NCBI GenBank assembly: GCA_963832745.1
Contig: CAWHVC010000001.1
Span: forward strand, 544,001-608,000
Source: Candidatus Bathyarchaeota archaeon
GTDB lineage: Archaea; Thermoproteota; Bathyarchaeia; Bathyarchaeales; Bathycorpusculaceae
Reading direction: 5' to 3'
Length of the DNA stretch: 64,000 nucleotides
Below the pieces are notes generated by a model. It was not told where the DNA came from. It ran no database searches and worked only from the letters and a program-made list of their open reading frames with translations. The position numbers were made by a program, and so were the translations under genes. Positions 1 to 64,000 of the stretch are shown piece after piece (the first letter of the stretch is position 1; each line of letters begins with the position of its first letter).

Positions 1-125
1 TCTGATAGCCAATTAATGATTATATTACGAAGAGTGTCACTATGACCTTCTCCAAGCGTGCCAACAAGTTCTTTGTCTAATATTTCGACTACGCCATCAG
101 GTAATGAAACTAAGATTTTCTTCAT
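1..125 (-). CDS. CopG/ribbon-helix-helix DNA-binding protein (runs off the window edge; not in ORF track)
   Basis: Manual translation MKKILVSLPDGVVEILDKELVGTLGEGHSDTLRNIIINWLS: an alternating beta-ribbon then two helices with G..S..lR, typical of RHH. Its ATG overlaps the transposase stop (ATGA). Confidence 0.7.
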   Translation of the reverse strand, partial: MKKILVSLPDGVVEILDKELVGTLGEGHSDTLRNIIINWLS

Positions 126-1030
126 TTACTTACTACCTTTAACCCTTCTTTCTCTTCCGCCTTTTCTGTTAAGGCGTTTACTAGCGTTGTAGCTTCTTTT
201 TTGGTAGCTTCATCAATCAAGCCTTTCCAGTTATTAGGAATGTTCATTCTTGCGGCTTGAGCGGGAGTTTTTCCGCCGAGACTTTGGTGTGGTCTTACGC
301 AGTTGTAGTGAACTGACCAGCCTTCGAGTAAGAGTTTTGTTGAGTCATAGCTGTGTAGCCCTCTCATGCATCGAGTTCTATCTTTTAATGTACAGTGTAA
401 TCGTTCGACTATGTTGTTGGTTTCTCTTGCTTTTATGCCGACTCTTTGCACTAACTCAACTCTTGTGTCCTTGCGCATTGTGTAGAATACTTTGTTAAAC
501 GCACTCTTGTAAACATGGCTGCCGTCAACAAATACCGCTCTTGGTCTAACCTTGCTCTGTTGAACACCTTTCTTAAAGATACTAACTGTATCCTCAAAAG
601 TTCGAGTATTGGAAAGATGTGAAGCAACCATAAATCGTGTGTCCTCATCAATCATTTCCCAGAACCAAATACTGCGCCCCTCACAACTCAGCATAGTTTC
701 ATCTTCATGCCATAAACCTGAAAGCTGTGGAACTTCTGCAATCATGTATTCTTTGACTAATTGTGAGTATTTTTTAATCCAGTTTAGAATTGTAACTTGT
801 GAAACTTTTTCGCCAAAAACTTGCTCTAAGTTGCGTTGGGTTTTTCTTAGGGACATGCCGTCGTAGTAGAAGTTTAGGGCTGCGACAATTATGTTTTTGT
901 CGTTTCGCATTCTTGAGAATTTTGTGTTTGGTACAAAGATGTGACCGCAGTCTTTGCATTTGTAGGTTTGCTTGTTGTGGCGTATGCCTTTTTTGGTGAC
1001 GTTTGCTGAGTTGCAGTATTTACAGTTCAT
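122..1030 (-). mobile_element. IS6-like DDE transposase with N-terminal zinc ribbon
   Basis: CxxC...CxxC ribbon, HTH, WHEDET, VFVDG, NNIVERLH and YNxxRPHQSLGGKTPA integrase-core motifs. No terminal inverted repeats identified. Confidence 0.85.
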
Positions 1031-1041
1031 GGCTTTTCACT

Positions 1042-1059
1042 GGTATCTTATAAGATACC
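1042..1059. promoter_or_regulatory. Perfect 18-bp palindrome, candidate operator for the transposase-RHH operon
   Basis: GGTATCTTA|TAAGATACC, between a TATATA box (~1066-1071) and the transposase start at 1030. Confidence 0.55.
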
Positions 1060-1171
1060 TACAGTATATATGTTTTGTGTTAGTTTTTAAACACTTAACA
1101 AAATGTCATTCAAGTTTTTGTAACTTAACAAAAAGTATATCTTGTCGTACTTCACCATAAAAAGTAGGGAG

Positions 1172-1246
1172 CACCCCAAGGGGGATTTGAACCCCCGACC
1201 TAGCCCTTAGTAGGAGCCTGCAATTTCCTGACTATGCTATTGGGGC
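1172..1246 (-). tRNA. tRNA with anticodon ACT on a tRNA-Arg-like body (possible pseudo-tRNA)
   Basis: Cloverleaf: acceptor GCCCCAA/TTGGGGT, D-loop AGTCAGGAAA, anticodon arm GGCTC-CTACTAA-GGGCT, short variable loop AGGTC, T arm GGGGG-TTCAAAT-CCCCC, discriminator G. Confidence 0.8.
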
Positions 1247-1252
1247 GCTTAA

Positions 1253-1310
1253 CGTTGGGATAACATCATGGGTCGAAAGGCATTCTTTTGGACATGATGT
1301 TATCCTAACG
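1253..1310. repeat. Long inverted repeat / hairpin
   Basis: CGTTGGGATAACATCATG ... CATGATGTTATCCTAACG (17/18 match), with additional internal pairing CGAAAG/CTTTTG. Confidence 0.8.
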
Positions 1311-1340
1311 GTCACTCCATTAGAGAATGACTTTGATTTT

Positions 1341-1850
1341 CTAGAACGCATTGTTTAGTCCTGTGCTTAATGGTTTAGCGCCGTCACCCTGTAACTGACC
1401 ACTTTTTATTATGCCCATACTTTCTTCCAGAGATTTTGTCAAAGGTTTGAAAACATATTTTTTAAGATTCTTTTCGCATGTAGGTAATGCTTCGAATCTG
1501 CCTTGCTTTTGGTGTTCAATTATCTTCCTTGCGTTTTGAAGTAATAATGATAATTTGCGGTATTCACGGGGATTTTGGCGAGAAGTTATTTTTTCTTTTA
1601 AAAAGTAACTCGCTATCGTCAAAATGTCATGTTCGTATTTTGGTGGTATAGATAATATAAAAGTTAGCAGTTGGTCAACATCAGGCATTCTTTGCATAAG
1701 AGTTGACTTGTATGTGCTAGATGTTTTTTCGTATGTAGCAGGGCGGTCAGTTGGTCTTTTTGTCATACGCTGTATAATTTCTAAGATTTCTTCTTGCGAA
1801 CCTTCAATTTCAAATGTTTGGTTGTCTATAGCAAACTTTAGTTTTGGCAT
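1341..1850 (-). CDS. Hypothetical protein
   Basis: 169-aa ORF with upstream GGTGG-like RBS and TTTATATA box; no family recognised. Confidence 0.6.
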   Translation of the reverse strand: MPKLKFAIDNQTFEIEGSQEEILEIIQRMTKRPTDRPATYEKTSSTYKSTLMQRMPDVDQLLTFILSIPPKYEHDILTIASYFLKEKITSRQNPREYRKLSLLLQNARKIIEHQKQGRFEALPTCEKNLKKYVFKPLTKSLEESMGIIKSGQLQGDGAKPLSTGLNNAF

Positions 1851-1922
1851 TAGATACCATCAACTCGTTATATAAAGTAGGAATAGCCTAGAATTTAAGC
1901 GTTTACACATTACTTCACGCAA

Positions 1923-1941
1923 GTGATTCACGGTGAATCAC
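1923..1941. promoter_or_regulatory. Perfect palindrome, candidate operator
   Basis: GTGATTCAC-G-GTGAATCAC, upstream of the 1341-1850 gene. Confidence 0.45.
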
Positions 1942-2242
1942 GTTTTAACACATACACGGTTTCAATAAAAGTGCTAGAATTATATGTTACGTTATTAATC
2001 GTATCATGGACTGCTTGCCGTGTTTATATATAAATATTAAAATCGCACTCGTAAATTTAAGATAGCACAATTTCCACTGGAACTTAGATAAAAAAGCTGT
2101 GAAAAATTATTCAACCATATGGTCAATTTACCGCCCCCGCAATAACCCTCTTATTTTTAGCACAGGTAACTTAACTTAACAGTATCTTTTTTGAGCAATG
2201 TTTAAGAGTACCTTTTTGAATTTACTTGCGAAGGTGTAAAAT

Positions 2243-2404
2243 ATGCCAACTCACGGTTCGTTATCTAAAGCAGGAAAAGTCCGCTCTCAGACACCGAAAA
2301 TCGCGGCTCAAGAGAGAACAGCGCCAAGCCCAAAAGCAAGAACCAGACGCAACTATGAAAAGCGTGTGATTCTGCAAAGGAAAGCCGGACAAAACTGGAT
2401 GTAA
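2243..2404 (+). CDS. rps30e: 30S ribosomal protein S30e (not in ORF track)
   Basis: Manual translation MPTHGSLSKAGKVRSQTPKIAAQERTAPSPKARTRRNYEKRVILQRKAGQNWM; HGSLxKAGKVRxQTPK signature. Confidence 0.96.
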   Translation: MPTHGSLSKAGKVRSQTPKIAAQERTAPSPKARTRRNYEKRVILQRKAGQNWM

Positions 2405-2507
2405 AAGTCCAACTCATTAATAGCTTGTTTTTTCAAGCTTAAACCAACTGTTTTATTAGTGCAGTTTATTTATTTGATGTTTAAACAATATTTCTGGTTA
2501 TTTTAAT

Positions 2508-4094
2508 TTGGATAGCAAAAATGCTCTTCGAGAAATCATCGACATGCTACTTTCTATGCAGTCGCCTACTCATGAGGATGCAAACCGCCTAAAACTTAAA
2601 GCAGCTGCCAAATATCACATGCAATCCATGCCGTCTAACGCAGACTTAATCGCCGTTTTAACTCCCGAGGAAACTAAATTGCTACTGCCCATTTTAAGAC
2701 GCAAAACAACGCGAACTATAAGCGGAGTAACTGTCGTTGCAACCATGACTGAACCTTACCCCTGCCCGCAGCCTGAACCCTGCGCTTACTGCCCGGGCGG
2801 ACCAACACAAGGCAGTCCTCAAAGCTACACAGGTCACGAACCAGCAGCCATGCGTGGCAGCCAAAACAATTTTGACTCCTACCTACAGGTGCAAAGCCGC
2901 ATAGAGCAACTCACAGCGATTGGACATAAAGTAGACAAAATCGAGTTAATCATAATGGGCGGAACGTTCCCCGCAACACCTGTTGAATACCAAACAAGGT
3001 TCATCCAAAGGTGCCTTGACGCAATAACAGGTAAAGAGTCTGCAAGTCTTGAAGAGGCAAAAGCCAACGCAGAAGTAAGCAAAACCCGTAACGTTGGCAT
3101 CACAGTTGAGACGCGTCCGGACTGGTGTAAGCAACCTCACATTGACGCAATGCTTGGAATGGGTGTAACACGCATAGAACTTGGGGTACAAAATCCCAAC
3201 GACGAAATCTATCGGAAAGTCGGCAGAACCCACACGGTTGCAGATGTAACGGAAGCTACCCAAATCGCTAAGGATTCGGGATTAAAGATTGTTTATCACA
3301 TGATGCCCGGCATGCCTGGTTCAAGCCCCAAAAAAGACGTTCAAGCTTTCAGAGAAATTTTCACTAACCCACTGTTTAAACCTGACATGTTAAAAATTTA
3401 CCCTTGCCTTGCGATTGCCGGCACAAAGGCGTATCAGTGGCTGCAGGAAGGCACTTATAAGCCTTACAGCACCGAAGAAGCCGCCGACGTCATTGCTGAA
3501 GTTAAAAAGTTCATCCCTAAATGGGTCCGAGTAATGCGGGTCCAACGCGACATTCCAGCAAGGCTAATTTTGGATGGCGTAAAAAAGAGTAACCTACGCC
3601 AAATCGTAACTGAAAAACTCAAAAACCAAGGCGCAAAATGCCAATGCATCCGTTGCCGCGAGGTTGGGCACCGCATGGAAGCAGACCACGTAAAACCCGA
3701 CTTAAAAAACATCAAAATCCTAACCGAACAGTACATGGCTTCAGACGGCAAAGAATACTTCATTTCGACAGAAGACCCAATCAACAATGTACTTTTAGGC
3801 TATTTACGGCTGCGTGTGCCTTCACCGAAAGCCCACCGCACCGAAATAACGGAGGTGCCTTCAGCGATTGTTCGGGAACTGCACGTTTATGGCCCTTTGG
3901 TGCCTGTTGGGCGGCATGTAGATGAGGCTTGGCAGCACAAAGGCTACGGGTTACGGCTACTTGAGGAAGCGGAACAAATTACAAAAGAGAATGCCTTAGA
4001 AAAGCTGCTGGTTATCAGCGCTCTTGGCACGAAACGGTATTACATGCGATCAGGTTTCAAGCATGATGGACCGTACGTTTCAAAACGCCTCTAA
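2508..4094 (+). CDS. elp3: Elp3 tRNA uridine(34) acetyltransferase (radical SAM + GNAT)
   Basis: CPxxxxCAYCPGG, QSYTGHEPA, ETRPD, RELHVYG, QHKGYG. Confidence 0.95.
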   Translation: MDSKNALREIIDMLLSMQSPTHEDANRLKLKAAAKYHMQSMPSNADLIAVLTPEETKLLLPILRRKTTRTISGVTVVATMTEPYPCPQPEPCAYCPGGPTQGSPQSYTGHEPAAMRGSQNNFDSYLQVQSRIEQLTAIGHKVDKIELIIMGGTFPATPVEYQTRFIQRCLDAITGKESASLEEAKANAEVSKTRNVGITVETRPDWCKQPHIDAMLGMGVTRIELGVQNPNDEIYRKVGRTHTVADVTEATQIAKDSGLKIVYHMMPGMPGSSPKKDVQAFREIFTNPLFKPDMLKIYPCLAIAGTKAYQWLQEGTYKPYSTEEAADVIAEVKKFIPKWVRVMRVQRDIPARLILDGVKKSNLRQIVTEKLKNQGAKCQCIRCREVGHRMEADHVKPDLKNIKILTEQYMASDGKEYFISTEDPINNVLLGYLRLRVPSPKAHRTEITEVPSAIVRELHVYGPLVPVGRHVDEAWQHKGYGLRLLEEAEQITKENALEKLLVISALGTKRYYMRSGFKHDGPYVSKRL

Positions 4095-4113
4095 AACACC
4101 GTTTTTTAAAATA

Positions 4114-4202
4114 CTAATGGGCTAATTTTCAACCAATCGTGCCTATTCTTTTTAGTGTTTACGAAAAATGCCAATTTCACCCTACCCCCTATTAGGGGTA
4201 GG
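4114..4202. repeat. Dispersed intergenic repeat copy (TAATGG..TTTCAACCAAT + CCTACCCC hairpin)
   Basis: Similar to 20264-20310 and 21986-22026; contains hairpin CCTACCCC-N6-GGGGTAGG. Confidence 0.55.
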
Positions 4203-4249
4203 TCGCTAATAACACAAAAGCAGCCCAAAACATGTTGAAAATTGTGGGT

Positions 4250-5542
4250 TTATTGAGTTATTGGTTCAATGGGTTCTTCCTGTTTTTGTTTGCGCAGTTT
4301 GAAGTGGAGTACGCGGGTTATTTCTTCAGTATGAGAAACAGCCATTGAACCAACGGTGGCAATGATAGCTGTAGTTACGATGACTACTACGGCGATGTTG
4401 ATGAATAGGTCTGAATATAGCAAGTTGAACTGTGCAGGCAATGTTGCCAGTACGGCAGCAGCTAAGCCTCTTGTTAACACGTAAGTCATTACTTGTCTTT
4501 CCTTTTTAAGTGGACTGTTAGATGTTGCTATGAATACTGCTCCATAACGTGTGATAAACAGTATCAGTGAAACTATTACTCCTGCAAATAGCAAGGTTAT
4601 GCTTGAGATTGACGCGATGATACCTAAGAACACAAAGAAGAATGTTCGAATAAGGAATGCTATTTCAGATTCAAATCGTTTAAGACCCTTGCTTACTGAG
4701 CACTCAATTTTTCCATCAATGCTGCCGCCTATGTTAAACTTGAAAACGTTTGTTAGTGCACGCAAAATGTCTTTTTCGTTTCCAAGAATTAACCCAAAAA
4801 TAAGGGCGCTCAATGCTCCACTGCCGCCTATGCTTTCAGAAACTGCGTAACCGAGAAGTATGATTCCAAGGGTCAGTATATAAGAGAAATCCAAGTCGGC
4901 TAATCGTCTAAGTGCAAATAGCCAAGCAAAACCGATTGAGACACCGACAAGTATGCCGATAAGGAATTTTGTTGCCACACCAAAACCGATACTTGCCACG
5001 TTTGCTTGCCCTGTAAGAATAACCTCTATCAAGGCTAAACTGATAACGATACATAAGATGTCGGTTAATGCTGACTCCAAAATGAGAATTGTTGAACCTT
5101 TATCACTTATTTTAATTCGGTTTGCAAGCGAAATTACAACAACAGAACTGCTTCCTCCGACAATGCTTCCGAAAAGCAAACCGTAAGGTAGGGGCACATT
5201 AAACACTGCCATCATGAATGCAGTTACGCCTAGAATACTAAAAGTGAAGCTTAAAAGGGCTAGCAGAACTGCTTTAGGACTGTTTTTGAATACTTGACGT
5301 AAGTTTAAGCCCATACCGCCGTCAAACAGTATGTAAGCTAACGCTAAAGCTGCAATATACGGTGAAAGACCCTTAATGATGTCGATGTCAAAAACGCCAA
5401 GTACAGGCCCAAAAAGAGCGCCTAACGCGATTAAAATGAGCATATCAGGCAAGCCAGTTTTTTTGAACAGGTAGTTAGCTAGAAATCCTATTAGTATAAT
5501 GACTGCGGCGATGACTAGCGCTATTGAGACTGAAACCAGCAA
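4250..5542 (-). CDS. Cation:proton antiporter (NhaP/CPA1-type)
   Basis: About 12 TM helices; LFDGG, ESALTD, FFFVFLG and RGLAAAVLA motifs. Confidence 0.9.
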   Translation of the reverse strand: MLVSVSIALVIAAVIILIGFLANYLFKKTGLPDMLILIALGALFGPVLGVFDIDIIKGLSPYIAALALAYILFDGGMGLNLRQVFKNSPKAVLLALLSFTFSILGVTAFMMAVFNVPLPYGLLFGSIVGGSSSVVVISLANRIKISDKGSTILILESALTDILCIVISLALIEVILTGQANVASIGFGVATKFLIGILVGVSIGFAWLFALRRLADLDFSYILTLGIILLGYAVSESIGGSGALSALIFGLILGNEKDILRALTNVFKFNIGGSIDGKIECSVSKGLKRFESEIAFLIRTFFFVFLGIIASISSITLLFAGVIVSLILFITRYGAVFIATSNSPLKKERQVMTYVLTRGLAAAVLATLPAQFNLLYSDLFINIAVVVIVTTAIIATVGSMAVSHTEEITRVLHFKLRKQKQEEPIEPITQ

Positions 5543-5623
5543 GAGATATCAGTAAAGGTAGTGGTGTGCGGATTTTTAAAACTTGTTAATATTACACTTA
5601 ACAACTGTCAGTTAACATTGAGT

Positions 5624-6661
5624 TTACATGATTCCGATGGTTGTAATTACGAAAAGAATGTAAATAAACAGGAAAATTAAGCCCTCCTTATGTCCTATTT
5701 GACCTCTTGAAAGGAAATACCAGAAAAGCAAGTTAGTTACTATTGAAAACAGCACCAAATTTTGGAATACGTTTATTGTTAACTCTACGGGGGAACCTAA
5801 AAGGGCGGGAACAAAAAGGGCTATTCCAAGAATCAATGTTATGTTAACAAAACAGCTTCCGATGATGTCTCCAAATGCTAGTCCCGCGTGACCTTTAAGG
5901 ATAGCTTTAATGTCAAGAGTTAACTCTGGTAGACTTGTACCAATCGCAATTACAGTTGCGCCAATCACCTGTTGAGACAAACCCGCTGCCTCTGCAATAG
6001 TAACTGCGGATTCAACTAGAAAATACGCGCTTAATACGACACCGATAGCGCCTGCAAGGGTATAAATAACGTATCTTTTGAGACGGCGTTTTTCTTGTAC
6101 AGTTACAGGTTCGCTTTCTTCTTCAGGAATTCTTACTTTCGAAAGTTGATACATGTAACCGATAAATATTGTAATCAAAACAAGACCCACAAGCCAAGCG
6201 GCAGTTGAAATAAAAATTAAAACAACAGGTATAACTGAAGAAACAAACAAGCCAAAATATATGCTGCCTAAATCGGATTTCGCCAAAGATTTAACAATGT
6301 TGCTTTTAACAATGTTGTCTTTGTCGTCTTTGTTTCGTTTGAATCGTCGTCGAGTTCTAAGGTACACTATTATTGATGCCGCGCCTACAATAACGCTTAT
6401 GTTCACTATGTTTGAACCTAAAACGTTGCCAATTGAAAGAGCTGCACCGCCAGAGAAAGCGGCGATAACTGCCACAGTTAACTCAGGCAGCGACGTGGAG
6501 AAAGCGATAAGTGTAAAGCCGATAGCGGTTTTGCCCAATCGTGTTATGTTCGAAACTTTAACGGCATTGTTAATGGTTAAGTTGCTTGCCCAATTCATGA
6601 TAACAAAAGCTACAACTATAATTATGATGTTAAGAATAATGGAGCTAAAAAAATCAACCAT
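5624..6661 (-). CDS. Sodium:calcium antiporter (CaCA family)
   Basis: Two alpha repeats: STSLPEL..GNVLGSN and GTSLPEL..GDIIGS. Confidence 0.92.
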   Translation of the reverse strand: MVDFFSSIILNIIIIVVAFVIMNWASNLTINNAVKVSNITRLGKTAIGFTLIAFSTSLPELTVAVIAAFSGGAALSIGNVLGSNIVNISVIVGAASIIVYLRTRRRFKRNKDDKDNIVKSNIVKSLAKSDLGSIYFGLFVSSVIPVVLIFISTAAWLVGLVLITIFIGYMYQLSKVRIPEEESEPVTVQEKRRLKRYVIYTLAGAIGVVLSAYFLVESAVTIAEAAGLSQQVIGATVIAIGTSLPELTLDIKAILKGHAGLAFGDIIGSCFVNITLILGIALFVPALLGSPVELTINVFQNLVLFSIVTNLLFWYFLSRGQIGHKEGLIFLFIYILFVITTIGIM

Positions 6662-6801
6662 TAAAAGTTTATCCTATTAAATTTCTGTGTTTCTTAAAAT
6701 TAAACGGTTCGGTTTTTGTATCAGTTACAGCTTAAAACGTAAATAAAGGTTAACTAAACAATCATTGGGCTAAAAAGGTAAACCTCTAATCTTTTTAGAG
6801 A

Positions 6802-7713
6802 TTATAGTGTTTTTTGCGGTTGTATCTCGTAGAGGCTGGACCAATTTTTTCCTGTAACAAAAAGCTGGTTTGTCTCAGGGTTGTAGGCAATTCCGTTTAG
6901 CACCGCATTTACGTTATTTGAAATATATGGCCTCGCTAAGTCAGCCAAATCTATGTAAGCTTCAATTTGACCTGAAGTTTGGTTTATCACCGCAATTTTT
7001 GAGCTAAACCAAATGTTAGCGTAAATTGTGCCGTTAACGTATTCTAACTCGTTAAGTTTGTCAACTGCCCCGTTAGCGTCATGCACGTTTATGCTGCCGA
7101 TTGTTTGGTAAGTGTTGGGGTCCAAGAAATACAGGTTTGAGGTGCCATCGCTCATAATCAGCCGGTTTCCATCATAAGTTATCCCCCAACCTTCAGTGTT
7201 AAGGCTAAAATTGCCCAACAACTCAAAAGTTGACTTGTCATAAACAAACCCAACCCCGTTTTGCCATGTTAACTGCACAATCTTATCGCCTACAACTGTT
7301 ATGCCCTCCCCAAAATAGTCATACGGCAAATCATACTCCAACAAAATTTGGCCATTATCTAAGTTTACCCGCCGAAGAGATGAATCAGCTTTTAACCCTG
7401 TACTTTCAAGCAGGGTACCATCAGCTTGTATAGCTAGACCTTCCGTGAAGGCTGACGAGTCATGAGGGTAAGTATGAACAATACGGTAACTGTACAATGG
7501 AACACCATGATATGTTATTTGGGTGGGATTGGGTGAAGGCGTCGGAAGTTGTGTTGATGCAATCCCTGTTGGTGTTTGATTGGACGATTGCGTTGGAGAA
7601 GTTGTCACTTGAGAAGCATTCGGCAGGGGTAAGTTTAGCAAAATAATTGATGCTATGCCAACAAATAGGGTTATAATGGCTAAAACAGCAATTACGCCGT
7701 ATGCCTTTCTCAT
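6802..7713 (-). CDS. Glutaminyl-peptide cyclotransferase, membrane-anchored
   Basis: YPHDxxAFTEGL, FGEG, EGWG, LNELE, VLNGIAY and VTGKNW motifs; N-terminal TM helix plus S/T/P linker. Confidence 0.93.
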   Translation of the reverse strand: MRKAYGVIAVLAIITLFVGIASIILLNLPLPNASQVTTSPTQSSNQTPTGIASTQLPTPSPNPTQITYHGVPLYSYRIVHTYPHDSSAFTEGLAIQADGTLLESTGLKADSSLRRVNLDNGQILLEYDLPYDYFGEGITVVGDKIVQLTWQNGVGFVYDKSTFELLGNFSLNTEGWGITYDGNRLIMSDGTSNLYFLDPNTYQTIGSINVHDANGAVDKLNELEYVNGTIYANIWFSSKIAVINQTSGQIEAYIDLADLARPYISNNVNAVLNGIAYNPETNQLFVTGKNWSSLYEIQPQKTL

Positions 7714-7841
7714 AAATCGAAATAATACAGTTGCAGGTTAATATGGTAACCGCAAAAATGGGCTAAACAGAATAGCGAAACACTTAAGTGTACAAAAAAT
7801 GTATTTTGTCTTTAGATTACCAAAATAGGATGTAGAACCAA

Positions 7842-8417
7842 TTGGCTGTTGAAGGTTTTTTCGAAAACAAAAAAGAACCAGTAGAAGCAAAAGTCGGAGA
7901 GTTAACCCCACAATCACGCGCGGTTAACATTACGGCCAAAGTAGTATCCAAAACTGAAATACGCGAAATTCCAATGGGCAGAGACGGATCAGCACATAAA
8001 GTCAGCGACGCATTAGTCGGGGACGAAACAGGTGTTGTATATCTGACACTTTGGGATGACAACATTGAAAAAGTAAACGACGGCGACACCATCCGCATCG
8101 AAAACGGATACGTAACACTCTTCAAAGGCAACATACGCTTAAACATCGGCAAATACGGCAAACTCGAACCAGCAGCTGAACCACTAGCAGTTGAAGTAAA
8201 CTCAGAAAACAATGTTTCCAGCAAGACATACGAGCAAGAGCGCAGACCATACAGAAGCGGCGGCAGAGGCGGCGGAGATAGACGCGGAGGATACGGCGGT
8301 GGCGGCGGCTACGGCGGACGAGACAGACGCGGCGGCGGAGGATATGGCGGTAGCCGAGATAGAGGCGATCGTCGCGGTGGCGGCGGTAGCGGCGGCGGTT
8401 ACAGACCAAGATACTAA
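7842..8417 (+). CDS. ssb: Single-stranded DNA-binding protein (single OB fold) with RGG-rich tail
   Basis: VGDETG..LTLW..IENGYV..FKG..LNIGKYG crenarchaeal-type OB fold; Gly/Arg/Tyr-rich C-terminus. Confidence 0.9.
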   Translation: MAVEGFFENKKEPVEAKVGELTPQSRAVNITAKVVSKTEIREIPMGRDGSAHKVSDALVGDETGVVYLTLWDDNIEKVNDGDTIRIENGYVTLFKGNIRLNIGKYGKLEPAAEPLAVEVNSENNVSSKTYEQERRPYRSGGRGGGDRRGGYGGGGGYGGRDRRGGGGYGGSRDRGDRRGGGGSGGGYRPRY

Positions 8418-8544
8418 GCGCCCAAAGTGTTGAATGGATATAGAAAGATTTTTTTCTTTTTTTATACTTATTTTAGAAGAATTTTTGACCCAGATGCTCT
8501 TAAGTTAACGCGTTAACAGATGAAAATCAAATGCCATTTATCAA

Positions 8545-8973
8545 TCATAATTCAATTGGGTTAAAAGAGAAAAAAATTGAAAGTTGATTATTGCTGTTTT
8601 TTGATTTAAAGACCGTTAAGCCAACTACCATTACAAATGCTATGCCTGCTGTGCCTAATAATGGAACTTCTGGAACAACGTTAAAAGAAGTTGCCTTTGT
8701 TGCCAACCGTGTATCGCATGAGGAACAACAGCCGTTATTGTCGTAGAATTTTGCTTGAACACCCCATTCACTTAGTGAGTCAGGGGTATGGGTTGAGATT
8801 GCGTATCTGACAAGTTTTCCATCGTATTTTGTTCCGTTAGTAAACACCTGGACAGTTTCCTGATACTTTAATTGCCCTGTAGCGTTTTTCCAAATGAAAA
8901 CAACGTAGTCAACATGGCTATTTGTTGACAGGGCAGTAACTTTAACTGGCCTCCCCATAGAAACATCTTGCAA
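8545..8973 (-). CDS. Surface protein fragment with C-terminal VPE-TM-basic sorting signal; N-terminus appears missing
   Basis: VVPEVPLLGTAGIAFVMVVGLTVFKSK tail; no signal peptide, and an in-frame stop lies just upstream. Confidence 0.5.
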   Translation of the reverse strand: MQDVSMGRPVKVTALSTNSHVDYVVFIWKNATGQLKYQETVQVFTNGTKYDGKLVRYAISTHTPDSLSEWGVQAKFYDNNGCCSSCDTRLATKATSFNVVPEVPLLGTAGIAFVMVVGLTVFKSKNSNNQLSIFFSFNPIEL

Positions 8974-9053
8974 CTTTGTTGTTGGATGCTTTGTTCAAAT
9001 AACCAAGATTTATAATCATGCACCGCTTTTTCAAAGTAATTAGGGCGACATTA

Positions 9054-10433
9054 ATGGTTACTGACAAGTCACAAACTAAACCAACAGTAGAGGAATTACT
9101 TGCTAAGGCAAAAAAACCTGCCCAGTTATCACTACCCATGCATAGGTTTTACGAAGGAAAAATGCAGGTTATACCCAAATGCACTATCAGAAGCGTGGAT
9201 GACTTTGCAATATGGTACACTCCAGGTGTCGCCGCTGCATGCCGAGAAATCCAAGCAGACCCTGACAAATCCTTTGAGTTAACAAACAGGTGGAACTACG
9301 TTGCAATAGTCAGCGACGGCACACGTGTCTTAGGCTTAGGTGACATTGGACCTGAAGCCGCAATGCCCGTTATGGAAGGAAAAGCTCTTTTGTTCAAATA
9401 TCTTGGTGGTGTAGACGCGTTTCCAATCTGTTTAAGAACAAAAGACCCAAACGAAATAATACAAATCTGTAAAGCTCTTGAACCCACTTTTGGAGGCATA
9501 AACCTTGAAGATATCGAGAAGCCCAAATGCTTCCAAGTGCTTGAAAACGCTAGGGCAGAAATGAACATTCCAGTTTGGCATGATGATCAGCAGGGGACAG
9601 CAACCGTAATTTTGGCAGGATTAATGAATGCCTTTAAGCTGGTAGGTAAGAATCCAAAAGACAGCCTCATCACGTTGGTCGGTTCAGGCGCTGCAAACAT
9701 CAGAACCGCTTACGTGCTCATGCGTTGGGGCGTAAAACCTGGAAACATCATCTTGGCAGACACTAAAGGCGTCATTTATAAGGGCAGGCCAGACATCACT
9801 GAACAAGAAGACCCATGGAAGTATGATGTTACCCAAAAAACAAACGCGGAAGGCAGAACTGGCAGCATAGAAGAAGCCTTCAAAGGTGTTGATGCAGTTG
9901 TAGCTGCCTCTAAACCCGGACCAGGTACAATAAAGCCTGAGTGGGTAAAAAGCATGGCAAACGACGCTATTGTTTTTGCTTGTGCTAATCCGATTCCAGA
10001 AATTTGGCCATGGGAAGCAGAAGAAGCAGGTGCACGAGTAGTAGCAACTGGACGCAGTGACTTCCCCAACCAAGTTAACAACAGCATGGGCTTCCCAGCC
10101 ATCTTTAGAGGCGTCCTTGACGTTAAAGCAAAAACCATCACTGATGACATGTGTATTGCCGCAGCTAGCGAACTCGCAAATTACGCTGAAGAACGCGGAA
10201 TGGATGAGAAAAACCTGCTACCTCGAATGGATGAGTGGGAAGTTTTTCCCAGAGAAGCGGTAGCATGTGCGTTAAAATCTATTGAGCAGGGCGTAGCAAG
10301 AGTAAAACCAAGCAGGCAAGAACTTTACGAGCGTGCGTCAGCCATTATTAAAAATGCGAGGGAATCAACCGAGTTGTTGATGAAACATGGCTTGATAAAG
10401 CAAGCGCCTTCTGATGCTGAGCTTCTAAAATAA
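9054..10433 (+). CDS. NAD(P)-dependent malic enzyme
   Basis: YTPGVA, VMEGKALLFK, INLEDI, HDDQQGTA, ATGRSDFPNQVNN; start placed at MVTDK. Confidence 0.95.
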   Translation: MVTDKSQTKPTVEELLAKAKKPAQLSLPMHRFYEGKMQVIPKCTIRSVDDFAIWYTPGVAAACREIQADPDKSFELTNRWNYVAIVSDGTRVLGLGDIGPEAAMPVMEGKALLFKYLGGVDAFPICLRTKDPNEIIQICKALEPTFGGINLEDIEKPKCFQVLENARAEMNIPVWHDDQQGTATVILAGLMNAFKLVGKNPKDSLITLVGSGAANIRTAYVLMRWGVKPGNIILADTKGVIYKGRPDITEQEDPWKYDVTQKTNAEGRTGSIEEAFKGVDAVVAASKPGPGTIKPEWVKSMANDAIVFACANPIPEIWPWEAEEAGARVVATGRSDFPNQVNNSMGFPAIFRGVLDVKAKTITDDMCIAAASELANYAEERGMDEKNLLPRMDEWEVFPREAVACALKSIEQGVARVKPSRQELYERASAIIKNARESTELLMKHGLIKQAPSDAELLK

Positions 10434-10511
10434 TTTTTTTTTAAAAAATCTTTTTTTCGGGGAAAGTTATTTAAGCCGAAAATTGTGACATAGCCTTCTC
10501 AGGGAACAAAA

Positions 10512-11096
10512 ATGCGTTCAGATGTTACATTGTATGTTGTTGCAGTATTCTTTTTTGCACTTACTATTGCTTCAGCTTTCATATTTAATGAAGCAGAAAG
10601 AAGTTTATGGATAGTTTCCACTGCGGTTCTGGGCATCCTTTCAGTCGGCTTAGGGTACTACCAGAGGCCAAAAGCAAAGGTCAGTATCCAAAAAATGCAG
10701 AAAGCCCCTGTTGCAACAGTCCCTGCAGAATCAATTGTACAACCAGTGTCAGTTCAAGTAGAAACTCAAAGTGAACAAGCAGCAATCATCGAAACAGTTC
10801 CTGTTGGAACCGCCGAAATAGAAGCAGCGAGACCTACTGTTGAACCTCTTGCGTCAGAAGAACAGGCATCCATAGAAATAACACAAGCAGAGGCAGCCGC
10901 TGCCCCGGTTGAGAAACAAGTTGAAACGGCGTTAACAAATGTTAAGGGTATCGGGGAGAAAAGAGCCGCGCAGCTTAATTCTTTGGGGATAAACACGGTT
11001 GAAGAGTTAGCTAATGCATCAGTTGCTGATGTTGCAGAAAGTTTGAAGGTTTCGGCGAAGATTGTGGCTAAATGGGTTGAAGCTGCAAAACAATAA
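10512..11096 (+). CDS. Membrane protein with C-terminal helix-hairpin-helix domain
   Basis: Two N-terminal TM helices, acidic linker, VKGIGEKRAAQL..GINTVEELA HhH motif. Confidence 0.8.
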   Translation: MRSDVTLYVVAVFFFALTIASAFIFNEAERSLWIVSTAVLGILSVGLGYYQRPKAKVSIQKMQKAPVATVPAESIVQPVSVQVETQSEQAAIIETVPVGTAEIEAARPTVEPLASEEQASIEITQAEAAAAPVEKQVETALTNVKGIGEKRAAQLNSLGINTVEELANASVADVAESLKVSAKIVAKWVEAAKQ

Positions 11097-11109
11097 TAAA
11101 AAAAGAAAT

Positions 11110-11412
11110 TTATGGGAAAGTATGCATGTAGGTTGCGTGGGCTTCCAGCGGCATCATTTTCACAATGTTTCTTTTTTCTAATCTTTTAAGTGCGTCAAGG
11201 CATTCGTCTTTTTTTTCGCCAGTAATGTTCAGGTTTATCATTATTTCTTTTACTGACACTGCTGGGTTTCCAAAGTTTTCGTGACGCTTATAGAGGTGTC
11301 GGACAATGGATTTCTCAAGTTTGCCGCATCGCCAAGTGGTGTTTCTTATTAGGACAACAATTGTTTGGACAAGTGTCTGTTCGTTGGCTTTTCTTCCTCG
11401 GGAATCCCCCAT
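11110..11412 (-). CDS. Hypothetical protein, possibly winged helix
   Basis: Start placed at MGDSRG; C-terminal ALKRLEKRNIVK pattern. Confidence 0.55.
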   Translation of the reverse strand: MGDSRGRKANEQTLVQTIVVLIRNTTWRCGKLEKSIVRHLYKRHENFGNPAVSVKEIMINLNITGEKKDECLDALKRLEKRNIVKMMPLEAHATYMHTFP

Positions 11413-11493
11413 TTCTCCCCACCATCCAGAACAACTGGTGTCTGAGTTTTTAAACGTTTGTTTCAAAAAAGTATGGTGCAACTGAACAGTTAA

Positions 11494-11943
11494 CTATAAA
11501 TTTTTTTTAAGGTATAATCCATGCTTTTTTCCATAATACCCTTCGAGCAAACCAATCTCTTCATAACCCAACCGTCGATACAATCTTAAAGCGGAGCTGT
11601 TATCCTGACGAACCTCTAAACGGCATTCAGTGACACCGCGCGATTTTAAAATAGCCTCGCAATCAAAAAGCAATTTCTGTGCCACGCCTTTTCTACGAAA
11701 AATGACAGCTACATTGAGTGTAATAATATGTCCAAAGATGATGTCTTCTTGATTTTCGAGTTGCAAAATAATGAAACCGGCAATTTTACCGTTAGTTTTT
11801 GCAATTAAACTTATCGAGTTATAATCCGTTAACAGGTAAGAGATTTGTTGCCTGCTAAATGCTTCAGAGGTAAAACATTGTTTTTCGATTTCCACCAGTT
11901 GCTCTAGATCTTTAAGCGATGCGTCTTCGATTCTTATGTCCAT
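11494..11943 (-). CDS. rimI: RimI/Ard1-like N-acetyltransferase
   Basis: GNAT motifs RRKGVA, LEVRxxN.A..LY..GY. Confidence 0.85.
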   Translation of the reverse strand: MDIRIEDASLKDLEQLVEIEKQCFTSEAFSRQQISYLLTDYNSISLIAKTNGKIAGFIILQLENQEDIIFGHIITLNVAVIFRRKGVAQKLLFDCEAILKSRGVTECRLEVRQDNSSALRLYRRLGYEEIGLLEGYYGKKHGLYLKKNL

Positions 11944-11996
11944 GAGTTTGATTCCTTACTTGTGTGATTGAAGCTTTTGATTTTTAAGTTTTGCAG

Positions 11997-13079
11997 TTAA
12001 ATGGCAGGTTTGTTAGGGGCTGAATTGATTATTGGTTTTAGTGTTAACCATTGCTGTGCGCCAAAACCTATGAAAAATCTGAGCCAAAGGGTGAGCAGTC
12101 TTGATAAAATTGTGGCTGTAGCTGCGATTGCTGGGTCAATGCTAAAAGCCATGTACAATGTCGTCATGGTTGCTTCGGGGAGGCCTACTTCAAAGGGGAT
12201 TCCGATTGGAATTGATTTTACTGCTAAAACAATCGCAGCTGTGATAGTAATCATACTCCAAGTAACTGAGACTCCAAGTGATAAGAAAACTAGGTACTGT
12301 ATTCCAAGGCTGGAAGCCCAAGTTATAATTAAGTAGAAGAATGAAATAATTACCGGTTTAGGCTTGTTTTTGAATTCTCTCATTGATAGGTGGAAGCCTT
12401 GGGTGATTTGATGTGCGTTCTTTTTGAGTTGGTTTAGGTCCCAATGGCCCATGCTTATGAATTTGGCGGCTTTTATTGTCCAGTTAATCAGTTTTGTTGT
12501 CCATTTCTCCTTGAAAGATAAAATAATTAACGCGATCAAAGAGGTTGAAATTGCGATGGCAACAAAAAGTATAGAGTCAAAAATTAGCGCGCTAATCTGT
12601 GTTTGGCCGCCTGTAATTAAAAGCACTATACCTACAACGAGGACGGCTACGTTCATGCCCATTCCTAAGAATCTGTGTGTAACAAGGGATGCCATTGCTG
12701 GTCCGCATTTGTTGTTGCCTTGTTCTTTTGTGATAAGATATACACGTATGAGTTCGCCGCTAACTGATTCAGCTGGGACAATTGTGTCGACAAAGATTCC
12801 GTACCAAACAAATAGGTAGGAGCGTAAAATGGATAATTTGATGTAGAGGAAATTTGTTAGTACTCGCCAGCTGATTGAGAAAAATAGTATTTCAAGGATG
12901 CTAAGGGTTGCAGCCAGTAGGTATGGCAGGGGGTTAATGGTTTGCAGGGTGGTTATGATGCCGTTTATGTCGACTTGGAATAGGTATATGTAGATGAAGA
13001 AAGCTGCAATACCAATTGTTGGAAAAAGTACGGTTTTCCAGGTTATTTTGGTTTGCGGTATCTCTTCCACCCTTTGCAC
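11997..13079 (-). CDS. Lysylphosphatidylglycerol synthase TM-domain / putative flippase (UPF0104)
   Basis: Multi-TM; PAESVSGELIR and PxxxGLPE motifs, RLLTLW. Confidence 0.8.
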   Translation of the reverse strand: MQRVEEIPQTKITWKTVLFPTIGIAAFFIYIYLFQVDINGIITTLQTINPLPYLLAATLSILEILFFSISWRVLTNFLYIKLSILRSYLFVWYGIFVDTIVPAESVSGELIRVYLITKEQGNNKCGPAMASLVTHRFLGMGMNVAVLVVGIVLLITGGQTQISALIFDSILFVAIAISTSLIALIILSFKEKWTTKLINWTIKAAKFISMGHWDLNQLKKNAHQITQGFHLSMREFKNKPKPVIISFFYLIITWASSLGIQYLVFLSLGVSVTWSMITITAAIVLAVKSIPIGIPFEVGLPEATMTTLYMAFSIDPAIAATATILSRLLTLWLRFFIGFGAQQWLTLKPIINSAPNKPAI

Positions 13080-13379
13080 CCCATATTTAATTGGTGTGGC
13101 AGAATGGACAATATGTGATTATATATGTTGTCCTGTTATAACCAAAAATAGGTTATTATTTGTATTTAGGATGGTTTATTTTTTATTTTGGGTTTGAAGT
13201 TTATTCTGTTTTTTTGATGTGTATTTTTTAAGGTTCGGGTAGTTTATTGTTATTTTGTTTTTGTGCTTAAGCTGCAGTTGATGCATTGTTTTTGGTTGCA
13301 AATTTTATCAGTGAAGGGGCAAATGAGAAATATTTTTGGTAGGTAGGGGTTTAGTGCTTTATTTACTGCAGTGTGGAAG

Positions 13380-13600
13380 TCTATGTTTGTTTTTTTAACA
13401 GTTTTTTATTTTGTTTATGTCTAATTTGTTGGGGTTTTTTGTTTTTTGTGGGGGTGGGTGTTTTGGGGTTTTCTTGTCCCGGTTTTTGGTTGTGGGGGGG
13501 TTTGGTTTTTTGTTTTGGGGTGTTTTTTGGGTTGGTTTGGGATGGGTGGGGTGGATTTTTGTTGTTGGGGGTATGTTGGTTGGGTGGGGTGAGGATGGGC
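13380..13600 (+). repeat. Low-complexity G/T-rich tract
   Basis: Almost only G and T, with many G3-G6 runs. Confidence 0.85.
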
Positions 13601-13776
13601 TGCTGCATTGGTGTCTTATAGCAGGAACCTTCAGACTATTCACACCTGCCTGCTCAATAGAAAACACTCACGCTTCCAAGAAAGAAACTAAAATATTCAA
13701 AATCCATTAAGACAAGGTTTGATAGTTTGCAATATTTATAATTTTTTAAATATTGCATGTTTTGAATGGGTTTAAC

Positions 13777-13838
13777 GAGGTTAACTCTGCTTCCCTCCTG
13801 GAATTTTGGGGAATGGCGAAGGAAACAGAGTTAATCTC
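13777..13838. repeat. 18-bp imperfect inverted repeat
   Basis: GAGGTTAACTCTGCTTCC ... GGAAACAGAGTTAATCTC. Confidence 0.7.
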
Positions 13839-14477
13839 AAAAATTGTTAAACAAATCAGAGTTAAAAAGCTTGTTTCGAAAATAAAATATTTAGAAAATT
13901 TTTAAAATTTATATTCTCAAACTTGCCAATTTTTTCCATTGATTACTAAAATTTTTCCATATTTATAATTTTGACCACTTTTCAGTTCAATTAAAGACAA
14001 TACAGCAATACAACGCTTGTGAGCCATCATGCAAAAAAGCTCTGTGTTAACCATCAACAAAAGGGCTATAAACAACTTGTCAAGTTAGAAGTAGTAGGGC
14101 AAACAATTTTTTACTGTTCAACTACTTTTAAAGCAAGTGACTGCATTATTGGCGAAACTGGCAACAACTTTGTATTACATTAAAGGTAGTAGAACGGTCT
14201 TTTTTGTTTTTGCAGTGGCTTTGTTGTGGTTGCTTTTCAAAAGTAAAGCATAAATCTGTTGCAATTTTGGTTTCTAAAAGTCATTTAAGGTCTTTTCATG
14301 ATTAACCAAATAAATTTAAAAAATTTTAAGAATAACAGCCTTATCTTTTAAAGAAAAGATAAAAATTTTCACTCTTATTCTACCAAAACCTAAAACACCA
14401 AACAAAAACAAAACAAGCAAACAATCAAGGATAAAAAAATTAAACAAGCAGGTGATAGGTTAAAAATCAGCAGTATA

Positions 14478-16071
14478 CTAATCCAAGTTAAATCTAATCA
14501 TAAGCTTTTCAAAAATATCCAGAGCAAAGGTTACTATCTTGCTTATTGGTCCAAGCCCTGCTGTCATTGCACGCAAACTGTTTAAATCAGTTATTGAAAG
14601 CGTTTTAGTTAGCATTATAGCTGCAATCAAAACAATTACATAAAATATTGCGCCGATAAACAATTCAATCACGCTTGAAAAACTTGTGAAACCTACAAAA
14701 AGATATGTAAATATAGCAGTTATTGCGGAGCAAGCAAGAATTTTAGCTGAAGAAACCCAGTCAACCGTTAAGTCATAGTGTTTTTTAATCCAAATTAATG
14801 ATAGAATTAAACTTGGAACCCCAGCCGCTATGGTAGTGAAGATCAAGCCAAAGACGCCATAGGTCATAATTAAAATGTAACCCATTGGAAAACCTATCAC
14901 AGCGGTAAGCAGTGTAAATTTTAAGTTTAATTTTGTTTGCCCTTGACTGTTTATTATGTTGCCGATGCTCAAGTTCCCTGTTGCAGTAAATAAGTAACTT
15001 ATAGATAATAGTGAAAGAAAAAGTGGCGCTGAACTGTACGAATCCCCAAAAAGTGTGGCAACCGCTGGACCAGACAAGCACATCACCAAAGCAGCAACTG
15101 GAACAACAATTAACGCAGAATATTTAACCGAGAATTGAAACACATCTTTCAGTGCAGCCCTATCCTTTTTAATGTCTAGTTTTGAGAAAGCTGGAAAAAG
15201 CATGGCGGTTATTGGCATAGAAAAGAAGCTAATTAAAACTACAAAGTTCAAGGCGGCATAATAGTTTCCGATTAGTGAATTATCTGCGTAAAATATTGGA
15301 AGAAGCATGACGTAAAATTGAGCAACAAAACCAGAAATTATCGTTAGCAACGAAATTGGCAGGCCATACTTGAGCATTTCTTTTGTGTATTCTCTTAGTT
15401 CCAGTTTGTGAGAGAACGGTTTAGGTATTTTCCGGTAAAGAAGCAAAATAAATCCAATTCCAACAAACCCTGCAACCACGGAAGACATCGTAAAACCTAT
15501 AACTGCACCTGAAGTCCCTAAACCAGCAATTACCAGACCAATTATTAGACAAGGTTTTGATAACTGATTGACAAACCAGCATAACACTATTGTAAGTTGT
15601 TTCTTCAGTTCCTGTAAACACGGCTGTTGCAGCACTAATTAACCCACCCGCCAATATTGAAATCGAAGCTATCTGAATTAGCGAAGCAATTTCCGGGCGA
15701 CTATAAATATCGCTTGCAAGATAACCTGAAATAAGAAAAGAAACTAAAGCTAAAATAATCCCCAAAGCTAATTCGAAAACTATGCCAGAGATAAATATGC
15801 TTCTTATTTCTGAAGTACGATTTTCTGCTCGATATTGAGCCGTGTAACGCACCATTGCAGAATTAATACCCCAATCCCGAAAAATCATTATCAAATTAGG
15901 AACCGCAAGGGCAATTGCATACAGACCATAGGCGTCTGAACCTAGCAAGTTTGCGATAAAAATAGTACCTACTGATGAAATGACTGTTGAGATTACCAAC
16001 CCCCAAAGGTAGTGAAAACTAGCCTTTGTCGAAGTTTTGGCCAATTCTGCTGCTTTACTCATTTTACTCAA
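14478..16071 (-). CDS. Oligosaccharide flippase (Wzx/MOP family), +1 frameshift at ~15549
   Basis: Two overlapping ORFs join as ...QSVIKTL/LIIGLVIAGLG... if one base is removed. Confidence 0.88.
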
Positions 16072-16421
16072 CGCGTTGGATTTATTACGTTACGTTTATT
16101 GATTGCGGTAAATTTAGAATCGTATTCTAATATAGTTGACGTATTAGCAATTTTTATTGGAATATCTGCGATTGTTACAGCTACGCCATCTCTACCAATC
16201 AGTAACTTTCCCGAATAACATTAAATGATAAGGTTCTTGTGGCTACGGTCTTACACCAAGTAAAAACAGGGGCATTCTTGTTTGTCTAAAAAGTCTGCTT
16301 TTACTGCCCAATTTCCTTAGCGTATCTACTCAATGAACAGTTTCCGACCTAGCTATACTATAAGAGTTTCAGTAAATTTTCGTCATTAATTTGAAAATAT
16401 TATTTGAAGGAAAAAGGAGTT

Positions 16422-16736
16422 TCAGTTTGAAACTAGTTGTTCTTCTTCAGGAAGCGGCAGGTTAGCTTGAAAATGGATGCTTGATGCTTGGTAGTTTTTG
16501 TAGAATTGTTTCATTTTGTGTGTTCGTCTTCTTGCGGAGAATGCTAAGTAAAGAATTGATGTGATAAGGAAGGCGGAGTCAAGCACGTTTGGGAATGTTG
16601 GGAAGTAAACCCAATTGTTGAAGAATGTTATGAATTTTAATGCTATGCCGATTGTTCCGCAGACAAGGACAATCTGGATGCAATCGTTTGCAAGTTCACT
16701 CCAATTCTGATGCATTGCTTTCATGTGGCGTTTCAT
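16422..16736 (-). CDS. Small hypothetical membrane protein
   Basis: 104 aa, two hydrophobic segments. Confidence 0.5.
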   Translation of the reverse strand: MKRHMKAMHQNWSELANDCIQIVLVCGTIGIALKFITFFNNWVYFPTFPNVLDSAFLITSILYLAFSARRRTHKMKQFYKNYQASSIHFQANLPLPEEEQLVSN

Positions 16737-17080
16737 CCTTTTGTGTTCTCAATTGGTTTTTGTTAATAAAGTATGTTATGAAACTAGGGTACTGATTCAA
16801 AATAAGTAACAAAATGTTTAGGGCTAATGCAGGATTAAACCGTTTTGGCATGTTAACAGTAAAGGGAAAAGCAGCAGAGTGGCCGCTGAAATGTGCTAAC
16901 AGGCAGGTTTAAGGTTTTTAGCATGATTTCGGCTTTAGAAAACAGTGTTAACTGCCTACCCCTGATTCTGCAGAGTTTCTAATAGAACCAAAAAAGTTCA
17001 GAAACAAACCAGAGCTTGTTAACAATTTTGGCAAAACATAGCTAAAGAAAAAATTACAAAAGTAGAGAAGAAAAAAGAAG

Positions 17081-17827
17081 TTAAAGTTTTAACTGCTTTT
17101 TTGCGTGCTTACTTAGCAGTAACACGGCAGATGCTGTAGCAAGTATCAATGGAACAACCACAAAAGAAATCTCTGGAACACTAGGAGTTGGCTGATTGAC
17201 AGCCCAAACATCAGAATTAGTGTTAGTCAATGTTTCCTTGGTTGTTGTTGTCTGACCATTGAGAGTTGTGTTTGTTTGATAGGAATAGTCAACAGCGATA
17301 CCTTTGATTTTGTCGAAGTATATTGTGATTGTTTCATCGGGTTCTTGACTTAAAATTATGTTTGTTTCTCTTTGGCCAGTTGCATAGGACCGAGTTACAG
17401 TGTCAGTTATTGTTTGGTGTCCACCATTTGGGTAAACGAGTTGATTTTTCTCAATGTTTGCCCTGACTATCAGGAAGCCATATGGAATATTGATTGCACC
17501 TGAATCAATGTTTATTGTTCCTGACTGAACGGTGCTTGTGCCGTTTTTAAAGGATTTAATGCAGTCTAAAGTAATGTTTGATCCGTCAACTTGAGTTATT
17601 TTGAATTGAATCTTTTGTGTATTGTTCAAATCTGTTATGTAACTGGGAGGGATTGCTGACGGGTTAGTGGAAGTCCAAGTAACGTTATAGCTGTAATCAA
17701 ACGTTTCACCCTTTGATATCCCAGCAGTGGTTGTTTGGGCAAATGCAGAAAAAGCTATTGAAGATGTCAAGCAACATAATGTTAACAGTAATACTGTAAA
17801 TATTGATCTTTTCATTTTCTTGTCCAA
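17081..17827 (-). CDS. Secreted surface protein with PEF-CTERM-like anchor
   Basis: Signal peptide ending AFA; T-rich body; PSVPEI-TM-KHAKK C-terminus. Confidence 0.75.
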   Translation of the reverse strand: MDKKMKRSIFTVLLLTLCCLTSSIAFSAFAQTTTAGISKGETFDYSYNVTWTSTNPSAIPPSYITDLNNTQKIQFKITQVDGSNITLDCIKSFKNGTSTVQSGTINIDSGAINIPYGFLIVRANIEKNQLVYPNGGHQTITDTVTRSYATGQRETNIILSQEPDETITIYFDKIKGIAVDYSYQTNTTLNGQTTTTKETLTNTNSDVWAVNQPTPSVPEISFVVVPLILATASAVLLLSKHAKKQLKL

Positions 17828-17880
17828 CCTTAATTTTTTAAAAATAAAAAAGGATTAAGAGTGATTTTGGTGACTTTGAA

Positions 17881-20088
17881 TTAAGCCACTGATATCACTA
17901 CGTTATCAACCCAAACTGATTCAACAGCGCCACCAAGACCGAATTCTAGGTCTGTTTGGAAGCGGAACCAGAAGGTTGGGTCGAACATGTCGGGATTGGC
18001 AGCTTTGGTGAATGTGTGCGTGTATGTTTGCCATCCACTGTTTGCAGATATGCTAAAGGCTATCGGTGTGAAGTCTGGGCTATCTTGGTTTAAGTTTGGA
18101 TTTGTCTTCACTGAGTAGAATATTTGGAAATCGTCTGCTTCGTTAGTGTTTTCCGTTTTGTACATGAAGGATATTGTTATCGTGTTTGCGTGCGAGGTGT
18201 CTAATGAGTTTGCTGTGAATGCGCCGCTGTTTATTCCGTATGGGTCAGATTTTGCGCAGTTTGTTCCGTCTACGCCTTCACCTGTTGCAACGTACCATGG
18301 TGGTTGACTTCCGACAGTAAAGCCGTATAGCCAGTTGTCACCGTCAAAGCCAGTGGAGCGAGTGTTAATGTTGAATGTTGTTTGAACTGATGCAAAGTGT
18401 GTTGCAGATACAGTTATGGTTGGTGTTCCTGTGCTTGAATCTTTATAGTAGAATGAAACTTTGTCGCTGGTTATGGTTAATGGTGATGTTTCGGTTATTT
18501 GTTGTGTGCATGCAGAGTCCTTGTAGAATTTGCCGCCGCTGGATGTTGATGCTAAGTTAAGTGTTGTTGTCCCAGTTGTGATTGGGGTTCCTGAGGAGGT
18601 TTGGCGTTGGACTGTTATTTTTGTTGATGCTCTGTTTAGTTCTATATATTGGTTTGTGCCTTCTGTGAAGACTAGTTTGTCTGTTGGTTGTGCTTGGAAG
18701 TTTGCGGTTATGGTTCCGTCGCCAAGTATTGTTGCTGTCGTTTGGGTTGCTGATGTGTCAACTATGTTGATGTCGCCGCTATGTGTCCAAGAAGTGAATA
18801 CGTAGCCAGTTTTTGGTGTAGCTGTTATGGTGACTTTGTCGCCGTAACCGTAGTTAATGGTTCCAGACGGGTTTATTGTTCCGTATGCTGGATTGTTTAC
18901 TGTGTAAGTTACTGTGTATGACGTGGGGTTTGCAGGTGTTATGGTGAATGTTGTTGTTGCTGTTTGATAGTCTGTTGCTTGTGCGGTTAGGGTTTGAGTG
19001 CCAAATATTGAAGACTTGTAATAGAAGTCAGCCCCGTTTAAATTGGAGTTGATTGTGATTGTAGTAATCGCGTTAGTGCATGCTGAGTCAGAGTAGAATG
19101 TTCCGGCTGTTGCACTTAGAGTGACTGTTGTTGTACCTGTTGTGATTGGGGTACCTGTTGAATCTTGGCGTTGTATGGTTATCTTTTCTGATGCAGTGCC
19201 TGTTTGCAGACTTTGTGGTGTACCGGCTACGAAAGCAAGCTTGTTGTTATTTGTTGGTTCATCTGTTGGGGTTGGTGTGTTGGTTGGTGGAGTTTCTGTC
19301 GGGGTGGCTGTTGGGGTTGGGTTGTCCGTTGGGTTTGGATTGTCGGTTGGTGTGGTTGTTGGAGTTGGTGTTGGAGTTGGGCTTGGTGGCGTGGTGGCGA
19401 AGGTTGCTGTAACGGTGCCGTCAACGTTTACTTTTACATATGTTGTTGAATCTGAAGTGCCGTAAATTGTGTTAGTTGTTGGATTGCTGCTCCAGTATTG
19501 GAAGTAGTATTCGGATCCTGCTATTGCAGTGATTGGTATTACTGAGCCCTTGAAGTATGAGTGTGCACCTACTGATGGCGTTATTGATGATGAGCCGGCG
19601 TCAACCATTTGGAAGGTTATAGTTGCGTTGGTAGCTGATTGTTGTCCTGCATCGCCTGAGCCTTCAATGAATGTTCCCTCAATAGTTACAATTTTGATGT
19701 GAAGTTCCTCGTTTGGCAATGGTATGTAGTCGATTACAAGTTTTAGGGTTTGACCTTCAGTGATAGGTATAGGATCAAGTGGAATAGCGGGTTGGTCATC
19801 CACTAAAAGGATGTTTTTAAGTACGTCGTTAACGTAAACTGCGCCGTCATACTTGAGATGCACAGTTCCTTGGCCCGTGTTTTGCACGTAAACTACCAAG
19901 TTTCCCTGAGTGGTAAAGCTTTGAAGCTGTATGCTGTTGTCTGCCTTTCCAGTTTGGTTGCCCATGTAGCCCATAACCCAAGCGTAAGCAACAAGCCCCG
20001 CTATCACGGCTATAGCAATCATAAGCAACGCTGAAATAACCGGCGAAATAGCACGAATTGACCGTTTAAACTTTGTAATATTTCTCAT
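17881..20088 (-). CDS. Large type IV pilin-domain adhesin (735 aa)
   Basis: Class III signal KRSIRA/ISPVISALLMIAIAV; pilin domain; PT-rich linker; duplicated KLxF..ITxQRQ..GTPITTG..FY.DSACT domain; C-terminal VWVDNV beta-sandwich. Confidence 0.85.
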   Translation of the reverse strand: MRNITKFKRSIRAISPVISALLMIAIAVIAGLVAYAWVMGYMGNQTGKADNSIQLQSFTTQGNLVVYVQNTGQGTVHLKYDGAVYVNDVLKNILLVDDQPAIPLDPIPITEGQTLKLVIDYIPLPNEELHIKIVTIEGTFIEGSGDAGQQSATNATITFQMVDAGSSSITPSVGAHSYFKGSVIPITAIAGSEYYFQYWSSNPTTNTIYGTSDSTTYVKVNVDGTVTATFATTPPSPTPTPTPTTTPTDNPNPTDNPTPTATPTETPPTNTPTPTDEPTNNNKLAFVAGTPQSLQTGTASEKITIQRQDSTGTPITTGTTTVTLSATAGTFYSDSACTNAITTITINSNLNGADFYYKSSIFGTQTLTAQATDYQTATTTFTITPANPTSYTVTYTVNNPAYGTINPSGTINYGYGDKVTITATPKTGYVFTSWTHSGDINIVDTSATQTTATILGDGTITANFQAQPTDKLVFTEGTNQYIELNRASTKITVQRQTSSGTPITTGTTTLNLASTSSGGKFYKDSACTQQITETSPLTITSDKVSFYYKDSSTGTPTITVSATHFASVQTTFNINTRSTGFDGDNWLYGFTVGSQPPWYVATGEGVDGTNCAKSDPYGINSGAFTANSLDTSHANTITISFMYKTENTNEADDFQIFYSVKTNPNLNQDSPDFTPIAFSISANSGWQTYTHTFTKAANPDMFDPTFWFRFQTDLEFGLGGAVESVWVDNVVISVA

Positions 20089-20263
20089 TTGTTATTCTCC
20101 TTTCCTCAAACTATAGTTTACTCTAAATCGTTAAATCAAATATCCGCTAAGTCGATATTTAAAGGAATCTTAAGAAACCACAACGTATCAAGAACAAGAA
20201 TAAGTACAAAAACAGACACAACCAAAACCGCACAACCAACCCAAAAAACAAAGAAACAACATG

Positions 20264-20310
20264 CTAATGGCTTGTTTTCCAACCATTAGCACCCTACCCC
20301 CTTATAGGTA
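20264..20310. repeat. Dispersed intergenic repeat copy
   Basis: CTAATGGCTTGTTTTCCAACCATTAGCACCCTACCCCCTTATAGG; includes the IR GCTAATGG/CCATTAGC. Confidence 0.6.
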
Positions 20311-20603
20311 TCTGCATACAACCACTAATAGAGCAAATAGACAACCACCTATAGAATAACAAATGACAACAAACAGTTAGGGCAACAATCAACAAACGAC
20401 AACTAAAAAACCAGACTACCAACTTTTGTTACTCACTTACTTCAACACATAGAACGATTTGGCATAAATTGCCCATCATCAGAGAATCAATGACTCCACA
20501 TAAATCAAAACAGGCTTGGTTATATTAAAAAGAAAAAGGAAACGGGGTTTATTTCCCCTATATCTCTATCATGCTTTCGATCTGACAGTAATAGTGTTTG
20601 ATG

Positions 20604-21857
20604 TTACGGTTGGTTTACAGTAACGATAGTTTGTGCTTGTGTTAAGCCCGTGGAAGTAGCGGTGAATGTCAAAGTTGCAGGAAGAGGATTTTCAGTCCAG
20701 TAGCCATAGTAGACATTGACAGAGCTAGAATCTGCAGGCAGAGTAATACTGTTTATGACGTTAGGGTAGGTATCGCCTTGATGTGCGTAGAAGTTGGCAT
20801 TGTTGACTCCCCCATCATCCAGATTTATCGTGATAGCGCCGCCAATTGTTGTGGGATTGCCAGATGCGGTCTGTCGCTCAATAGTGAACAGTGTATTAAC
20901 GCCAGCTATGATCGGTGAGGGATGAACAGAAAAGACCAATTTTGTTGCAACTTCAGAAGTGAATGTTGCACTGATTGTTGTGTCGCCAGTGATTGTTATT
21001 GTTGCTGGGTTTGTTGAGCCTGTTAAGTCGCCAGTCCATTCTGCGAAGCTTGAGTCGCCAGATGGAGTTGCAGTCAATTCAACAACATCACCGTAATGGT
21101 ATTTTTGTTGATCTGGGCTTTTAGCTACTGAACCTGAGCCTGTGCCGGCTGTGTTTACTGTTAATGTGTATTCGTTTTGTGTGAATACTGCTGTGATAGT
21201 TTTGGCTGAGTCCATTACAATTGGTAGTGGGTTAGTATTGCCGGTGTAGGAACCGCTCCAGTGGTTAAAAGTCCAACCGTTGTCTGCGACTGCTTCAATT
21301 TCAACTTGAGCGTTTGCATCGTAAGCTGAGGCATCAGGGGTTCTATCAACATGACCACCTTCATTATTTTCAATATTTGTTGTTAGTGTATATTGTTGCT
21401 GACCAGGGTTTGCTGTGGGTGAACTTGAGCCTGTGCCTTTGACTTCCATGAATGTGCCGCCTGTGGAGGTAACTTTAATTTGAATTTCTTCGCCAGCATT
21501 CCAGTCAGCAAGCAGATTAAGGTAGAATGCAGCAGTGTTACCTTCAGGAATATCCACTGAATCACTTCTAGCTGTGTCAATTGATACTAACTGGTCATTA
21601 ATGTAGATGCTACCGACTGTTACGGGTCCTTGACCAACATTCTGGACATAAACCCACATGTGACCTGCATCGTCACCTTTAACATAGCTAGGGATTTCTA
21701 TTGCTTGACCTGTTTTAGCGGTTTGGAAGTTCATATACCCCATAACCCAGGCGTAAGCAACCAGTGACGCTACGACTGCAATTGCAATCATAAGCAGCAC
21801 TGAAATTACAGGTGATATAGCTCTTATAGATCTCTTAAATTTTGTTACATATCTCAA
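20604..21857 (-). CDS. Large type IV pilin-domain adhesin (417 aa)
   Basis: KRSIRA/ISPVISVLLMIAIAV; two InlB-B-repeat-like domains (YTLT..Y..G..V.L.A...W.G..TG.TNP); KLVF..TIERQ domain. Confidence 0.85.
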   Translation of the reverse strand: MRYVTKFKRSIRAISPVISVLLMIAIAVVASLVAYAWVMGYMNFQTAKTGQAIEIPSYVKGDDAGHMWVYVQNVGQGPVTVGSIYINDQLVSIDTARSDSVDIPEGNTAAFYLNLLADWNAGEEIQIKVTSTGGTFMEVKGTGSSSPTANPGQQQYTLTTNIENNEGGHVDRTPDASAYDANAQVEIEAVADNGWTFNHWSGSYTGNTNPLPIVMDSAKTITAVFTQNEYTLTVNTAGTGSGSVAKSPDQQKYHYGDVVELTATPSGDSSFAEWTGDLTGSTNPATITITGDTTISATFTSEVATKLVFSVHPSPIIAGVNTLFTIERQTASGNPTTIGGAITINLDDGGVNNANFYAHQGDTYPNVINSITLPADSSSVNVYYGYWTENPLPATLTFTATSTGLTQAQTIVTVNQP

Positions 21858-21985
21858 TTCTTTCTCTTCTCCCTTCTCCTAAAAAGAAAAGCTAAACAAG
21901 TTACCAATAACATCTTATATAAAACTACATAGAACAAAACTTCAGACAAAAAAAGAACAACCATAACCACAAAAAATCAGCATAT

Positions 21986-22100
21986 TAATGGCTTGGCTTT
22001 CAACCAATAGCAACCTACCCCCCCTTAGAGATTTGCGGCGGTGGCAATTTCACAGCGGGTTTTGACCTACCCCCTATAGGTTTCAACATAGAACTACTAG
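21986..22100. repeat. Dispersed intergenic repeat copies
   Basis: TAATGGCTTGGCTTTCAACCAATAGCAACCTACCCCCCCT, then a second ACCTACCCCCTATAGG at ~22065. Confidence 0.6.
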
Positions 22101-22799
22101 TAGGGTCCTAATAGGATGGTATGAAAAGTAAAGCGGTTGAACCACAACAGAAAGCAGCGAACAGCAAAATGCAGGTTGGGCAACTAGGCAGGGCCCATTA
22201 AACGGTTACCCCGCCCTAAACAAGCCACAACCCACCCCACACACATAAGCAATTGTGGCAAACAAAAAACCAATTTAGAAAATCATTTTTCCAAAATCTT
22301 CTGAATTTCCTCTAAATGTTCAGCAACCCTTTCGCCCGTGAAAAGTTGCAAAGTTGCTTGCCATTATACACCTACATCATCGCAGTTTTCCCCGAACCCC
22401 TTAAAACAAGCCAAAAAACAACCCAATTCACCGATGAAGCAGGGTAACAGGCAAAAACGGCACAGTCAACAAAATGATGTTCAACTCATACTTAGGAAAG
22501 AATAAACAACCCACCACCTGCAAGTTTCAACATAGAGCCATTAATAGGACTCAATTGTCCTTTGAAAGTTTAGGCCACAGGTTTTGTTCAGATATGATAA
22601 TATGATCCAAAAAAACAGTTTAATAATTAAAAAATTAATTCGCACATTTTCAAGCCCTAATTCGATTCTTTAAATCAAGCATTCGCAAAGCTGCTATTCA
22701 AAAAAATACCCAGAACATATTAAAATTAAGTAAAAAAAACAGAATACCTTAAGAAGCTCGATTAAATTAACAAAAATCTTTTTTAAAAAAAAGAAAAAA

Positions 22800-24677
22800 T
22801 TAGGGGATTGTATAGCTACAGTAAATACTGTACTTAATGGTGTTGCTTCCTTCCCAACTTCCAACATTTGATGGGAATGTTCCTGTGTATGATGAACTCT
22901 CTGTTCTTCCTAGGCCGCCAGTATTTGAACTACCGTAGAGATATGCGTATTGTGAACCGCCATAACCACCTTGGTTGTTTGTCCAGACCACTATTACATA
23001 TTGAGTGCTTGCTGAAAGTGTTGGTTTATCCGCGCTAGCGAAATTGAAGACTACAAATTGATCGTCTGTAGAAGTTGAAACTGCCACTTGTTGAGTACTT
23101 GCTACAAGACTTCCACCTGTAGTGTATATTGCGGCTTTAACATTATAGTCTGTTGTAACATGGACATACGCAGATATACTATCAACTTTAACGGTGTATG
23201 CTGGAGATGTAAAGACTGAACCGACAATGCTATTTTCAATGCTTGTAGAATAGCTGCTTGATCCTGCTTGTGTGTTACCGAATGTTCCTGTGTTAGGGTT
23301 TACTGTTAAAGATGTTGCTTGACTTGTTGCATCGTAGTAGTTGTTGTCACCGCTGTAAATTGCTTGGAATTGATAAGTATCAACTGTTGTTGGAGTGTAA
23401 GTTGTTGATGCGGAACCGCTTGATAGACTTACTGCAGAGTTAAAGTCATTCCATGAACCTGATCCAATTTTTACTTGGAATTGTACGGTACTTGTTGGGT
23501 CGGAAACGCCTGAAACGCCGGTAACTGTCACGGATACTTGGACTTCGTTGTTAACGACAACTGGATTTGGAGTTACTGTTGGTGTTGAAACGGTTGCGGT
23601 TGCTTTGTTTACGGTTAAGGTTTCTGTGTTTCCTGTTGCAGTGTTATAGACACTATCGCCGCTGTATACTGCTCTTATTAGGTAGGATCCTTCTGCATTT
23701 GGTTGGACTGATGCTGAGCTGGCTGTGCCGCTTGATAATGGTCGGTTAGCGTCGCCAAATGTATTCCAGTTTGCTCCGCTGTCTGTTGAGTATTGGAATG
23801 TTACTGATCCTGTGGGAGTGCCTGCGGACCCTGAAACGGTTACTGAAGCTGTGATTGAATTACCCATTGTAATTGTGGTTGCGCTGAGGGTTGGAGCTGG
23901 AACATTTGCATTTTCTAGATCAGGTTCTTGAACTGATAGATTTCTTGATGTGCTTGCAGATGCATAAGTGCCGTCAGAAGCAAAGTTTACTGAAACTGTC
24001 CAAGCGCCAGTTACGTCAGGTGTGTATGAGTCACTGTATTGACCAGAAGAATCTGTTGTTTGTGTGTGAACAACATCGGTGTGTCCGCTTGATTGATAGG
24101 TAATTGTTACAGTTTTGTCTGGAATGCCTACACTGCTGGCTGTTAATGAACCAGAAGCAGTTACGCCTTCACCAAAAGTAATAGTGCTTGAGCTTAAATC
24201 GCAAGTTAGAACTGCGAAAGTTAAGCCTGGCTGGTTTGAATTGCTGCTGCCTGTGCCTTGGACTTCCATGAATGTGCCGCCTGTGGTTGTAACTTTGATC
24301 TTAACTTGGTCGCCAGCATGCCATGGAGCATTTAATTGGACAGTTAATTCTTTAGTTTCGCCAGCGTCAATTTTTAAGTCTGCGGGTGAAAGAATCTGCA
24401 CTTGTGCATCGTTAATGTATACGTTGCCCACTGTTACGGAACCTTGGCCGGTGTTCTGTACGTAAATTCGCATCTGCAAGTTATCAGCAGTTACACCCTC
24501 TGCATAGCTGGGGATTTGTATTGCTTCGCCCACCTTGTCAGTTTGGAAGTTCATGTATCCCATGACCCAGGCGTAGGCTACTAGTGAGGCTACGACTGCG
24601 ATTGCAATCATGAGCAGCACTGATATTACGGGTGATATACCTTTTATTGATCTTTTAAATTTGGTTATATTTCTCAA
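22800..24677 (-). CDS. Large type IV pilin-domain adhesin (625 aa) with Ig-like repeats
   Basis: KRSIKG/ISPVISVLLMIAIAV; Big_3-like repeats (PTGSVTF..AVYSGD..Y); distinct C-terminal domain. Confidence 0.85.
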   Translation of the reverse strand: MRNITKFKRSIKGISPVISVLLMIAIAVVASLVAYAWVMGYMNFQTDKVGEAIQIPSYAEGVTADNLQMRIYVQNTGQGSVTVGNVYINDAQVQILSPADLKIDAGETKELTVQLNAPWHAGDQVKIKVTTTGGTFMEVQGTGSSNSNQPGLTFAVLTCDLSSSTITFGEGVTASGSLTASSVGIPDKTVTITYQSSGHTDVVHTQTTDSSGQYSDSYTPDVTGAWTVSVNFASDGTYASASTSRNLSVQEPDLENANVPAPTLSATTITMGNSITASVTVSGSAGTPTGSVTFQYSTDSGANWNTFGDANRPLSSGTASSASVQPNAEGSYLIRAVYSGDSVYNTATGNTETLTVNKATATVSTPTVTPNPVVVNNEVQVSVTVTGVSGVSDPTSTVQFQVKIGSGSWNDFNSAVSLSSGSASTTYTPTTVDTYQFQAIYSGDNNYYDATSQATSLTVNPNTGTFGNTQAGSSSYSTSIENSIVGSVFTSPAYTVKVDSISAYVHVTTDYNVKAAIYTTGGSLVASTQQVAVSTSTDDQFVVFNFASADKPTLSASTQYVIVVWTNNQGGYGGSQYAYLYGSSNTGGLGRTESSSYTGTFPSNVGSWEGSNTIKYSIYCSYTIP

Positions 24678-24882
24678 TTTGTTTTCTTCTCCCTTCTCAC
24701 GTTTTTTAGAAATTTTCCTCTTTATTGTTGTTTGAAAATCAAGTAAGCGGTTAAACTATTTAAAAGGTAATGTAGTAAGCGTCTATTGAAACATGGAATA
24801 TGTCCAAAACTGGAATATGGGCATATAACCACCAAAACAAATAAGGACGCAAACAAGTTAACAGTTATACAGGTGGCAAAAG

Positions 24883-26031
24883 GTGGATACTTCAAAAATT
24901 CGGGTAAGAGAACATTTTGGTATAGCAACAAACGAAACCAGCACTAAACAAGTCAGTTTCCTTATCAGTCCACCCAAAGGCCGACAAAGCATACAGCAAC
25001 AAGACATCGTGCTACTTGACCATCCAATCTATGGCGAGACCTGCCAAATCATCGCGCAAGTTAAAGAAATCGCAAGTTATGAAGAATTTGCCGGCAGCAG
25101 CCATAACGACCGCTTAGGAAAAATGCTTGCAAACGCAGACATCATTGGATACGTCAATTTGGAAAAAGAAGACAAACCCTTGCAAAAACTTCTCGCGCCA
25201 CCTAACCCGGGAAGCCGCATCTACATGCCTTACACCGAATTTATAGAAGACGTCTTTGCAAGAGACCGCGCAGGCAAACCGTTTGAGCAGCCGCTTCAGT
25301 TTGGAAACAGTGAAACATGCGCTTTAACTCCAGACGGAGCAAGCAAGCAGGTCAGCATTTTCCTTAACGGCAAAGACATCATGGGCATGCATACATTGGT
25401 CTCGGCAGTTGGTGGGGCAGGAAAAACCAATGTCGTCAAAGTAATGGTTGAAGAGTTCACTCAAAAAGGCGATATGCCAATTGTAGTTGTGGACCCAAAC
25501 GGCGAATACCCAAACGTAGCTTCAGAAAAATATACAGCCGTAACTGTTACTCCGCAAATGAAAACTTTACCAAAAATCGCGGCAAACCAACTAACAATCC
25601 TTAAAGGGCAAACTTTAAGCTTGGAAGAAAAAGGCAAATTCTTTACAAGCCAAATCGCAGCACTGGTTAAAGCAAAAATGGATAAAACAGTTCCAAGTTT
25701 CCTGCTGGTAATTGAGGACCCAGAAAACATCCACGCCGACACGCTTAAGGAAATAATTAATGCAAAAATAGGCATAACCGCGGTTCTGGTTACATCACAC
25801 CCAACTGGCCTACAGGCGCCAATTCTTTTGCAGATGGGTAATCAAATCGTGGGAAAAACCGTTGACCCACAGGACATAGCGTACCTTAGAGGAATGTTAA
25901 ACTGCACAGAAAACGAATTCACAGGCCTTTGTCAGGGCGAGTTTTTTGTTAACGGTTTAAACATGGCGCGTCCAGCAAAAGTGCAAATAAAATTGGCACA
26001 AGCAGAGCTTTTGCTGAAACCTGGGGCATAA
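24883..26031 (+). CDS. HerA/DUF87-like protein (HAS barrel + shortened P-loop ATPase)
   Basis: N-terminal barrel ending PPNPGSRIY; HTLVSAVGGAGKT, VVVDPNGEY; degenerate Walker B LVIEDPE. Confidence 0.75.
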   Translation: MDTSKIRVREHFGIATNETSTKQVSFLISPPKGRQSIQQQDIVLLDHPIYGETCQIIAQVKEIASYEEFAGSSHNDRLGKMLANADIIGYVNLEKEDKPLQKLLAPPNPGSRIYMPYTEFIEDVFARDRAGKPFEQPLQFGNSETCALTPDGASKQVSIFLNGKDIMGMHTLVSAVGGAGKTNVVKVMVEEFTQKGDMPIVVVDPNGEYPNVASEKYTAVTVTPQMKTLPKIAANQLTILKGQTLSLEEKGKFFTSQIAALVKAKMDKTVPSFLLVIEDPENIHADTLKEIINAKIGITAVLVTSHPTGLQAPILLQMGNQIVGKTVDPQDIAYLRGMLNCTENEFTGLCQGEFFVNGLNMARPAKVQIKLAQAELLLKPGA

Positions 26032-26258
26032 AAGTTAAAGGCACACTTTATGTGGTAATTGCATCTCTTAGAAAGGGATTGTTAGGTAAGCAGGAAGCTA
26101 AAGACACGGTTTATGCGTTAGTGTTTAAGGGTTTTAGAATTGAACCTAAGCTTTTGGCAAGAATAATCGAAACAATCGAAAAAGAAAACGCAGAATAACT
26201 CGACCCAAACCTGCTGGTTCCTTAAAAAAGGCTTGATCCAGTTTTCAAAAAGTAGGGG

Positions 26259-26675
26259 TTATGGGTTGTATTGGTAGGTAGCTATGTTACCTGTTGTAGT
26301 CACTACTTTGTACAATACTGACCCAGCAGGTACTGACAAAGTTATAGGAATTGCAACCTGTTTGCCAGCAGGAACTAACCAGTCAGGATCATAGTAATCA
26401 TGACTTTTTGCGGGACCACTGCCACTAATCACCCAGACTCTGGAAATAGTTGTATCCATACCACCAGTGTTTGTAACAGTTAATTGGCTATCACTGTAAC
26501 CATCAATGCGAACGGGAGTCTGTATCTTGTCAACATAAAGCTGATTCATCTCACGGGTTGCCGCGTCATGCCAAAGATAAACGTTAGTAAAGAAGAAAAG
26601 TAAGATTACAATGAACATTACTGACCCAATCACTTCAGCGGTTCCTTTGCGATTTTTTATTAATTTTTTAAACAC
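26259..26675 (-). CDS. Minor type IV pilin
   Basis: NRKG/TAEVIGSVMFIVILL class III signal; VTNTGG; KVVTTTGN. Confidence 0.8.
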   Translation of the reverse strand: MFKKLIKNRKGTAEVIGSVMFIVILLFFFTNVYLWHDAATREMNQLYVDKIQTPVRIDGYSDSQLTVTNTGGMDTTISRVWVISGSGPAKSHDYYDPDWLVPAGKQVAIPITLSVPAGSVLYKVVTTTGNIATYQYNP

Positions 26676-26690
26676 ATTCTCAACTCCATG

Positions 26691-27143
26691 TTATGGTGCT
26701 ACAATTATTGACTCGAAGGTCGAGCCCCTGTTTGTTGAAACCTTGAAAGTATATTCATTATTTGAAACCCATGATATCAATGTTTGAGCGGGAATGAGGA
26801 CGTGCTCCCCCATAGGCACCTTAAGGTCAGTGCCCGGATTAATTGTAAGTGATAAACCATTAACGTATATGGCGTTAATATCAACATCAATCTTCCCAGC
26901 ATTATAAACCCATATCTCTGCTTGAGTTCCATAACTGCTACCGGATGGGTTCAGATTTATGTCTTCTATTGTTAGTGATTCCATTACTGCTCCACCTACA
27001 CCTTCTTTGTAGGTTTGTGCATACACTGTAACATAAGCAAAAAGAAGTGTCATTCCAATCATTACCACCATTATCATTAAGATGGTTGAGATGACTGTTG
27101 ACAGCGCACGATTGTTTTTTCTGGTTCTAAAGAGTTTTTTCAT
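26691..27143 (-). CDS. Minor type IV pilin
   Basis: Start MKKLF; NNRA/LSTVISTILMIMVV; VYNAG..IYVNG; KVSTNRG. Confidence 0.82.
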   Translation of the reverse strand: MKKLFRTRKNNRALSTVISTILMIMVVMIGMTLLFAYVTVYAQTYKEGVGGAVMESLTIEDINLNPSGSSYGTQAEIWVYNAGKIDVDINAIYVNGLSLTINPGTDLKVPMGEHVLIPAQTLISWVSNNEYTFKVSTNRGSTFESIIVAP

Positions 27144-27148
27144 GTTTG

Positions 27149-27997
27149 TTACACCCAGTTTGGCGGAATCGTAAACAGAAATATCACGTAACCAATAACA
27201 CACAGAATAATGGCATGTTTTAGACCACCTGCAACCCGGCGTTCGCCAAGTTTGCCAGCCATTAAACCGCCGGTAACCCCGGAAATTATCATGTCTTGAT
27301 AGAAGAAATCTTTAAACCCAGCTATACTGCCGATGGAGACTTGACCGCCGATTTGTGCCGAACCCTGCATTGGCGCAAAAAAAGATTGCACCAGCAAAAC
27401 AGCAGTTACAACAAAAACCATGAATGCCGCGTAAACGATGATTATGTAGGGTTTCATTTGCTGGTTGGTTTCGCGGTCCATTTCCCGCATTTCTTCCATG
27501 AAACCGGAGGTGGCGGTGAAGACTTTTTTGATTGTTCCGCCTGAACGGCTGGCTTCAAGAACCAAAGCGCAGAAACGGTTTACGACTGGCGAGTTAATGT
27601 TGTTTTTAAAGTTGGTTAATGCATCCTCAAATGAGGTGCCCCAGGACATTTGTACCGTGATTTTGCGCACTTCATCAGCTAAGGGGGCTGGTACCATACG
27701 GTTTTCTACAACTTTTTCAAACGCTTTTACAAGGGTTAAACCTGTCTCTTGGGATTCAGCTACACCTCGAACGAGAATGGGCAACTGGTTTTCGATTGCT
27801 TCCATCCATCGTTGGTTCTCGTAGTCCAAGATGGCGGATGGTATAAGAATTATCAGTATTGCAGCAAGGAAGATTTCGTTAAGATAAATGACAAACGTGG
27901 ATGATGAAAGTACTAGCAGCATAATAATGGGTATGACGACTGCAAGGACTGATGCGCCGGCTACTATTTGTCGTGTCTTTAATGAAATTTTTCGCAT
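27149..27997 (-). CDS. TadC/ArlJ-like pilus platform protein (T2SSF domain)
   Basis: ENQLP..ESQETGL..WG.SFEDAL..SGG; GLMAGKL. Confidence 0.88.
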   Translation of the reverse strand: MRKISLKTRQIVAGASVLAVVIPIIMLLVLSSSTFVIYLNEIFLAAILIILIPSAILDYENQRWMEAIENQLPILVRGVAESQETGLTLVKAFEKVVENRMVPAPLADEVRKITVQMSWGTSFEDALTNFKNNINSPVVNRFCALVLEASRSGGTIKKVFTATSGFMEEMREMDRETNQQMKPYIIIVYAAFMVFVVTAVLLVQSFFAPMQGSAQIGGQVSIGSIAGFKDFFYQDMIISGVTGGLMAGKLGERRVAGGLKHAIILCVIGYVIFLFTIPPNWV

Positions 27998-28002
27998 TTT
28001 GT

Positions 28003-28884
28003 TTACCTCGGTGGAGTCATTGAGTCAACAAGCAACAGCATGATGCCTACACCCGCTGGCGTAACAAGGAAAGTTAATAATGTCAAAGCAACTTGGGGAT
28101 CAATGCCGCCCATCATATCTGCGCCGCCGCCTAAGAAGGACATGATTGAAAGCATAACAACCAAGGCAAGTGGCAATGCAATCATGAAGCTAACGTAAAC
28201 TTCAGCCATACCGCCTAAGCTTTCAAGAAAACTTTTCATGCTGGCCATACGAGCTTTCTTAAACTTATCAGATTCATCACGCAGGTAGCTTGCTAAGTCG
28301 CCACCCATGTGTGAAGTTGTTACTACTCCGTCAAGTAAAGCACCGAATTTTTTTGAAGCAGAACGTTTTGCGCTGGCTTTTAGGGCTCCGTCAAGGTCAA
28401 GACCCATTAATTCAATGTCAGCGATTGTGCGTCTCATTTCCTGGCCTACACCGAATTCGTCACCCACGTTTGCCAGGGAGCGGAAGATGCGTTCGGGGGG
28501 CATGCCGGAACTTGCTAGGACTGCTAAGAAGTTTGCGGTTAATGGCAGGTTGGCGTCGATTTTTCTTGCGTTTGTTGAGATTGCAAAGTATGGGTAAACA
28601 TAGCAGGTTGCACCTGCAATCAAAGCTGAGACTACTCCCAGCAAAATTGCAAAACCCAAAGCCGAAAGAACAGGCATTATCAATGATGAAATTAGGAAAA
28701 TTACTATAAAACAGGCTATTCCTGTAATGCCTGAAGCAAAAACGGATAAGCCCATGTAGGCTTCAAAAGTCATTTTTAAGCTGGCTTTTGAGAGGTTTTC
28801 TTGCAGTGGCCCTATCTTGGCAGTTAAAGTTTTAGGAACATAACTGCTGATCTTTAAGAAAAGGGAGAGCAACTGCTTATTCAT
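28003..28884 (-). CDS. TadB/TadC-like pilus platform protein (T2SSF domain)
   Basis: IDANLP..LASSGMPP..GLDL..GGDL. Confidence 0.88.
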   Translation of the reverse strand: MNKQLLSLFLKISSYVPKTLTAKIGPLQENLSKASLKMTFEAYMGLSVFASGITGIACFIVIFLISSLIMPVLSALGFAILLGVVSALIAGATCYVYPYFAISTNARKIDANLPLTANFLAVLASSGMPPERIFRSLANVGDEFGVGQEMRRTIADIELMGLDLDGALKASAKRSASKKFGALLDGVVTTSHMGGDLASYLRDESDKFKKARMASMKSFLESLGGMAEVYVSFMIALPLALVVMLSIMSFLGGGADMMGGIDPQVALTLLTFLVTPAGVGIMLLLVDSMTPPR

Positions 28885-30551
28885 GCTTTTAATGCCTCTT
28901 TAAGGACCAAGTCTGGTTTTTCAACGTATGAACGGATAATGTTTGATACTTCTTTGTAGTTGCGCAATTTCTTGTTTTGCATCCACTCTACAATTTTGGT
29001 TCTGCGTTGTATTTCTTCTAAGGCTTCCTCGGTGCTTATGCCCTTTTTCTCTGCAATCTTTTCAAGGATGTAACTGCGTCCGGTAAAGTCGAAGGTATCC
29101 TGTGCAGGGTTCCACCTGTAAACCTCGTTGGTTAAGATTTCTCCTGAGCGGGGGTCTAAACCTACGATTTCTGAGGTTGCAACGGTTTTGCGTACCGGTT
29201 TACCGTTTAATTCAACTCTTTTCTGGACAAGGATAATATCTATGCCGGCGATGAGCGTTCTTGGAATGTTCATTGGCGCGGATTCTAAACGGTAAACGGT
29301 GGATTCAACTGATTCAGCGTGAACAGTGGACATGCCCAAGTGGCCAGTGCTAACTGCCTGAAACAGCGTGTAAGCTTCTTCACCTCTGATTTCACCCACA
29401 ATGATATAGTCGGGTCTTTGACGCAAAGACGCCTTTAGTAAGTCAAACAAGGTGACGTCGGCTGATTCTGTTGCGAGCCCAAAGTGGGTTCTTGTTGTTG
29501 CAGGAATCCAGTTTTCATGTGGCAAATTCAACTCGGGTGTGTCTTCGATAGAAACAACTTTAAGGTCAGGCTTGATGAACATGCTTAAGCAGTTAAGCAA
29601 AGTGGTTTTTCCAGCCGCGATACCTCCAGCGACCAAAATTGAAACCCTGTTTTCAACTGCGTACCAGAAAAACGCCGCCATTTCCGGTGAAAGACTACGG
29701 TAAGTTACAAGGTCAGTTATTGTGAAGGGGTCAATTTTGAATTTTCGGATAGTGAAAGTGGAGCCTTTGCGGGTGACTTCGCTGCCGTAGGTAAGGTTGA
29801 TTCTGCTGCCGTCTGGCAGGGTAGCGTCAAGCAGGGGTTGAGCGATTGAAACGTGGCTGCCACACATGTAAGCTAAACGAAGCGCGAAAGAGTCAAGCTC
29901 TCTGGCAGTGTCAAACTTTATGTTAGTTGAAATCGATTCAAACTTGCGGTGCCAAATATACAAGGGCACATCAATGCCGTCGCAGGACACATCTTCAATT
30001 AGTTGATCATGCATTAAGGCGTCAATTTTGCCAAAACCCAAATTATCCCGCACAATATAGTAAAGCAGTTTGTTGCGGTCCTCTTGAGATAGCTTAAAGT
30101 TGTATGAGTCCATGATTTCCTGGCAAGCCTTAAGCAGGTACTGTGAAGCTGCCTTCTTGGACTGCATATCTTTAGGTTTTAGCACCAGAACTTGGTTTAG
30201 GATTTCTCGTAACCGTTGAAGATTAACTACGTCAGATGCTGTAAGTTTTGGCTCGTCAATAACGTAGTAAACGTTGCCTCTTCTGCGGTCACGAACAATG
30301 TTAATGTAACAGAACGGAGGGTTAATCGGGTAAGTTTCAAGAATCTCAGCGTCAATCGGGACAGAAACAGGCTTAACAATGTCATCATCGACGGGTTCAG
30401 GTTGGGGGGTAAACTTTGGTTTTCTAAAACCTGTTTTTAGTTTGAGCTCTTTCTTTAGAGGCTCAGTTGTTTTCTGTTCAACGTCTTCTGTGACGGTGGC
30501 CTGTTTTTTCTTGTCGAATCGTTTTTTTATGTTGCCCCATTGAGTTCCCAT
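28881..30551 (-). CDS. Type IV pilus assembly ATPase (ArlI/PilB/VirB11 family)
   Basis: GGIAAGKTT, IEDTPEL, LRQRPDYIIVGEIRG, TGH..STVHA. Confidence 0.95.
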   Translation of the reverse strand: MGTQWGNIKKRFDKKKQATVTEDVEQKTTEPLKKELKLKTGFRKPKFTPQPEPVDDDIVKPVSVPIDAEILETYPINPPFCYINIVRDRRRGNVYYVIDEPKLTASDVVNLQRLREILNQVLVLKPKDMQSKKAASQYLLKACQEIMDSYNFKLSQEDRNKLLYYIVRDNLGFGKIDALMHDQLIEDVSCDGIDVPLYIWHRKFESISTNIKFDTARELDSFALRLAYMCGSHVSIAQPLLDATLPDGSRINLTYGSEVTRKGSTFTIRKFKIDPFTITDLVTYRSLSPEMAAFFWYAVENRVSILVAGGIAAGKTTLLNCLSMFIKPDLKVVSIEDTPELNLPHENWIPATTRTHFGLATESADVTLFDLLKASLRQRPDYIIVGEIRGEEAYTLFQAVSTGHLGMSTVHAESVESTVYRLESAPMNIPRTLIAGIDIILVQKRVELNGKPVRKTVATSEIVGLDPRSGEILTNEVYRWNPAQDTFDFTGRSYILEKIAEKKGISTEEALEEIQRRTKIVEWMQNKKLRNYKEVSNIIRSYVEKPDLVLKEALKA

Positions 30552-30647
30552 GTTAGTCCCCTCTCGTGAGATAGATGATAATGATAACTTGATATTTAAA
30601 AATTAAAAAAAGGAAAGATAGACTTGTTTTGCTTAGCAATTCCTGTT

Positions 30648-31112
30648 TTATGGGAATATCTTTGTTACTTCGCTGAATGTTCCGCCTGCGGTAGCGACTT
30701 TAATGTTGAAGACATCGCCTGAGTGAACGCTTGTAACACCTGCATCAATTTGCGTAGTTGAACCCTGACCGAGATTACCATTACTATCTAAACCGCCAAC
30801 AGGACCTGCAGCAGCAATCAAAGTGCCGTTAATGTATAAGCATTGACCAGTCGTTAGTTTTATTGATCCTTCACCTACGTTTTGCACATAAACTGAAATC
30901 TGTGGGCTACCAACAGTTGAATTTGAGACGCTTTGAATTTGTATAGCTTGGCCTGTCTTAGCGGTTTGGAAGTTCATGTATCCCATAACCCAAGCGTATG
31001 CTACTAGTGAAGCTACGACTGCGACTGCAATCATGAGCAGCACTGAAATTACTGGCGAAATTGCCTTTACATTTTTACGGATTTTTCTAAAGTTTTTATT
31101 AAAGTTAAACAT
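30648..31112 (-). CDS. Probable major type IV pilin
   Basis: NVKA/ISPVISVLLMIAVAV; pilin domain only; first gene of the operon. Confidence 0.85.
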   Translation of the reverse strand: MFNFNKNFRKIRKNVKAISPVISVLLMIAVAVVASLVAYAWVMGYMNFQTAKTGQAIQIQSVSNSTVGSPQISVYVQNVGEGSIKLTTGQCLYINGTLIAAAGPVGGLDSNGNLGQGSTTQIDAGVTSVHSGDVFNIKVATAGGTFSEVTKIFP

Positions 31113-31359
31113 TTTTTTGTGTTCCCTTCTCCTTTGTTTTTCCTTGTTAGGAAGTTAACGCCAATTATGCCGTAGGTCATTTATTAGGCTAGCTGGTGAA
31201 CATATACATAATAATCATCTACCGAAAACCGACATATTCAAAAGTAAAAAGTAACCAAAATAAATCCTCCCAGAGGTTAAAACACTGATATAACAGGTGG
31301 CTAAGCACTAAAGGTTTAACAAAGGGCTTAACACATAAAAAAAGGAGAACGATCACAAC

Positions 31360-32013
31360 ATGAAGTTCCTGAAAACAGGCATAGCCGGCTTTGACGAATT
31401 CCTACAAGGTGGATTACCACCACGCGTCCTACTGCTTTTGGGATCGCCTGGTTCAGGAAACGAGATTTTTGCAAGACAAATCATTTACAACAAAGCCAAA
31501 CAGAGCAAAATCACATACTTCACCTTTAACACAGCCTTTGACACCGTAAAAGAAGACATGGCAGCCTACGGATGGGACATAACACCGCTTCAGGAAAACG
31601 GCAACTGGAAATTCGTAAACCTCAAAGCCTCAAAAAAACCAGTAGACGACATCATAAATGAAATAAAAGAAAACCGTTCAATCATTCTAGACTCACTCTC
31701 AGAACTGCTGTTCACACAAAAAACTGCTGACGAAGCCATCCGCCTAATTATAGAATTGACCAGCCAAAATAGGCAAACACAGGAATGTCAAATGCTACTC
31801 TTAACAGAAGGAATGCAAGACCTAAAAACTGAAACAACAATGCAGCATTTCGCTGAAGGAGTAATTGATTTTGCCGTAACTTGGACTGCGGATTCTACAG
31901 TGCGGCATGTGGCTGTTAAAAAGTTGAGCGGTATGCTGGTTCCAAATAGACGACTGCTTTATTCAATTGGCAAGAAGGGTTTTGTGATAGAAACAGCAAC
32001 AAGAATAACTTAG
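31360..32013 (+). CDS. KaiC/RAD55-like single-domain protein with degenerate Walker A
   Basis: KTGIAGFDEFLQGG, GSPGSGNEIF (no KT), IILDSLS. Confidence 0.85.
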   Translation: MKFLKTGIAGFDEFLQGGLPPRVLLLLGSPGSGNEIFARQIIYNKAKQSKITYFTFNTAFDTVKEDMAAYGWDITPLQENGNWKFVNLKASKKPVDDIINEIKENRSIILDSLSELLFTQKTADEAIRLIIELTSQNRQTQECQMLLLTEGMQDLKTETTMQHFAEGVIDFAVTWTADSTVRHVAVKKLSGMLVPNRRLLYSIGKKGFVIETATRIT

Positions 32014-32135
32014 CAGAAACTTAAATTTTTTCAAATATAAATTCCAATCGAGATATTATTATCATAAAATAAGAAGTGACAGCATTCAGCATTAGAAAAA
32101 ATATTTTAAAAATACTGGAGTAAATTATTTCCAGC

Positions 32136-33374
32136 TTACTTATCTTTTCTTAAAAGTAGTTTCCAAACCTTTTCAGGAGTTCGATTAAAAAGAGCTTTTC
32201 GGCATAGTTGTATGTATCTCTTCCGTTTAATTTTGTCCGGAACTTTTGGCTCGATTTTTTCAGCCGTCGTTCCATAACGAAGAGAAAACTCGTATACTTC
32301 AACATAGTCAAATGCAACAACATCTAAAAGGCGCATGCTTTCCATAAAATCTTCTTCAGTTTCGCCAGGAAAACCAGCAATCAGTTGAGTACGCAAAATT
32401 ATACTTGGATTAGCTTTTTTAATCATTTTAGCACAATAAATGAACTCTTCAATTGTATAATTTCGGTTCATAAGCTTTAAAACATGATTACTGCCCGATT
32501 CCGCAGCCATTTCAATATAACGTATCTTACCTGTTTTTAAAATTGGAATCAACTCATCCAACATTCTGCTTATATGATATGGATTGAGATTCCTTAAGCT
32601 AATTTTAAAATCACCAGTTTCTTTGGCAAGCAAAGAAAGTAAATCAACAAGATTATATCCTAAATCTATACCATAAGCAGCAACATCAGTCCCCATAAGA
32701 CTGAAATTGTTATACCCATTTTTTCTGCCTGTCTTAAATTCAGATAGAATAAGGTCAAGAGGTTTACTTTTAACCAAGCCCCTGGATTTTCTTATGGCAC
32801 AATAAGCGCAATTACTCCTACACCCAGTTGCTATACCAATATAAAAAACGGATTTGCCTTTTACCAAATTAAATCTTGATTCTAGAAAGTTTAGCCAGCT
32901 TAACACTGTTTTTTCGAAAAATAAATTATGTAGCAAAAGTTCGTACCTGAAAACCCTTTTTTGGTCTTTTGCAGTTGGCAAGCAACATTTGCCCAAGTAA
33001 TTTGCACATTCTTTTTCAAATAGGTCACCAGTTTTAAGAATCAGATGAATCGACTCTAGATTAGGTCCTGCTAAAACCAAGCTTTTGTAATCCAAAACAG
33101 CCGGTTCTATTTTTGGCAAACAGCCCCAGACTATTAAATTTTGGTCAACCCGTTTTTCTTCGGTAAGCTTGGTAATAATTTTAATCGAGTGACTTGTGGT
33201 TCCTTGACTTCTACCACAAGCATTAAACAGTATTAATTCAGCATTATGCCAACCATCTGTTATTGTATAACCATTTTTGAGCAAGTATGATTCTGCTCTC
33301 GCAACATCTAGGCGGTTCTCTGGGCAGCCATTACAGAAAACGTAAGCCAGTTTTTTTCTATTCTCGTTATTCAA
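32136..33374 (-). CDS. MiaB-like radical SAM methylthiotransferase lacking TRAM domain
   Basis: GCPEN, NAC and GCLP (UPF0004 cysteines); CRSNCAYC; ESGS..L.LMNR.Y; GFPGETEEDF. Confidence 0.85.
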   Translation of the reverse strand: MNNENRKKLAYVFCNGCPENRLDVARAESYLLKNGYTITDGWHNAELILFNACGRSQGTTSHSIKIITKLTEEKRVDQNLIVWGCLPKIEPAVLDYKSLVLAGPNLESIHLILKTGDLFEKECANYLGKCCLPTAKDQKRVFRYELLLHNLFFEKTVLSWLNFLESRFNLVKGKSVFYIGIATGCRSNCAYCAIRKSRGLVKSKPLDLILSEFKTGRKNGYNNFSLMGTDVAAYGIDLGYNLVDLLSLLAKETGDFKISLRNLNPYHISRMLDELIPILKTGKIRYIEMAAESGSNHVLKLMNRNYTIEEFIYCAKMIKKANPSIILRTQLIAGFPGETEEDFMESMRLLDVVAFDYVEVYEFSLRYGTTAEKIEPKVPDKIKRKRYIQLCRKALFNRTPEKVWKLLLRKDK

Positions 33375-33499
33375 TATAACACCATAGCCTGGTTACTGAT
33401 GAAATGCTTCTGAAAAATAAAAACTTTTATAATCAAAAATAAGCATATTTAAAACAAGTTACACGAATAAAACAGTCCAATTAAACAATGTACTACATT

Positions 33500-34165
33500 T
33501 CATGAATTGAAATATGCAATATTCTTTCTATATTTTTTCACGAAAATAGATTTTCTTGAACGATATTCACGCCAAATCGCTGCCGATGCGAAAAAAATTG
33601 TAACACCAAGAAGACTTAGGGCAATGGGCAAAAGTTTTATGCCTAAAGGAGTATAATAAAGCAATAAACCAAGTATAGAGGTTACGGCTATGCTCAATCC
33701 TAAACTCAATGCCACTCTTTCAATAATGTCCAAAGTAAGTGATTGCGTCTTTAATGGAACGTTGATAGGATACAAAAACTTAATTATTGCATAACCAGGC
33801 AAATAAGTAACGAAAGCAAGACCCAAAATATTACGCAAATAAACAACAAGTGTTGAACTTTCAGGACTTAGCATAATGATAAATATTAAAGAAACAGACA
33901 TCAGTACAAATAACCAATACCAAAGTGCCTTAGTCGAAAAAAGGAAACCATGACCTGATTCAGGAAAAACAGAATCATGAAATTCAAGCACCTTTTCATC
34001 CTCGAGCACCTGAAGTATATGCATAATTTGCTCCTCAGGCATGTTTAACTCTTTTTTTATTAAATTAACTAAAATTTCTGTTTTTTCAACATCTCTTTTC
34101 CTGATCGCTGAAATTATTATTTTTTTGACCTGATTGATTTCAGTTTCAGTTAAATTTTCAGTCAA
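33500..34165 (-). CDS. DUF1616-like membrane protein
   Basis: LPGY..LYP..IERVALSLGLSIA..GLLLYYTP.GI. Confidence 0.75.
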   Translation of the reverse strand: MTENLTETEINQVKKIIISAIRKRDVEKTEILVNLIKKELNMPEEQIMHILQVLEDEKVLEFHDSVFPESGHGFLFSTKALWYWLFVLMSVSLIFIIMLSPESSTLVVYLRNILGLAFVTYLPGYAIIKFLYPINVPLKTQSLTLDIIERVALSLGLSIAVTSILGLLLYYTPLGIKLLPIALSLLGVTIFFASAAIWREYRSRKSIFVKKYRKNIAYFNS

Positions 34166-34259
34166 ATATATATGCCTAAAATCACCTAAGACTTAATCAG
34201 ATTTAAGTTATTTCGTTTTACTGAACTATTTATATTATTAAAAAACGAGTATTTGTAAT

Positions 34260-35552
34260 TTAGGCTTCTTTCATGCAATACTCAATAGCTTCCTTAAACC
34301 CTTCAAACTGTTTATCAAAATCGTTAAATTCGTCAAAAACTTGTCTTGAACTAATCCCCATTTTTAATTGCAATTCTTTATCAGAAAGTAACTTTCTGAT
34401 AGCCAAATATAACGACTTCACATCACCATTTCTTACAACTAAACCATTAACACCATCCTTGACTAAATCAGCTACCGCACCAACAGCATCAGTAGCAATA
34501 ATGGGTTTACTCATACTCATAGCCTCATTGATAACTAGGCCCCAACCTTCAACAATAGGCCTAACCGCAAAAACCCTTTGTAGGTATGACGATGAATATC
34601 TTGCACATGAAGGAAGCACAAATATATCAGAAGTCTTAAAACAGGAAGCAATTTGGTCAGCCGTATTAATAGAACCAAGAAAATATACCCTCTGAAGACC
34701 CAAATTTTTAACTAATAGTTCATAGCTCTTTCTAAGGTCACCATCACCAACTATCAGCAAGATACAATCCGTTCTTTCTTGTTCTATCAGTGAAAATGCC
34801 TTAATTAAGACATCAACACCCTTAGAATCCACAAGTCGCCCCAAATATAATATTACTTGAGAATTAACATTTTTCAGATCTTTTAGGATTACACCATTCT
34901 TCTCCTTGTAGTCAATACTGCAGTGATTAGAGAAAAAAATATTTTCACGAGGCACCTCTAAAAGTTTCAAATAATTTAGTTGAGCAGTCCCTTCAACAAC
35001 AAGGGCACTAAAATTTCTCATGACAAATTTTGAAAGACCAACAACAACTAAAATTTTGAGACCGTGTAAAAAAGATTTAGCATCTGGTAAATACCAATCT
35101 TCAATCCACAGAATGCATTTGTGTTTGGTAAACCTTGAAACAATAAACGATATAAATGTAGGAGTCCCGAAACCTTCGGTTATTACAGCGCGATTTTCAT
35201 TTTTGAACAGATAGATCAGTAAATCCATAATTTCATAAAAACGACTTAGTAAGATATTTTTTTTGCAATATTCTTTTCTACGGGGAACAAGGTTTAGATC
35301 AATTTGTTCATCACCTTTAAGAAAATCAGAAGGCGATTCTTGAAAATAAAAGCTCATGTTAAAATAATCTTGCATCTTCGCGTAAAATGTTGATCTATAT
35401 TTAGCGTAGCTAGGATGAATAAGAACAACTTTCAATTTATTGCCACATTGGGTTCTTTCCTTTTTAGAGTTTACCAAATCTAAATGCTCCTGCAGGAATT
35501 TTAATATAAAATAGTTATGAATTTTTACCTCTTCAACTTGCATACAAACCAA
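34260..35552 (-). CDS. Glycosyltransferase family 4
   Basis: YLGRLVDSKG, EGWGLVINEAM; true start may be downstream. Confidence 0.9.
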   Translation of the reverse strand: MVCMQVEEVKIHNYFILKFLQEHLDLVNSKKERTQCGNKLKVVLIHPSYAKYRSTFYAKMQDYFNMSFYFQESPSDFLKGDEQIDLNLVPRRKEYCKKNILLSRFYEIMDLLIYLFKNENRAVITEGFGTPTFISFIVSRFTKHKCILWIEDWYLPDAKSFLHGLKILVVVGLSKFVMRNFSALVVEGTAQLNYLKLLEVPRENIFFSNHCSIDYKEKNGVILKDLKNVNSQVILYLGRLVDSKGVDVLIKAFSLIEQERTDCILLIVGDGDLRKSYELLVKNLGLQRVYFLGSINTADQIASCFKTSDIFVLPSCARYSSSYLQRVFAVRPIVEGWGLVINEAMSMSKPIIATDAVGAVADLVKDGVNGLVVRNGDVKSLYLAIRKLLSDKELQLKMGISSRQVFDEFNDFDKQFEGFKEAIEYCMKEA

Positions 35553-36520
35553 TTTTTAATGAATTTTACAAGTCCATAGTAGAAACCAAAAAGCCTTGCT
35601 AAAGTTAAAAGAATCACTAGCGGGTAATAGATAATCCGTTTGAGTTCCACTTTTGTACGAATAGCAGTGAAAGTGAAATGTGCCAACAGAACTACTGACA
35701 CTAAAATAAGAAAAATAAATGGAGAAATAATAAGAAGAAAAAAAAGCATCAGAAAAATAACGTTTGTGACATAAAACGAAGCAAAAAGTGATTCATATCT
35801 TGCTGATTTCAATGTACTCCAAGACATGAAAAAAGGCACCATATTAGAACTACCGATAAAAGCATGCTTTAACCCTTGCCTGTGATGCCATACATATACA
35901 GCAGGATCAAATTGTATTGTTAAATTTTTCTCTGCCAACCTTCGATGAAACGCCCAATCTTCACCAGACCTAACTTTTTCATCCAAATAGCCTATTTTTT
36001 CAAAGACAACCTTTCGGTAGAAAACATTACAGCCTGCAATCTTTCCTATGGCAGAACTACCGTAATATGATTTATTGAACCTAGATTCCAAAAATGAACC
36101 CTCGACGAAGCGTAATGGATTCCTTTCACACTCAGCTTTAGGTGTTATATGAGGTCCACCTAAACAATACAAATCAGGATTTTTTTGGAAAATCAAAAAA
36201 GCTTGCTCAAGCCATTCTGTAGGTGCCGCACTATCATCATCAATAAAAGCCACGATGTTACCTTTTGATTGTTTTACACCTAAATTTCTTGCTGCACCTA
36301 AAGTATGACCGTGTTCTTCAAAAATAAGAACTGAATATTGATCTACTAACCTCAATAATTTCTCAGAAAATATTGAGTAAACCAAAATTATCTCGAAATC
36401 AGTGAAACTTTGATTTTTTAGCGATTTTAAGCAATCTTCCAGCAAATTTAATTTATCGCCCTTTGTGGCCACTATTACACTAATAGCAATTTTTGGATTT
36501 TTCACAACAGTCATTTTCAA
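35525..36520 (-). CDS. Glycosyltransferase family 2
   Basis: ARNLG, FIDDD, GED; C-terminal TM helices. Confidence 0.9.
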   Translation of the reverse strand: MKMTVVKNPKIAISVIVATKGDKLNLLEDCLKSLKNQSFTDFEIILVYSIFSEKLLRLVDQYSVLIFEEHGHTLGAARNLGVKQSKGNIVAFIDDDSAAPTEWLEQAFLIFQKNPDLYCLGGPHITPKAECERNPLRFVEGSFLESRFNKSYYGSSAIGKIAGCNVFYRKVVFEKIGYLDEKVRSGEDWAFHRRLAEKNLTIQFDPAVYVWHHRQGLKHAFIGSSNMVPFFMSWSTLKSARYESLFASFYVTNVIFLMLFFLLIISPFIFLILVSVVLLAHFTFTAIRTKVELKRIIYYPLVILLTLARLFGFYYGLVKFIKNWFVCKLKR

Positions 36521-36542
36521 TCACTTTTTATTTATTGAGTTA

Positions 36543-38090
36543 CTATGGATTTTTAAAAATAATTCTGGAATAACCATTATCATACAATAAACTCGTTGAA
36601 TTACCTGTGTTTATGTAATTGGAGTAATTAAAAGAATAACCGAGACCAGTCGTATAAAAAATAATATCATAATCAGTTATTTTTCCAGGGTCAGCATCAA
36701 AAAATCCTTTGCCTAAAAACCAAGTTTGGAGATAATCTTTAACTCTAAATTCTGCGAGAACTGAAATGTTTTTTACTAAAGTTGAATTATTACCAATATT
36801 TATGAAAAAATTTTCTGCAGAATATGTCTCTTTGGTTTGATAATAAATATTTTGACCATAGGACATGTGTATAGGAATGAAGACAAATAATAATAGAATT
36901 ATAAGTAATAAAGCCTGAAAATGTTTCTTAAATCTACTTTCTAAGAAAAAGAAAGCACTTAAAGAGAGAGACAAAAGTACTAAAGAAACAGCACGGATTC
37001 CTAACAGGTAAATAAAAGAGCCCAAGATTGAATAAAATACGCCTATTATGAAGACCGCTTTATCAGCAACTCTTAGCTTACGCCTCATAATAAGCATAAT
37101 AAAACCAATGAGACAAACAGCAACAGACAATATTGTAATTAAGCGCGAAATATTTTGAGCAAAAGTATCAATAGCAATTGACGTGGAGTTTATTGTACTT
37201 TCAAGATAAAAACTATAATCTGAACGATTAGTTAGCAAATATAGCAAGTTTGAGCCAAATTGAGAAGGCAGTTTTAAAAATTGTGTAAATAAATAAATTA
37301 TTGCGGTTGCCATAAACAGATACATGTTTCTCGCTTTTTTGCTAAGAATAAAAACACCAAACTGATACAGTATATAAAAAATGGCTACAAACGCATGAGT
37401 ATAAACTACACCAATGAAAAGTACTATCAGAAGCATTGTTTCAGTTAAGCTATGTTTTTCTCTTGTTTCAATCGTCAGAAGTAAAAGCACAAGAACAAAT
37501 GCGAGGGAGAATGGAACAGCTTGATAATTAAAGAAGTAAAAATCAACTATTATAAAAAGAAGCGTAGCATAAAAAGCATTTTCTTTATTTTTAGTTGCAA
37601 AAAAGATAAACACTGTGGTCGTAAGTAAGAATCCTATCATAGCATACAGAATGAAACCAAAGTATGTCAGGTTTAATTCGCTGAATAAAGTTGCAACAGC
37701 ACCAAATATGAAATATAGAGGCCAAGAATAATAGCTATGTAACCAAGAAGTCGAGGTCAAATCATTTGTTTTTATAAAATACTCACTTAACCCTCTAAAA
37801 TAAGGCGCATCTGAACCGGGAATCATGAAGTAAAAATATGATATTGAATAAATAAATAGAAAAATGCTTACAGCCATTAACCACTTTACAAAATAATTTT
37901 TTGATTGCATAGCTATCAAATAGGCCGAAACCAGTGCCATTGGCAAAGAAAACCAGTAAACAACAGACACATGATTAAAAATATAATCGTCAACACCATT
38001 GACAGATACTGGATAACTTATGTACCATGAATAGATCAGCAAGAAAATGCTAACAAAAAAAAATAGCCACAGAACATAACTTTTATTCAT
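36543..38090 (-). CDS. Polytopic membrane protein (possible Wzy/GT-C-like polymerase)
   Basis: About 13 TM helices, Y..WP motif, C-terminal LYDNG; lies among glycosyltransferases. Confidence 0.6.
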   Translation of the reverse strand: MNKSYVLWLFFFVSIFLLIYSWYISYPVSVNGVDDYIFNHVSVVYWFSLPMALVSAYLIAMQSKNYFVKWLMAVSIFLFIYSISYFYFMIPGSDAPYFRGLSEYFIKTNDLTSTSWLHSYYSWPLYFIFGAVATLFSELNLTYFGFILYAMIGFLLTTTVFIFFATKNKENAFYATLLFIIVDFYFFNYQAVPFSLAFVLVLLLLTIETREKHSLTETMLLIVLFIGVVYTHAFVAIFYILYQFGVFILSKKARNMYLFMATAIIYLFTQFLKLPSQFGSNLLYLLTNRSDYSFYLESTINSTSIAIDTFAQNISRLITILSVAVCLIGFIMLIMRRKLRVADKAVFIIGVFYSILGSFIYLLGIRAVSLVLLSLSLSAFFFLESRFKKHFQALLLIILLLFVFIPIHMSYGQNIYYQTKETYSAENFFINIGNNSTLVKNISVLAEFRVKDYLQTWFLGKGFFDADPGKITDYDIIFYTTGLGYSFNYSNYINTGNSTSLLYDNGYSRIIFKNP

Positions 38091-38282
38091 TTGCTGAACC
38101 TTTTTAGCGCTTATGAAAAGTTTAAAAGTTTATTAAAGATACACTTGCGTGTAGTAAGATCGACCTTAATTGTTCCACTCTGTATTTGTGTTGAACAAAT
38201 AAACTATCAAGTTTATTAATACACAATATATAAAGGAAAGCTGACTAAAAGGTAAAACTAAAGCAAGCCAGGATCTGAAAAA

Positions 38283-39485
38283 ATGCAAAGCACAAAAAGA
38301 TGCATAATATCGGTCATTCTAATAATCCTTATAGAAGCAAGTTTTGTTATGCCAGTCTTTTCTGCAAGCACCAGCAACCAAACACTTCGCACCACAGGCA
38401 TAATCATCTCGCCGATACTCAAAGTTAACGGTCAAATGATAGAAGATGCATTAGGAAATCAAGTAAAATTAAAAGGCATCCAAGTGGGCTGGAACGACCG
38501 CGTTAAAACACTTGGCACTACAGGCATGGCTGAATCTCCAGAAAATTCCTGGTTTACAACAGAAGATATTTCAAGAATTAAAGCCGCAGGGGGTAATGTA
38601 ATCGAACTCCATGAAAATGGGTTGGTTGACCTTATGCCTTCAAAAAATAGTCCAAACGAGGCGTATTTCTCCAATTGGCTCGATAAATGGGTTGCATGGT
38701 GTACACAAAACAAAGTTTACGCAATTATAGGAGTAAGAGGAATACATGCTGAAGAAGATTGGGCAATCCAACTAAGTTTGCCAAATTGGCTATGGCAAGG
38801 TATGTACGATAAACCTACGACCAAGGCGCAATACGATGCAATAATTAGAGATTTCTTTGATACCAGTGTTACAAAACAGGATTCAAACAGACAAGCTTTC
38901 ATAGATCTCTGGACATACATCGCAAACAGATACAAAGATAACCCGTATGTCATGTATGGCATTATCAACGAACCATTTAACTTTGTTGATGTACCTGCCG
39001 ATAATCAGGTTCATCTAAGCCAAACATATAGCACTCTTATGGAAAAAGTAGTTGATGGCATAAGAAGTACAGGAACTCAACAAATAGTTTTTATCGATGA
39101 CCCATTTTTGGGAGGAAACACACAACCAGTAAACAAAGAAAACATAGTGTGGGAAGTGCATGAATATATCGGTCCTTGGTGCCCAACATTAAATCAATGG
39201 AAAAGTTCAATTGATCAAGTCGTGCAGAAATTTGTTATTGGATTTGGCAAGCCTTTGTTCGTAGGAGAATATGGATTTGACCCAATATCTGAAGTGGAAA
39301 CAACTTATGCAAGTAACTGGCAATCACTTTTAAACAGTCAAGTTTCCTACATGGACAGCAAACAAATCAGCGGGAGACAATGGCACGCATGGGACTACAT
39401 CGAAGGAGAATATGCAGACTATACCCAAGACTCTACGTTTGATTTGCAGGAATCAAATTGGATAGTTCAAACGGTACTAGGATAA
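38283..39485 (+). CDS. Secreted glycoside hydrolase family 5
   Basis: Signal peptide; IINEP acid/base, HEY, VGEYG nucleophile. Confidence 0.88.
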   Translation: MQSTKRCIISVILIILIEASFVMPVFSASTSNQTLRTTGIIISPILKVNGQMIEDALGNQVKLKGIQVGWNDRVKTLGTTGMAESPENSWFTTEDISRIKAAGGNVIELHENGLVDLMPSKNSPNEAYFSNWLDKWVAWCTQNKVYAIIGVRGIHAEEDWAIQLSLPNWLWQGMYDKPTTKAQYDAIIRDFFDTSVTKQDSNRQAFIDLWTYIANRYKDNPYVMYGIINEPFNFVDVPADNQVHLSQTYSTLMEKVVDGIRSTGTQQIVFIDDPFLGGNTQPVNKENIVWEVHEYIGPWCPTLNQWKSSIDQVVQKFVIGFGKPLFVGEYGFDPISEVETTYASNWQSLLNSQVSYMDSKQISGRQWHAWDYIEGEYADYTQDSTFDLQESNWIVQTVLG

Positions 39486-39487
39486 AT

Positions 39488-40681
39488 TCAAGTTCGATTT
39501 AAATATCTTAAATATTGGCGAATATAAACTTCAGGAGAAAAATTTTCTAAATATATTCGCTTCACAGTTTCTTTAGGATAATCGTTCTTAGAATAATTAT
39601 GAAACAAATCACGCAATTCATCAATATTTCGAAAAATTAAACGTTTATCTAATTTCCCAACTATTTCAGGTAATCCACCATAATCGGAAGAAATAACAGG
39701 GGTTCCAACTGAAAGTGCTTCAAGAACTATCAAGGGACTATTCTCAGCCCACATAGAAGGAACTATCAAAGCATTAGCTATTGAAAGTAATCGATATAGA
39801 ATATCAGAAGTAACCCAACCCAAAAGTACAACTTTTTTCTCAAGATGATTAGTTTTAACTATTTGACTTAGTTTTTCTTTTAAGCTTCCTTGCCCAATTA
39901 TTAATAGTTTAATATTAACATCCTTTTGTTTAACTAAATTAACAAGTTTAAGTAGCCCTTTATGCTCCTCTAGGACACCAGCATATAGATAAAAGTCTGA
40001 ATACTCAGCAACCACATCACTGATTGGCGGTTTTGAAGCAAAGTTAGGAATAACAACGTGATTAGAAAATGGCATTTTTTTATTAATTTGATCTCGTGTA
40101 TAAATACTGGGAGAAATTACTAAGTCAACATCTGTATTAACTACCTTTTGGAACGCCCCGCCGAGACGCCACAACTGAGGAGGACGCTTATCCCGAAGTT
40201 GGCAAAAAAAACAGGATCCCCCCAAACAAATTTTTGATTGAAAATTCAACAAACTACTTTTTGGACAAATTAACCAGTAATCGTGAGCGGTGTAAGCATT
40301 AAAGTAATCACCTTGTTTTTTTAATATTTTATAACCTAAAAGAGAAATATTATGATGATGAACAACATCCGGATTTACCTTTTTTATTAAATCGGCGAGT
40401 TTTAGATTTATGGTCTTAGATGATCCCGTAATATAAGAAAGATACGCACTTGAATTAAATTTAGTTTGGATCTCATAAGTATTTACAAGATCTTTTGTAT
40501 GAGTTTTTTTGTAACCGTATTTTTTTGTTTTTATTTCGTAAGCATCTAAGCTAGATAAAACATGAACATCATGACCAATCTTGGCTAATGCATCAGCCAA
40601 GTACTTAACATGAACAGCATCACCGCCTATGTGATAAGGAGGATAAAATGAGGCGGTGAAAAGAAATCTTAAAGTTTCCAT
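39488..40681 (-). CDS. Glycosyltransferase family 4
   Basis: YPPYHIGG, TAHDYWLICP, ENSPLIVLEAL. Confidence 0.9.
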   Translation of the reverse strand: METLRFLFTASFYPPYHIGGDAVHVKYLADALAKIGHDVHVLSSLDAYEIKTKKYGYKKTHTKDLVNTYEIQTKFNSSAYLSYITGSSKTINLKLADLIKKVNPDVVHHHNISLLGYKILKKQGDYFNAYTAHDYWLICPKSSLLNFQSKICLGGSCFFCQLRDKRPPQLWRLGGAFQKVVNTDVDLVISPSIYTRDQINKKMPFSNHVVIPNFASKPPISDVVAEYSDFYLYAGVLEEHKGLLKLVNLVKQKDVNIKLLIIGQGSLKEKLSQIVKTNHLEKKVVLLGWVTSDILYRLLSIANALIVPSMWAENSPLIVLEALSVGTPVISSDYGGLPEIVGKLDKRLIFRNIDELRDLFHNYSKNDYPKETVKRIYLENFSPEVYIRQYLRYLNRT

Positions 40682-40703
40682 TTTTTATTCTCTTTTTAGA
40701 ATT

Positions 40704-42140
40704 TTAATGTGCATGAACCATTCCATAAACCAAGTAATTTCTTAAAATTTTGAGAACATATTGTTTTGCCAAAGAAAAATCAGACGGATTTCTAGCTATA
40801 TACCAAACGTTTTGCAACCACCATTTAGGATTGAAATAAAGCGAACGATAAGCAAGCCTTCTAGCTTTATTTAAGTCATTGTAGTCTAATTCGGCAGTTC
40901 GCATAATTGATTCATGCTGGAACATATTCCAACCTATGCCTTCCTTGACCCAATTGTTCTCGATTGCTATTTTGTATAATTCAGTACCGGGATAAGGAAC
41001 CGCCACATTAATTTGTGCACCAGTTGGCAATGTCCTTTTTATGAAACCTATTGTTTCTTTTACTGTCGCCCAGTTTTCACCTGGCAACCCAAACATAAAA
41101 CTACAAAGCACCTTTATCCCCGCTTCTTTAGCCCATTTAATTGCATGTTCTGCTTGCCTGACTGTTACACCTTTTTGAGCATTATTAAGAATAAGTTGGC
41201 TACCTGATTCGATACCAAAAGAAATACCTCTACAACCACCATCGTAAAGAATACGCAGAAGCTCAGGGTCTACGAGGTTAACTCGTGTATTACAGTACCA
41301 AACAATACCCAAGTTCTCAGTCTTTATACTCTTCGAAATTAATATCGCTCTTTCTCGGTCAATTGTAAAAGTTTCATCGAAGAAGGAGACAACCTTCACG
41401 TTATGGACACTCTTCAGATAACGAAGCTCCTTCAGAATACTTTCAGCTGATCGCTTTTTTAGCGTTGTTCTTCTTTCAGTACAGTAAATGCAAGAATAAG
41501 GACAACCTTTACTTGAGTAAAGAATTGTGAAAGCGCCACCCTGTGGGATATTTACGAAGTATCCCTCTAAGTTTGGAAGCAAATCATAAGCGGGTAAAGG
41601 AAGAAAGTCCCAATTCAATTCCGGCACCGCTAATTCAGTAATTTTTGCAGCATCATTTTCACGATAAGCGATACCTGGAACAGTTGATAGAGACTCACCT
41701 TTAAAAAAGGCAGATATAACCAGAGGAACAACAACTTCACTTTCATGCAGAATATAGATATCCATGTCAGGAGCGGATTCTAACACTTTTAATGGAAGAG
41801 TTCTAAGTGTCCAACAGATTCCAATGGTTACCGCTCTCGGCAGTAATTTTTTTGAAATTTTGGCGGTTTTCATGTCCCATTCGAAAGTTGTAGGAGTAAA
41901 CCTAAAAACCAAAAAATCGAAGCTTAAACTAGATAATTTAGTTGTCAATTGAGACCAACTTAAATTTAGGAGATTAGCATCGATTAGTTGAACTTCATGC
42001 CCTGCTGCTTTTAATTGAGCAGCAACCTGTAGTAAACTATAAGGGGGGATAACTGCATCACGGTCTGTAATTTCGCATCGTTCTTCCCGTATAACAGGCA
42101 ATCCGTGGAATCTAGGGGGATTTATCAACAAAATGTTCAT
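40704..42140 (-). CDS. Cobalamin-binding radical SAM protein
   Basis: LLINPP B12-binding N-terminus; SKGCPYSCIYC; GIESGSQ; PYPGT. Confidence 0.9.
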   Translation of the reverse strand: MNILLINPPRFHGLPVIREERCEITDRDAVIPPYSLLQVAAQLKAAGHEVQLIDANLLNLSWSQLTTKLSSLSFDFLVFRFTPTTFEWDMKTAKISKKLLPRAVTIGICWTLRTLPLKVLESAPDMDIYILHESEVVVPLVISAFFKGESLSTVPGIAYRENDAAKITELAVPELNWDFLPLPAYDLLPNLEGYFVNIPQGGAFTILYSSKGCPYSCIYCTERRTTLKKRSAESILKELRYLKSVHNVKVVSFFDETFTIDRERAILISKSIKTENLGIVWYCNTRVNLVDPELLRILYDGGCRGISFGIESGSQLILNNAQKGVTVRQAEHAIKWAKEAGIKVLCSFMFGLPGENWATVKETIGFIKRTLPTGAQINVAVPYPGTELYKIAIENNWVKEGIGWNMFQHESIMRTAELDYNDLNKARRLAYRSLYFNPKWWLQNVWYIARNPSDFSLAKQYVLKILRNYLVYGMVHAH

Positions 42141-43388
42141 TCAACAATCTCCTTGAATGTTTAAAGATATTATTTCCTCGTAAAGTTCAAGATATTTACT
42201 GAGATTAGAAGTCCATGAAAAATTTTTGGCAATAGTCTTGGTCGCATTTTGACTTAATTTTAATTGTAAATCTTTGTTTTCCAAAAGATTGATAATAGAA
42301 TCCGCGAGCATCTGGGATGATTTTTGATCAATTAAAATTCCATTATCACCATTTTGAATTATTTCAGGGATACCGCCAACTCTTGTTGCTACGACAGGCT
42401 TTCCACAAGCCATAGCCTCTAAAATTGTGTAAGGGCTATTTTCTGTAAAGCTTGGAGCAACAAGCAACTCTGATTTCTTAATCAGATGAATTATAGACTC
42501 TCTTGATAAAGGTCCTGTAAATAGTGCATAAGAAGATAAATTCATTGCTTTAATTTTCTTTAAATAACGCTCTTGATCACCTGGACCAGCAAAAACAAAC
42601 AATAAATTTTCCCGGCGCAGTTTTTGAATAACAGCTGGCATAGATTCAATTATGCAATCTACACCTTTCAATGCTAATAATCGTCCAACAAAAAGAATTA
42701 TGCGATAATCATTTAAAATAGATAGATCACTTTTTTCTGAAAAGTCATAATCAAAGGTATAATCGGCAAAGTCAACAGAGTTAGGTATAACGCGAATATT
42801 TGAATTTATTGAAAAATCTTTACGCATTAATTGCATCATCCATCTTGATGGAGATATCAAAAATCTATTATGTTTAAAATAGGCAGCCTCCGCTAACCTA
42901 AGAAAAGGATACATAATGCAAGTAGCTTGCTCAGACTTCTCCAGTTCACCAAATTGTCTATCAGAATACCTCGTGGCCAACCTTTGAGATTTTATTGTTG
43001 TATGCACTGTTGTCACAAAGGGTTTGCCCATTTTTCTGAACATCAAAAGAAGGTCCGGCATTTGAGCGGTATGAGAATGGATTAGTTCAATTTTTTCTTC
43101 TTTTACAAGTTTGGGAACATAAGTTAAACAAGCTCTTTGAAATTTAGCGTTATAAAAAAATGTATCATTAGCAGCAGATATGAAATGAACATGCACATTG
43201 CTTCCAAAATATTGAGAAAAGTTTACTTTATCAATTTTTTGTTTTCCAAAACTTGTTCGCTCTGGTGTCAAAACATGTACGTCTATATTTTTTGGCAAAT
43301 GTCTAACTAGCTCGATTATATATGTCCCTACACCGCCCCAAACTGGGAAAAACTCGGGAGCTAACATACAAATTTTCAATACATACAC
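42141..43388 (-). CDS. Glycosyltransferase family 4
   Basis: PEFFPVWGG, FVGRL..KG, ENSPYTILEAMACG. Confidence 0.9.
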   Translation of the reverse strand: MYVLKICMLAPEFFPVWGGVGTYIIELVRHLPKNIDVHVLTPERTSFGKQKIDKVNFSQYFGSNVHVHFISAANDTFFYNAKFQRACLTYVPKLVKEEKIELIHSHTAQMPDLLLMFRKMGKPFVTTVHTTIKSQRLATRYSDRQFGELEKSEQATCIMYPFLRLAEAAYFKHNRFLISPSRWMMQLMRKDFSINSNIRVIPNSVDFADYTFDYDFSEKSDLSILNDYRIILFVGRLLALKGVDCIIESMPAVIQKLRRENLLFVFAGPGDQERYLKKIKAMNLSSYALFTGPLSRESIIHLIKKSELLVAPSFTENSPYTILEAMACGKPVVATRVGGIPEIIQNGDNGILIDQKSSQMLADSIINLLENKDLQLKLSQNATKTIAKNFSWTSNLSKYLELYEEIISLNIQGDC

Positions 43389-43458
43389 CCAAAATATTAA
43401 GAAATTAACCTAAACAACAGAATAATTTGGAATAGCCCTGTTTTGCCGTTCTACTAAC

Positions 43459-45873
43459 TCAAGGCTGTATCAACTTTACTGCAGAATTACCCCATAAGTC
43501 ATTTGCAGCTACACCAATTTTTTCTATTCCAGCGATTGGGGATGAAGTTACATGATAAACTTTTATTTCTTCTATTAGCGCACCATCATTGGCTGAGTTT
43601 GACAAAACAGTTAACCTAACGTATCTAACAGTTCGTTCACTAAATTGGTCTAAAACTATTCCGTGTTTTCCAGTATTAGAAACTATTTGGACCCAATTTG
43701 AACGGTCATTAGATACCTCGATTTTATAGTTGTAAAGTCTATTATCGCTACCATCATCACAAAAATAGGTTTGAATCTCACTTATAGAAACCGATGACCC
43801 CAAGTCTATTTCGACCCACTGAGGTAATTGAGTACTAGTACCCCAATAATTATTTTCTAGCTCTACCCCATCAACAATGAGTTCTGGTGCGTGCCCTAAC
43901 TCTTGAGATGATGCAGTAACACCCGAGGGGTTAGCGTTTACACTCACTTCAAGGATATGTGCATAAGAATTAGCCGAGTTATATGTGACGACAATTCTAA
44001 CATATTTTGCTTCGGTAGACTGATCAAGATAATCCCACACTACACCTCGACCATCTTTCTCATTTACCACTGTATTCCATGACAAATGATCATTTGAAAC
44101 TTGAATATAGTATCTGTATAAACGATTATCATAATCAAAAAAGTGAGTTCTAATATTGGTTATAGAAGATACAGAACCTAAGTCAAGTTCTAACCATGCA
44201 CCAGCCTGTACGGTACTAGGCGTACTATCCCAGAAACTCGAAAGGGTATCGTCACCATCAACAGTTCTTTGAGGTTCATATCCTTCTAAAAAGCCAGAAG
44301 CCGTGACACTTTCTACAGGCAGCCCCATTGTTGCTCGAGCAGCGACTGCCACATTTTCTCTCATAACTATTTGATTGGGAAGATCAAAAGTCCAAGAGTT
44401 AGTCCCAGTTTTTGAAGCTGTCACATGCAAGTAGTTCCCGTTAGCATACTTAAGTGCAACATATGGATGATCGCCCCACAAGGGTTCATTTGATGTAACC
44501 GTGTACGTATTAGCATTTTGGGTAATTGTCAAAGTAGGAGGGACATCATCACTAATTCCTACTGCTTTTTGAATAGCAGTTTTTGCAGTGACATACTGGA
44601 AAGAGACGCCATTAAAATCAGGGTTAGATTCGGCATTACGTAAATAAAGGTCAAGCCAGTTAACTAAAGTGTTTAAGTCATTTCTATCATGACTGTAGAG
44701 TGAAAAAACTGCGCTACCTGTTTCTTTAGCTTTTTGAAAAGCCGAATTAACATCTACCTGATTAAGCTCACCAAGGCTTGTTACTGCCCAAGAGCTAATA
44801 CCCTCAGGGTGAAATGGATACCAATCGCCACCTGGCGAAGTATATTCAAAAGGCATCCAATATGACTCCCAATCCAGCATACCAGGAGAATTCCATCCAG
44901 TTCGCCAGACTGATGGATAATAATTACTATCCAATATCATATGATCCAAAGCATCCATATGATATGTGTATGAACCATCCAAATCATTGTAGTACATTTT
45001 CCACATACCATCTTCAAAAACCATAAAATGATGATGATACTCGATAGCATCACCATACAACCCCAACTCGTTTCCCCAATAAGTATTAAGAATATCATAA
45101 ACAGCAGTATACCCTGAAACACCAACTTGAGTACCGTTTGCCCAGACAAAGTTACTTTTAGACATAAAATAATCCATTTCAGCAAACCATGTAACTTTAA
45201 ACGGGTTACCAAAACTATCTACATATGACTGCCGAAATGCATCATCGAATATTGCTGAAAGGGATGAATCGGTTTTATCGTATTCTCGCATATCTAACGT
45301 GGGATGGGGGTCTTTATTTTTCGGGTCATTTACATCCAAATATGGACTATGGTCTTCCCACATTTCAGTGTCAACCGCTATTACAACATAAACCGTTTTT
45401 TGATTCGAATTCTTAGAGAGACTTAGGGTGGCCTCAGTAAAAGTTCCATCATTTCCAGTAACTTTAATTTTCACGGGTTCATTCAAAGATAAGACAGAGT
45501 AATCGACTAGAATTGAAGCGGTCTGCCCTTCAGAAAGCCCAAAGGGTAACACTTGAGTATTACCGTTAATACTAAAAATTGTTTGGAGTTCATTCTTTAC
45601 GTAAACACTACTTGAACCTATTTCTATAAGACCTTGTCCAATGTTCTGCACATAAACTATTAGTTTGTTTGTACTTGGGTCAATGGCAGCGCTTTGTATT
45701 TGAAGAGCTTTACCGGTTCGAGTGGTTGTAAAGTTTAGGTACCCTCCAATCCAAGCGTAAGCTGCCAGAGCGGCGACTATTGTTATAGCTATCATCAGAA
45801 GAGCAGATATAACAGGCGAAAGCGCTCTAATATTACGTCTAAGTTTAGAAATTTTTTTCTTCAACATATACAT
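43459..45873 (-). CDS. Type IV pilin fused to putative deacetylase-like domain and two F5/8-type C (discoidin) domains
   Basis: NIRA/LSPVISALLMIAI; central VIAVDTE..VTWF..YHHHF..WRTGW..YSHD; two repeats of W.E.DLG..Y.I.VSND..W..A/VR/KYVR. Confidence 0.8.
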   Translation of the reverse strand: MYMLKKKISKLRRNIRALSPVISALLMIAITIVAALAAYAWIGGYLNFTTTRTGKALQIQSAAIDPSTNKLIVYVQNIGQGLIEIGSSSVYVKNELQTIFSINGNTQVLPFGLSEGQTASILVDYSVLSLNEPVKIKVTGNDGTFTEATLSLSKNSNQKTVYVVIAVDTEMWEDHSPYLDVNDPKNKDPHPTLDMREYDKTDSSLSAIFDDAFRQSYVDSFGNPFKVTWFAEMDYFMSKSNFVWANGTQVGVSGYTAVYDILNTYWGNELGLYGDAIEYHHHFMVFEDGMWKMYYNDLDGSYTYHMDALDHMILDSNYYPSVWRTGWNSPGMLDWESYWMPFEYTSPGGDWYPFHPEGISSWAVTSLGELNQVDVNSAFQKAKETGSAVFSLYSHDRNDLNTLVNWLDLYLRNAESNPDFNGVSFQYVTAKTAIQKAVGISDDVPPTLTITQNANTYTVTSNEPLWGDHPYVALKYANGNYLHVTASKTGTNSWTFDLPNQIVMRENVAVAARATMGLPVESVTASGFLEGYEPQRTVDGDDTLSSFWDSTPSTVQAGAWLELDLGSVSSITNIRTHFFDYDNRLYRYYIQVSNDHLSWNTVVNEKDGRGVVWDYLDQSTEAKYVRIVVTYNSANSYAHILEVSVNANPSGVTASSQELGHAPELIVDGVELENNYWGTSTQLPQWVEIDLGSSVSISEIQTYFCDDGSDNRLYNYKIEVSNDRSNWVQIVSNTGKHGIVLDQFSERTVRYVRLTVLSNSANDGALIEEIKVYHVTSSPIAGIEKIGVAANDLWGNSAVKLIQP

Positions 45874-45912
45874 ACCTCTTTTTTAAAAATAAAATGCCCC
45901 GTTTGAGAAATC

Positions 45913-46624
45913 TTATTTTAAAGATTCATAAAAAATTCGTTTTAGAATTACAGCGCCATGTTTTAATCCAAGTTTTTTTTCGCCTATTCGGGAACGATAA
46001 GCGATTGGAACCTCAACAGTTTCATAAGCCGCTTCTTTTAACATAACTGTTCAGTTCAACTTCGATATCAAAATCTTTAGAAATAGGAGTCCAACCACGC
46101 ATTAATTCTGCTCTAATAACCCGTAAACCAGTCAAAGGGTCTTTCAAACTTACGCCGTTTAATATTGCATGAGCTGTAGCTATCAACTTGTTGCCGAGAT
46201 GAAAAACATCTTTCATCACTTCAAGCGGATAAATTGAATTAAATCTGTTTCCACATACCATGCCTATTTGAGGGTTTTCTTCCAAAATTCTTATCATTTG
46301 AGGTATATGTTGTGCAGGATATGTATAATCTGCATCGCTTATCACTACGTATGCGATGTTAGCATCCATACATTTTAGTCCGAAGCTTAAAGCGTCCCCT
46401 TTACCCATTCCTTCTTGGAAAACAACGTCGGCACCTAAGCTTTTGGCAACATGAACGGTGTTATCTCGGCTTTTTCCATCAACCACTAAGATTCTAGGGT
46501 TTCTTAAGTACTCTTTTAGCTCAGCAATAGTGTAAGCTATACCTTGTTCTTCATTTAACGCTGCAATGATAATTTGCATAGGCTGAAACGCAAAATAATT
46601 ATCCATTTTGTCCAAGCAACTCAC
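45913..46624 (-). CDS. Glycosyltransferase family 2 (dolichol-P-sugar synthase-like), +1 frameshift at ~46026
   Basis: VDGKSRD, DADYTYP; the missing C-terminus YETVEVPIAYRSRIGEKKL continues in the next frame to a stop at 45913. Confidence 0.88.
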
Positions 46625-46703
46625 CGCTCTTAAATTAACTCAATGATACCATGTATATAAAAACGCATAGAAGCAAATTCTATAGTACACAACAAGATTG
46701 CGC

Positions 46704-47306
46704 CTACTGTGTTACGTTTAGTGTCAAATACACTGACCGGTTATGAAACTGGGAAACGCCCAAGGTGGAATTGAACAGCCAAAGCTCGACAAATAGGCCA
46801 TAGTAATACCCTGTTCTGTTTGAGTTCCACATAGACGCTTCATTTACAGGGAAATCTAACCCATTAATACTGACACTTGAAATCTGTGACTTACCCTCAG
46901 AAAAATTAAAGTCATTAACTTTAAATGTAAGAGGTGTTTCCCAACTTTGCTCATCCTGAATAAACGTGTTAAATTCATACAATCCAAGCAAAGGACTAGG
47001 TGTTCCCAACTGAGTATTTGGGAGAGGTTCTGTTTCATTTCTAAACTTAACAATGCAAGTATAGTAACTTGACTGACCCATATGGTTACCAACACCTAAA
47101 TAAACCGAGTATTCTACGCCAACTTTCACGTTAAATGGAATATCATCAAACGTATGATTAGGCCCAAGCATGTAAAGCTCCGAAAACTGTTCACCTACTG
47201 GCGCCGTGATTATAAGAGCCAGCGTGGGCGAGGCAAAAATTAGAATGCCGATGAGAGTGACAGCGATAAAAACCATTCGGTAATTTTCAAGTTTCGTTGT
47301 AAACAA
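46704..47306 (-). CDS. DUF1616-like exported protein
   Basis: TM helix then EQFSELYMLGP..VGNHMG..Y. Confidence 0.7.
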   Translation of the reverse strand: MFTTKLENYRMVFIAVTLIGILIFASPTLALIITAPVGEQFSELYMLGPNHTFDDIPFNVKVGVEYSVYLGVGNHMGQSSYYTCIVKFRNETEPLPNTQLGTPSPLLGLYEFNTFIQDEQSWETPLTFKVNDFNFSEGKSQISSVSINGLDFPVNEASMWNSNRTGYYYGLFVELWLFNSTLGVSQFHNRSVYLTLNVTQ

Positions 47307-47787
47307 CCTCAGGTTTCATCGATAATAACTTCTTTGTGTAGGAACCACTAAACCGTTGCCAAGCGATTATCATTATTAATATAAAAACGATAGAACAAAC
47401 TACCGAAAAAATAACCGTAAACCAAAAACTATTTCGACCCAACATAAGGCTAAAATCTTTCAGAGTAAGCGCTTCAGTGTTAACTTGATCAGCTATTTGC
47501 CGGGCATTATCAGCCTTTGACACCACACTGGACGGGTTTCCAGCTTGGTAAGCGTTTTGAGCATCTGCTAAAAGATCGCCTGCCCCATCTAACCTAGCCA
47601 ATAGTGCTGTCACGTTGCCACCGGCCTTTTCTGCAGCTAAAACATTGGTAAATGCAAGGTTAATAGAAGATGTTGCGCTTTGAATGCTTACCTCTTCATC
47701 AGCACCTTTTACCGCCACTATTTGGCAACTACCAGTTAAAATCACTATTAACATAGTGATTGTTACCAAGATAACTTGCTTTTTCAA
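47287..47787 (-). CDS. Hypothetical membrane-anchored helical protein
   Basis: Signal peptide, AEKAGGNV helical domain, C-terminal TM helix. Confidence 0.7.
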   Translation of the reverse strand: MKKQVILVTITMLIVILTGSCQIVAVKGADEEVSIQSATSSINLAFTNVLAAEKAGGNVTALLARLDGAGDLLADAQNAYQAGNPSSVVSKADNARQIADQVNTEALTLKDFSLMLGRNSFWFTVIFSVVCSIVFILIMIIAWQRFSGSYTKKLLSMKPEVVYNET

Positions 47788-47836
47788 AACGCCACCTCGA
47801 AGAAGACACGTTTTTGTTACGCTAAAACGTTTAATT

Positions 47837-48154
47837 TTAACTACCGCTTGAACAAAATTCTTCCAAAATTTTTCGTGAATTATTTAAATGAACTAACCTC
47901 TTCTTGACATTTTGATTATACTTACAGTACTGCTTGTAGACCTCAATAAAATCATGACCACGATCAGTAAGTTGATAACATTGCTGCTCAGGCAAATAAT
48001 AAATTAAAGATGCATTGATAACTTCAATAAGATATTTTTGTAACACACTATAACTCAGATTTGCTTGATACATTATCTGAGTTTTTTTGGCATTTTTGCT
48101 AGCTGCCTCCAAAATGTCGGCAATTATGGCAAGCCTATCACGATAAATACCCAA
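47837..48154 (-). CDS. Winged helix-turn-helix transcriptional regulator
   Basis: RDRLAIIADIL..KKTQIMYQANLSY..YQLTDRG; start placed at TTG. Confidence 0.85.
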   Translation of the reverse strand: MGIYRDRLAIIADILEAASKNAKKTQIMYQANLSYSVLQKYLIEVINASLIYYLPEQQCYQLTDRGHDFIEVYKQYCKYNQNVKKRLVHLNNSRKILEEFCSSGS

Positions 48155-48615
48155 GAAACAACCCTCATTAATCAAAACGGATTCGAAACAATATTTCAAC
48201 TTAAAGCAAAACAGAATCATAATAACCTTTAATCAATCCCTTCCTGACGGAAGCGGACAATGAAAGGCTAATTTACTCTAGCGAGTTATCAGTTGCTCTC
48301 CTTTTCCATCTCTAACCAAACTATTTAAGACAAACAGGACAAAGCATCTATTTAAATTGTCTAGAACAATACTCTATATTTTACATAACAATTTATCCAG
48401 TTAGCAAGTACACTACAAACAATAACAAGTTAGATCTTCACTCAAGCGCGTAGAACGTTAAAAAAAGATTTCCTTTTCAGCTCACACATTTTGGAGCAAA
48501 ATTGACAAAACCTAAGACACCATAAAAAAATACTTTCACAATAAAAAGCCAACAAATAATGCAATAAAAGGATCATTAAAAAATTCAAAAGCAACAAACA
48601 ATTACGAAACCAAGA

Positions 48616-49737
48616 TCAGGCTCCCACGGCCAACTGCACATTCTTTATAACCGTTGAAACTTCAAGATCATTTAACATGCAATGCATCGGCAACGTGATT
48701 GTGCGAGCTAATACTTCTTCAGCTACCGAAAGCGACAGACCAGTGGGATTTAGCTTTTTGTAGAAAGGTTGCATATGACAGGGAGGATAAAAAACGCTTC
48801 CTGTTTCAATACCATGAAGTTTCAACGTTTGAGTAAAAAGTTCTTTGTTGACTTTCTTAATCAGAATTAAAGGATACTTGTAGTAACTACATCTACTGCC
48901 TTTTGGACAGTTAACCACAGATAAACCACCCATTTTTCCAAATGCTTCATCATAATCTTTAGCGATTTTATTCCTAACTTCGACAAAATCTTCAACATTA
49001 TTTAATTGATGGATGCCAAGTACAGCTGAGATTTCAGGCATCAACATATGACGACCCAAGCTTTCAAAGTTTGTTTTTCCGGAACCTGAACCATAATAGC
49101 TGAATAATGAAGCATATTCAGCCAGTTTATTGTCGTTTGTTGCAAGCATACCACCTTCGCCTGTTGTAATCACTTTGGTTGGTGTGAAGGCAAAAACTGA
49201 TGCATCGCCGAAAGTTCCAACTTTTTTACCATCTATTGAAGCACCTAAAGCGTGTGTAGCATCTTCAATCAAAAAAAGACTATGCTCCTTGCAGACTTCC
49301 ATTATTTCTTTCAAATTTGGATTAGGAAAACCTGCAATATGTGTAACTATTACACCACACGTGTTGTTGGTTATTTTATGCTTCAGACTATTCAAGTCCA
49401 TAGAAAGCGTGTCTTTATCTATGTCTGTAAAAACTACTCGCCCCCCAGCGTAAAGAACACTGTTAGGAATTGAAATAAAACTATTAGTACAAACGATAAC
49501 TTCTTTACGCTCAATTTTATAATATTTTAAAACAGTCTCTAATGCACTTAAATCTGAATCCAAAGCGATTGCATGCTTTATACCTAAATAATCAGCGGCT
49601 TTTTGTTGAAACAAATTTAGGTTTTTGCCGTTTCTCAATTGACCACTTTCCAAAACAGATGCAATTTCCGTCAAAATTTTGTCAACATCAGATTTAGAGA
49701 AGTATGGCCTTGATGAACGAATAAAAGAGTCAACCAT
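48616..49737 (-). CDS. DegT/DnrJ/EryC1/StrS sugar aminotransferase
   Basis: IEDATHALG, FTPTKVITTGEGG, LPMH. Confidence 0.92.
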   Translation of the reverse strand: MVDSFIRSSRPYFSKSDVDKILTEIASVLESGQLRNGKNLNLFQQKAADYLGIKHAIALDSDLSALETVLKYYKIERKEVIVCTNSFISIPNSVLYAGGRVVFTDIDKDTLSMDLNSLKHKITNNTCGVIVTHIAGFPNPNLKEIMEVCKEHSLFLIEDATHALGASIDGKKVGTFGDASVFAFTPTKVITTGEGGMLATNDNKLAEYASLFSYYGSGSGKTNFESLGRHMLMPEISAVLGIHQLNNVEDFVEVRNKIAKDYDEAFGKMGGLSVVNCPKGSRCSYYKYPLILIKKVNKELFTQTLKLHGIETGSVFYPPCHMQPFYKKLNPTGLSLSVAEEVLARTITLPMHCMLNDLEVSTVIKNVQLAVGA

Positions 49738-49830
49738 AAAAAACGCCCAAAAAGAAACACGCTCAATCTTAGATGGATTGAACACTGAAATAGAAGTACG
49801 TCAAAGGGGATAATATTTCTTTCTTAACGC

Positions 49831-50217
49831 TTATTTGTGCAGCCAGCCGCGTCCACTTTTTTTAGGTTGCTGCTTAACCTTTCCTTGTTCACAATAACTT
49901 GCTGCACATTTAACGGTTCTTTTAGACTTTTGAGGGATAATACTAGTTTTTACGAATTTTCCCCAGCCACCCATTGTGGGACTTGGAGAAATATACCTTT
50001 CAGTATTTTCTACTTGATGTTTTTCCAAGATTTCTTTAAAGTTTAATGGCTTACAATCTCTTGTGGCATGAACAATCAAACCTCTATCAACGAAAAGGGC
50101 TGAATAATCTTTTACAGCCACGCCTTCAGCCCGAACCTTATCATCTAATCGTTCAAGCCAAAGCCGCTTCCATTCAACTTTAAGGTTATTTACAAGTTCT
50201 TTTTGATTAGACTCCAA
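49831..50217 (-). CDS. Hypothetical protein
   Basis: 128-aa ORF with plausible upstream RBS. Confidence 0.6.
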   Translation of the reverse strand: MESNQKELVNNLKVEWKRLWLERLDDKVRAEGVAVKDYSALFVDRGLIVHATRDCKPLNFKEILEKHQVENTERYISPSPTMGGWGKFVKTSIIPQKSKRTVKCAASYCEQGKVKQQPKKSGRGWLHK

Positions 50218-50485
50218 CTGATATGCTTCCCCCTTTTTTCTGTTAAGGCATTACAGCCCATTTCGCCCTACTAATCTTGCAGTTATTTTAAGTACTCAAA
50301 ACAGCGCTCATATTTAAGCAATAATGAAGATTAAGGAATATTTTCTATAAAGACTAACACTCACCATTATTTGCTATGAGACTTAAGAGGCTGAACACTC
50401 AACCAATAAAAAGCAGCCGACAAAGCGATCGTTTTGTAACCTTTAAATTCTACTTTTACATATTCGGAAAGAGAGGAAACTTTTT

Positions 50486-51667
50486 ATGTCGACACAAAAT
50501 TTTGCAAAAGACATCTACATCAAATGCGTTAGAACAGTAAATGAAAATGACACATTGTCAAGGTGCCTCGAATTTTTTAAAAATGAAATGCCACCTGTAT
50601 TAGCGGTTTTAGATGCCAAAGGCAAATACGCCGGCGTAATTGCAAGAAGATGGATATTAAGATCAAGACTTGACCCAGCATCAACCAAAGTAAAAAGTTT
50701 AATGCGAGCCTCACCTAAAATCACCCCTGACGACGGAATTTCCAAAATTGCAAAACTCATGATTGAAAGTGGAGTAAGACAACTCCCTGTTTTTGAGAAT
50801 GAAAAGCTTGTTGGTTTTGTTACTGACGAAAATGTTATTCATGCCGCGGTTGGTCAAGAATGGGGCAAAGGCAAGGTCAGCAGCGTTATGACGCGTGCAC
50901 CATATACTATTGATGCTAATAGGTCAGTTGGTGCAGTGCTTAGCTTGTTTAGAGAGCACGGTTTCTCGCATGTTCCTGTTATGGATGACGGAAAAATCGT
51001 GGGAATTATTAGCATACAGGACATTTTAGAAAACGTTTTCCAGCCTAATGAACGCCAAACAACTGGAGACAGAGTAGGCGAAAAAGTCGAAACCTTCAGC
51101 GTACCAGCAAAAGGCATAATGAATAGCCCAGTAATCACCGTTGAATCCAATTTGAATCTTAGAGATGCAGAGAAAAAAATGCATGACTACAACGTTTCCT
51201 GCCTTGCAGCAGTCTCTAATGATAGACTGGTAGGAATTATTACTAAACTAGACTTTCTTGAACCAATCTCCCAGTTGGAAACGACACTGCCCCAATTAAC
51301 TATTCAATTCGGACTAAAAGATACAACAATATCCAGCGACCAGCAAGCATTCATGATGGATGAATTCGACTCATTTACCCGCAAATATCAAGAAGCATTC
51401 CGCATGGGAACCCTCTTTGTATACATTAAATCTCATGGATCAACAAACATGCGCGGAACACCGCTTGTACATTGCAGACTACAGTTTAGAACCATAAAAG
51501 GTACATTCTTTAGTTCTGGCGAAGGCTGGGGAGTAGAATCAACTTTCAGAACTGCATTAGACCGAATGGATCGACGCCTACTTAGAAGCAAAGAGTTACT
51601 AGCATACAACCCAAAATACGCCAAAGATTACATGCGCAAAATGGGTCTACCCGAAGAAGAACTTTAA
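50486..51667 (+). CDS. Four-CBS-domain protein with C-terminal HPF/RaiA-like domain (Hib-like hibernation factor)
   Basis: Four CBS repeats; C-terminal strands then GEGWGVESTFRTALDRMDRRLLRSKE helix, resembling HPF. Confidence 0.75.
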   Translation: MSTQNFAKDIYIKCVRTVNENDTLSRCLEFFKNEMPPVLAVLDAKGKYAGVIARRWILRSRLDPASTKVKSLMRASPKITPDDGISKIAKLMIESGVRQLPVFENEKLVGFVTDENVIHAAVGQEWGKGKVSSVMTRAPYTIDANRSVGAVLSLFREHGFSHVPVMDDGKIVGIISIQDILENVFQPNERQTTGDRVGEKVETFSVPAKGIMNSPVITVESNLNLRDAEKKMHDYNVSCLAAVSNDRLVGIITKLDFLEPISQLETTLPQLTIQFGLKDTTISSDQQAFMMDEFDSFTRKYQEAFRMGTLFVYIKSHGSTNMRGTPLVHCRLQFRTIKGTFFSSGEGWGVESTFRTALDRMDRRLLRSKELLAYNPKYAKDYMRKMGLPEEEL

Positions 51668-51857
51668 CAAAAATTTCTTCTTTTTATTTTTATAAACATT
51701 TTTTTCTTCCTTTTTGATTTATACTTAAAATAATTCTAATGCAAACATCCATACGCTTTCTCGTTTGCCCTAGAAAATTTTAATAAAACCGCTAAAAACA
51801 TTTATAGCTAAAGTTGCGGAGAAGGAAAAAATAAAACTAAAAGAGATCCCAGCAATC

Positions 51858-52367
51858 TTGGTATTTGCAGGGATTATTTTAACTATAATCACTATGGGGC
51901 TCATTCAAAACGTAGGTTACGCCACTAACGAGTCGGTTACTCCATCACCAAATTCTCCTCAAAAAAATCTGGTAACTTCGGATTCAACAAATAATAACAA
52001 TTCAACAGGCAGTAGCAATCCAACCCCAACAAATAACATACCAACGTCTTTCCAACATAGCGACGGCATAAAAGTGTACGGTAAAGATAGCTCTATCGAG
52101 TTAGAAGGAATCGATTGGGGAAGAATCTTTATCGATATAACAAATTATTACTATATTTCAATTACAAATGTAGGCGACCAACCTGTTATCCTTGAATTGT
52201 CAGTGACAAATTGGACACCAGGCGTAAATGGAGTTGTTTACTGGAATTATAATGGCGCAACTATTCCTATCAACGGAACAGTGGCAATAACTTTATCGTT
52301 AATAATTAAAGATGCCACAACAGACACTTTCAGCAATGACATAACAATAACTTCAAAGAGCACCTAA
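51858..52367 (+). CDS. Hypothetical exported protein
   Basis: N-terminal TM helix, S/N/T linker, beta-rich domain (IDWG..ITNVG). Confidence 0.65.
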   Translation: MVFAGIILTIITMGLIQNVGYATNESVTPSPNSPQKNLVTSDSTNNNNSTGSSNPTPTNNIPTSFQHSDGIKVYGKDSSIELEGIDWGRIFIDITNYYYISITNVGDQPVILELSVTNWTPGVNGVVYWNYNGATIPINGTVAITLSLIIKDATTDTFSNDITITSKST

Positions 52368-53039
52368 ATTTTCAACAAAATCTTTGAGCTTAGTAACTAA
52401 CTTTTTGTTTTGACACCGACTATTTGATAATACCATCGATAATTTAAAACGCAAATCAATAAACATTGAACACGCAAAAATACCAAGCCATATTAGGCTT
52501 GGAATTACAAGCAACACAGATATCCCGCCAGGAACCCCTAAAGCAAACCAAAACAATGGCCCAAGAGTTGCCCCAAAACAAATTATCAAAAAATAATTTT
52601 TGTTTGCAGGCTTAAAGAGCGTTTGAAGGTCACGCTGCTGATACATAACTGCTAAACTAACAAAGAATAGTGCCAATTCTATAACACTAACTGCCAAACT
52701 GCTTACAGCCAAATCAAAACCAATGGCCGTTTTAGATACTGGCCACAGAAATTCGATGCCGCCAGTAAAAAAGTCACCGACAAAAACATGACTCAAAACA
52801 GCCGCAAGATAAGGAAGCATAACTTTATTGTATTTAGCAAAAAAGGGAATCGCAAGTACACCTATCACAATAATCGAATGCGTTAAACCACGATGATTCA
52901 TAAACCCAGAAAAAAGCAGGTCCACATCAGGGATAACTGACACCGCCAAAAGCAAAGGCAAATTTATTTTAACATGCGCAAGCTTGGAAGCGCCTTTTCC
53001 AGTCAGGTACCCTAAAGCAAAGTGACCAATTGCAAACAT
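52353..53039 (-). CDS. Membrane metal-dependent hydrolase (YdjM-like)
   Basis: GH, PDVD, HRGLTHS and SHxxxD motifs. Confidence 0.85.
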   Translation of the reverse strand: MFAIGHFALGYLTGKGASKLAHVKINLPLLLAVSVIPDVDLLFSGFMNHRGLTHSIIVIGVLAIPFFAKYNKVMLPYLAAVLSHVFVGDFFTGGIEFLWPVSKTAIGFDLAVSSLAVSVIELALFFVSLAVMYQQRDLQTLFKPANKNYFLIICFGATLGPLFWFALGVPGGISVLLVIPSLIWLGIFACSMFIDLRFKLSMVLSNSRCQNKKLVTKLKDFVENLGAL

Positions 53040-53204
53040 CTATAATAACATCTTTTTTTATTTTAAAAAACAAAATATTTACTTATAAACCCAACTAGTT
53101 TTTGTTTAAACTTCAATGGAAATTCAAAGTTGCTAACACCAAATAGCAACTTAGAAAAAATAAGGCAATTAAGGTGACTTGGAATTTTGAGGGCCAACTA
53201 CCAA

Positions 53205-53996
53205 TTAAACAGGTATCCTACTGCCATCAAAACCCAACTTTGAAATGCCAAGTTCATCCTTAATCTCGTTCAACTTCTCCACATTAAACACGGGACCATC
53301 CCGGCAGACACGATATTTACCGATGACACAACTGCCGCATAAACCGATGCCACAACGCATCAAACGCTCTAAACTTGCTTCTAAAGGCAGTTTACGTTGC
53401 TGTATGAGATCAAAGATTTTTTTAACCATCACCTCTGGACCACAAGTGTATATCATATCAAATTTTTCGCGATCCAAAAGGTCAGCTAATGGCTCGGTAA
53501 CCATACATTGTAAACCATAAGTGCCATCATCGGTTGTTGTAATGAGGCTTTTTTCTTGACAAACCTTGTTAAGCTGGTCAACAAACAAAAGTTCACTTCG
53601 AGTTTTTGCGCCCACCACAAATGATAACTTTTTGGTTTTACCCGACAAGGCTTTTGCCAAAAACAGAAGAGGCGCTGTACCTGTTCCGCCACCAACCAAT
53701 AGAACGTTCCCATGGTTATGGGTGAAACTGTTTCCAAATGGTCCACGTACTCCGATAGTTGCGCCTGCTTCCATAGAATGCAAGTGACGTGTTGCATCAC
53801 CTACTGCTTTTACGGATACACTGGTTAAGCCTTCTTCATCGGCGCTAAGTATGCTTAAGGGAATCTCATCTATTCCAGGTATCCACAGCATTATGAATTG
53901 GCCAGGTTTGGCTTTTGCACACAACTTATCTATGAACGTGTAGGTTTTAACTGATGGACTTTCAGTTACAACCTGAACAATGTTTGTAGTTCGCAT
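53205..53996 (-). CDS. pyrK: Dihydroorotate dehydrogenase electron transfer subunit
   Basis: PGQFIM, GPFG, CGP, MRCGIGLCGSC..CRDGPVF; start placed at MRTT. Confidence 0.93.
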   Translation of the reverse strand: MRTTNIVQVVTESPSVKTYTFIDKLCAKAKPGQFIMLWIPGIDEIPLSILSADEEGLTSVSVKAVGDATRHLHSMEAGATIGVRGPFGNSFTHNHGNVLLVGGGTGTAPLLFLAKALSGKTKKLSFVVGAKTRSELLFVDQLNKVCQEKSLITTTDDGTYGLQCMVTEPLADLLDREKFDMIYTCGPEVMVKKIFDLIQQRKLPLEASLERLMRCGIGLCGSCVIGKYRVCRDGPVFNVEKLNEIKDELGISKLGFDGSRIPV

Positions 53997-54000
53997 GGTG

Positions 54001-54925
54001 TTAATCTCGGTGAGATAATCCGACAATTTCATTTACACTCCCAAAATGTTTTTTTCTCAAATAAACTTCGATACCCCGATTTATTGAATCAAAAACCTCA
54101 GGACTTATCAAAAGCGATGGCCGTACCGACTTGCATTGCGTTAGCTCCAGCTAAAAAGAACTCAACCGCATCCTGCCAACTGCTGATTCCGCCACACCCA
54201 ATAATGGGTACATCCGGAAGTTTTTCTCGAATATCATAAACACAGCGCAAAGCAACAGGTTTCATCGCTGGACCTGATAAACCACCTTTAATGTTGCTTA
54301 AGACTGGTTTTGTTGTTTCAGTGTCGATGGCGATTGCCCGCAGGGTGTTTACTGCGGTTAACGCGTCCGCGCCTGCCTTTGCTGCAGTACTTGCTAAATG
54401 TACAATGTCAGTCACGTTTGGGGAAAGCTTAACAAAAACAGGCACTTTAACTGCATCTTTTACTACTTTAACTACTTCCGAGAGCAGGTTAGGGTTTTGA
54501 CCAATTTCTGAACCTGTTTGTTTAACATGCGGACAGGACACGTTAAGCTCTAAAGCGTCTGCGCCTGCTTCTTCAGCTTTCTTTGCTACTGCCAAGTATT
54601 CTTCGGCTGAATAGCCAAAAATGCTCACGATTAACGGTTGATGAATTAGGGTTTTTGTGTAACTGATTTCTTCAGCATAATCATTTATGCCGGGGTTTGG
54701 TAAGCCCATAGCGTTAATTAAACCGCTTTTTGCTTGGACCACCGTTGGGTTAGCATACCCAGTTCTTGGTTGGAGACCCACGGATTTTGTTACGACGGCT
54801 CCTGCGCCGCCTTTTATTATTCTATGCATGGATTCAGCTGAGTAACCTAAAACTCCTGAAGCCAGCATACATGGAAAATCAAGGTTTAAACCGGCTATCG
54901 TTGTGCTTAACAGGCTGCTTTCCAA
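54001..54925 (-). CDS. pyrD: Dihydroorotate dehydrogenase B catalytic subunit, +1 frameshift at ~54110
   Basis: NAMGLPNPG, LNVSCPH, KLSPN, GGLSG; C-terminus SPEVFDSINRGIEVYL..EIVGLSH in the next frame. Confidence 0.93.
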
Positions 54926-55473
54926 ACAAACTTCACCTCTTCAATAATCAACTATTCTAGTTTACATTATAGGAGATAAAGTTTCGTCAGGGCACTGAAC
55001 AGGCACAGCAAAGAAAAAGCCAAATCTATCAGCCCTTCACTGCTTTTTTGATGCCGTGCTTACTTTGGTTGCAGCGTACGTCAGAAAGAGTAATGGGTGT
55101 CGGTTAAAGTCAAGTAAAGTCATTTAAAGCATTGAAAAGAGTTGATTAGTAAAATGCATTTTGTACTCTATCATAGCCCATCAAAAACCGCATAAACTTT
55201 CTGGCGTTCCATACTTCAACAGCCAAAATAGCAGCAAAATAAATGTGTCAAAAACTCTGCAGATAATGGGTAAGTTCCGAACTTGAGTATACTTTGGCAG
55301 TTATCTTGACCATTGGCACCTGCCTGCCTTTAGGTGCAGTGCTTTGATTGGGTATTAAGCTCTGAACAGTTGCCTTTTTCTTGTTTTTAGCTGGTTGTTT
55401 GATGGAGCAACATTTTTAAATAAAAGTAAATAATTATGTGTTTATAATAAAGCGATAAAGCAGTTGGTAACCA

Positions 55474-55968
55474 ATGAGACAAACGTTCACAATAACATCA
55501 CCCCTAAGCCAGACACAAAAAACCGTCTGGCAAATGATAACCCAAGGATTACCAATAACAACAATAGCAGAAAAACTCCATACCACCCGCCAATTCGTAA
55601 ACCAAACAAAAATCTCTGCAGAAGCAAAACTCTCCACAACCTTAATGGATATAGCTCAAGCAAACGATTTCCAAGTCACCAAACTGTACTCCCAACAAGG
55701 CATGCTCTTAGGCTACCATCCTGTACTGAAACGCAAGGCTATTCTCACGTACAGCACCAATTATGGCATAAAAGTGTGGTACTGGCACAACAACGCCGAA
55801 GAAGTAACAAACCAAGAATTCCTCCACCAAACACGCGTATACCTGCTCGATGTTGCCAAAGAAAGAGGCTTAGAAATAGAAAACGCAGAAAAAATGCACC
55901 CTGCCAAACTGGCGACCATAATTTTTTCCAAACTGATGCCTGACGCAGGCCTAGGTGACCAACAATGA
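55474..55968 (+). CDS. HTH-containing putative regulator
   Basis: IAEKLHTTRQFVNQ HTH-like motif; first gene of the ABC operon. Confidence 0.65.
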   Translation: MRQTFTITSPLSQTQKTVWQMITQGLPITTIAEKLHTTRQFVNQTKISAEAKLSTTLMDIAQANDFQVTKLYSQQGMLLGYHPVLKRKAILTYSTNYGIKVWYWHNNAEEVTNQEFLHQTRVYLLDVAKERGLEIENAEKMHPAKLATIIFSKLMPDAGLGDQQ

Positions 55969-56903
55969 CCAACCAAGCACACGTTTTAGGCTGCTTACGA
56001 AAACCCGCCTTGCCAGTGTTTTGCGCGTTGCTTTGCATGCTTCCTCTCCTATTTTCCACTCCTGCAGGCGCGAATAATTCTTTTCCATCAACGTTTCACG
56101 TCACCTTCCAAGGTCACCATTCATCATCAGAGCCAAACCCAGATGGCTCGACACCAAGTCTGTGGGTACGATTTTTGAACGGAACCGACTGTTTTCCTAA
56201 AACAGTGAATGTTACTTTCTCTATGGAAGAATCCTCTGAAGGCGAATACACTGTCAAGTTTATGCTCGCCTTTGACGGTTTTTACAAGGAAGTGTCTCTG
56301 CCGGCCACTGCTTCAAATGGTCGTGTTCTCATAGATTCGACTCCAACAATATTTGTTGTAGACCCAGCTTCTTTAGTTGATAATAACACTATTCAACTCT
56401 TCCAAACAGAAGACCTAACTTTGTCTGGCACTGTCCTCATGGATGGACAACCATCAACTTTAATTAATGATTATCGTGTAGCTTCAAAAGTAGTTCAGGC
56501 TTCCTATCAGCGACCTGACTCATCGGAACTATCATTGCCTGGAGCTCTAGTGTTTGGATCCACTCATTTGTTTTTTGATCCAAAAAATGGTGTAATGACT
56601 CACGCTCCCACCAAATTTAGTGACATTCTCTTAAACAAGTTAGGCGTAATGTGTATTGTTGATGGCATTTTTGATTTGGTGGATTATTCAGAAAACTTGG
56701 ATTTTACTTTAGTCCGCCCTTCGTCTCCACTTTGGCAGCTTATTACAATACCTGTAGCTGTCATACTACTTGTCTTAGTGGTGTTTTTCGCTTACAGATA
56801 TTCAAAGAAGAAAAAGAGCGGCAGATCAAAAACCAACTCCAAATTTCTAAAAATCCACCGCGCTTGTACATCAAAAGAGGAGTGTTTATATTATGAGTTC
56901 TAA
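55965..56903 (+). CDS. Hypothetical exported protein with C-terminal TM anchor
   Basis: Signal peptide, C-terminal TM helix plus KKKK. Confidence 0.65.
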   Translation: MTNQAHVLGCLRKPALPVFCALLCMLPLLFSTPAGANNSFPSTFHVTFQGHHSSSEPNPDGSTPSLWVRFLNGTDCFPKTVNVTFSMEESSEGEYTVKFMLAFDGFYKEVSLPATASNGRVLIDSTPTIFVVDPASLVDNNTIQLFQTEDLTLSGTVLMDGQPSTLINDYRVASKVVQASYQRPDSSELSLPGALVFGSTHLFFDPKNGVMTHAPTKFSDILLNKLGVMCIVDGIFDLVDYSENLDFTLVRPSSPLWQLITIPVAVILLVLVVFFAYRYSKKKKSGRSKTNSKFLKIHRACTSKEECLYYEF

Positions 56904-57820
56904 ATTTATTGGCGAATTTAAATCCGTGACAAAACGATTTGGCGCTACAACTGTCACTTAATGGTCTTAGCCTGAAAATATGTCGAGGCATCAATGGGTT
57001 AATTGGTCCAAATGGCGCAGGTAAAACAACAGCGATCCGGTTAAGTTTAGGGTTAATCAAGTCTAATGCTGGAAAAGCAGAATTGTTTGGGTTTGATTGC
57101 TGGAGTGATTCTTGTGCTATTCGCCGTAAAGTGGGCGTTTTGTACGAAAAGCTTGCCTTTTATGACCACCTGTCAGGTCTTGAACAGTTAAAGTTAATGG
57201 CTAAATTGAAGGGTGCGTCTGAGTCTTTAGTTGAGCTAAAGGAGCTTTTGAGGCTTGTTGAGCTTGACGAGGAGGCTCATGACCGACGCATTGGCGGGTA
57301 CTCGGCGGGGATGCGTCAAAGACTTGGTTTAGCACAGGCTTTTTTGGGTAATCCGGAGCTTGTGATGCTTGATGAACCAACTTCAAATTTAGACCCGTTG
57401 AATCGTACAAAAATTCTTGAGTTAATTACTTTTTTGAATAAAGAAAAAGACACTTCTTTTTTGATTTCAAGCCACATTTTGCCTGAGCTTGAAGAGGTGT
57501 GTGATAACTTCATTTTAATGAATAAGGGTAAACTGTTACGTCAAGGGGATTTAGAGCAAATGATTGACAAAACTTCTACAACAGAATTCATTGTTAAGGC
57601 ACAGCCTATTGGGTCGGTGGCGGCTCTTTTGAAAAGTGAGGCGTATATTGAGGATTTGTCGATAACTGAAGATGCATTGCATATTTCTGTGCATGATGTT
57701 GGCTTGTTTAAGCAGCGTTTACCTTTGCTTATAGGCCAAGCGGGCGCGTCTTTGGATGAAGTGAAGATGGTCAAGTCTGATTTAGCGTCAGTTTTCAAGT
57801 CGGTTGTTGAGGAGGCTTAA
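56893..57820 (+). CDS. ABC transporter ATP-binding protein, +1 frameshift at ~56954
   Basis: MSSKFIGEFKSVTKRFG N-terminus in the preceding frame; GPNGAGKTT, YSAGM, LDEP. Confidence 0.9.
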
Positions 57821-57823
57821 CGG

Positions 57824-58657
57824 TTGTCTGTTCGAGCGGGTTTAGCTTTGTTAAAGGCTGAATTGGGGAAAGTTTGGGGCAGACCCATATTGGAGATTAC
57901 TGTTGCTCTTATGGCGGTAATGACTATTGTTTCGGTAAGACCTCTTTCGGAGATTGTTCTGCACGCGGATTTTCCAGCTGCTTTTCAATCTGCGATAACA
58001 GGGAGCGTAGGCGCTACTGTAGCTTCGTTGATGTTGCCGTGGGTTATTATGTGTGGGGTTTTGATGGCTTTGTCTTTTGCTAGGGATTATGAGCAGGGGT
58101 TGATGCAGTCGCTTTTATCTGTTCCAGTATCTCGCAGATTGTTTTTTACGGTAAAGTTTGTTGCTGTAATTTTACCCTTAGCTTTGCTTTCTTGGGGGTT
58201 TACTACTTTTTTTGTGGGCATGACTTTTTATTCAAGTCCTTGGCTTGTTTTGCAGCTTTCCTTTTTTGCTTTACCTGTTTCATTTTTATCTCTGATGTTT
58301 TGTGGAGGTATAAGCGTTTTAATTGCTTTAACGATAAAGCGCACTATTCCATCAGTGCTGACTGCATTGCTTGCAAACTTGTTCTTCTGGTTTCCAACAA
58401 CTATATCCACTAGCACTGCACTGTGGGAGGGGAACAGTTATGCTAATTATTTGTGTTTAACGCCCTACAAGGGGGCTTTGGTTTTTTTGGACAAACTGCT
58501 TGGCGTAGTCCCTAAAGCTTTATCGCCATCAATGGCAGATGCGCTTGAGTATACTCTTCCAGGAAGCAGTTTTGGTGTTTTACTGGTTTTTTATGCGTGC
58601 GTTTTGGTAATTCCAATGTTTGTTTATTTTTATCGGAGGTTTGAAATATGCGAATAA
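57824..58657 (+). CDS. ABC-2 type permease
   Basis: DYEQG..LLSVPVSR..KF; six TM helices. Confidence 0.88.
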   Translation: MSVRAGLALLKAELGKVWGRPILEITVALMAVMTIVSVRPLSEIVLHADFPAAFQSAITGSVGATVASLMLPWVIMCGVLMALSFARDYEQGLMQSLLSVPVSRRLFFTVKFVAVILPLALLSWGFTTFFVGMTFYSSPWLVLQLSFFALPVSFLSLMFCGGISVLIALTIKRTIPSVLTALLANLFFWFPTTISTSTALWEGNSYANYLCLTPYKGALVFLDKLLGVVPKALSPSMADALEYTLPGSSFGVLLVFYACVLVIPMFVYFYRRFEICE

Positions 58658-59332
58658 ACTTTGCAAGATTTGGAAATTTTACACGACTTGGTTTAATCTT
58701 GATAATCATAGGAGCAGTTTTACTGTTTAATCTTTGGACTGCTTCTCTTCCCTGGTCTTCAAAAATGGGTTCTGGCTATATTAATCCAGATGAAACTTTG
58801 AGCTATGGTTTATTTATGGCGCCGGTTGGTTTAGGAAATCTTGTCATAGAAAGTGATACTTTGGTGGCACCGACGCCTCCGCCAAACGCTAATGCTAGCA
58901 GCGGTCCGATTCGAGTTGATGGGTCTCCGACACGCGTCGAGTTTGAGGCACCTGCGCATTTAGTGGTTGTTAATCCCTCAAATGTAGCTTTAGTTGATGA
59001 GGAAATTGTTACTCCGCATACTATTTCAACTAGATTTCAAAGAACGAGGCGAATACATTGTTCATGGAACAAACATGGGCAATGAAAGTTATCCCATTTC
59101 AGTTAGCCTAAAGTTTCCACAGGATAGTGATGTTGAAAATAGAGAAGCAGACAAGTTTCTTGTTAGCCTAGTTTTAACGGTAAGTGGAGTGGGGCTTTTC
59201 TGTTTGGGTGAAAGTGCGTCTTTATTATTAAAGCTAAAAAGAGACAACACCAAAAAAGTCAAAACAGTTAGCTCACCGCAAAGACCCTGCCCTAATAACG
59301 TAGAAAAACAAAATGGAAGTGTAAAACCATGA
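58648..59332 (+). CDS. Hypothetical membrane protein, +1 frameshift at ~59025
   Basis: The two ORFs join as TPHTI/QLDFKERGEY, giving an N-terminal TM, an extracellular domain and a C-terminal TM. Confidence 0.6.
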
Positions 59333-59453
59333 AACACCTCATACCTATTACCACCAAGGCAGGCTCCCACAAGACCCCTATATTCCAAGCCACCTAAATT
59401 TTGCCTCCAATAACAGCCAAACAACAAAGCAAAAATTATTACTGTCAACTCTG

Positions 59454-60011
59454 TTGCTGATTGGCTTCATGTGTTTTCTGGCTGTTTTGGCAATGCAATC
59501 CACTAGTGAGATTTGTGATAAATCTTTAGTCATAAATGCTAACGAGCGGAATTCACCTATGTATATAGGAGGCGGATATGGCACAGAATCTTCTTATGAT
59601 AAGCCACCAACTCAAGAAGGCAAAATCACAGTTAATGGAGGACCAGTTGAGTTCACTATTATCAGCACAGAACAGATAACAAAAACGTTTTTCAACAATG
59701 GTCGATTGGTAAACTGCACCGTTAACTCACCTGACCCAAACGATCGTCATCAAATAATTAACACAACAATCGAAGGTACATACACTTTCAGGATTCCGGC
59801 GAATGGGGATTATGAATATATTTTCCAGAATTCAGGCAGCCAACAAGCAACGGTTGACTTCAATTTGACAGTAACATGGACATTCATGATTCCGCTGATA
59901 ATTGGTTTAGGTATACTGTTAGTTACTGCTCTTCCAGGAACAATTCTGATTGTAAGTGGACGCAGAAACAAGAAAGCAATCGCCCAGACACCGTTTAAAC
60001 AGCCAAATTAG
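59454..60011 (+). CDS. Hypothetical membrane protein with GOLD-like beta domain
   Basis: YTF..PANGDYEYIFQN..VDF between two TM helices; start uncertain. Confidence 0.6.
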   Translation: MLIGFMCFLAVLAMQSTSEICDKSLVINANERNSPMYIGGGYGTESSYDKPPTQEGKITVNGGPVEFTIISTEQITKTFFNNGRLVNCTVNSPDPNDRHQIINTTIEGTYTFRIPANGDYEYIFQNSGSQQATVDFNLTVTWTFMIPLIIGLGILLVTALPGTILIVSGRRNKKAIAQTPFKQPN

Positions 60012-60047
60012 CGCCTGCCTTTTTAACTATAAAAAGCGGGGCATGAG

Positions 60048-60272
60048 CTATTTTTTAAAGACACTTCTTCTTAGGCCGTTGTCAGGCTCTTCTTCTCCGC
60101 CAAGTAAAACCCGTAGTGATTTTACTTCATCCCGCAACATCGAGATTTCGCTTTCTAAAGCTTTAGCCTTTGCATCAGCCATACGTTTAAGCTCTTCAAT
60201 TTCTATCAGCAGGTTTTTTCTCTCGGTTTCTAAAGTTTTTATTCGCTCCACTGTAGCTTTAAAACTACTCAA
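60048..60272 (-). CDS. Small coiled-coil protein
   Basis: Heptad pattern; GGAGAGG RBS before the TTG start. Confidence 0.65.
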   Translation of the reverse strand: MSSFKATVERIKTLETERKNLLIEIEELKRMADAKAKALESEISMLRDEVKSLRVLLGGEEEPDNGLRRSVFKK

Positions 60273-60484
60273 ATACCTCTCCCCTAACGAGTTACAGGTT
60301 GTTTTTTGCACTTAAACCTTTTCAAACGCACATTTTTTACTTTATTAAGACTCAGCAGATTCATGAATAAAAAGGCATATCGCAAATTCTGACTGGTCGT
60401 TAGCAGACATAGATGCTATTTTTATATAAGAACAGGTAATTTAACATTGAACTTAAAGCTCTTATCTTGTTGGACTGTGTCTGG

Positions 60485-61807
60485 ATGAGAAAGACCATAT
60501 TCAAAAAGCTTGAAGCACAAGGGCTAATTGCTAATTACAACAGACTACGTAAGAATCTGCCGCCTAAACTTCCAGAACGCATCTTCATCTGGGATGAAAC
60601 CTTCCGTGAAGGAATCAAGGCTCCAACAGTCTACTTAACCTATGTAGAACAAGTAAAACTTGCAAAACTGATGGATGAAGCAGGCGTAGCAATAATCAAC
60701 GTTGGTTTCCCAGCTCTTTCAGAAGAAGAGAAACGCAATGTTAGCAGAATAGTTAACGAAAGCTTTGAGCATGCAAAACTTACCGCTTCCGCTGAACCAA
60801 CCAAACCAAGCATCGACGCTTGCCTGGAATGCGGTATTAAAGAAGTCACCCTCGAAGCACCTATCAACGGGTTAAACTTACAATACAGGTATAAAATAAC
60901 AAAAGAACAAGCACTGAAAAGAATAGTCGACTCTATCGCTTACTGCAAAAAACATGGAGCAAACGTTAACTTCATGCTTATGGACGGCACAAGAACCACC
61001 ATTGAAGACATACTACAAGTGTTTCAGCAAGCAGCAGACGCTGGAGCAAACAGACTTGGCCTTGCTGACTCTGTCGGGTTCATCAGACCCCTCTCAATGA
61101 GATACTTAATGTCCCACATACGTGACGGTTTACCAGATTCTATCAAAAAGAAAATCCCAATTTCAATACACTGCCACAACGATTTTGGTCTAGCATCAGC
61201 AAACACCTTAGCAGCCATGGAAGAAGGAACATCCTACGTTCACACATGCATTGCAGGTTTTGGCGAACGCGCCGGAATTGCACCTTTTGAAGAAGTCGTA
61301 ACCTGCGCCGAATTACTCTACAACATTGACACAGGCATTGACATGGGCAAAATCTCAAGAATCTCACAGTCAGCCGAAAAAGCCTTCGCATTACCAATCC
61401 AGTTCCATAAACCAATCATCGGCGAAAACATTTTTGCACACGAAGTAGAAGAAGAAGTCGAAGAAATGATGGCTCACCCCCTAGTTTTTGAGCCATTCCC
61501 ACCTGAAATCGTTGGACGAGAAACCACAGTTTTCGTAGGCAGAAACACTGGTCAAAACTTGATTCAGGAAATGCTAGAAAAAGCTGGAATCAGAGCTTCA
61601 CCACGACAAATGGATGAACTTTTCAGACGCATTAAAGGCCCACATGAAGGATTAGATAAAGGCGAAGCCCAAATGACCTACTACCAAGTAAAGAAGCTAA
61701 TGAAGGACCTTCAGAAAGGGTACACAATGGATGAGTTCTGGCGCCTGGTAGAACAAGTAACACGACAAAAACCAAGGATGTCCTCTGACAAGAAGGCATC
61801 ACCCTAA
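60485..61807 (+). CDS. LeuA/homocitrate synthase family (DRE-TIM) enzyme
   Basis: DETFREG, HCHNDFGLA.AN, GFGERAG, KPIIGENIFAHE; no LeuA regulatory domain evident. Confidence 0.85.
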   Translation: MRKTIFKKLEAQGLIANYNRLRKNLPPKLPERIFIWDETFREGIKAPTVYLTYVEQVKLAKLMDEAGVAIINVGFPALSEEEKRNVSRIVNESFEHAKLTASAEPTKPSIDACLECGIKEVTLEAPINGLNLQYRYKITKEQALKRIVDSIAYCKKHGANVNFMLMDGTRTTIEDILQVFQQAADAGANRLGLADSVGFIRPLSMRYLMSHIRDGLPDSIKKKIPISIHCHNDFGLASANTLAAMEEGTSYVHTCIAGFGERAGIAPFEEVVTCAELLYNIDTGIDMGKISRISQSAEKAFALPIQFHKPIIGENIFAHEVEEEVEEMMAHPLVFEPFPPEIVGRETTVFVGRNTGQNLIQEMLEKAGIRASPRQMDELFRRIKGPHEGLDKGEAQMTYYQVKKLMKDLQKGYTMDEFWRLVEQVTRQKPRMSSDKKASP

Positions 61808-61816
61808 AACGCTTTT

Positions 61817-62821
61817 TTAAAGGGCTAACTGCTTTTTTATTTCCTCAACTTCTTTTAAACTCAATTCTTTAGGAAAATTGTACAATGGGCCACTAGGTTT
61901 TTCGTTATAAAACGGTCTATTGCAGTCTTTGCACCCGGAAGTCTGAAAAGGAACGCCACTGGCAACGGTTTCTTGTAAAACAGCCATATCAACGCCGAAA
62001 CCCAATATTTTTCCGGCTCCATCAAAAATCATACGCTCCAAAAAAGTTTTCTTATTTACAAGTAGGTACCGTGCAAGTTGCACTCGCCGATAAGACTCAA
62101 GACATGGCGGAGGATGCGTCTCTAAAGCGGTACCACGCACTGGGGTAAACGCAAACAAAGCAGGCAAAACACCCATAGCCACGCACTGTTGAATCAAACC
62201 TGCTGCTTCTTTTTCGGTTTCCCCAAGCCCAACAATCAAATGAGTACTTACGTTGCCCACCCCAAAAACCCTCAAAGCCTCTTCAAGCAGACAAAACTGA
62301 CTCGTCCAACTGTAAATACGCCCCTCGGCGCCCTTGACTCTGTTGAAGATTGCTTCGGTTGCAGCATCTAAAGCTATTGCGATGCGGTTAACACCAGCGT
62401 TTTTAAGAAACAGAATGTTTTGGCTGTTGAGTGGTTGACATGAAACAGAAACTGGAATACCTGTAGGCCTTTTAATTTCTTTAACTAAGGCTTCAAGATG
62501 CAAAAACACGTTCGGATAATTTAAGGCTTGTATGCAAACGCGTTTGATTTTTCCGTTATTAACAGCGGCATTTAATGCTTCAATTAGTTGGACAGTTGGG
62601 AAGTTGGGCCAAGTGACTCTTGAAAGCATCTGCGTACTGCTTTTGCTGCCTTTGGCTTGTGGGCAGAAACCACAGTTAGCGGTGCATTTACCTTCTTTGT
62701 AGGTCATCAAATAGGCTGTTGTGGGGGCTGCGTCTAATTTGCCCTTCAGCAAGCCTAAAACAATGGCGGTGCCTAATGAAACACGGGTTTGAAGCGGCAA
62801 GTTTAGGCTGGGTTGATTCAA
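61817..62821 (-). CDS. lipS2: Radical SAM protein, LipS2-like lipoyl synthase subunit
   Basis: CTANCGFC plus C-terminal TSGCKDCNRP, matching the TxGCxxC(N/D)RP LipS2 motif. Confidence 0.75.
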   Translation of the reverse strand: MNQPSLNLPLQTRVSLGTAIVLGLLKGKLDAAPTTAYLMTYKEGKCTANCGFCPQAKGSKSSTQMLSRVTWPNFPTVQLIEALNAAVNNGKIKRVCIQALNYPNVFLHLEALVKEIKRPTGIPVSVSCQPLNSQNILFLKNAGVNRIAIALDAATEAIFNRVKGAEGRIYSWTSQFCLLEEALRVFGVGNVSTHLIVGLGETEKEAAGLIQQCVAMGVLPALFAFTPVRGTALETHPPPCLESYRRVQLARYLLVNKKTFLERMIFDGAGKILGFGVDMAVLQETVASGVPFQTSGCKDCNRPFYNEKPSGPLYNFPKELSLKEVEEIKKQLAL

Positions 62822-62854
62822 GTTTGCACCTTTAAAATGAATTATGACTGGGGT

Positions 62855-63424
62855 TTATGGCTTTTTAGTTACATTGTTTGTGTTTGCTGGTTGCATTTTT
62901 GTTTGGGCGACAATGAAAACCTTTTTTGTTATACCTGCGAGACCAAGCATACGGGTAATAAAGGACGTTACAGTGAACGCGAATACGCCCCCTTGAACAA
63001 TTATGAAAACCAACGCGGTGGGCGAAAGCAGAGTTAAAACTATACCGATGTAAAGCACGCTGCCAATGTATTTTCCCAACGGGTCATAAAGCCGCTTGCC
63101 AAAATAGCCTGAAACGGCAAACTGTGCAAAGGAACCAACAATCAACAACAACAGCCAAACTGGGTAGTAACCGTTTAGAGCAAAAACTGAAAAAATCCCC
63201 AAGACCAAGATGAAGTCTGTTACTGCATCAAAATAGGCACCCATTTTTGAGGCTACGTTTAGTTTTCTGGCGATGAAGCCGTCAAGCAGGTCGGTGCTGG
63301 CGGCTAACGCGAAAACGAGAAGGCACAAAGAAGGAGAGCCGACGCTGTTAAAGTAAAGAAACAGGGGCAAAGCTGCAATTCTTAGCATGCTTACGCCATT
63401 GGGGATTAAAGTTTTAGGACTCAC
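62855..63424 (-). CDS. CDP-alcohol phosphatidyltransferase
   Basis: DLLDGFIARKLNVASKMGAYFDAVTD motif. Confidence 0.9.
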   Translation of the reverse strand: MSPKTLIPNGVSMLRIAALPLFLYFNSVGSPSLCLLVFALAASTDLLDGFIARKLNVASKMGAYFDAVTDFILVLGIFSVFALNGYYPVWLLLLIVGSFAQFAVSGYFGKRLYDPLGKYIGSVLYIGIVLTLLSPTALVFIIVQGGVFAFTVTSFITRMLGLAGITKKVFIVAQTKMQPANTNNVTKKP

Positions 63425-63437
63425 AGGTTTTGCCTTC

Positions 63438-63999
63438 TTATGGATGTATGCTGCTTGCTTGCTGTGTTAACTCGGTCATGTTGCGGTTGCTTCGGAACAG
63501 AGTTAATGACTGGATTACTTGGCCATGTGCATCTTGTACGATTTTGTTCATTGCTACGGATGCGTTTAGTGGGTCTAACCCGCCGCCGACTGTGACTATG
63601 GTTGTGTTTACGCCGTTGAGGTCTCCGACGCGGTAAAGGTAGTTGGTTAGGGTTGGTGCAGGGTTGAAGTCATATATTGGCCAGCAAAGTACCAGCAGTT
63701 GATACTTTGACAGGTTACAGGGGGCTTCTTTGCTTGCAGTTGTTAATTCTACTTGCCAACCGTTTGATACCAAACCATCGGCGTAGGCTGAAGCAACATC
63801 TTTAGTGAAGCTGGTCAAGCCTGGATGATATATTACTAATGCTATTTTCTGGCCTGAAGAGTTTAAGGTTTTTGTATAAGTAACTTCACGATACACGCTG
63901 TATTCAAGATAAACGCTTAAACCGGCAAAAACTGCTAAAACAACAAGGAGGGCCAGTTAGCATGATTTTTTTCCACCTTTTGGTGGGCCAATACTTCAA
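63438..63999 (-). CDS. Membrane-anchored flavodoxin-like protein, +1 frameshift at ~63951
   Basis: KIALVIYHPG..FT..YQLLVL..PIY; N-terminus MKYWPTKRWKKIMLTG/LLVVLAVF restored by removing one base. Confidence 0.65.
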
Positions 64000-64000
64000 G

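Follow-up and report, generated by a model that had tools for sequence, protein, structure and literature searches.

The modular-pilin concept is already published for bacteria (PMC8179133) and, in part, for archaea, in the form of class III substrate-binding proteins (PMC13705601). The bacterial modular pilins treated by Raynaud et al. (2021, PMC8179133) include S. sanguinis PilB (vWA module) and PilC (lectin module), CofB, and TcpB; the available text describes many architectures, views them as the outcome of evolutionary grafting, and proposes the pilus tip as their site, with the shaft also possible. Membership of this set was defined by the bacterial prepilin signature IPR012902; the available text nowhere contains the word 'archaea'. 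Six pilins of H. volcanii have one H-domain in common, and its replacement abolishes pili, according to the accessible part of PMC4371748. The solved subunit of the flagellar-like pilus from P. calidifontis (PDB 8FK7; 2023, PMC10334743) is a plain 144-aa pilin without a payload, and the available text notes that FlaF/FlaG genes are absent. In the available text of their survey of pilus loci, Makarova, Koonin, and Albers (2016, PMC4858521) predicted that large proteins with signal peptides are minor pilins or adhesins, and described a duplication-prone pilin family of about 250-550 aa, modular evolution, and combinatorial variability.

The DNA analyzed here (the window) is a stretch of 64,000 nt from Candidatus Bathyarchaeota archaeon (assembly GCA_963832745.1, contig CAWHVC010000001.1, positions 544,001 to 608,000 of the forward strand), and all coordinates below are window positions. 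Bathyarchaeia are sediment archaea, abundant but hardly represented in culture, whose presumed diet is detrital polymers. The large proteins encoded in the window are probably (roughly 60%) archaeal modular type IV pilins that are built together with a 154-aa pilin into one filament and display their C-terminal payloads on it.

Gene order and the carrier module

Four pilin genes of the ORF list lie on the minus strand: those of the large proteins m735 (735 aa, 17881..20088), m417 (417 aa, 20604..21857), and m625 (625 aa, 22800..24677), and that of the 154-aa short pilin (30648..31112; TIGR02537, 36.7 bits), the candidate major subunit, which is directly upstream of an assembly ATPase gene. These four had been listed correctly in the sequence-only reading of the window, from which two small pilin-like genes and a fifth paralogue, m804 (804 aa, 43459..45873, minus strand), were missing; m804 is located 12 kb away, within a glycosylation island. 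The near-invariant N-terminus and the pilin domain reported for the first four proteins were confirmed by sequence, genome search, and TIGR02537. These proteins have a common leader, M..(T)KFKRSI(R/K)(A/G), followed by the helix ISPVIS(V/A)LLMIA(I/V)AV(V/I)A(S/G)LVAYAWVMGYM, and their pilin domains end in IK(V/I)..(T)..G(G)TF.E, which in m735 reads IKIVTIEGTFIEG. In all five proteins, m804 included, (K/R)(A/G) precedes the cleavage site and (I/L)SPVIS follows it, with about 28 hydrophobic residues thereafter, as in class III signal peptides; the rule of a small residue at -1 and a charged one at -2 is given in the accessible part of PMC4371748. The curated archaellin/pilin N-terminal model TIGR02537 scored 32.7-38.2 bits in all five (32.7-36.7 in the first four; cut-off 20), and Pfam Pilin_N scored 22.3-25.0 against a gathering score of 25.2 in four proteins, m625 not being listed.

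The modular proteins and the short pilin also share a pilin domain of about 130 residues, with module identities to the 154-aa pilin of 40% (m735), 51% (m417), and 50% (m625). A whole-genome search with the 154-aa pilin returned the three large genes at E 6.5e-35, 2.3e-32, and 1.8e-24 and m804 at 8.7e-28, and judged by these values the similarity of their modules to the short pilin is beyond chance. Profile A3, made of 20 modules with the short pilin as its first row, matched residues 6-140 of the 144 of 8FK7 at E 1.8e-15. Further matches were to PilA2 of Natrinema, FlaG of S. acidocaldarius, Iho670, and the pilus of H. volcanii, the other solved archaeal pilins being at 1e-6 to 3e-4; by this sequence comparison, the globular domain of the carriers is homologous to the subunit of a solved filament. 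Short pilins end in GGTFSEVTKIFP, and at that point the long proteins run on with GTGSS; the DNA similarity between m417 and m625 ends at about residue 143. Because pilin module, linker, and a non-pilus domain (Flg_new_2, Big_3_5, or F5/8 type C) are joined in them, the large proteins qualify as modular pilins in the sense of the available text of PMC8179133. The bacterial prepilin signature (IPR012902 type) is absent, as read from the sequence (no motif of the type G, cleavage site, F..LxE; isoleucine at +5), and the large proteins are therefore the archaeal counterpart of the bacterial modular pilins and fall outside the bacterial set.

The machine genes lie between the short pilin and m625. 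The ArlI/GspE-like assembly ATPase (28881..30551, minus strand; T2SSE, E 1.2e-39) matched PDB 2OAP at E 1.3e-126 and FlaI (4II7) at 8e-89. It is followed by the two halves of a TadC/ArlJ-like platform protein, both on the minus strand, the first (28003..28884; T2SSF, E 2.3e-14) resembling the N-terminal half of the ArlJ/UpsF models and the second (27149..27997; T2SSF, E 5.9e-17) the C-terminal half of the UpsF/ArlJ models. Next on the minus strand are a 170-aa ORF for a conserved small pilin-like protein (26691..27203; 8FK7, E 1.4e-4; weak UpsB/UpsA matches), in which an internal MKKLFRTRKNNRA followed by LSTVIS marks the likely start, and a second conserved small pilin-like protein of 138 aa (26259..26675) with a basic N-terminal leader and a hydrophobic helix, for which 8FK7 was matched at E 0.02 only. 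A divergent HerA/DUF87-like ATPase (24883..26031; DUF87, E 8.7e-13) is on the plus strand, as is a KaiC/ArlH-like ATPase (31360..32013; KaiC family, E 8e-26) whose gene is divergent from that of the short pilin. Beyond m735, a secreted, C-terminally anchored 248-aa protein (17081..17827, minus strand) is encoded, for which no Pfam family was matched and which is paired with the m735-type gene.

Assignment to the archaellum at equivalog level fails: FlaI scored 435 bits against a cut-off of 550, ArlH 36 against 215, and the ArlJ models 21-79 against 400-570, with the gene split in two. The homologous pilin and the KaiC-like ATPase in the locus are those expected of a P. calidifontis-type pilus. 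A prepilin peptidase (the one Peptidase_A24 match in the genome, 44.1 bits), an assembly ATPase, and a platform protein are all encoded in the genome, and the ATPase and the two T2SSF genes adjoin each other. The earlier proposal that one adjacent ATPase/TadB/TadC set serves all the pilins agrees with this arrangement and with the helix match described below, but the genome encodes four pilus-type ATPases, so the large pilins are assigned to the neighboring machine from adjacency and helix matching alone.

Payloads and the variable slot in relatives

The differing C-termini described from the sequence, with InlB-B-like, Ig, and KLxF..RQ repeats, were all recovered. The divergent InlB B-repeat Flg_new_2 occurs twice in m735 and twice in m417, and three copies of the Ig-like Big_3_5 follow the Gly/Ser linker of m625. 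The KLxF..RQ repeat is a genuine domain of about 105 residues, present as two copies in m735 (52% identity) and one in m417 (29%). The order after the module of m735 is Flg_new_2, Pro/Thr linker, KLxF domain, Flg_new_2, KLxF domain, and a jelly-roll-like end. Lectin-like ends, which had also been proposed, are weakly supported, by a MAM match at E 1.3e-5 in the G008 orthologue of m735 and by a language-model lead from the m625 end to Lectin_like/DUF4082 clusters (0.91-0.92). In m804, the module is followed by a domain of about 360 aa and two F5/8 type C domains that matched CBM32 domains in the PDB at E 3.3e-8 to 1.5e-7. The middle domain matched no Pfam family and had no similarity beyond the carrier to the pilin-polysaccharide deacetylase fusion present in the relative G008; its language-model leads were to the deacetylase/DUF2334 group, all below 0.9. 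The m804 payload may possibly combine carbohydrate-binding modules with an enzyme domain.

Among relatives, the machine genes are syntenic, and the slot behind them holds variable long pilins. The HerA/DUF87-like ATPase was found at 35-48% identity in G003, G020, G004, G016, G010, and G040, and the KaiC/ArlH-like ATPase was syntenic in six of the loci fetched from related genomes. Both small pilin-like genes were present in 5/5 fetched loci covering their positions, that at 26691..27203 with 37-54% identity and that at 26259..26675 in synteny. The short pilin is directly upstream of the ATPase in G003, G004, G016, and G020, and in G008 as well, there with an in-frame TAG. Within the genus, the module was found in 46 of 120 genomes; each has 0-5 long copies, which span 267-1839 aa, these open-frame lengths being taken as read and inflated by an N run in G005 (1077). 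An apparent fusion of the 248-aa-type protein to the G005 modular pilin (1057 aa) was rejected as an artefact in which an 86-base N run joins two genes.

A fixed orthologous set with conserved C-termini is mostly not what the relatives contain. The exception is the m735 type, a fairly conserved orthologue with a related payload in G003, G005, G007, G008, and G020, and with a homologue of the 248-aa protein directly downstream in G003, G007, G008, and G005. A payload related to that of m625 was found in none of the 12 other fetched modular pilins, and m417 and m625 are sister carriers (support 99/95) with unrelated payloads. Payloads of the Big_3_5 type are elsewhere mostly behind ordinary Sec signal peptides. 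The proposal of a pilin carrier with exchangeable payloads is supported by this distribution and by the varying copy number in the genus. The family is large: the profile search returned 334 cluster representatives at E<=1e-30; among the best 150, 138 were longer than 200 aa, and in those 138 the payload families included Flg_new_2 (56), PKD_4 (22), Big_3_5 (14), and Big_9 (11), which are adhesin-like.

The four intergenic regions next to the modular pilin genes contained no silent cassettes of pilin or payload and no gene remnants; the sole match at E<=0.01 was 21 residues long and upstream of the short pilin. A search for inverted repeats flanking an invertible promoter gave only short, imperfect pairs. 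Rfam returned three matches on positions 17000-32000, all far under their gathering scores, and a promoter/terminator scan with bacterial models performed no better than on shuffles.

Helix matching and competing explanations

In a tree of the globular part of 24 modules, 16 carriers form a clade (95/93) apart from 7 short pilins. Over the first 30 mature residues, short and long proteins differ by a mean of 2.36 positions within a genome (n=14 pairs) and by 5.12 when the two come from different genomes (n=114); a within-genome mean as low was reached in 0 of 5000 shuffles of the labels, a count that overstates independence because some of the 8 genomes covered are close kin (G004/G016). Helix identity to the short pilin is 29/30 for m417 and m625, 25/30 for m735, and 20/30 for m804, with only 10-13 of 30 residues in common for other pilin-like proteins of the same genome. 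Lineage-specific residues occur in the carrier and short copies alike (F28 in all four copies of G007, A6/T7 in G010, and I4/T7/L10 in G020) and use different codons, and for most pairs pS is 0.34-0.89 and pN is 0-0.03. Recent gene conversion was considered as the source of the invariant helix and rejected; synonymous sites have diverged and the common residues use different codons, which together with the near-zero pN indicates selection for matching helices. In the residues compared, the helices of carriers and short pilin co-evolve. That the helices of the carriers follow the short pilin in their own genome, even though the carriers are a separate clade and their synonymous sites have diverged, points to co-assembly.

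Each of the large proteins has four parts: a short basic leader ending in (K/R)(A/G), a hydrophobic assembly helix, a pilin domain, and a linker (Gly/Ser/Thr) with its payload, the last beginning exactly where the short pilin ends and consisting of adhesin-type beta-sandwich repeats with a putative lectin-like end. In the mechanism that we infer, the single prepilin peptidase of the genome would cleave the protein before the helix, which would keep it in the membrane until the neighboring ATPase and split platform protein assemble it into the filament of the 154-aa pilin. The payload would then be held clear of the cell, either at the filament tip or at low density on the shaft, and could serve attachment to particles, polysaccharides, or other cells, with species differing in the number and content of their carriers.

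The long proteins might instead be alternative major subunits, each polymerizing by itself into a shaft that is coated with the additional domains, like flagellins whose outer domains are large, and chosen by regulation. G040, a complete single-contig genome from another family, has the whole locus but lacks a short pilin whose helix matches (13/30 at best), so that its 359-aa modular pilin is the only subunit fitting its locus; the short pilin of G008 is interrupted by its stop codon; and among the 36 genomes of the genus that have a long copy, 6 show no copy of 130-250 aa at E<=1e-25, part of which may be explained by incomplete assemblies. These cases argue that co-assembly with the short pilin is not obligatory and that the large proteins may self-polymerize or act differently in such genomes. 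Each long gene is moreover preceded by a long upstream region of its own (515, 942, and 205 bp for m735, m417, and m625), and each of the six H. volcanii PilA proteins with their common H-domain can be the major pilin, according to the accessible part of PMC4371748. Self-polymerization is nevertheless unlikely; with subunits rising by a few angstroms each, payloads of 270-1400 residues on all of them would be heavily crowded, the short pilin is kept directly upstream of the ATPase in most fetched loci, and the separate clade of carriers suggests a role different from that of the short pilins.

Display without a long filament, in the manner of a bindosome, was judged similarly improbable; the class III signal and helix would then be a membrane anchor or form a short pseudopilus, with payloads acting at the envelope. 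In archaea, class III substrate-binding proteins that have conserved N-termini and a common base machine are documented and have been proposed to functionalize type IV machineries (available text of PMC13705601), in H. volcanii some adhesion is already provided by membrane-associated pilins alone (accessible part of PMC4371748), and weak BasA, BasE, and BasF matches were obtained here. The Bas models, however, scored far under their cut-offs (BasE 219 against 1000, BasF 23.6 against 1300, and BasA 17.7 against 230 bits), the payloads are adhesin repeats and not solute-binding proteins, the ORFs listed for window positions 1-52000 include no ABC transporter, and a mere anchor would not need the complete pilin globular domain that is retained. 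Least probable is that the large proteins are envelope-spanning machine parts (an ArlF/ArlG-like stator or S-layer tethers) and not adhesins. The module profile does match FlaG of S. acidocaldarius in its soluble domain (E 6e-6), public records carry the automatic name 'FlaG/FlaF family flagellin', and ArlI-like and ArlH-like genes are in the locus; core parts would, however, be expected to be conserved, whereas the long pilins vary in number (0-5) and content within the genus, and the role of stator or tether would better suit the two small pilin-like genes, which are conserved.

A wider and more speculative picture can be entertained as a tentative possibility: the pilus may be a polymorphic display scaffold whose dedicated carrier lineage, kept compatible with the shaft by helix co-evolution, takes its adhesin, lectin, and carbohydrate-active modules out of the stock of surface-protein domains that the cell uses in general, and the filament would bind and process polymeric particles away from the cell. 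It would then be a pilus-borne counterpart of the cellulosome, species differing mainly in the cargo loaded. Examples of the carbohydrate-active kind of cargo are m804, with its CBM32-type domains, and the pilin-polysaccharide deacetylase of a relative.

Comparison with known systems

The locus is a concrete candidate for the attachment apparatus of Bathyarchaeia, a pilus related to a solved filament with specificity set by swappable subunits. The helix-matching rule, by which lineage-specific residues are common to the carrier and the shaft pilin within a genome, could be used to assign orphan class III proteins to machines in other archaea. Searches of titles and abstracts on type IV pili of Bathyarchaeia found no modular pilins, and a literature search for an archaeal pilin with InlB B-repeats found nothing. 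Bathyarchaeota are not mentioned in the available text of PMC4858521, which likewise contains no distinct carrier clade, helix co-evolution, or payload catalogue.

As in the P. calidifontis pilus (available text of PMC10334743), the pilin is homologous over its full length and the locus includes KaiC/FlaH-like and FlaI-like ATPases; unlike that locus, it additionally encodes two small pilin-like proteins, a HerA-like ATPase, and modular pilins. As in H. volcanii PilA1-6 (Esquivel et al. 2013, via the accessible part of PMC4371748), paralogues with a near-invariant helix are attributed to one machine, and there the helix is essential for assembly. The H. volcanii proteins are small, each is a potential major pilin, and their genes are not next to those of the machine, whereas the paralogues described here carry payloads of 270-650 residues and adjoin it. 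In Sivabalasarma and Albers (2026, PMC13705601), the bindosome of Sulfolobales and the class III substrate-binding proteins are likewise described with conserved N-termini, diverse C-termini, and one base machine; here, in contrast, the payloads are adhesin repeats and putative lectin-like domains, and the full pilin globular domain is kept. Neither 'fused' nor 'modular' is used in the available text of that article. Compared with the bacterial modular pilins, the proteins have an archaeal class III leader (RA before and ISPVIS after the cleavage site) without an acidic residue at +5, an Ig-like archaeal pilin domain as carrier, and mostly repeated beta-sandwich payloads, and they are known from genes alone. 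The modular pilins of Bathyarchaeia are thus instructive but not unprecedented, extending a known principle to a new lineage and establishing no new one.

Locus organization and the shared pilin module

The host genome comprises 3.02 Mb in five contigs and is 99% complete; the names given to the nearest database proteins assign it to Bathyarchaeota/Bathyarchaeia. The pilus cluster on its minus strand begins, in transcription order, with the short pilin of 154 aa (30648-31112), followed by a T2SSE ATPase (28881-30551), two T2SSF-domain platform genes matching the N-terminal (28003-28884) and C-terminal (27149-27997) halves of the ArlJ/UpsF models, and two small pilin-like genes (26691-27203 and 26259-26675, with E-values of 1.4e-4 and 0.02 against 8FK7, the flagellar-like type IV pilus subunit of P. 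calidifontis). A divergent HerA/DUF87-like ATPase gene (24883-26031, plus strand) separates these machine genes from three large minus-strand genes encoding modular pilins, transcribed in the order 625, 417, and 735 aa. The last gene of the cluster encodes a secreted protein of 248 aa (17081-17827, minus strand) that has a stalk rich in Ser/Thr, is anchored in the membrane at its C-terminus, and matched no Pfam family. A KaiC/ArlH-like gene (31360-32013) is divergent from the short pilin.

The HerA/DUF87-like gene was constant at the pilus locus in six fetched relatives, one of them from another family, and there too it separates the machine genes from the modular pilins; the name HerA was not found in the survey of type IV machineries of archaea by Sivabalasarma and Albers, 2026 (PMC13705601). 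An intergenic element was repeated upstream of the 735- and 417-aa genes (20237-20332 and 21958-22104, also 22509-22548; 75% identity over 79 nt). Its features are a CCTATAGGGGGTAGG box and, just ahead of a T-run, a hairpin of 12 bp; it is conserved in G008, one of the related genomes, and had no match in an Rfam search. The element may terminate the gene before it or serve as a site of regulation.

The sequence-only reading had described a common N-terminus and pilin domain in the short pilin and the three large genes. This was confirmed by sequence comparison, a genome search, and a model of the N-terminus, and it was extended by a fifth close paralogue, recovered with the 154-aa pilin as query. 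This protein of 804 aa (43459-45873) carries the same module, followed by an unassigned domain of approximately 360 residues and a pair of F5/8 type C domains (E = 1.8e-38) that resemble the CBM32 modules of alginate lyases and chitosanases. Short pilins end just past the last strand of the module (...GGTFSEVTKIFP), where the long ones continue with a Gly/Ser/Thr linker, and the 417- and 625-aa genes cease to be similar at the DNA level at about codon 143. The 625-aa protein has a putative lectin-like end, and the 735-aa protein a jelly-roll-like one.

A profile of 20 pilin modules matched the 8FK7 subunit over nearly its entire length (E = 1.8e-15), with weaker matches to other solved archaeal pilins and to the FlaG soluble domain. 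The T2SSE ATPase belongs to the generic secretion ATPases of archaea (2OAP, E = 1.3e-126; FlaI, E = 8e-89) and scored under the FlaI equivalog cut-off. A KaiC-type ATPase is described for the P. calidifontis pilus locus (PMC10334743), as in the window. Together, the pilin homology to 8FK7, the KaiC-type ATPase, and the generic ATPase below the FlaI cut-off point to a type IV pilus near the base of the archaellum lineage. The system differs from both the archaellum and the bindosome.

The pilus cluster is embedded in a surface-glycan island. Besides the fifth modular pilin, the stretch adjoining the pilus locus (32136-49785) encodes glycosyltransferases (four of type GT1/GT4 and two of type GT2), two radical SAM enzymes, DUF1616 membrane proteins, and a DegT aminotransferase, together with a GH5 cellulase (38283-39485) that is secreted. 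The island also includes a flippase. At 14478-16071 on the minus strand, two ORFs overlap, one (385 aa) matching the C-terminal half and the other (216 aa) the N-terminal half of polysaccharide flippase models (Polysacc_synt, MurJ, MatE); they represent a flippase gene that is split or frameshifted. At 122-1030 (minus strand), a 302-aa ORF whose N-terminus has a Cys-rich zinc-finger-like motif was judged by eye to be a putative insertion-sequence transposase.

Payload variation among relatives

The module was matched in 35 of 41 related genomes, and loci fetched from ten genomes were compared with the proteins of the window. In the fetched loci, the machine was syntenic and 55-82% identical (KaiC-like gene, short pilin, ATPase, two platform genes, two small pilins, HerA-like gene), and the slot beyond the HerA-like gene varied among genomes in the number and length of modular pilins. 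The slot contains proteins of 625, 417, and 735 aa in the window, 545 and 722 aa in G003, and 373, 474, and 594 aa in G007. Single proteins were found in G008 (743 aa), G020 (1296 aa), G004 (at least 1282 aa), G016 (1576 aa), and G040, from another family of the order (359 aa). Outside the slot, G008 encodes a 395-aa pilin-enzyme fusion consisting of the carrier module (class III leader, assembly helix, and pilin domain) and Polysacc_deac_1 (E = 7.9e-23; locus L034, 11697-12884). Pfam payloads among these proteins included Flg_new_2, PKD, Big_1, a MAM-like end, and Polysacc_deac_1.

Across the genus, the module was detected (E <= 1e-25) in 46 of 120 genomes and in 27 of 73 high-quality genomes. 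Long copies, counted as open frames of more than 250 aa, were absent from ten of the 46 module-carrying genomes; 17 genomes had one, 12 had two, five had three, one (the host genome) had four, and one had five. The 65 long frames ranged from 267 to 1839 aa, with a median of 695 aa. Among proteins of 271-2000 aa, a word-based search gave 319 matches at E <= 1e-5. An exhaustive profile search of cluster representatives yielded 2930 at E <= 0.001, of which 901 reached 1e-10 and 334 reached 1e-30. The best 150 representatives (median 560 aa) comprised 12 of at most 200 aa and 138 longer ones, a share of long forms that is inflated by clustering at 50% identity because diverse payloads split clusters. 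Among these 138, the domains found were Flg_new_2 (56), PKD_4 (22), Big_3_5 (14), Big_9 (11), Cadherin_5 (9), and He_PIG (6), and Laminin_G_3, F5/8 type C, and DUF2341 occurred once or twice each.

A BLAST matrix of payloads alone identified no counterpart of the 625- and 804-aa payloads among the 12 other fetched proteins. Related payloads of the 735-aa type were present in G003, G007, G008, and G005 (coverage 54-98%, identity 38-43%), and for this reason the type is a fairly stable orthologue. The proposal that payloads are interchangeable is supported by the varying number and length of slot genes, but not by the 735-aa type. In the same four relatives, the gene for the 248-aa protein always lies directly after the 735-aa-type pilin, and its product is a possible partner or receptor for this pilin. 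A "1057-aa" fusion of the two in G005 was rejected as two genes joined by an N run.

Of 8000 candidates scored against the 625-aa payload, 198 were related to it at E <= 1e-5. Within the best 50 of these, two had a class III pilin N-terminus by pattern match, two more start within the pilin module, and approximately 29 start with an ordinary Sec-type signal peptide (N-termini judged by eye), many of the latter with a C-terminal membrane anchor. The host genome has four further large frames with Flg_new_2 repeats. Payload domains appear to be a common currency of surface proteins.

Carrier lineage and helix matching

A maximum-likelihood tree was calculated from the globular part alone, with the helix removed (24 rows; two broken G010 copies excluded). 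All 16 carriers formed one clade (95/93), separate from seven short pilins. The 417- and 625-aa carriers were paired (99/95) despite their unrelated payloads, as were the 474- and 373-aa carriers of G007. The tree thus reveals the carriers as a lineage of their own, which undergoes duplication and swaps its cargo.

The assembly helix tracks the genome and not this tree. Over the first 30 mature residues, short and long pilins differed at a mean of 2.36 positions within genomes (14 pairs) versus 5.12 between genomes (114 pairs), and no within-genome mean this low arose when genome labels were shuffled 5000 times among the eight genomes compared, some of which are close kin. With two out-of-locus carriers added, the means were 3.12 (16 pairs) and 5.53 (128 pairs), respectively. 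At 29 of the 30 helix positions the 417- and 625-aa proteins each agree with the short pilin, whereas the 735-aa protein agrees at 25 and the 804-aa protein at 20; the corresponding figure for pilin-like proteins linked to the three other ATPases of the host genome was 10-13 of 30. Lineage-specific helix states are common to all paralogues of a genome, yet are encoded by different codons, and helix pS was high (0.34-0.89) with pN of 0-0.03 for most pairs. The simplest reading of these patterns is selection for helix-helix compatibility among proteins entering the same machine and filament, with which the experiments on PilA1-6 of H. volcanii, as summarised in PMC4371748, agree.

Alternatively, the carriers may polymerise without the short pilin or act as membrane-anchored proteins, as suggested by genomes in which a usable short pilin was not found. 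The complete genome of G040 has the whole locus with a sole modular pilin of 359 aa, and a search of it returned no short pilin with a fitting helix (best 13 of 30). The short pilin of G008, beside the ATPase (L034, 956-1420), has an in-frame TAG replacing the conserved Trp of the helix. In G010 (loci L040 and L044), truncation or a frameshift affects the short pilin as well as the two modular pilins. The broken genes of G008 and G010 may reflect decay of the system or assembly error. In addition, among the 36 genus genomes that have a long copy, six had no copy of 130-250 aa at the threshold used (E <= 1e-25). The sequence-only reading had proposed a single adjacent machine building pili decorated with different adhesins. 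While its observation of a shared module was upheld, this interpretation is supported in part: carriers with exchangeable cargo and helices matching their own short pilin favor it, but the genomes lacking a fitting or intact short pilin do not.

Relation to known systems

Modular pilins are established in bacteria, where a survey described more than 1,200 proteins in 264 architectures and favored a location at the tip (PMC8179133); it was based on a bacterial signature and makes no mention of archaea. For archaea, Makarova et al. 2016 (PMC4858521) predicted that large class III proteins are minor pilins or adhesins and described a duplication-prone pilin family of variable length. The survey of Sivabalasarma and Albers (PMC13705601) proposed that type IV machineries are functionalised by substrate-binding proteins of class III, and it described adhesin-like proteins at many loci, a galactose-binding protein of class III in the Epd locus, and subsystem 4A in Bathyarchaeota. 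Literature searches found no paper on this Bathyarchaeial modular pilin family, its carrier clade, or helix matching. The modular pilins of the window are a large, well-resolved addition to an already known principle.
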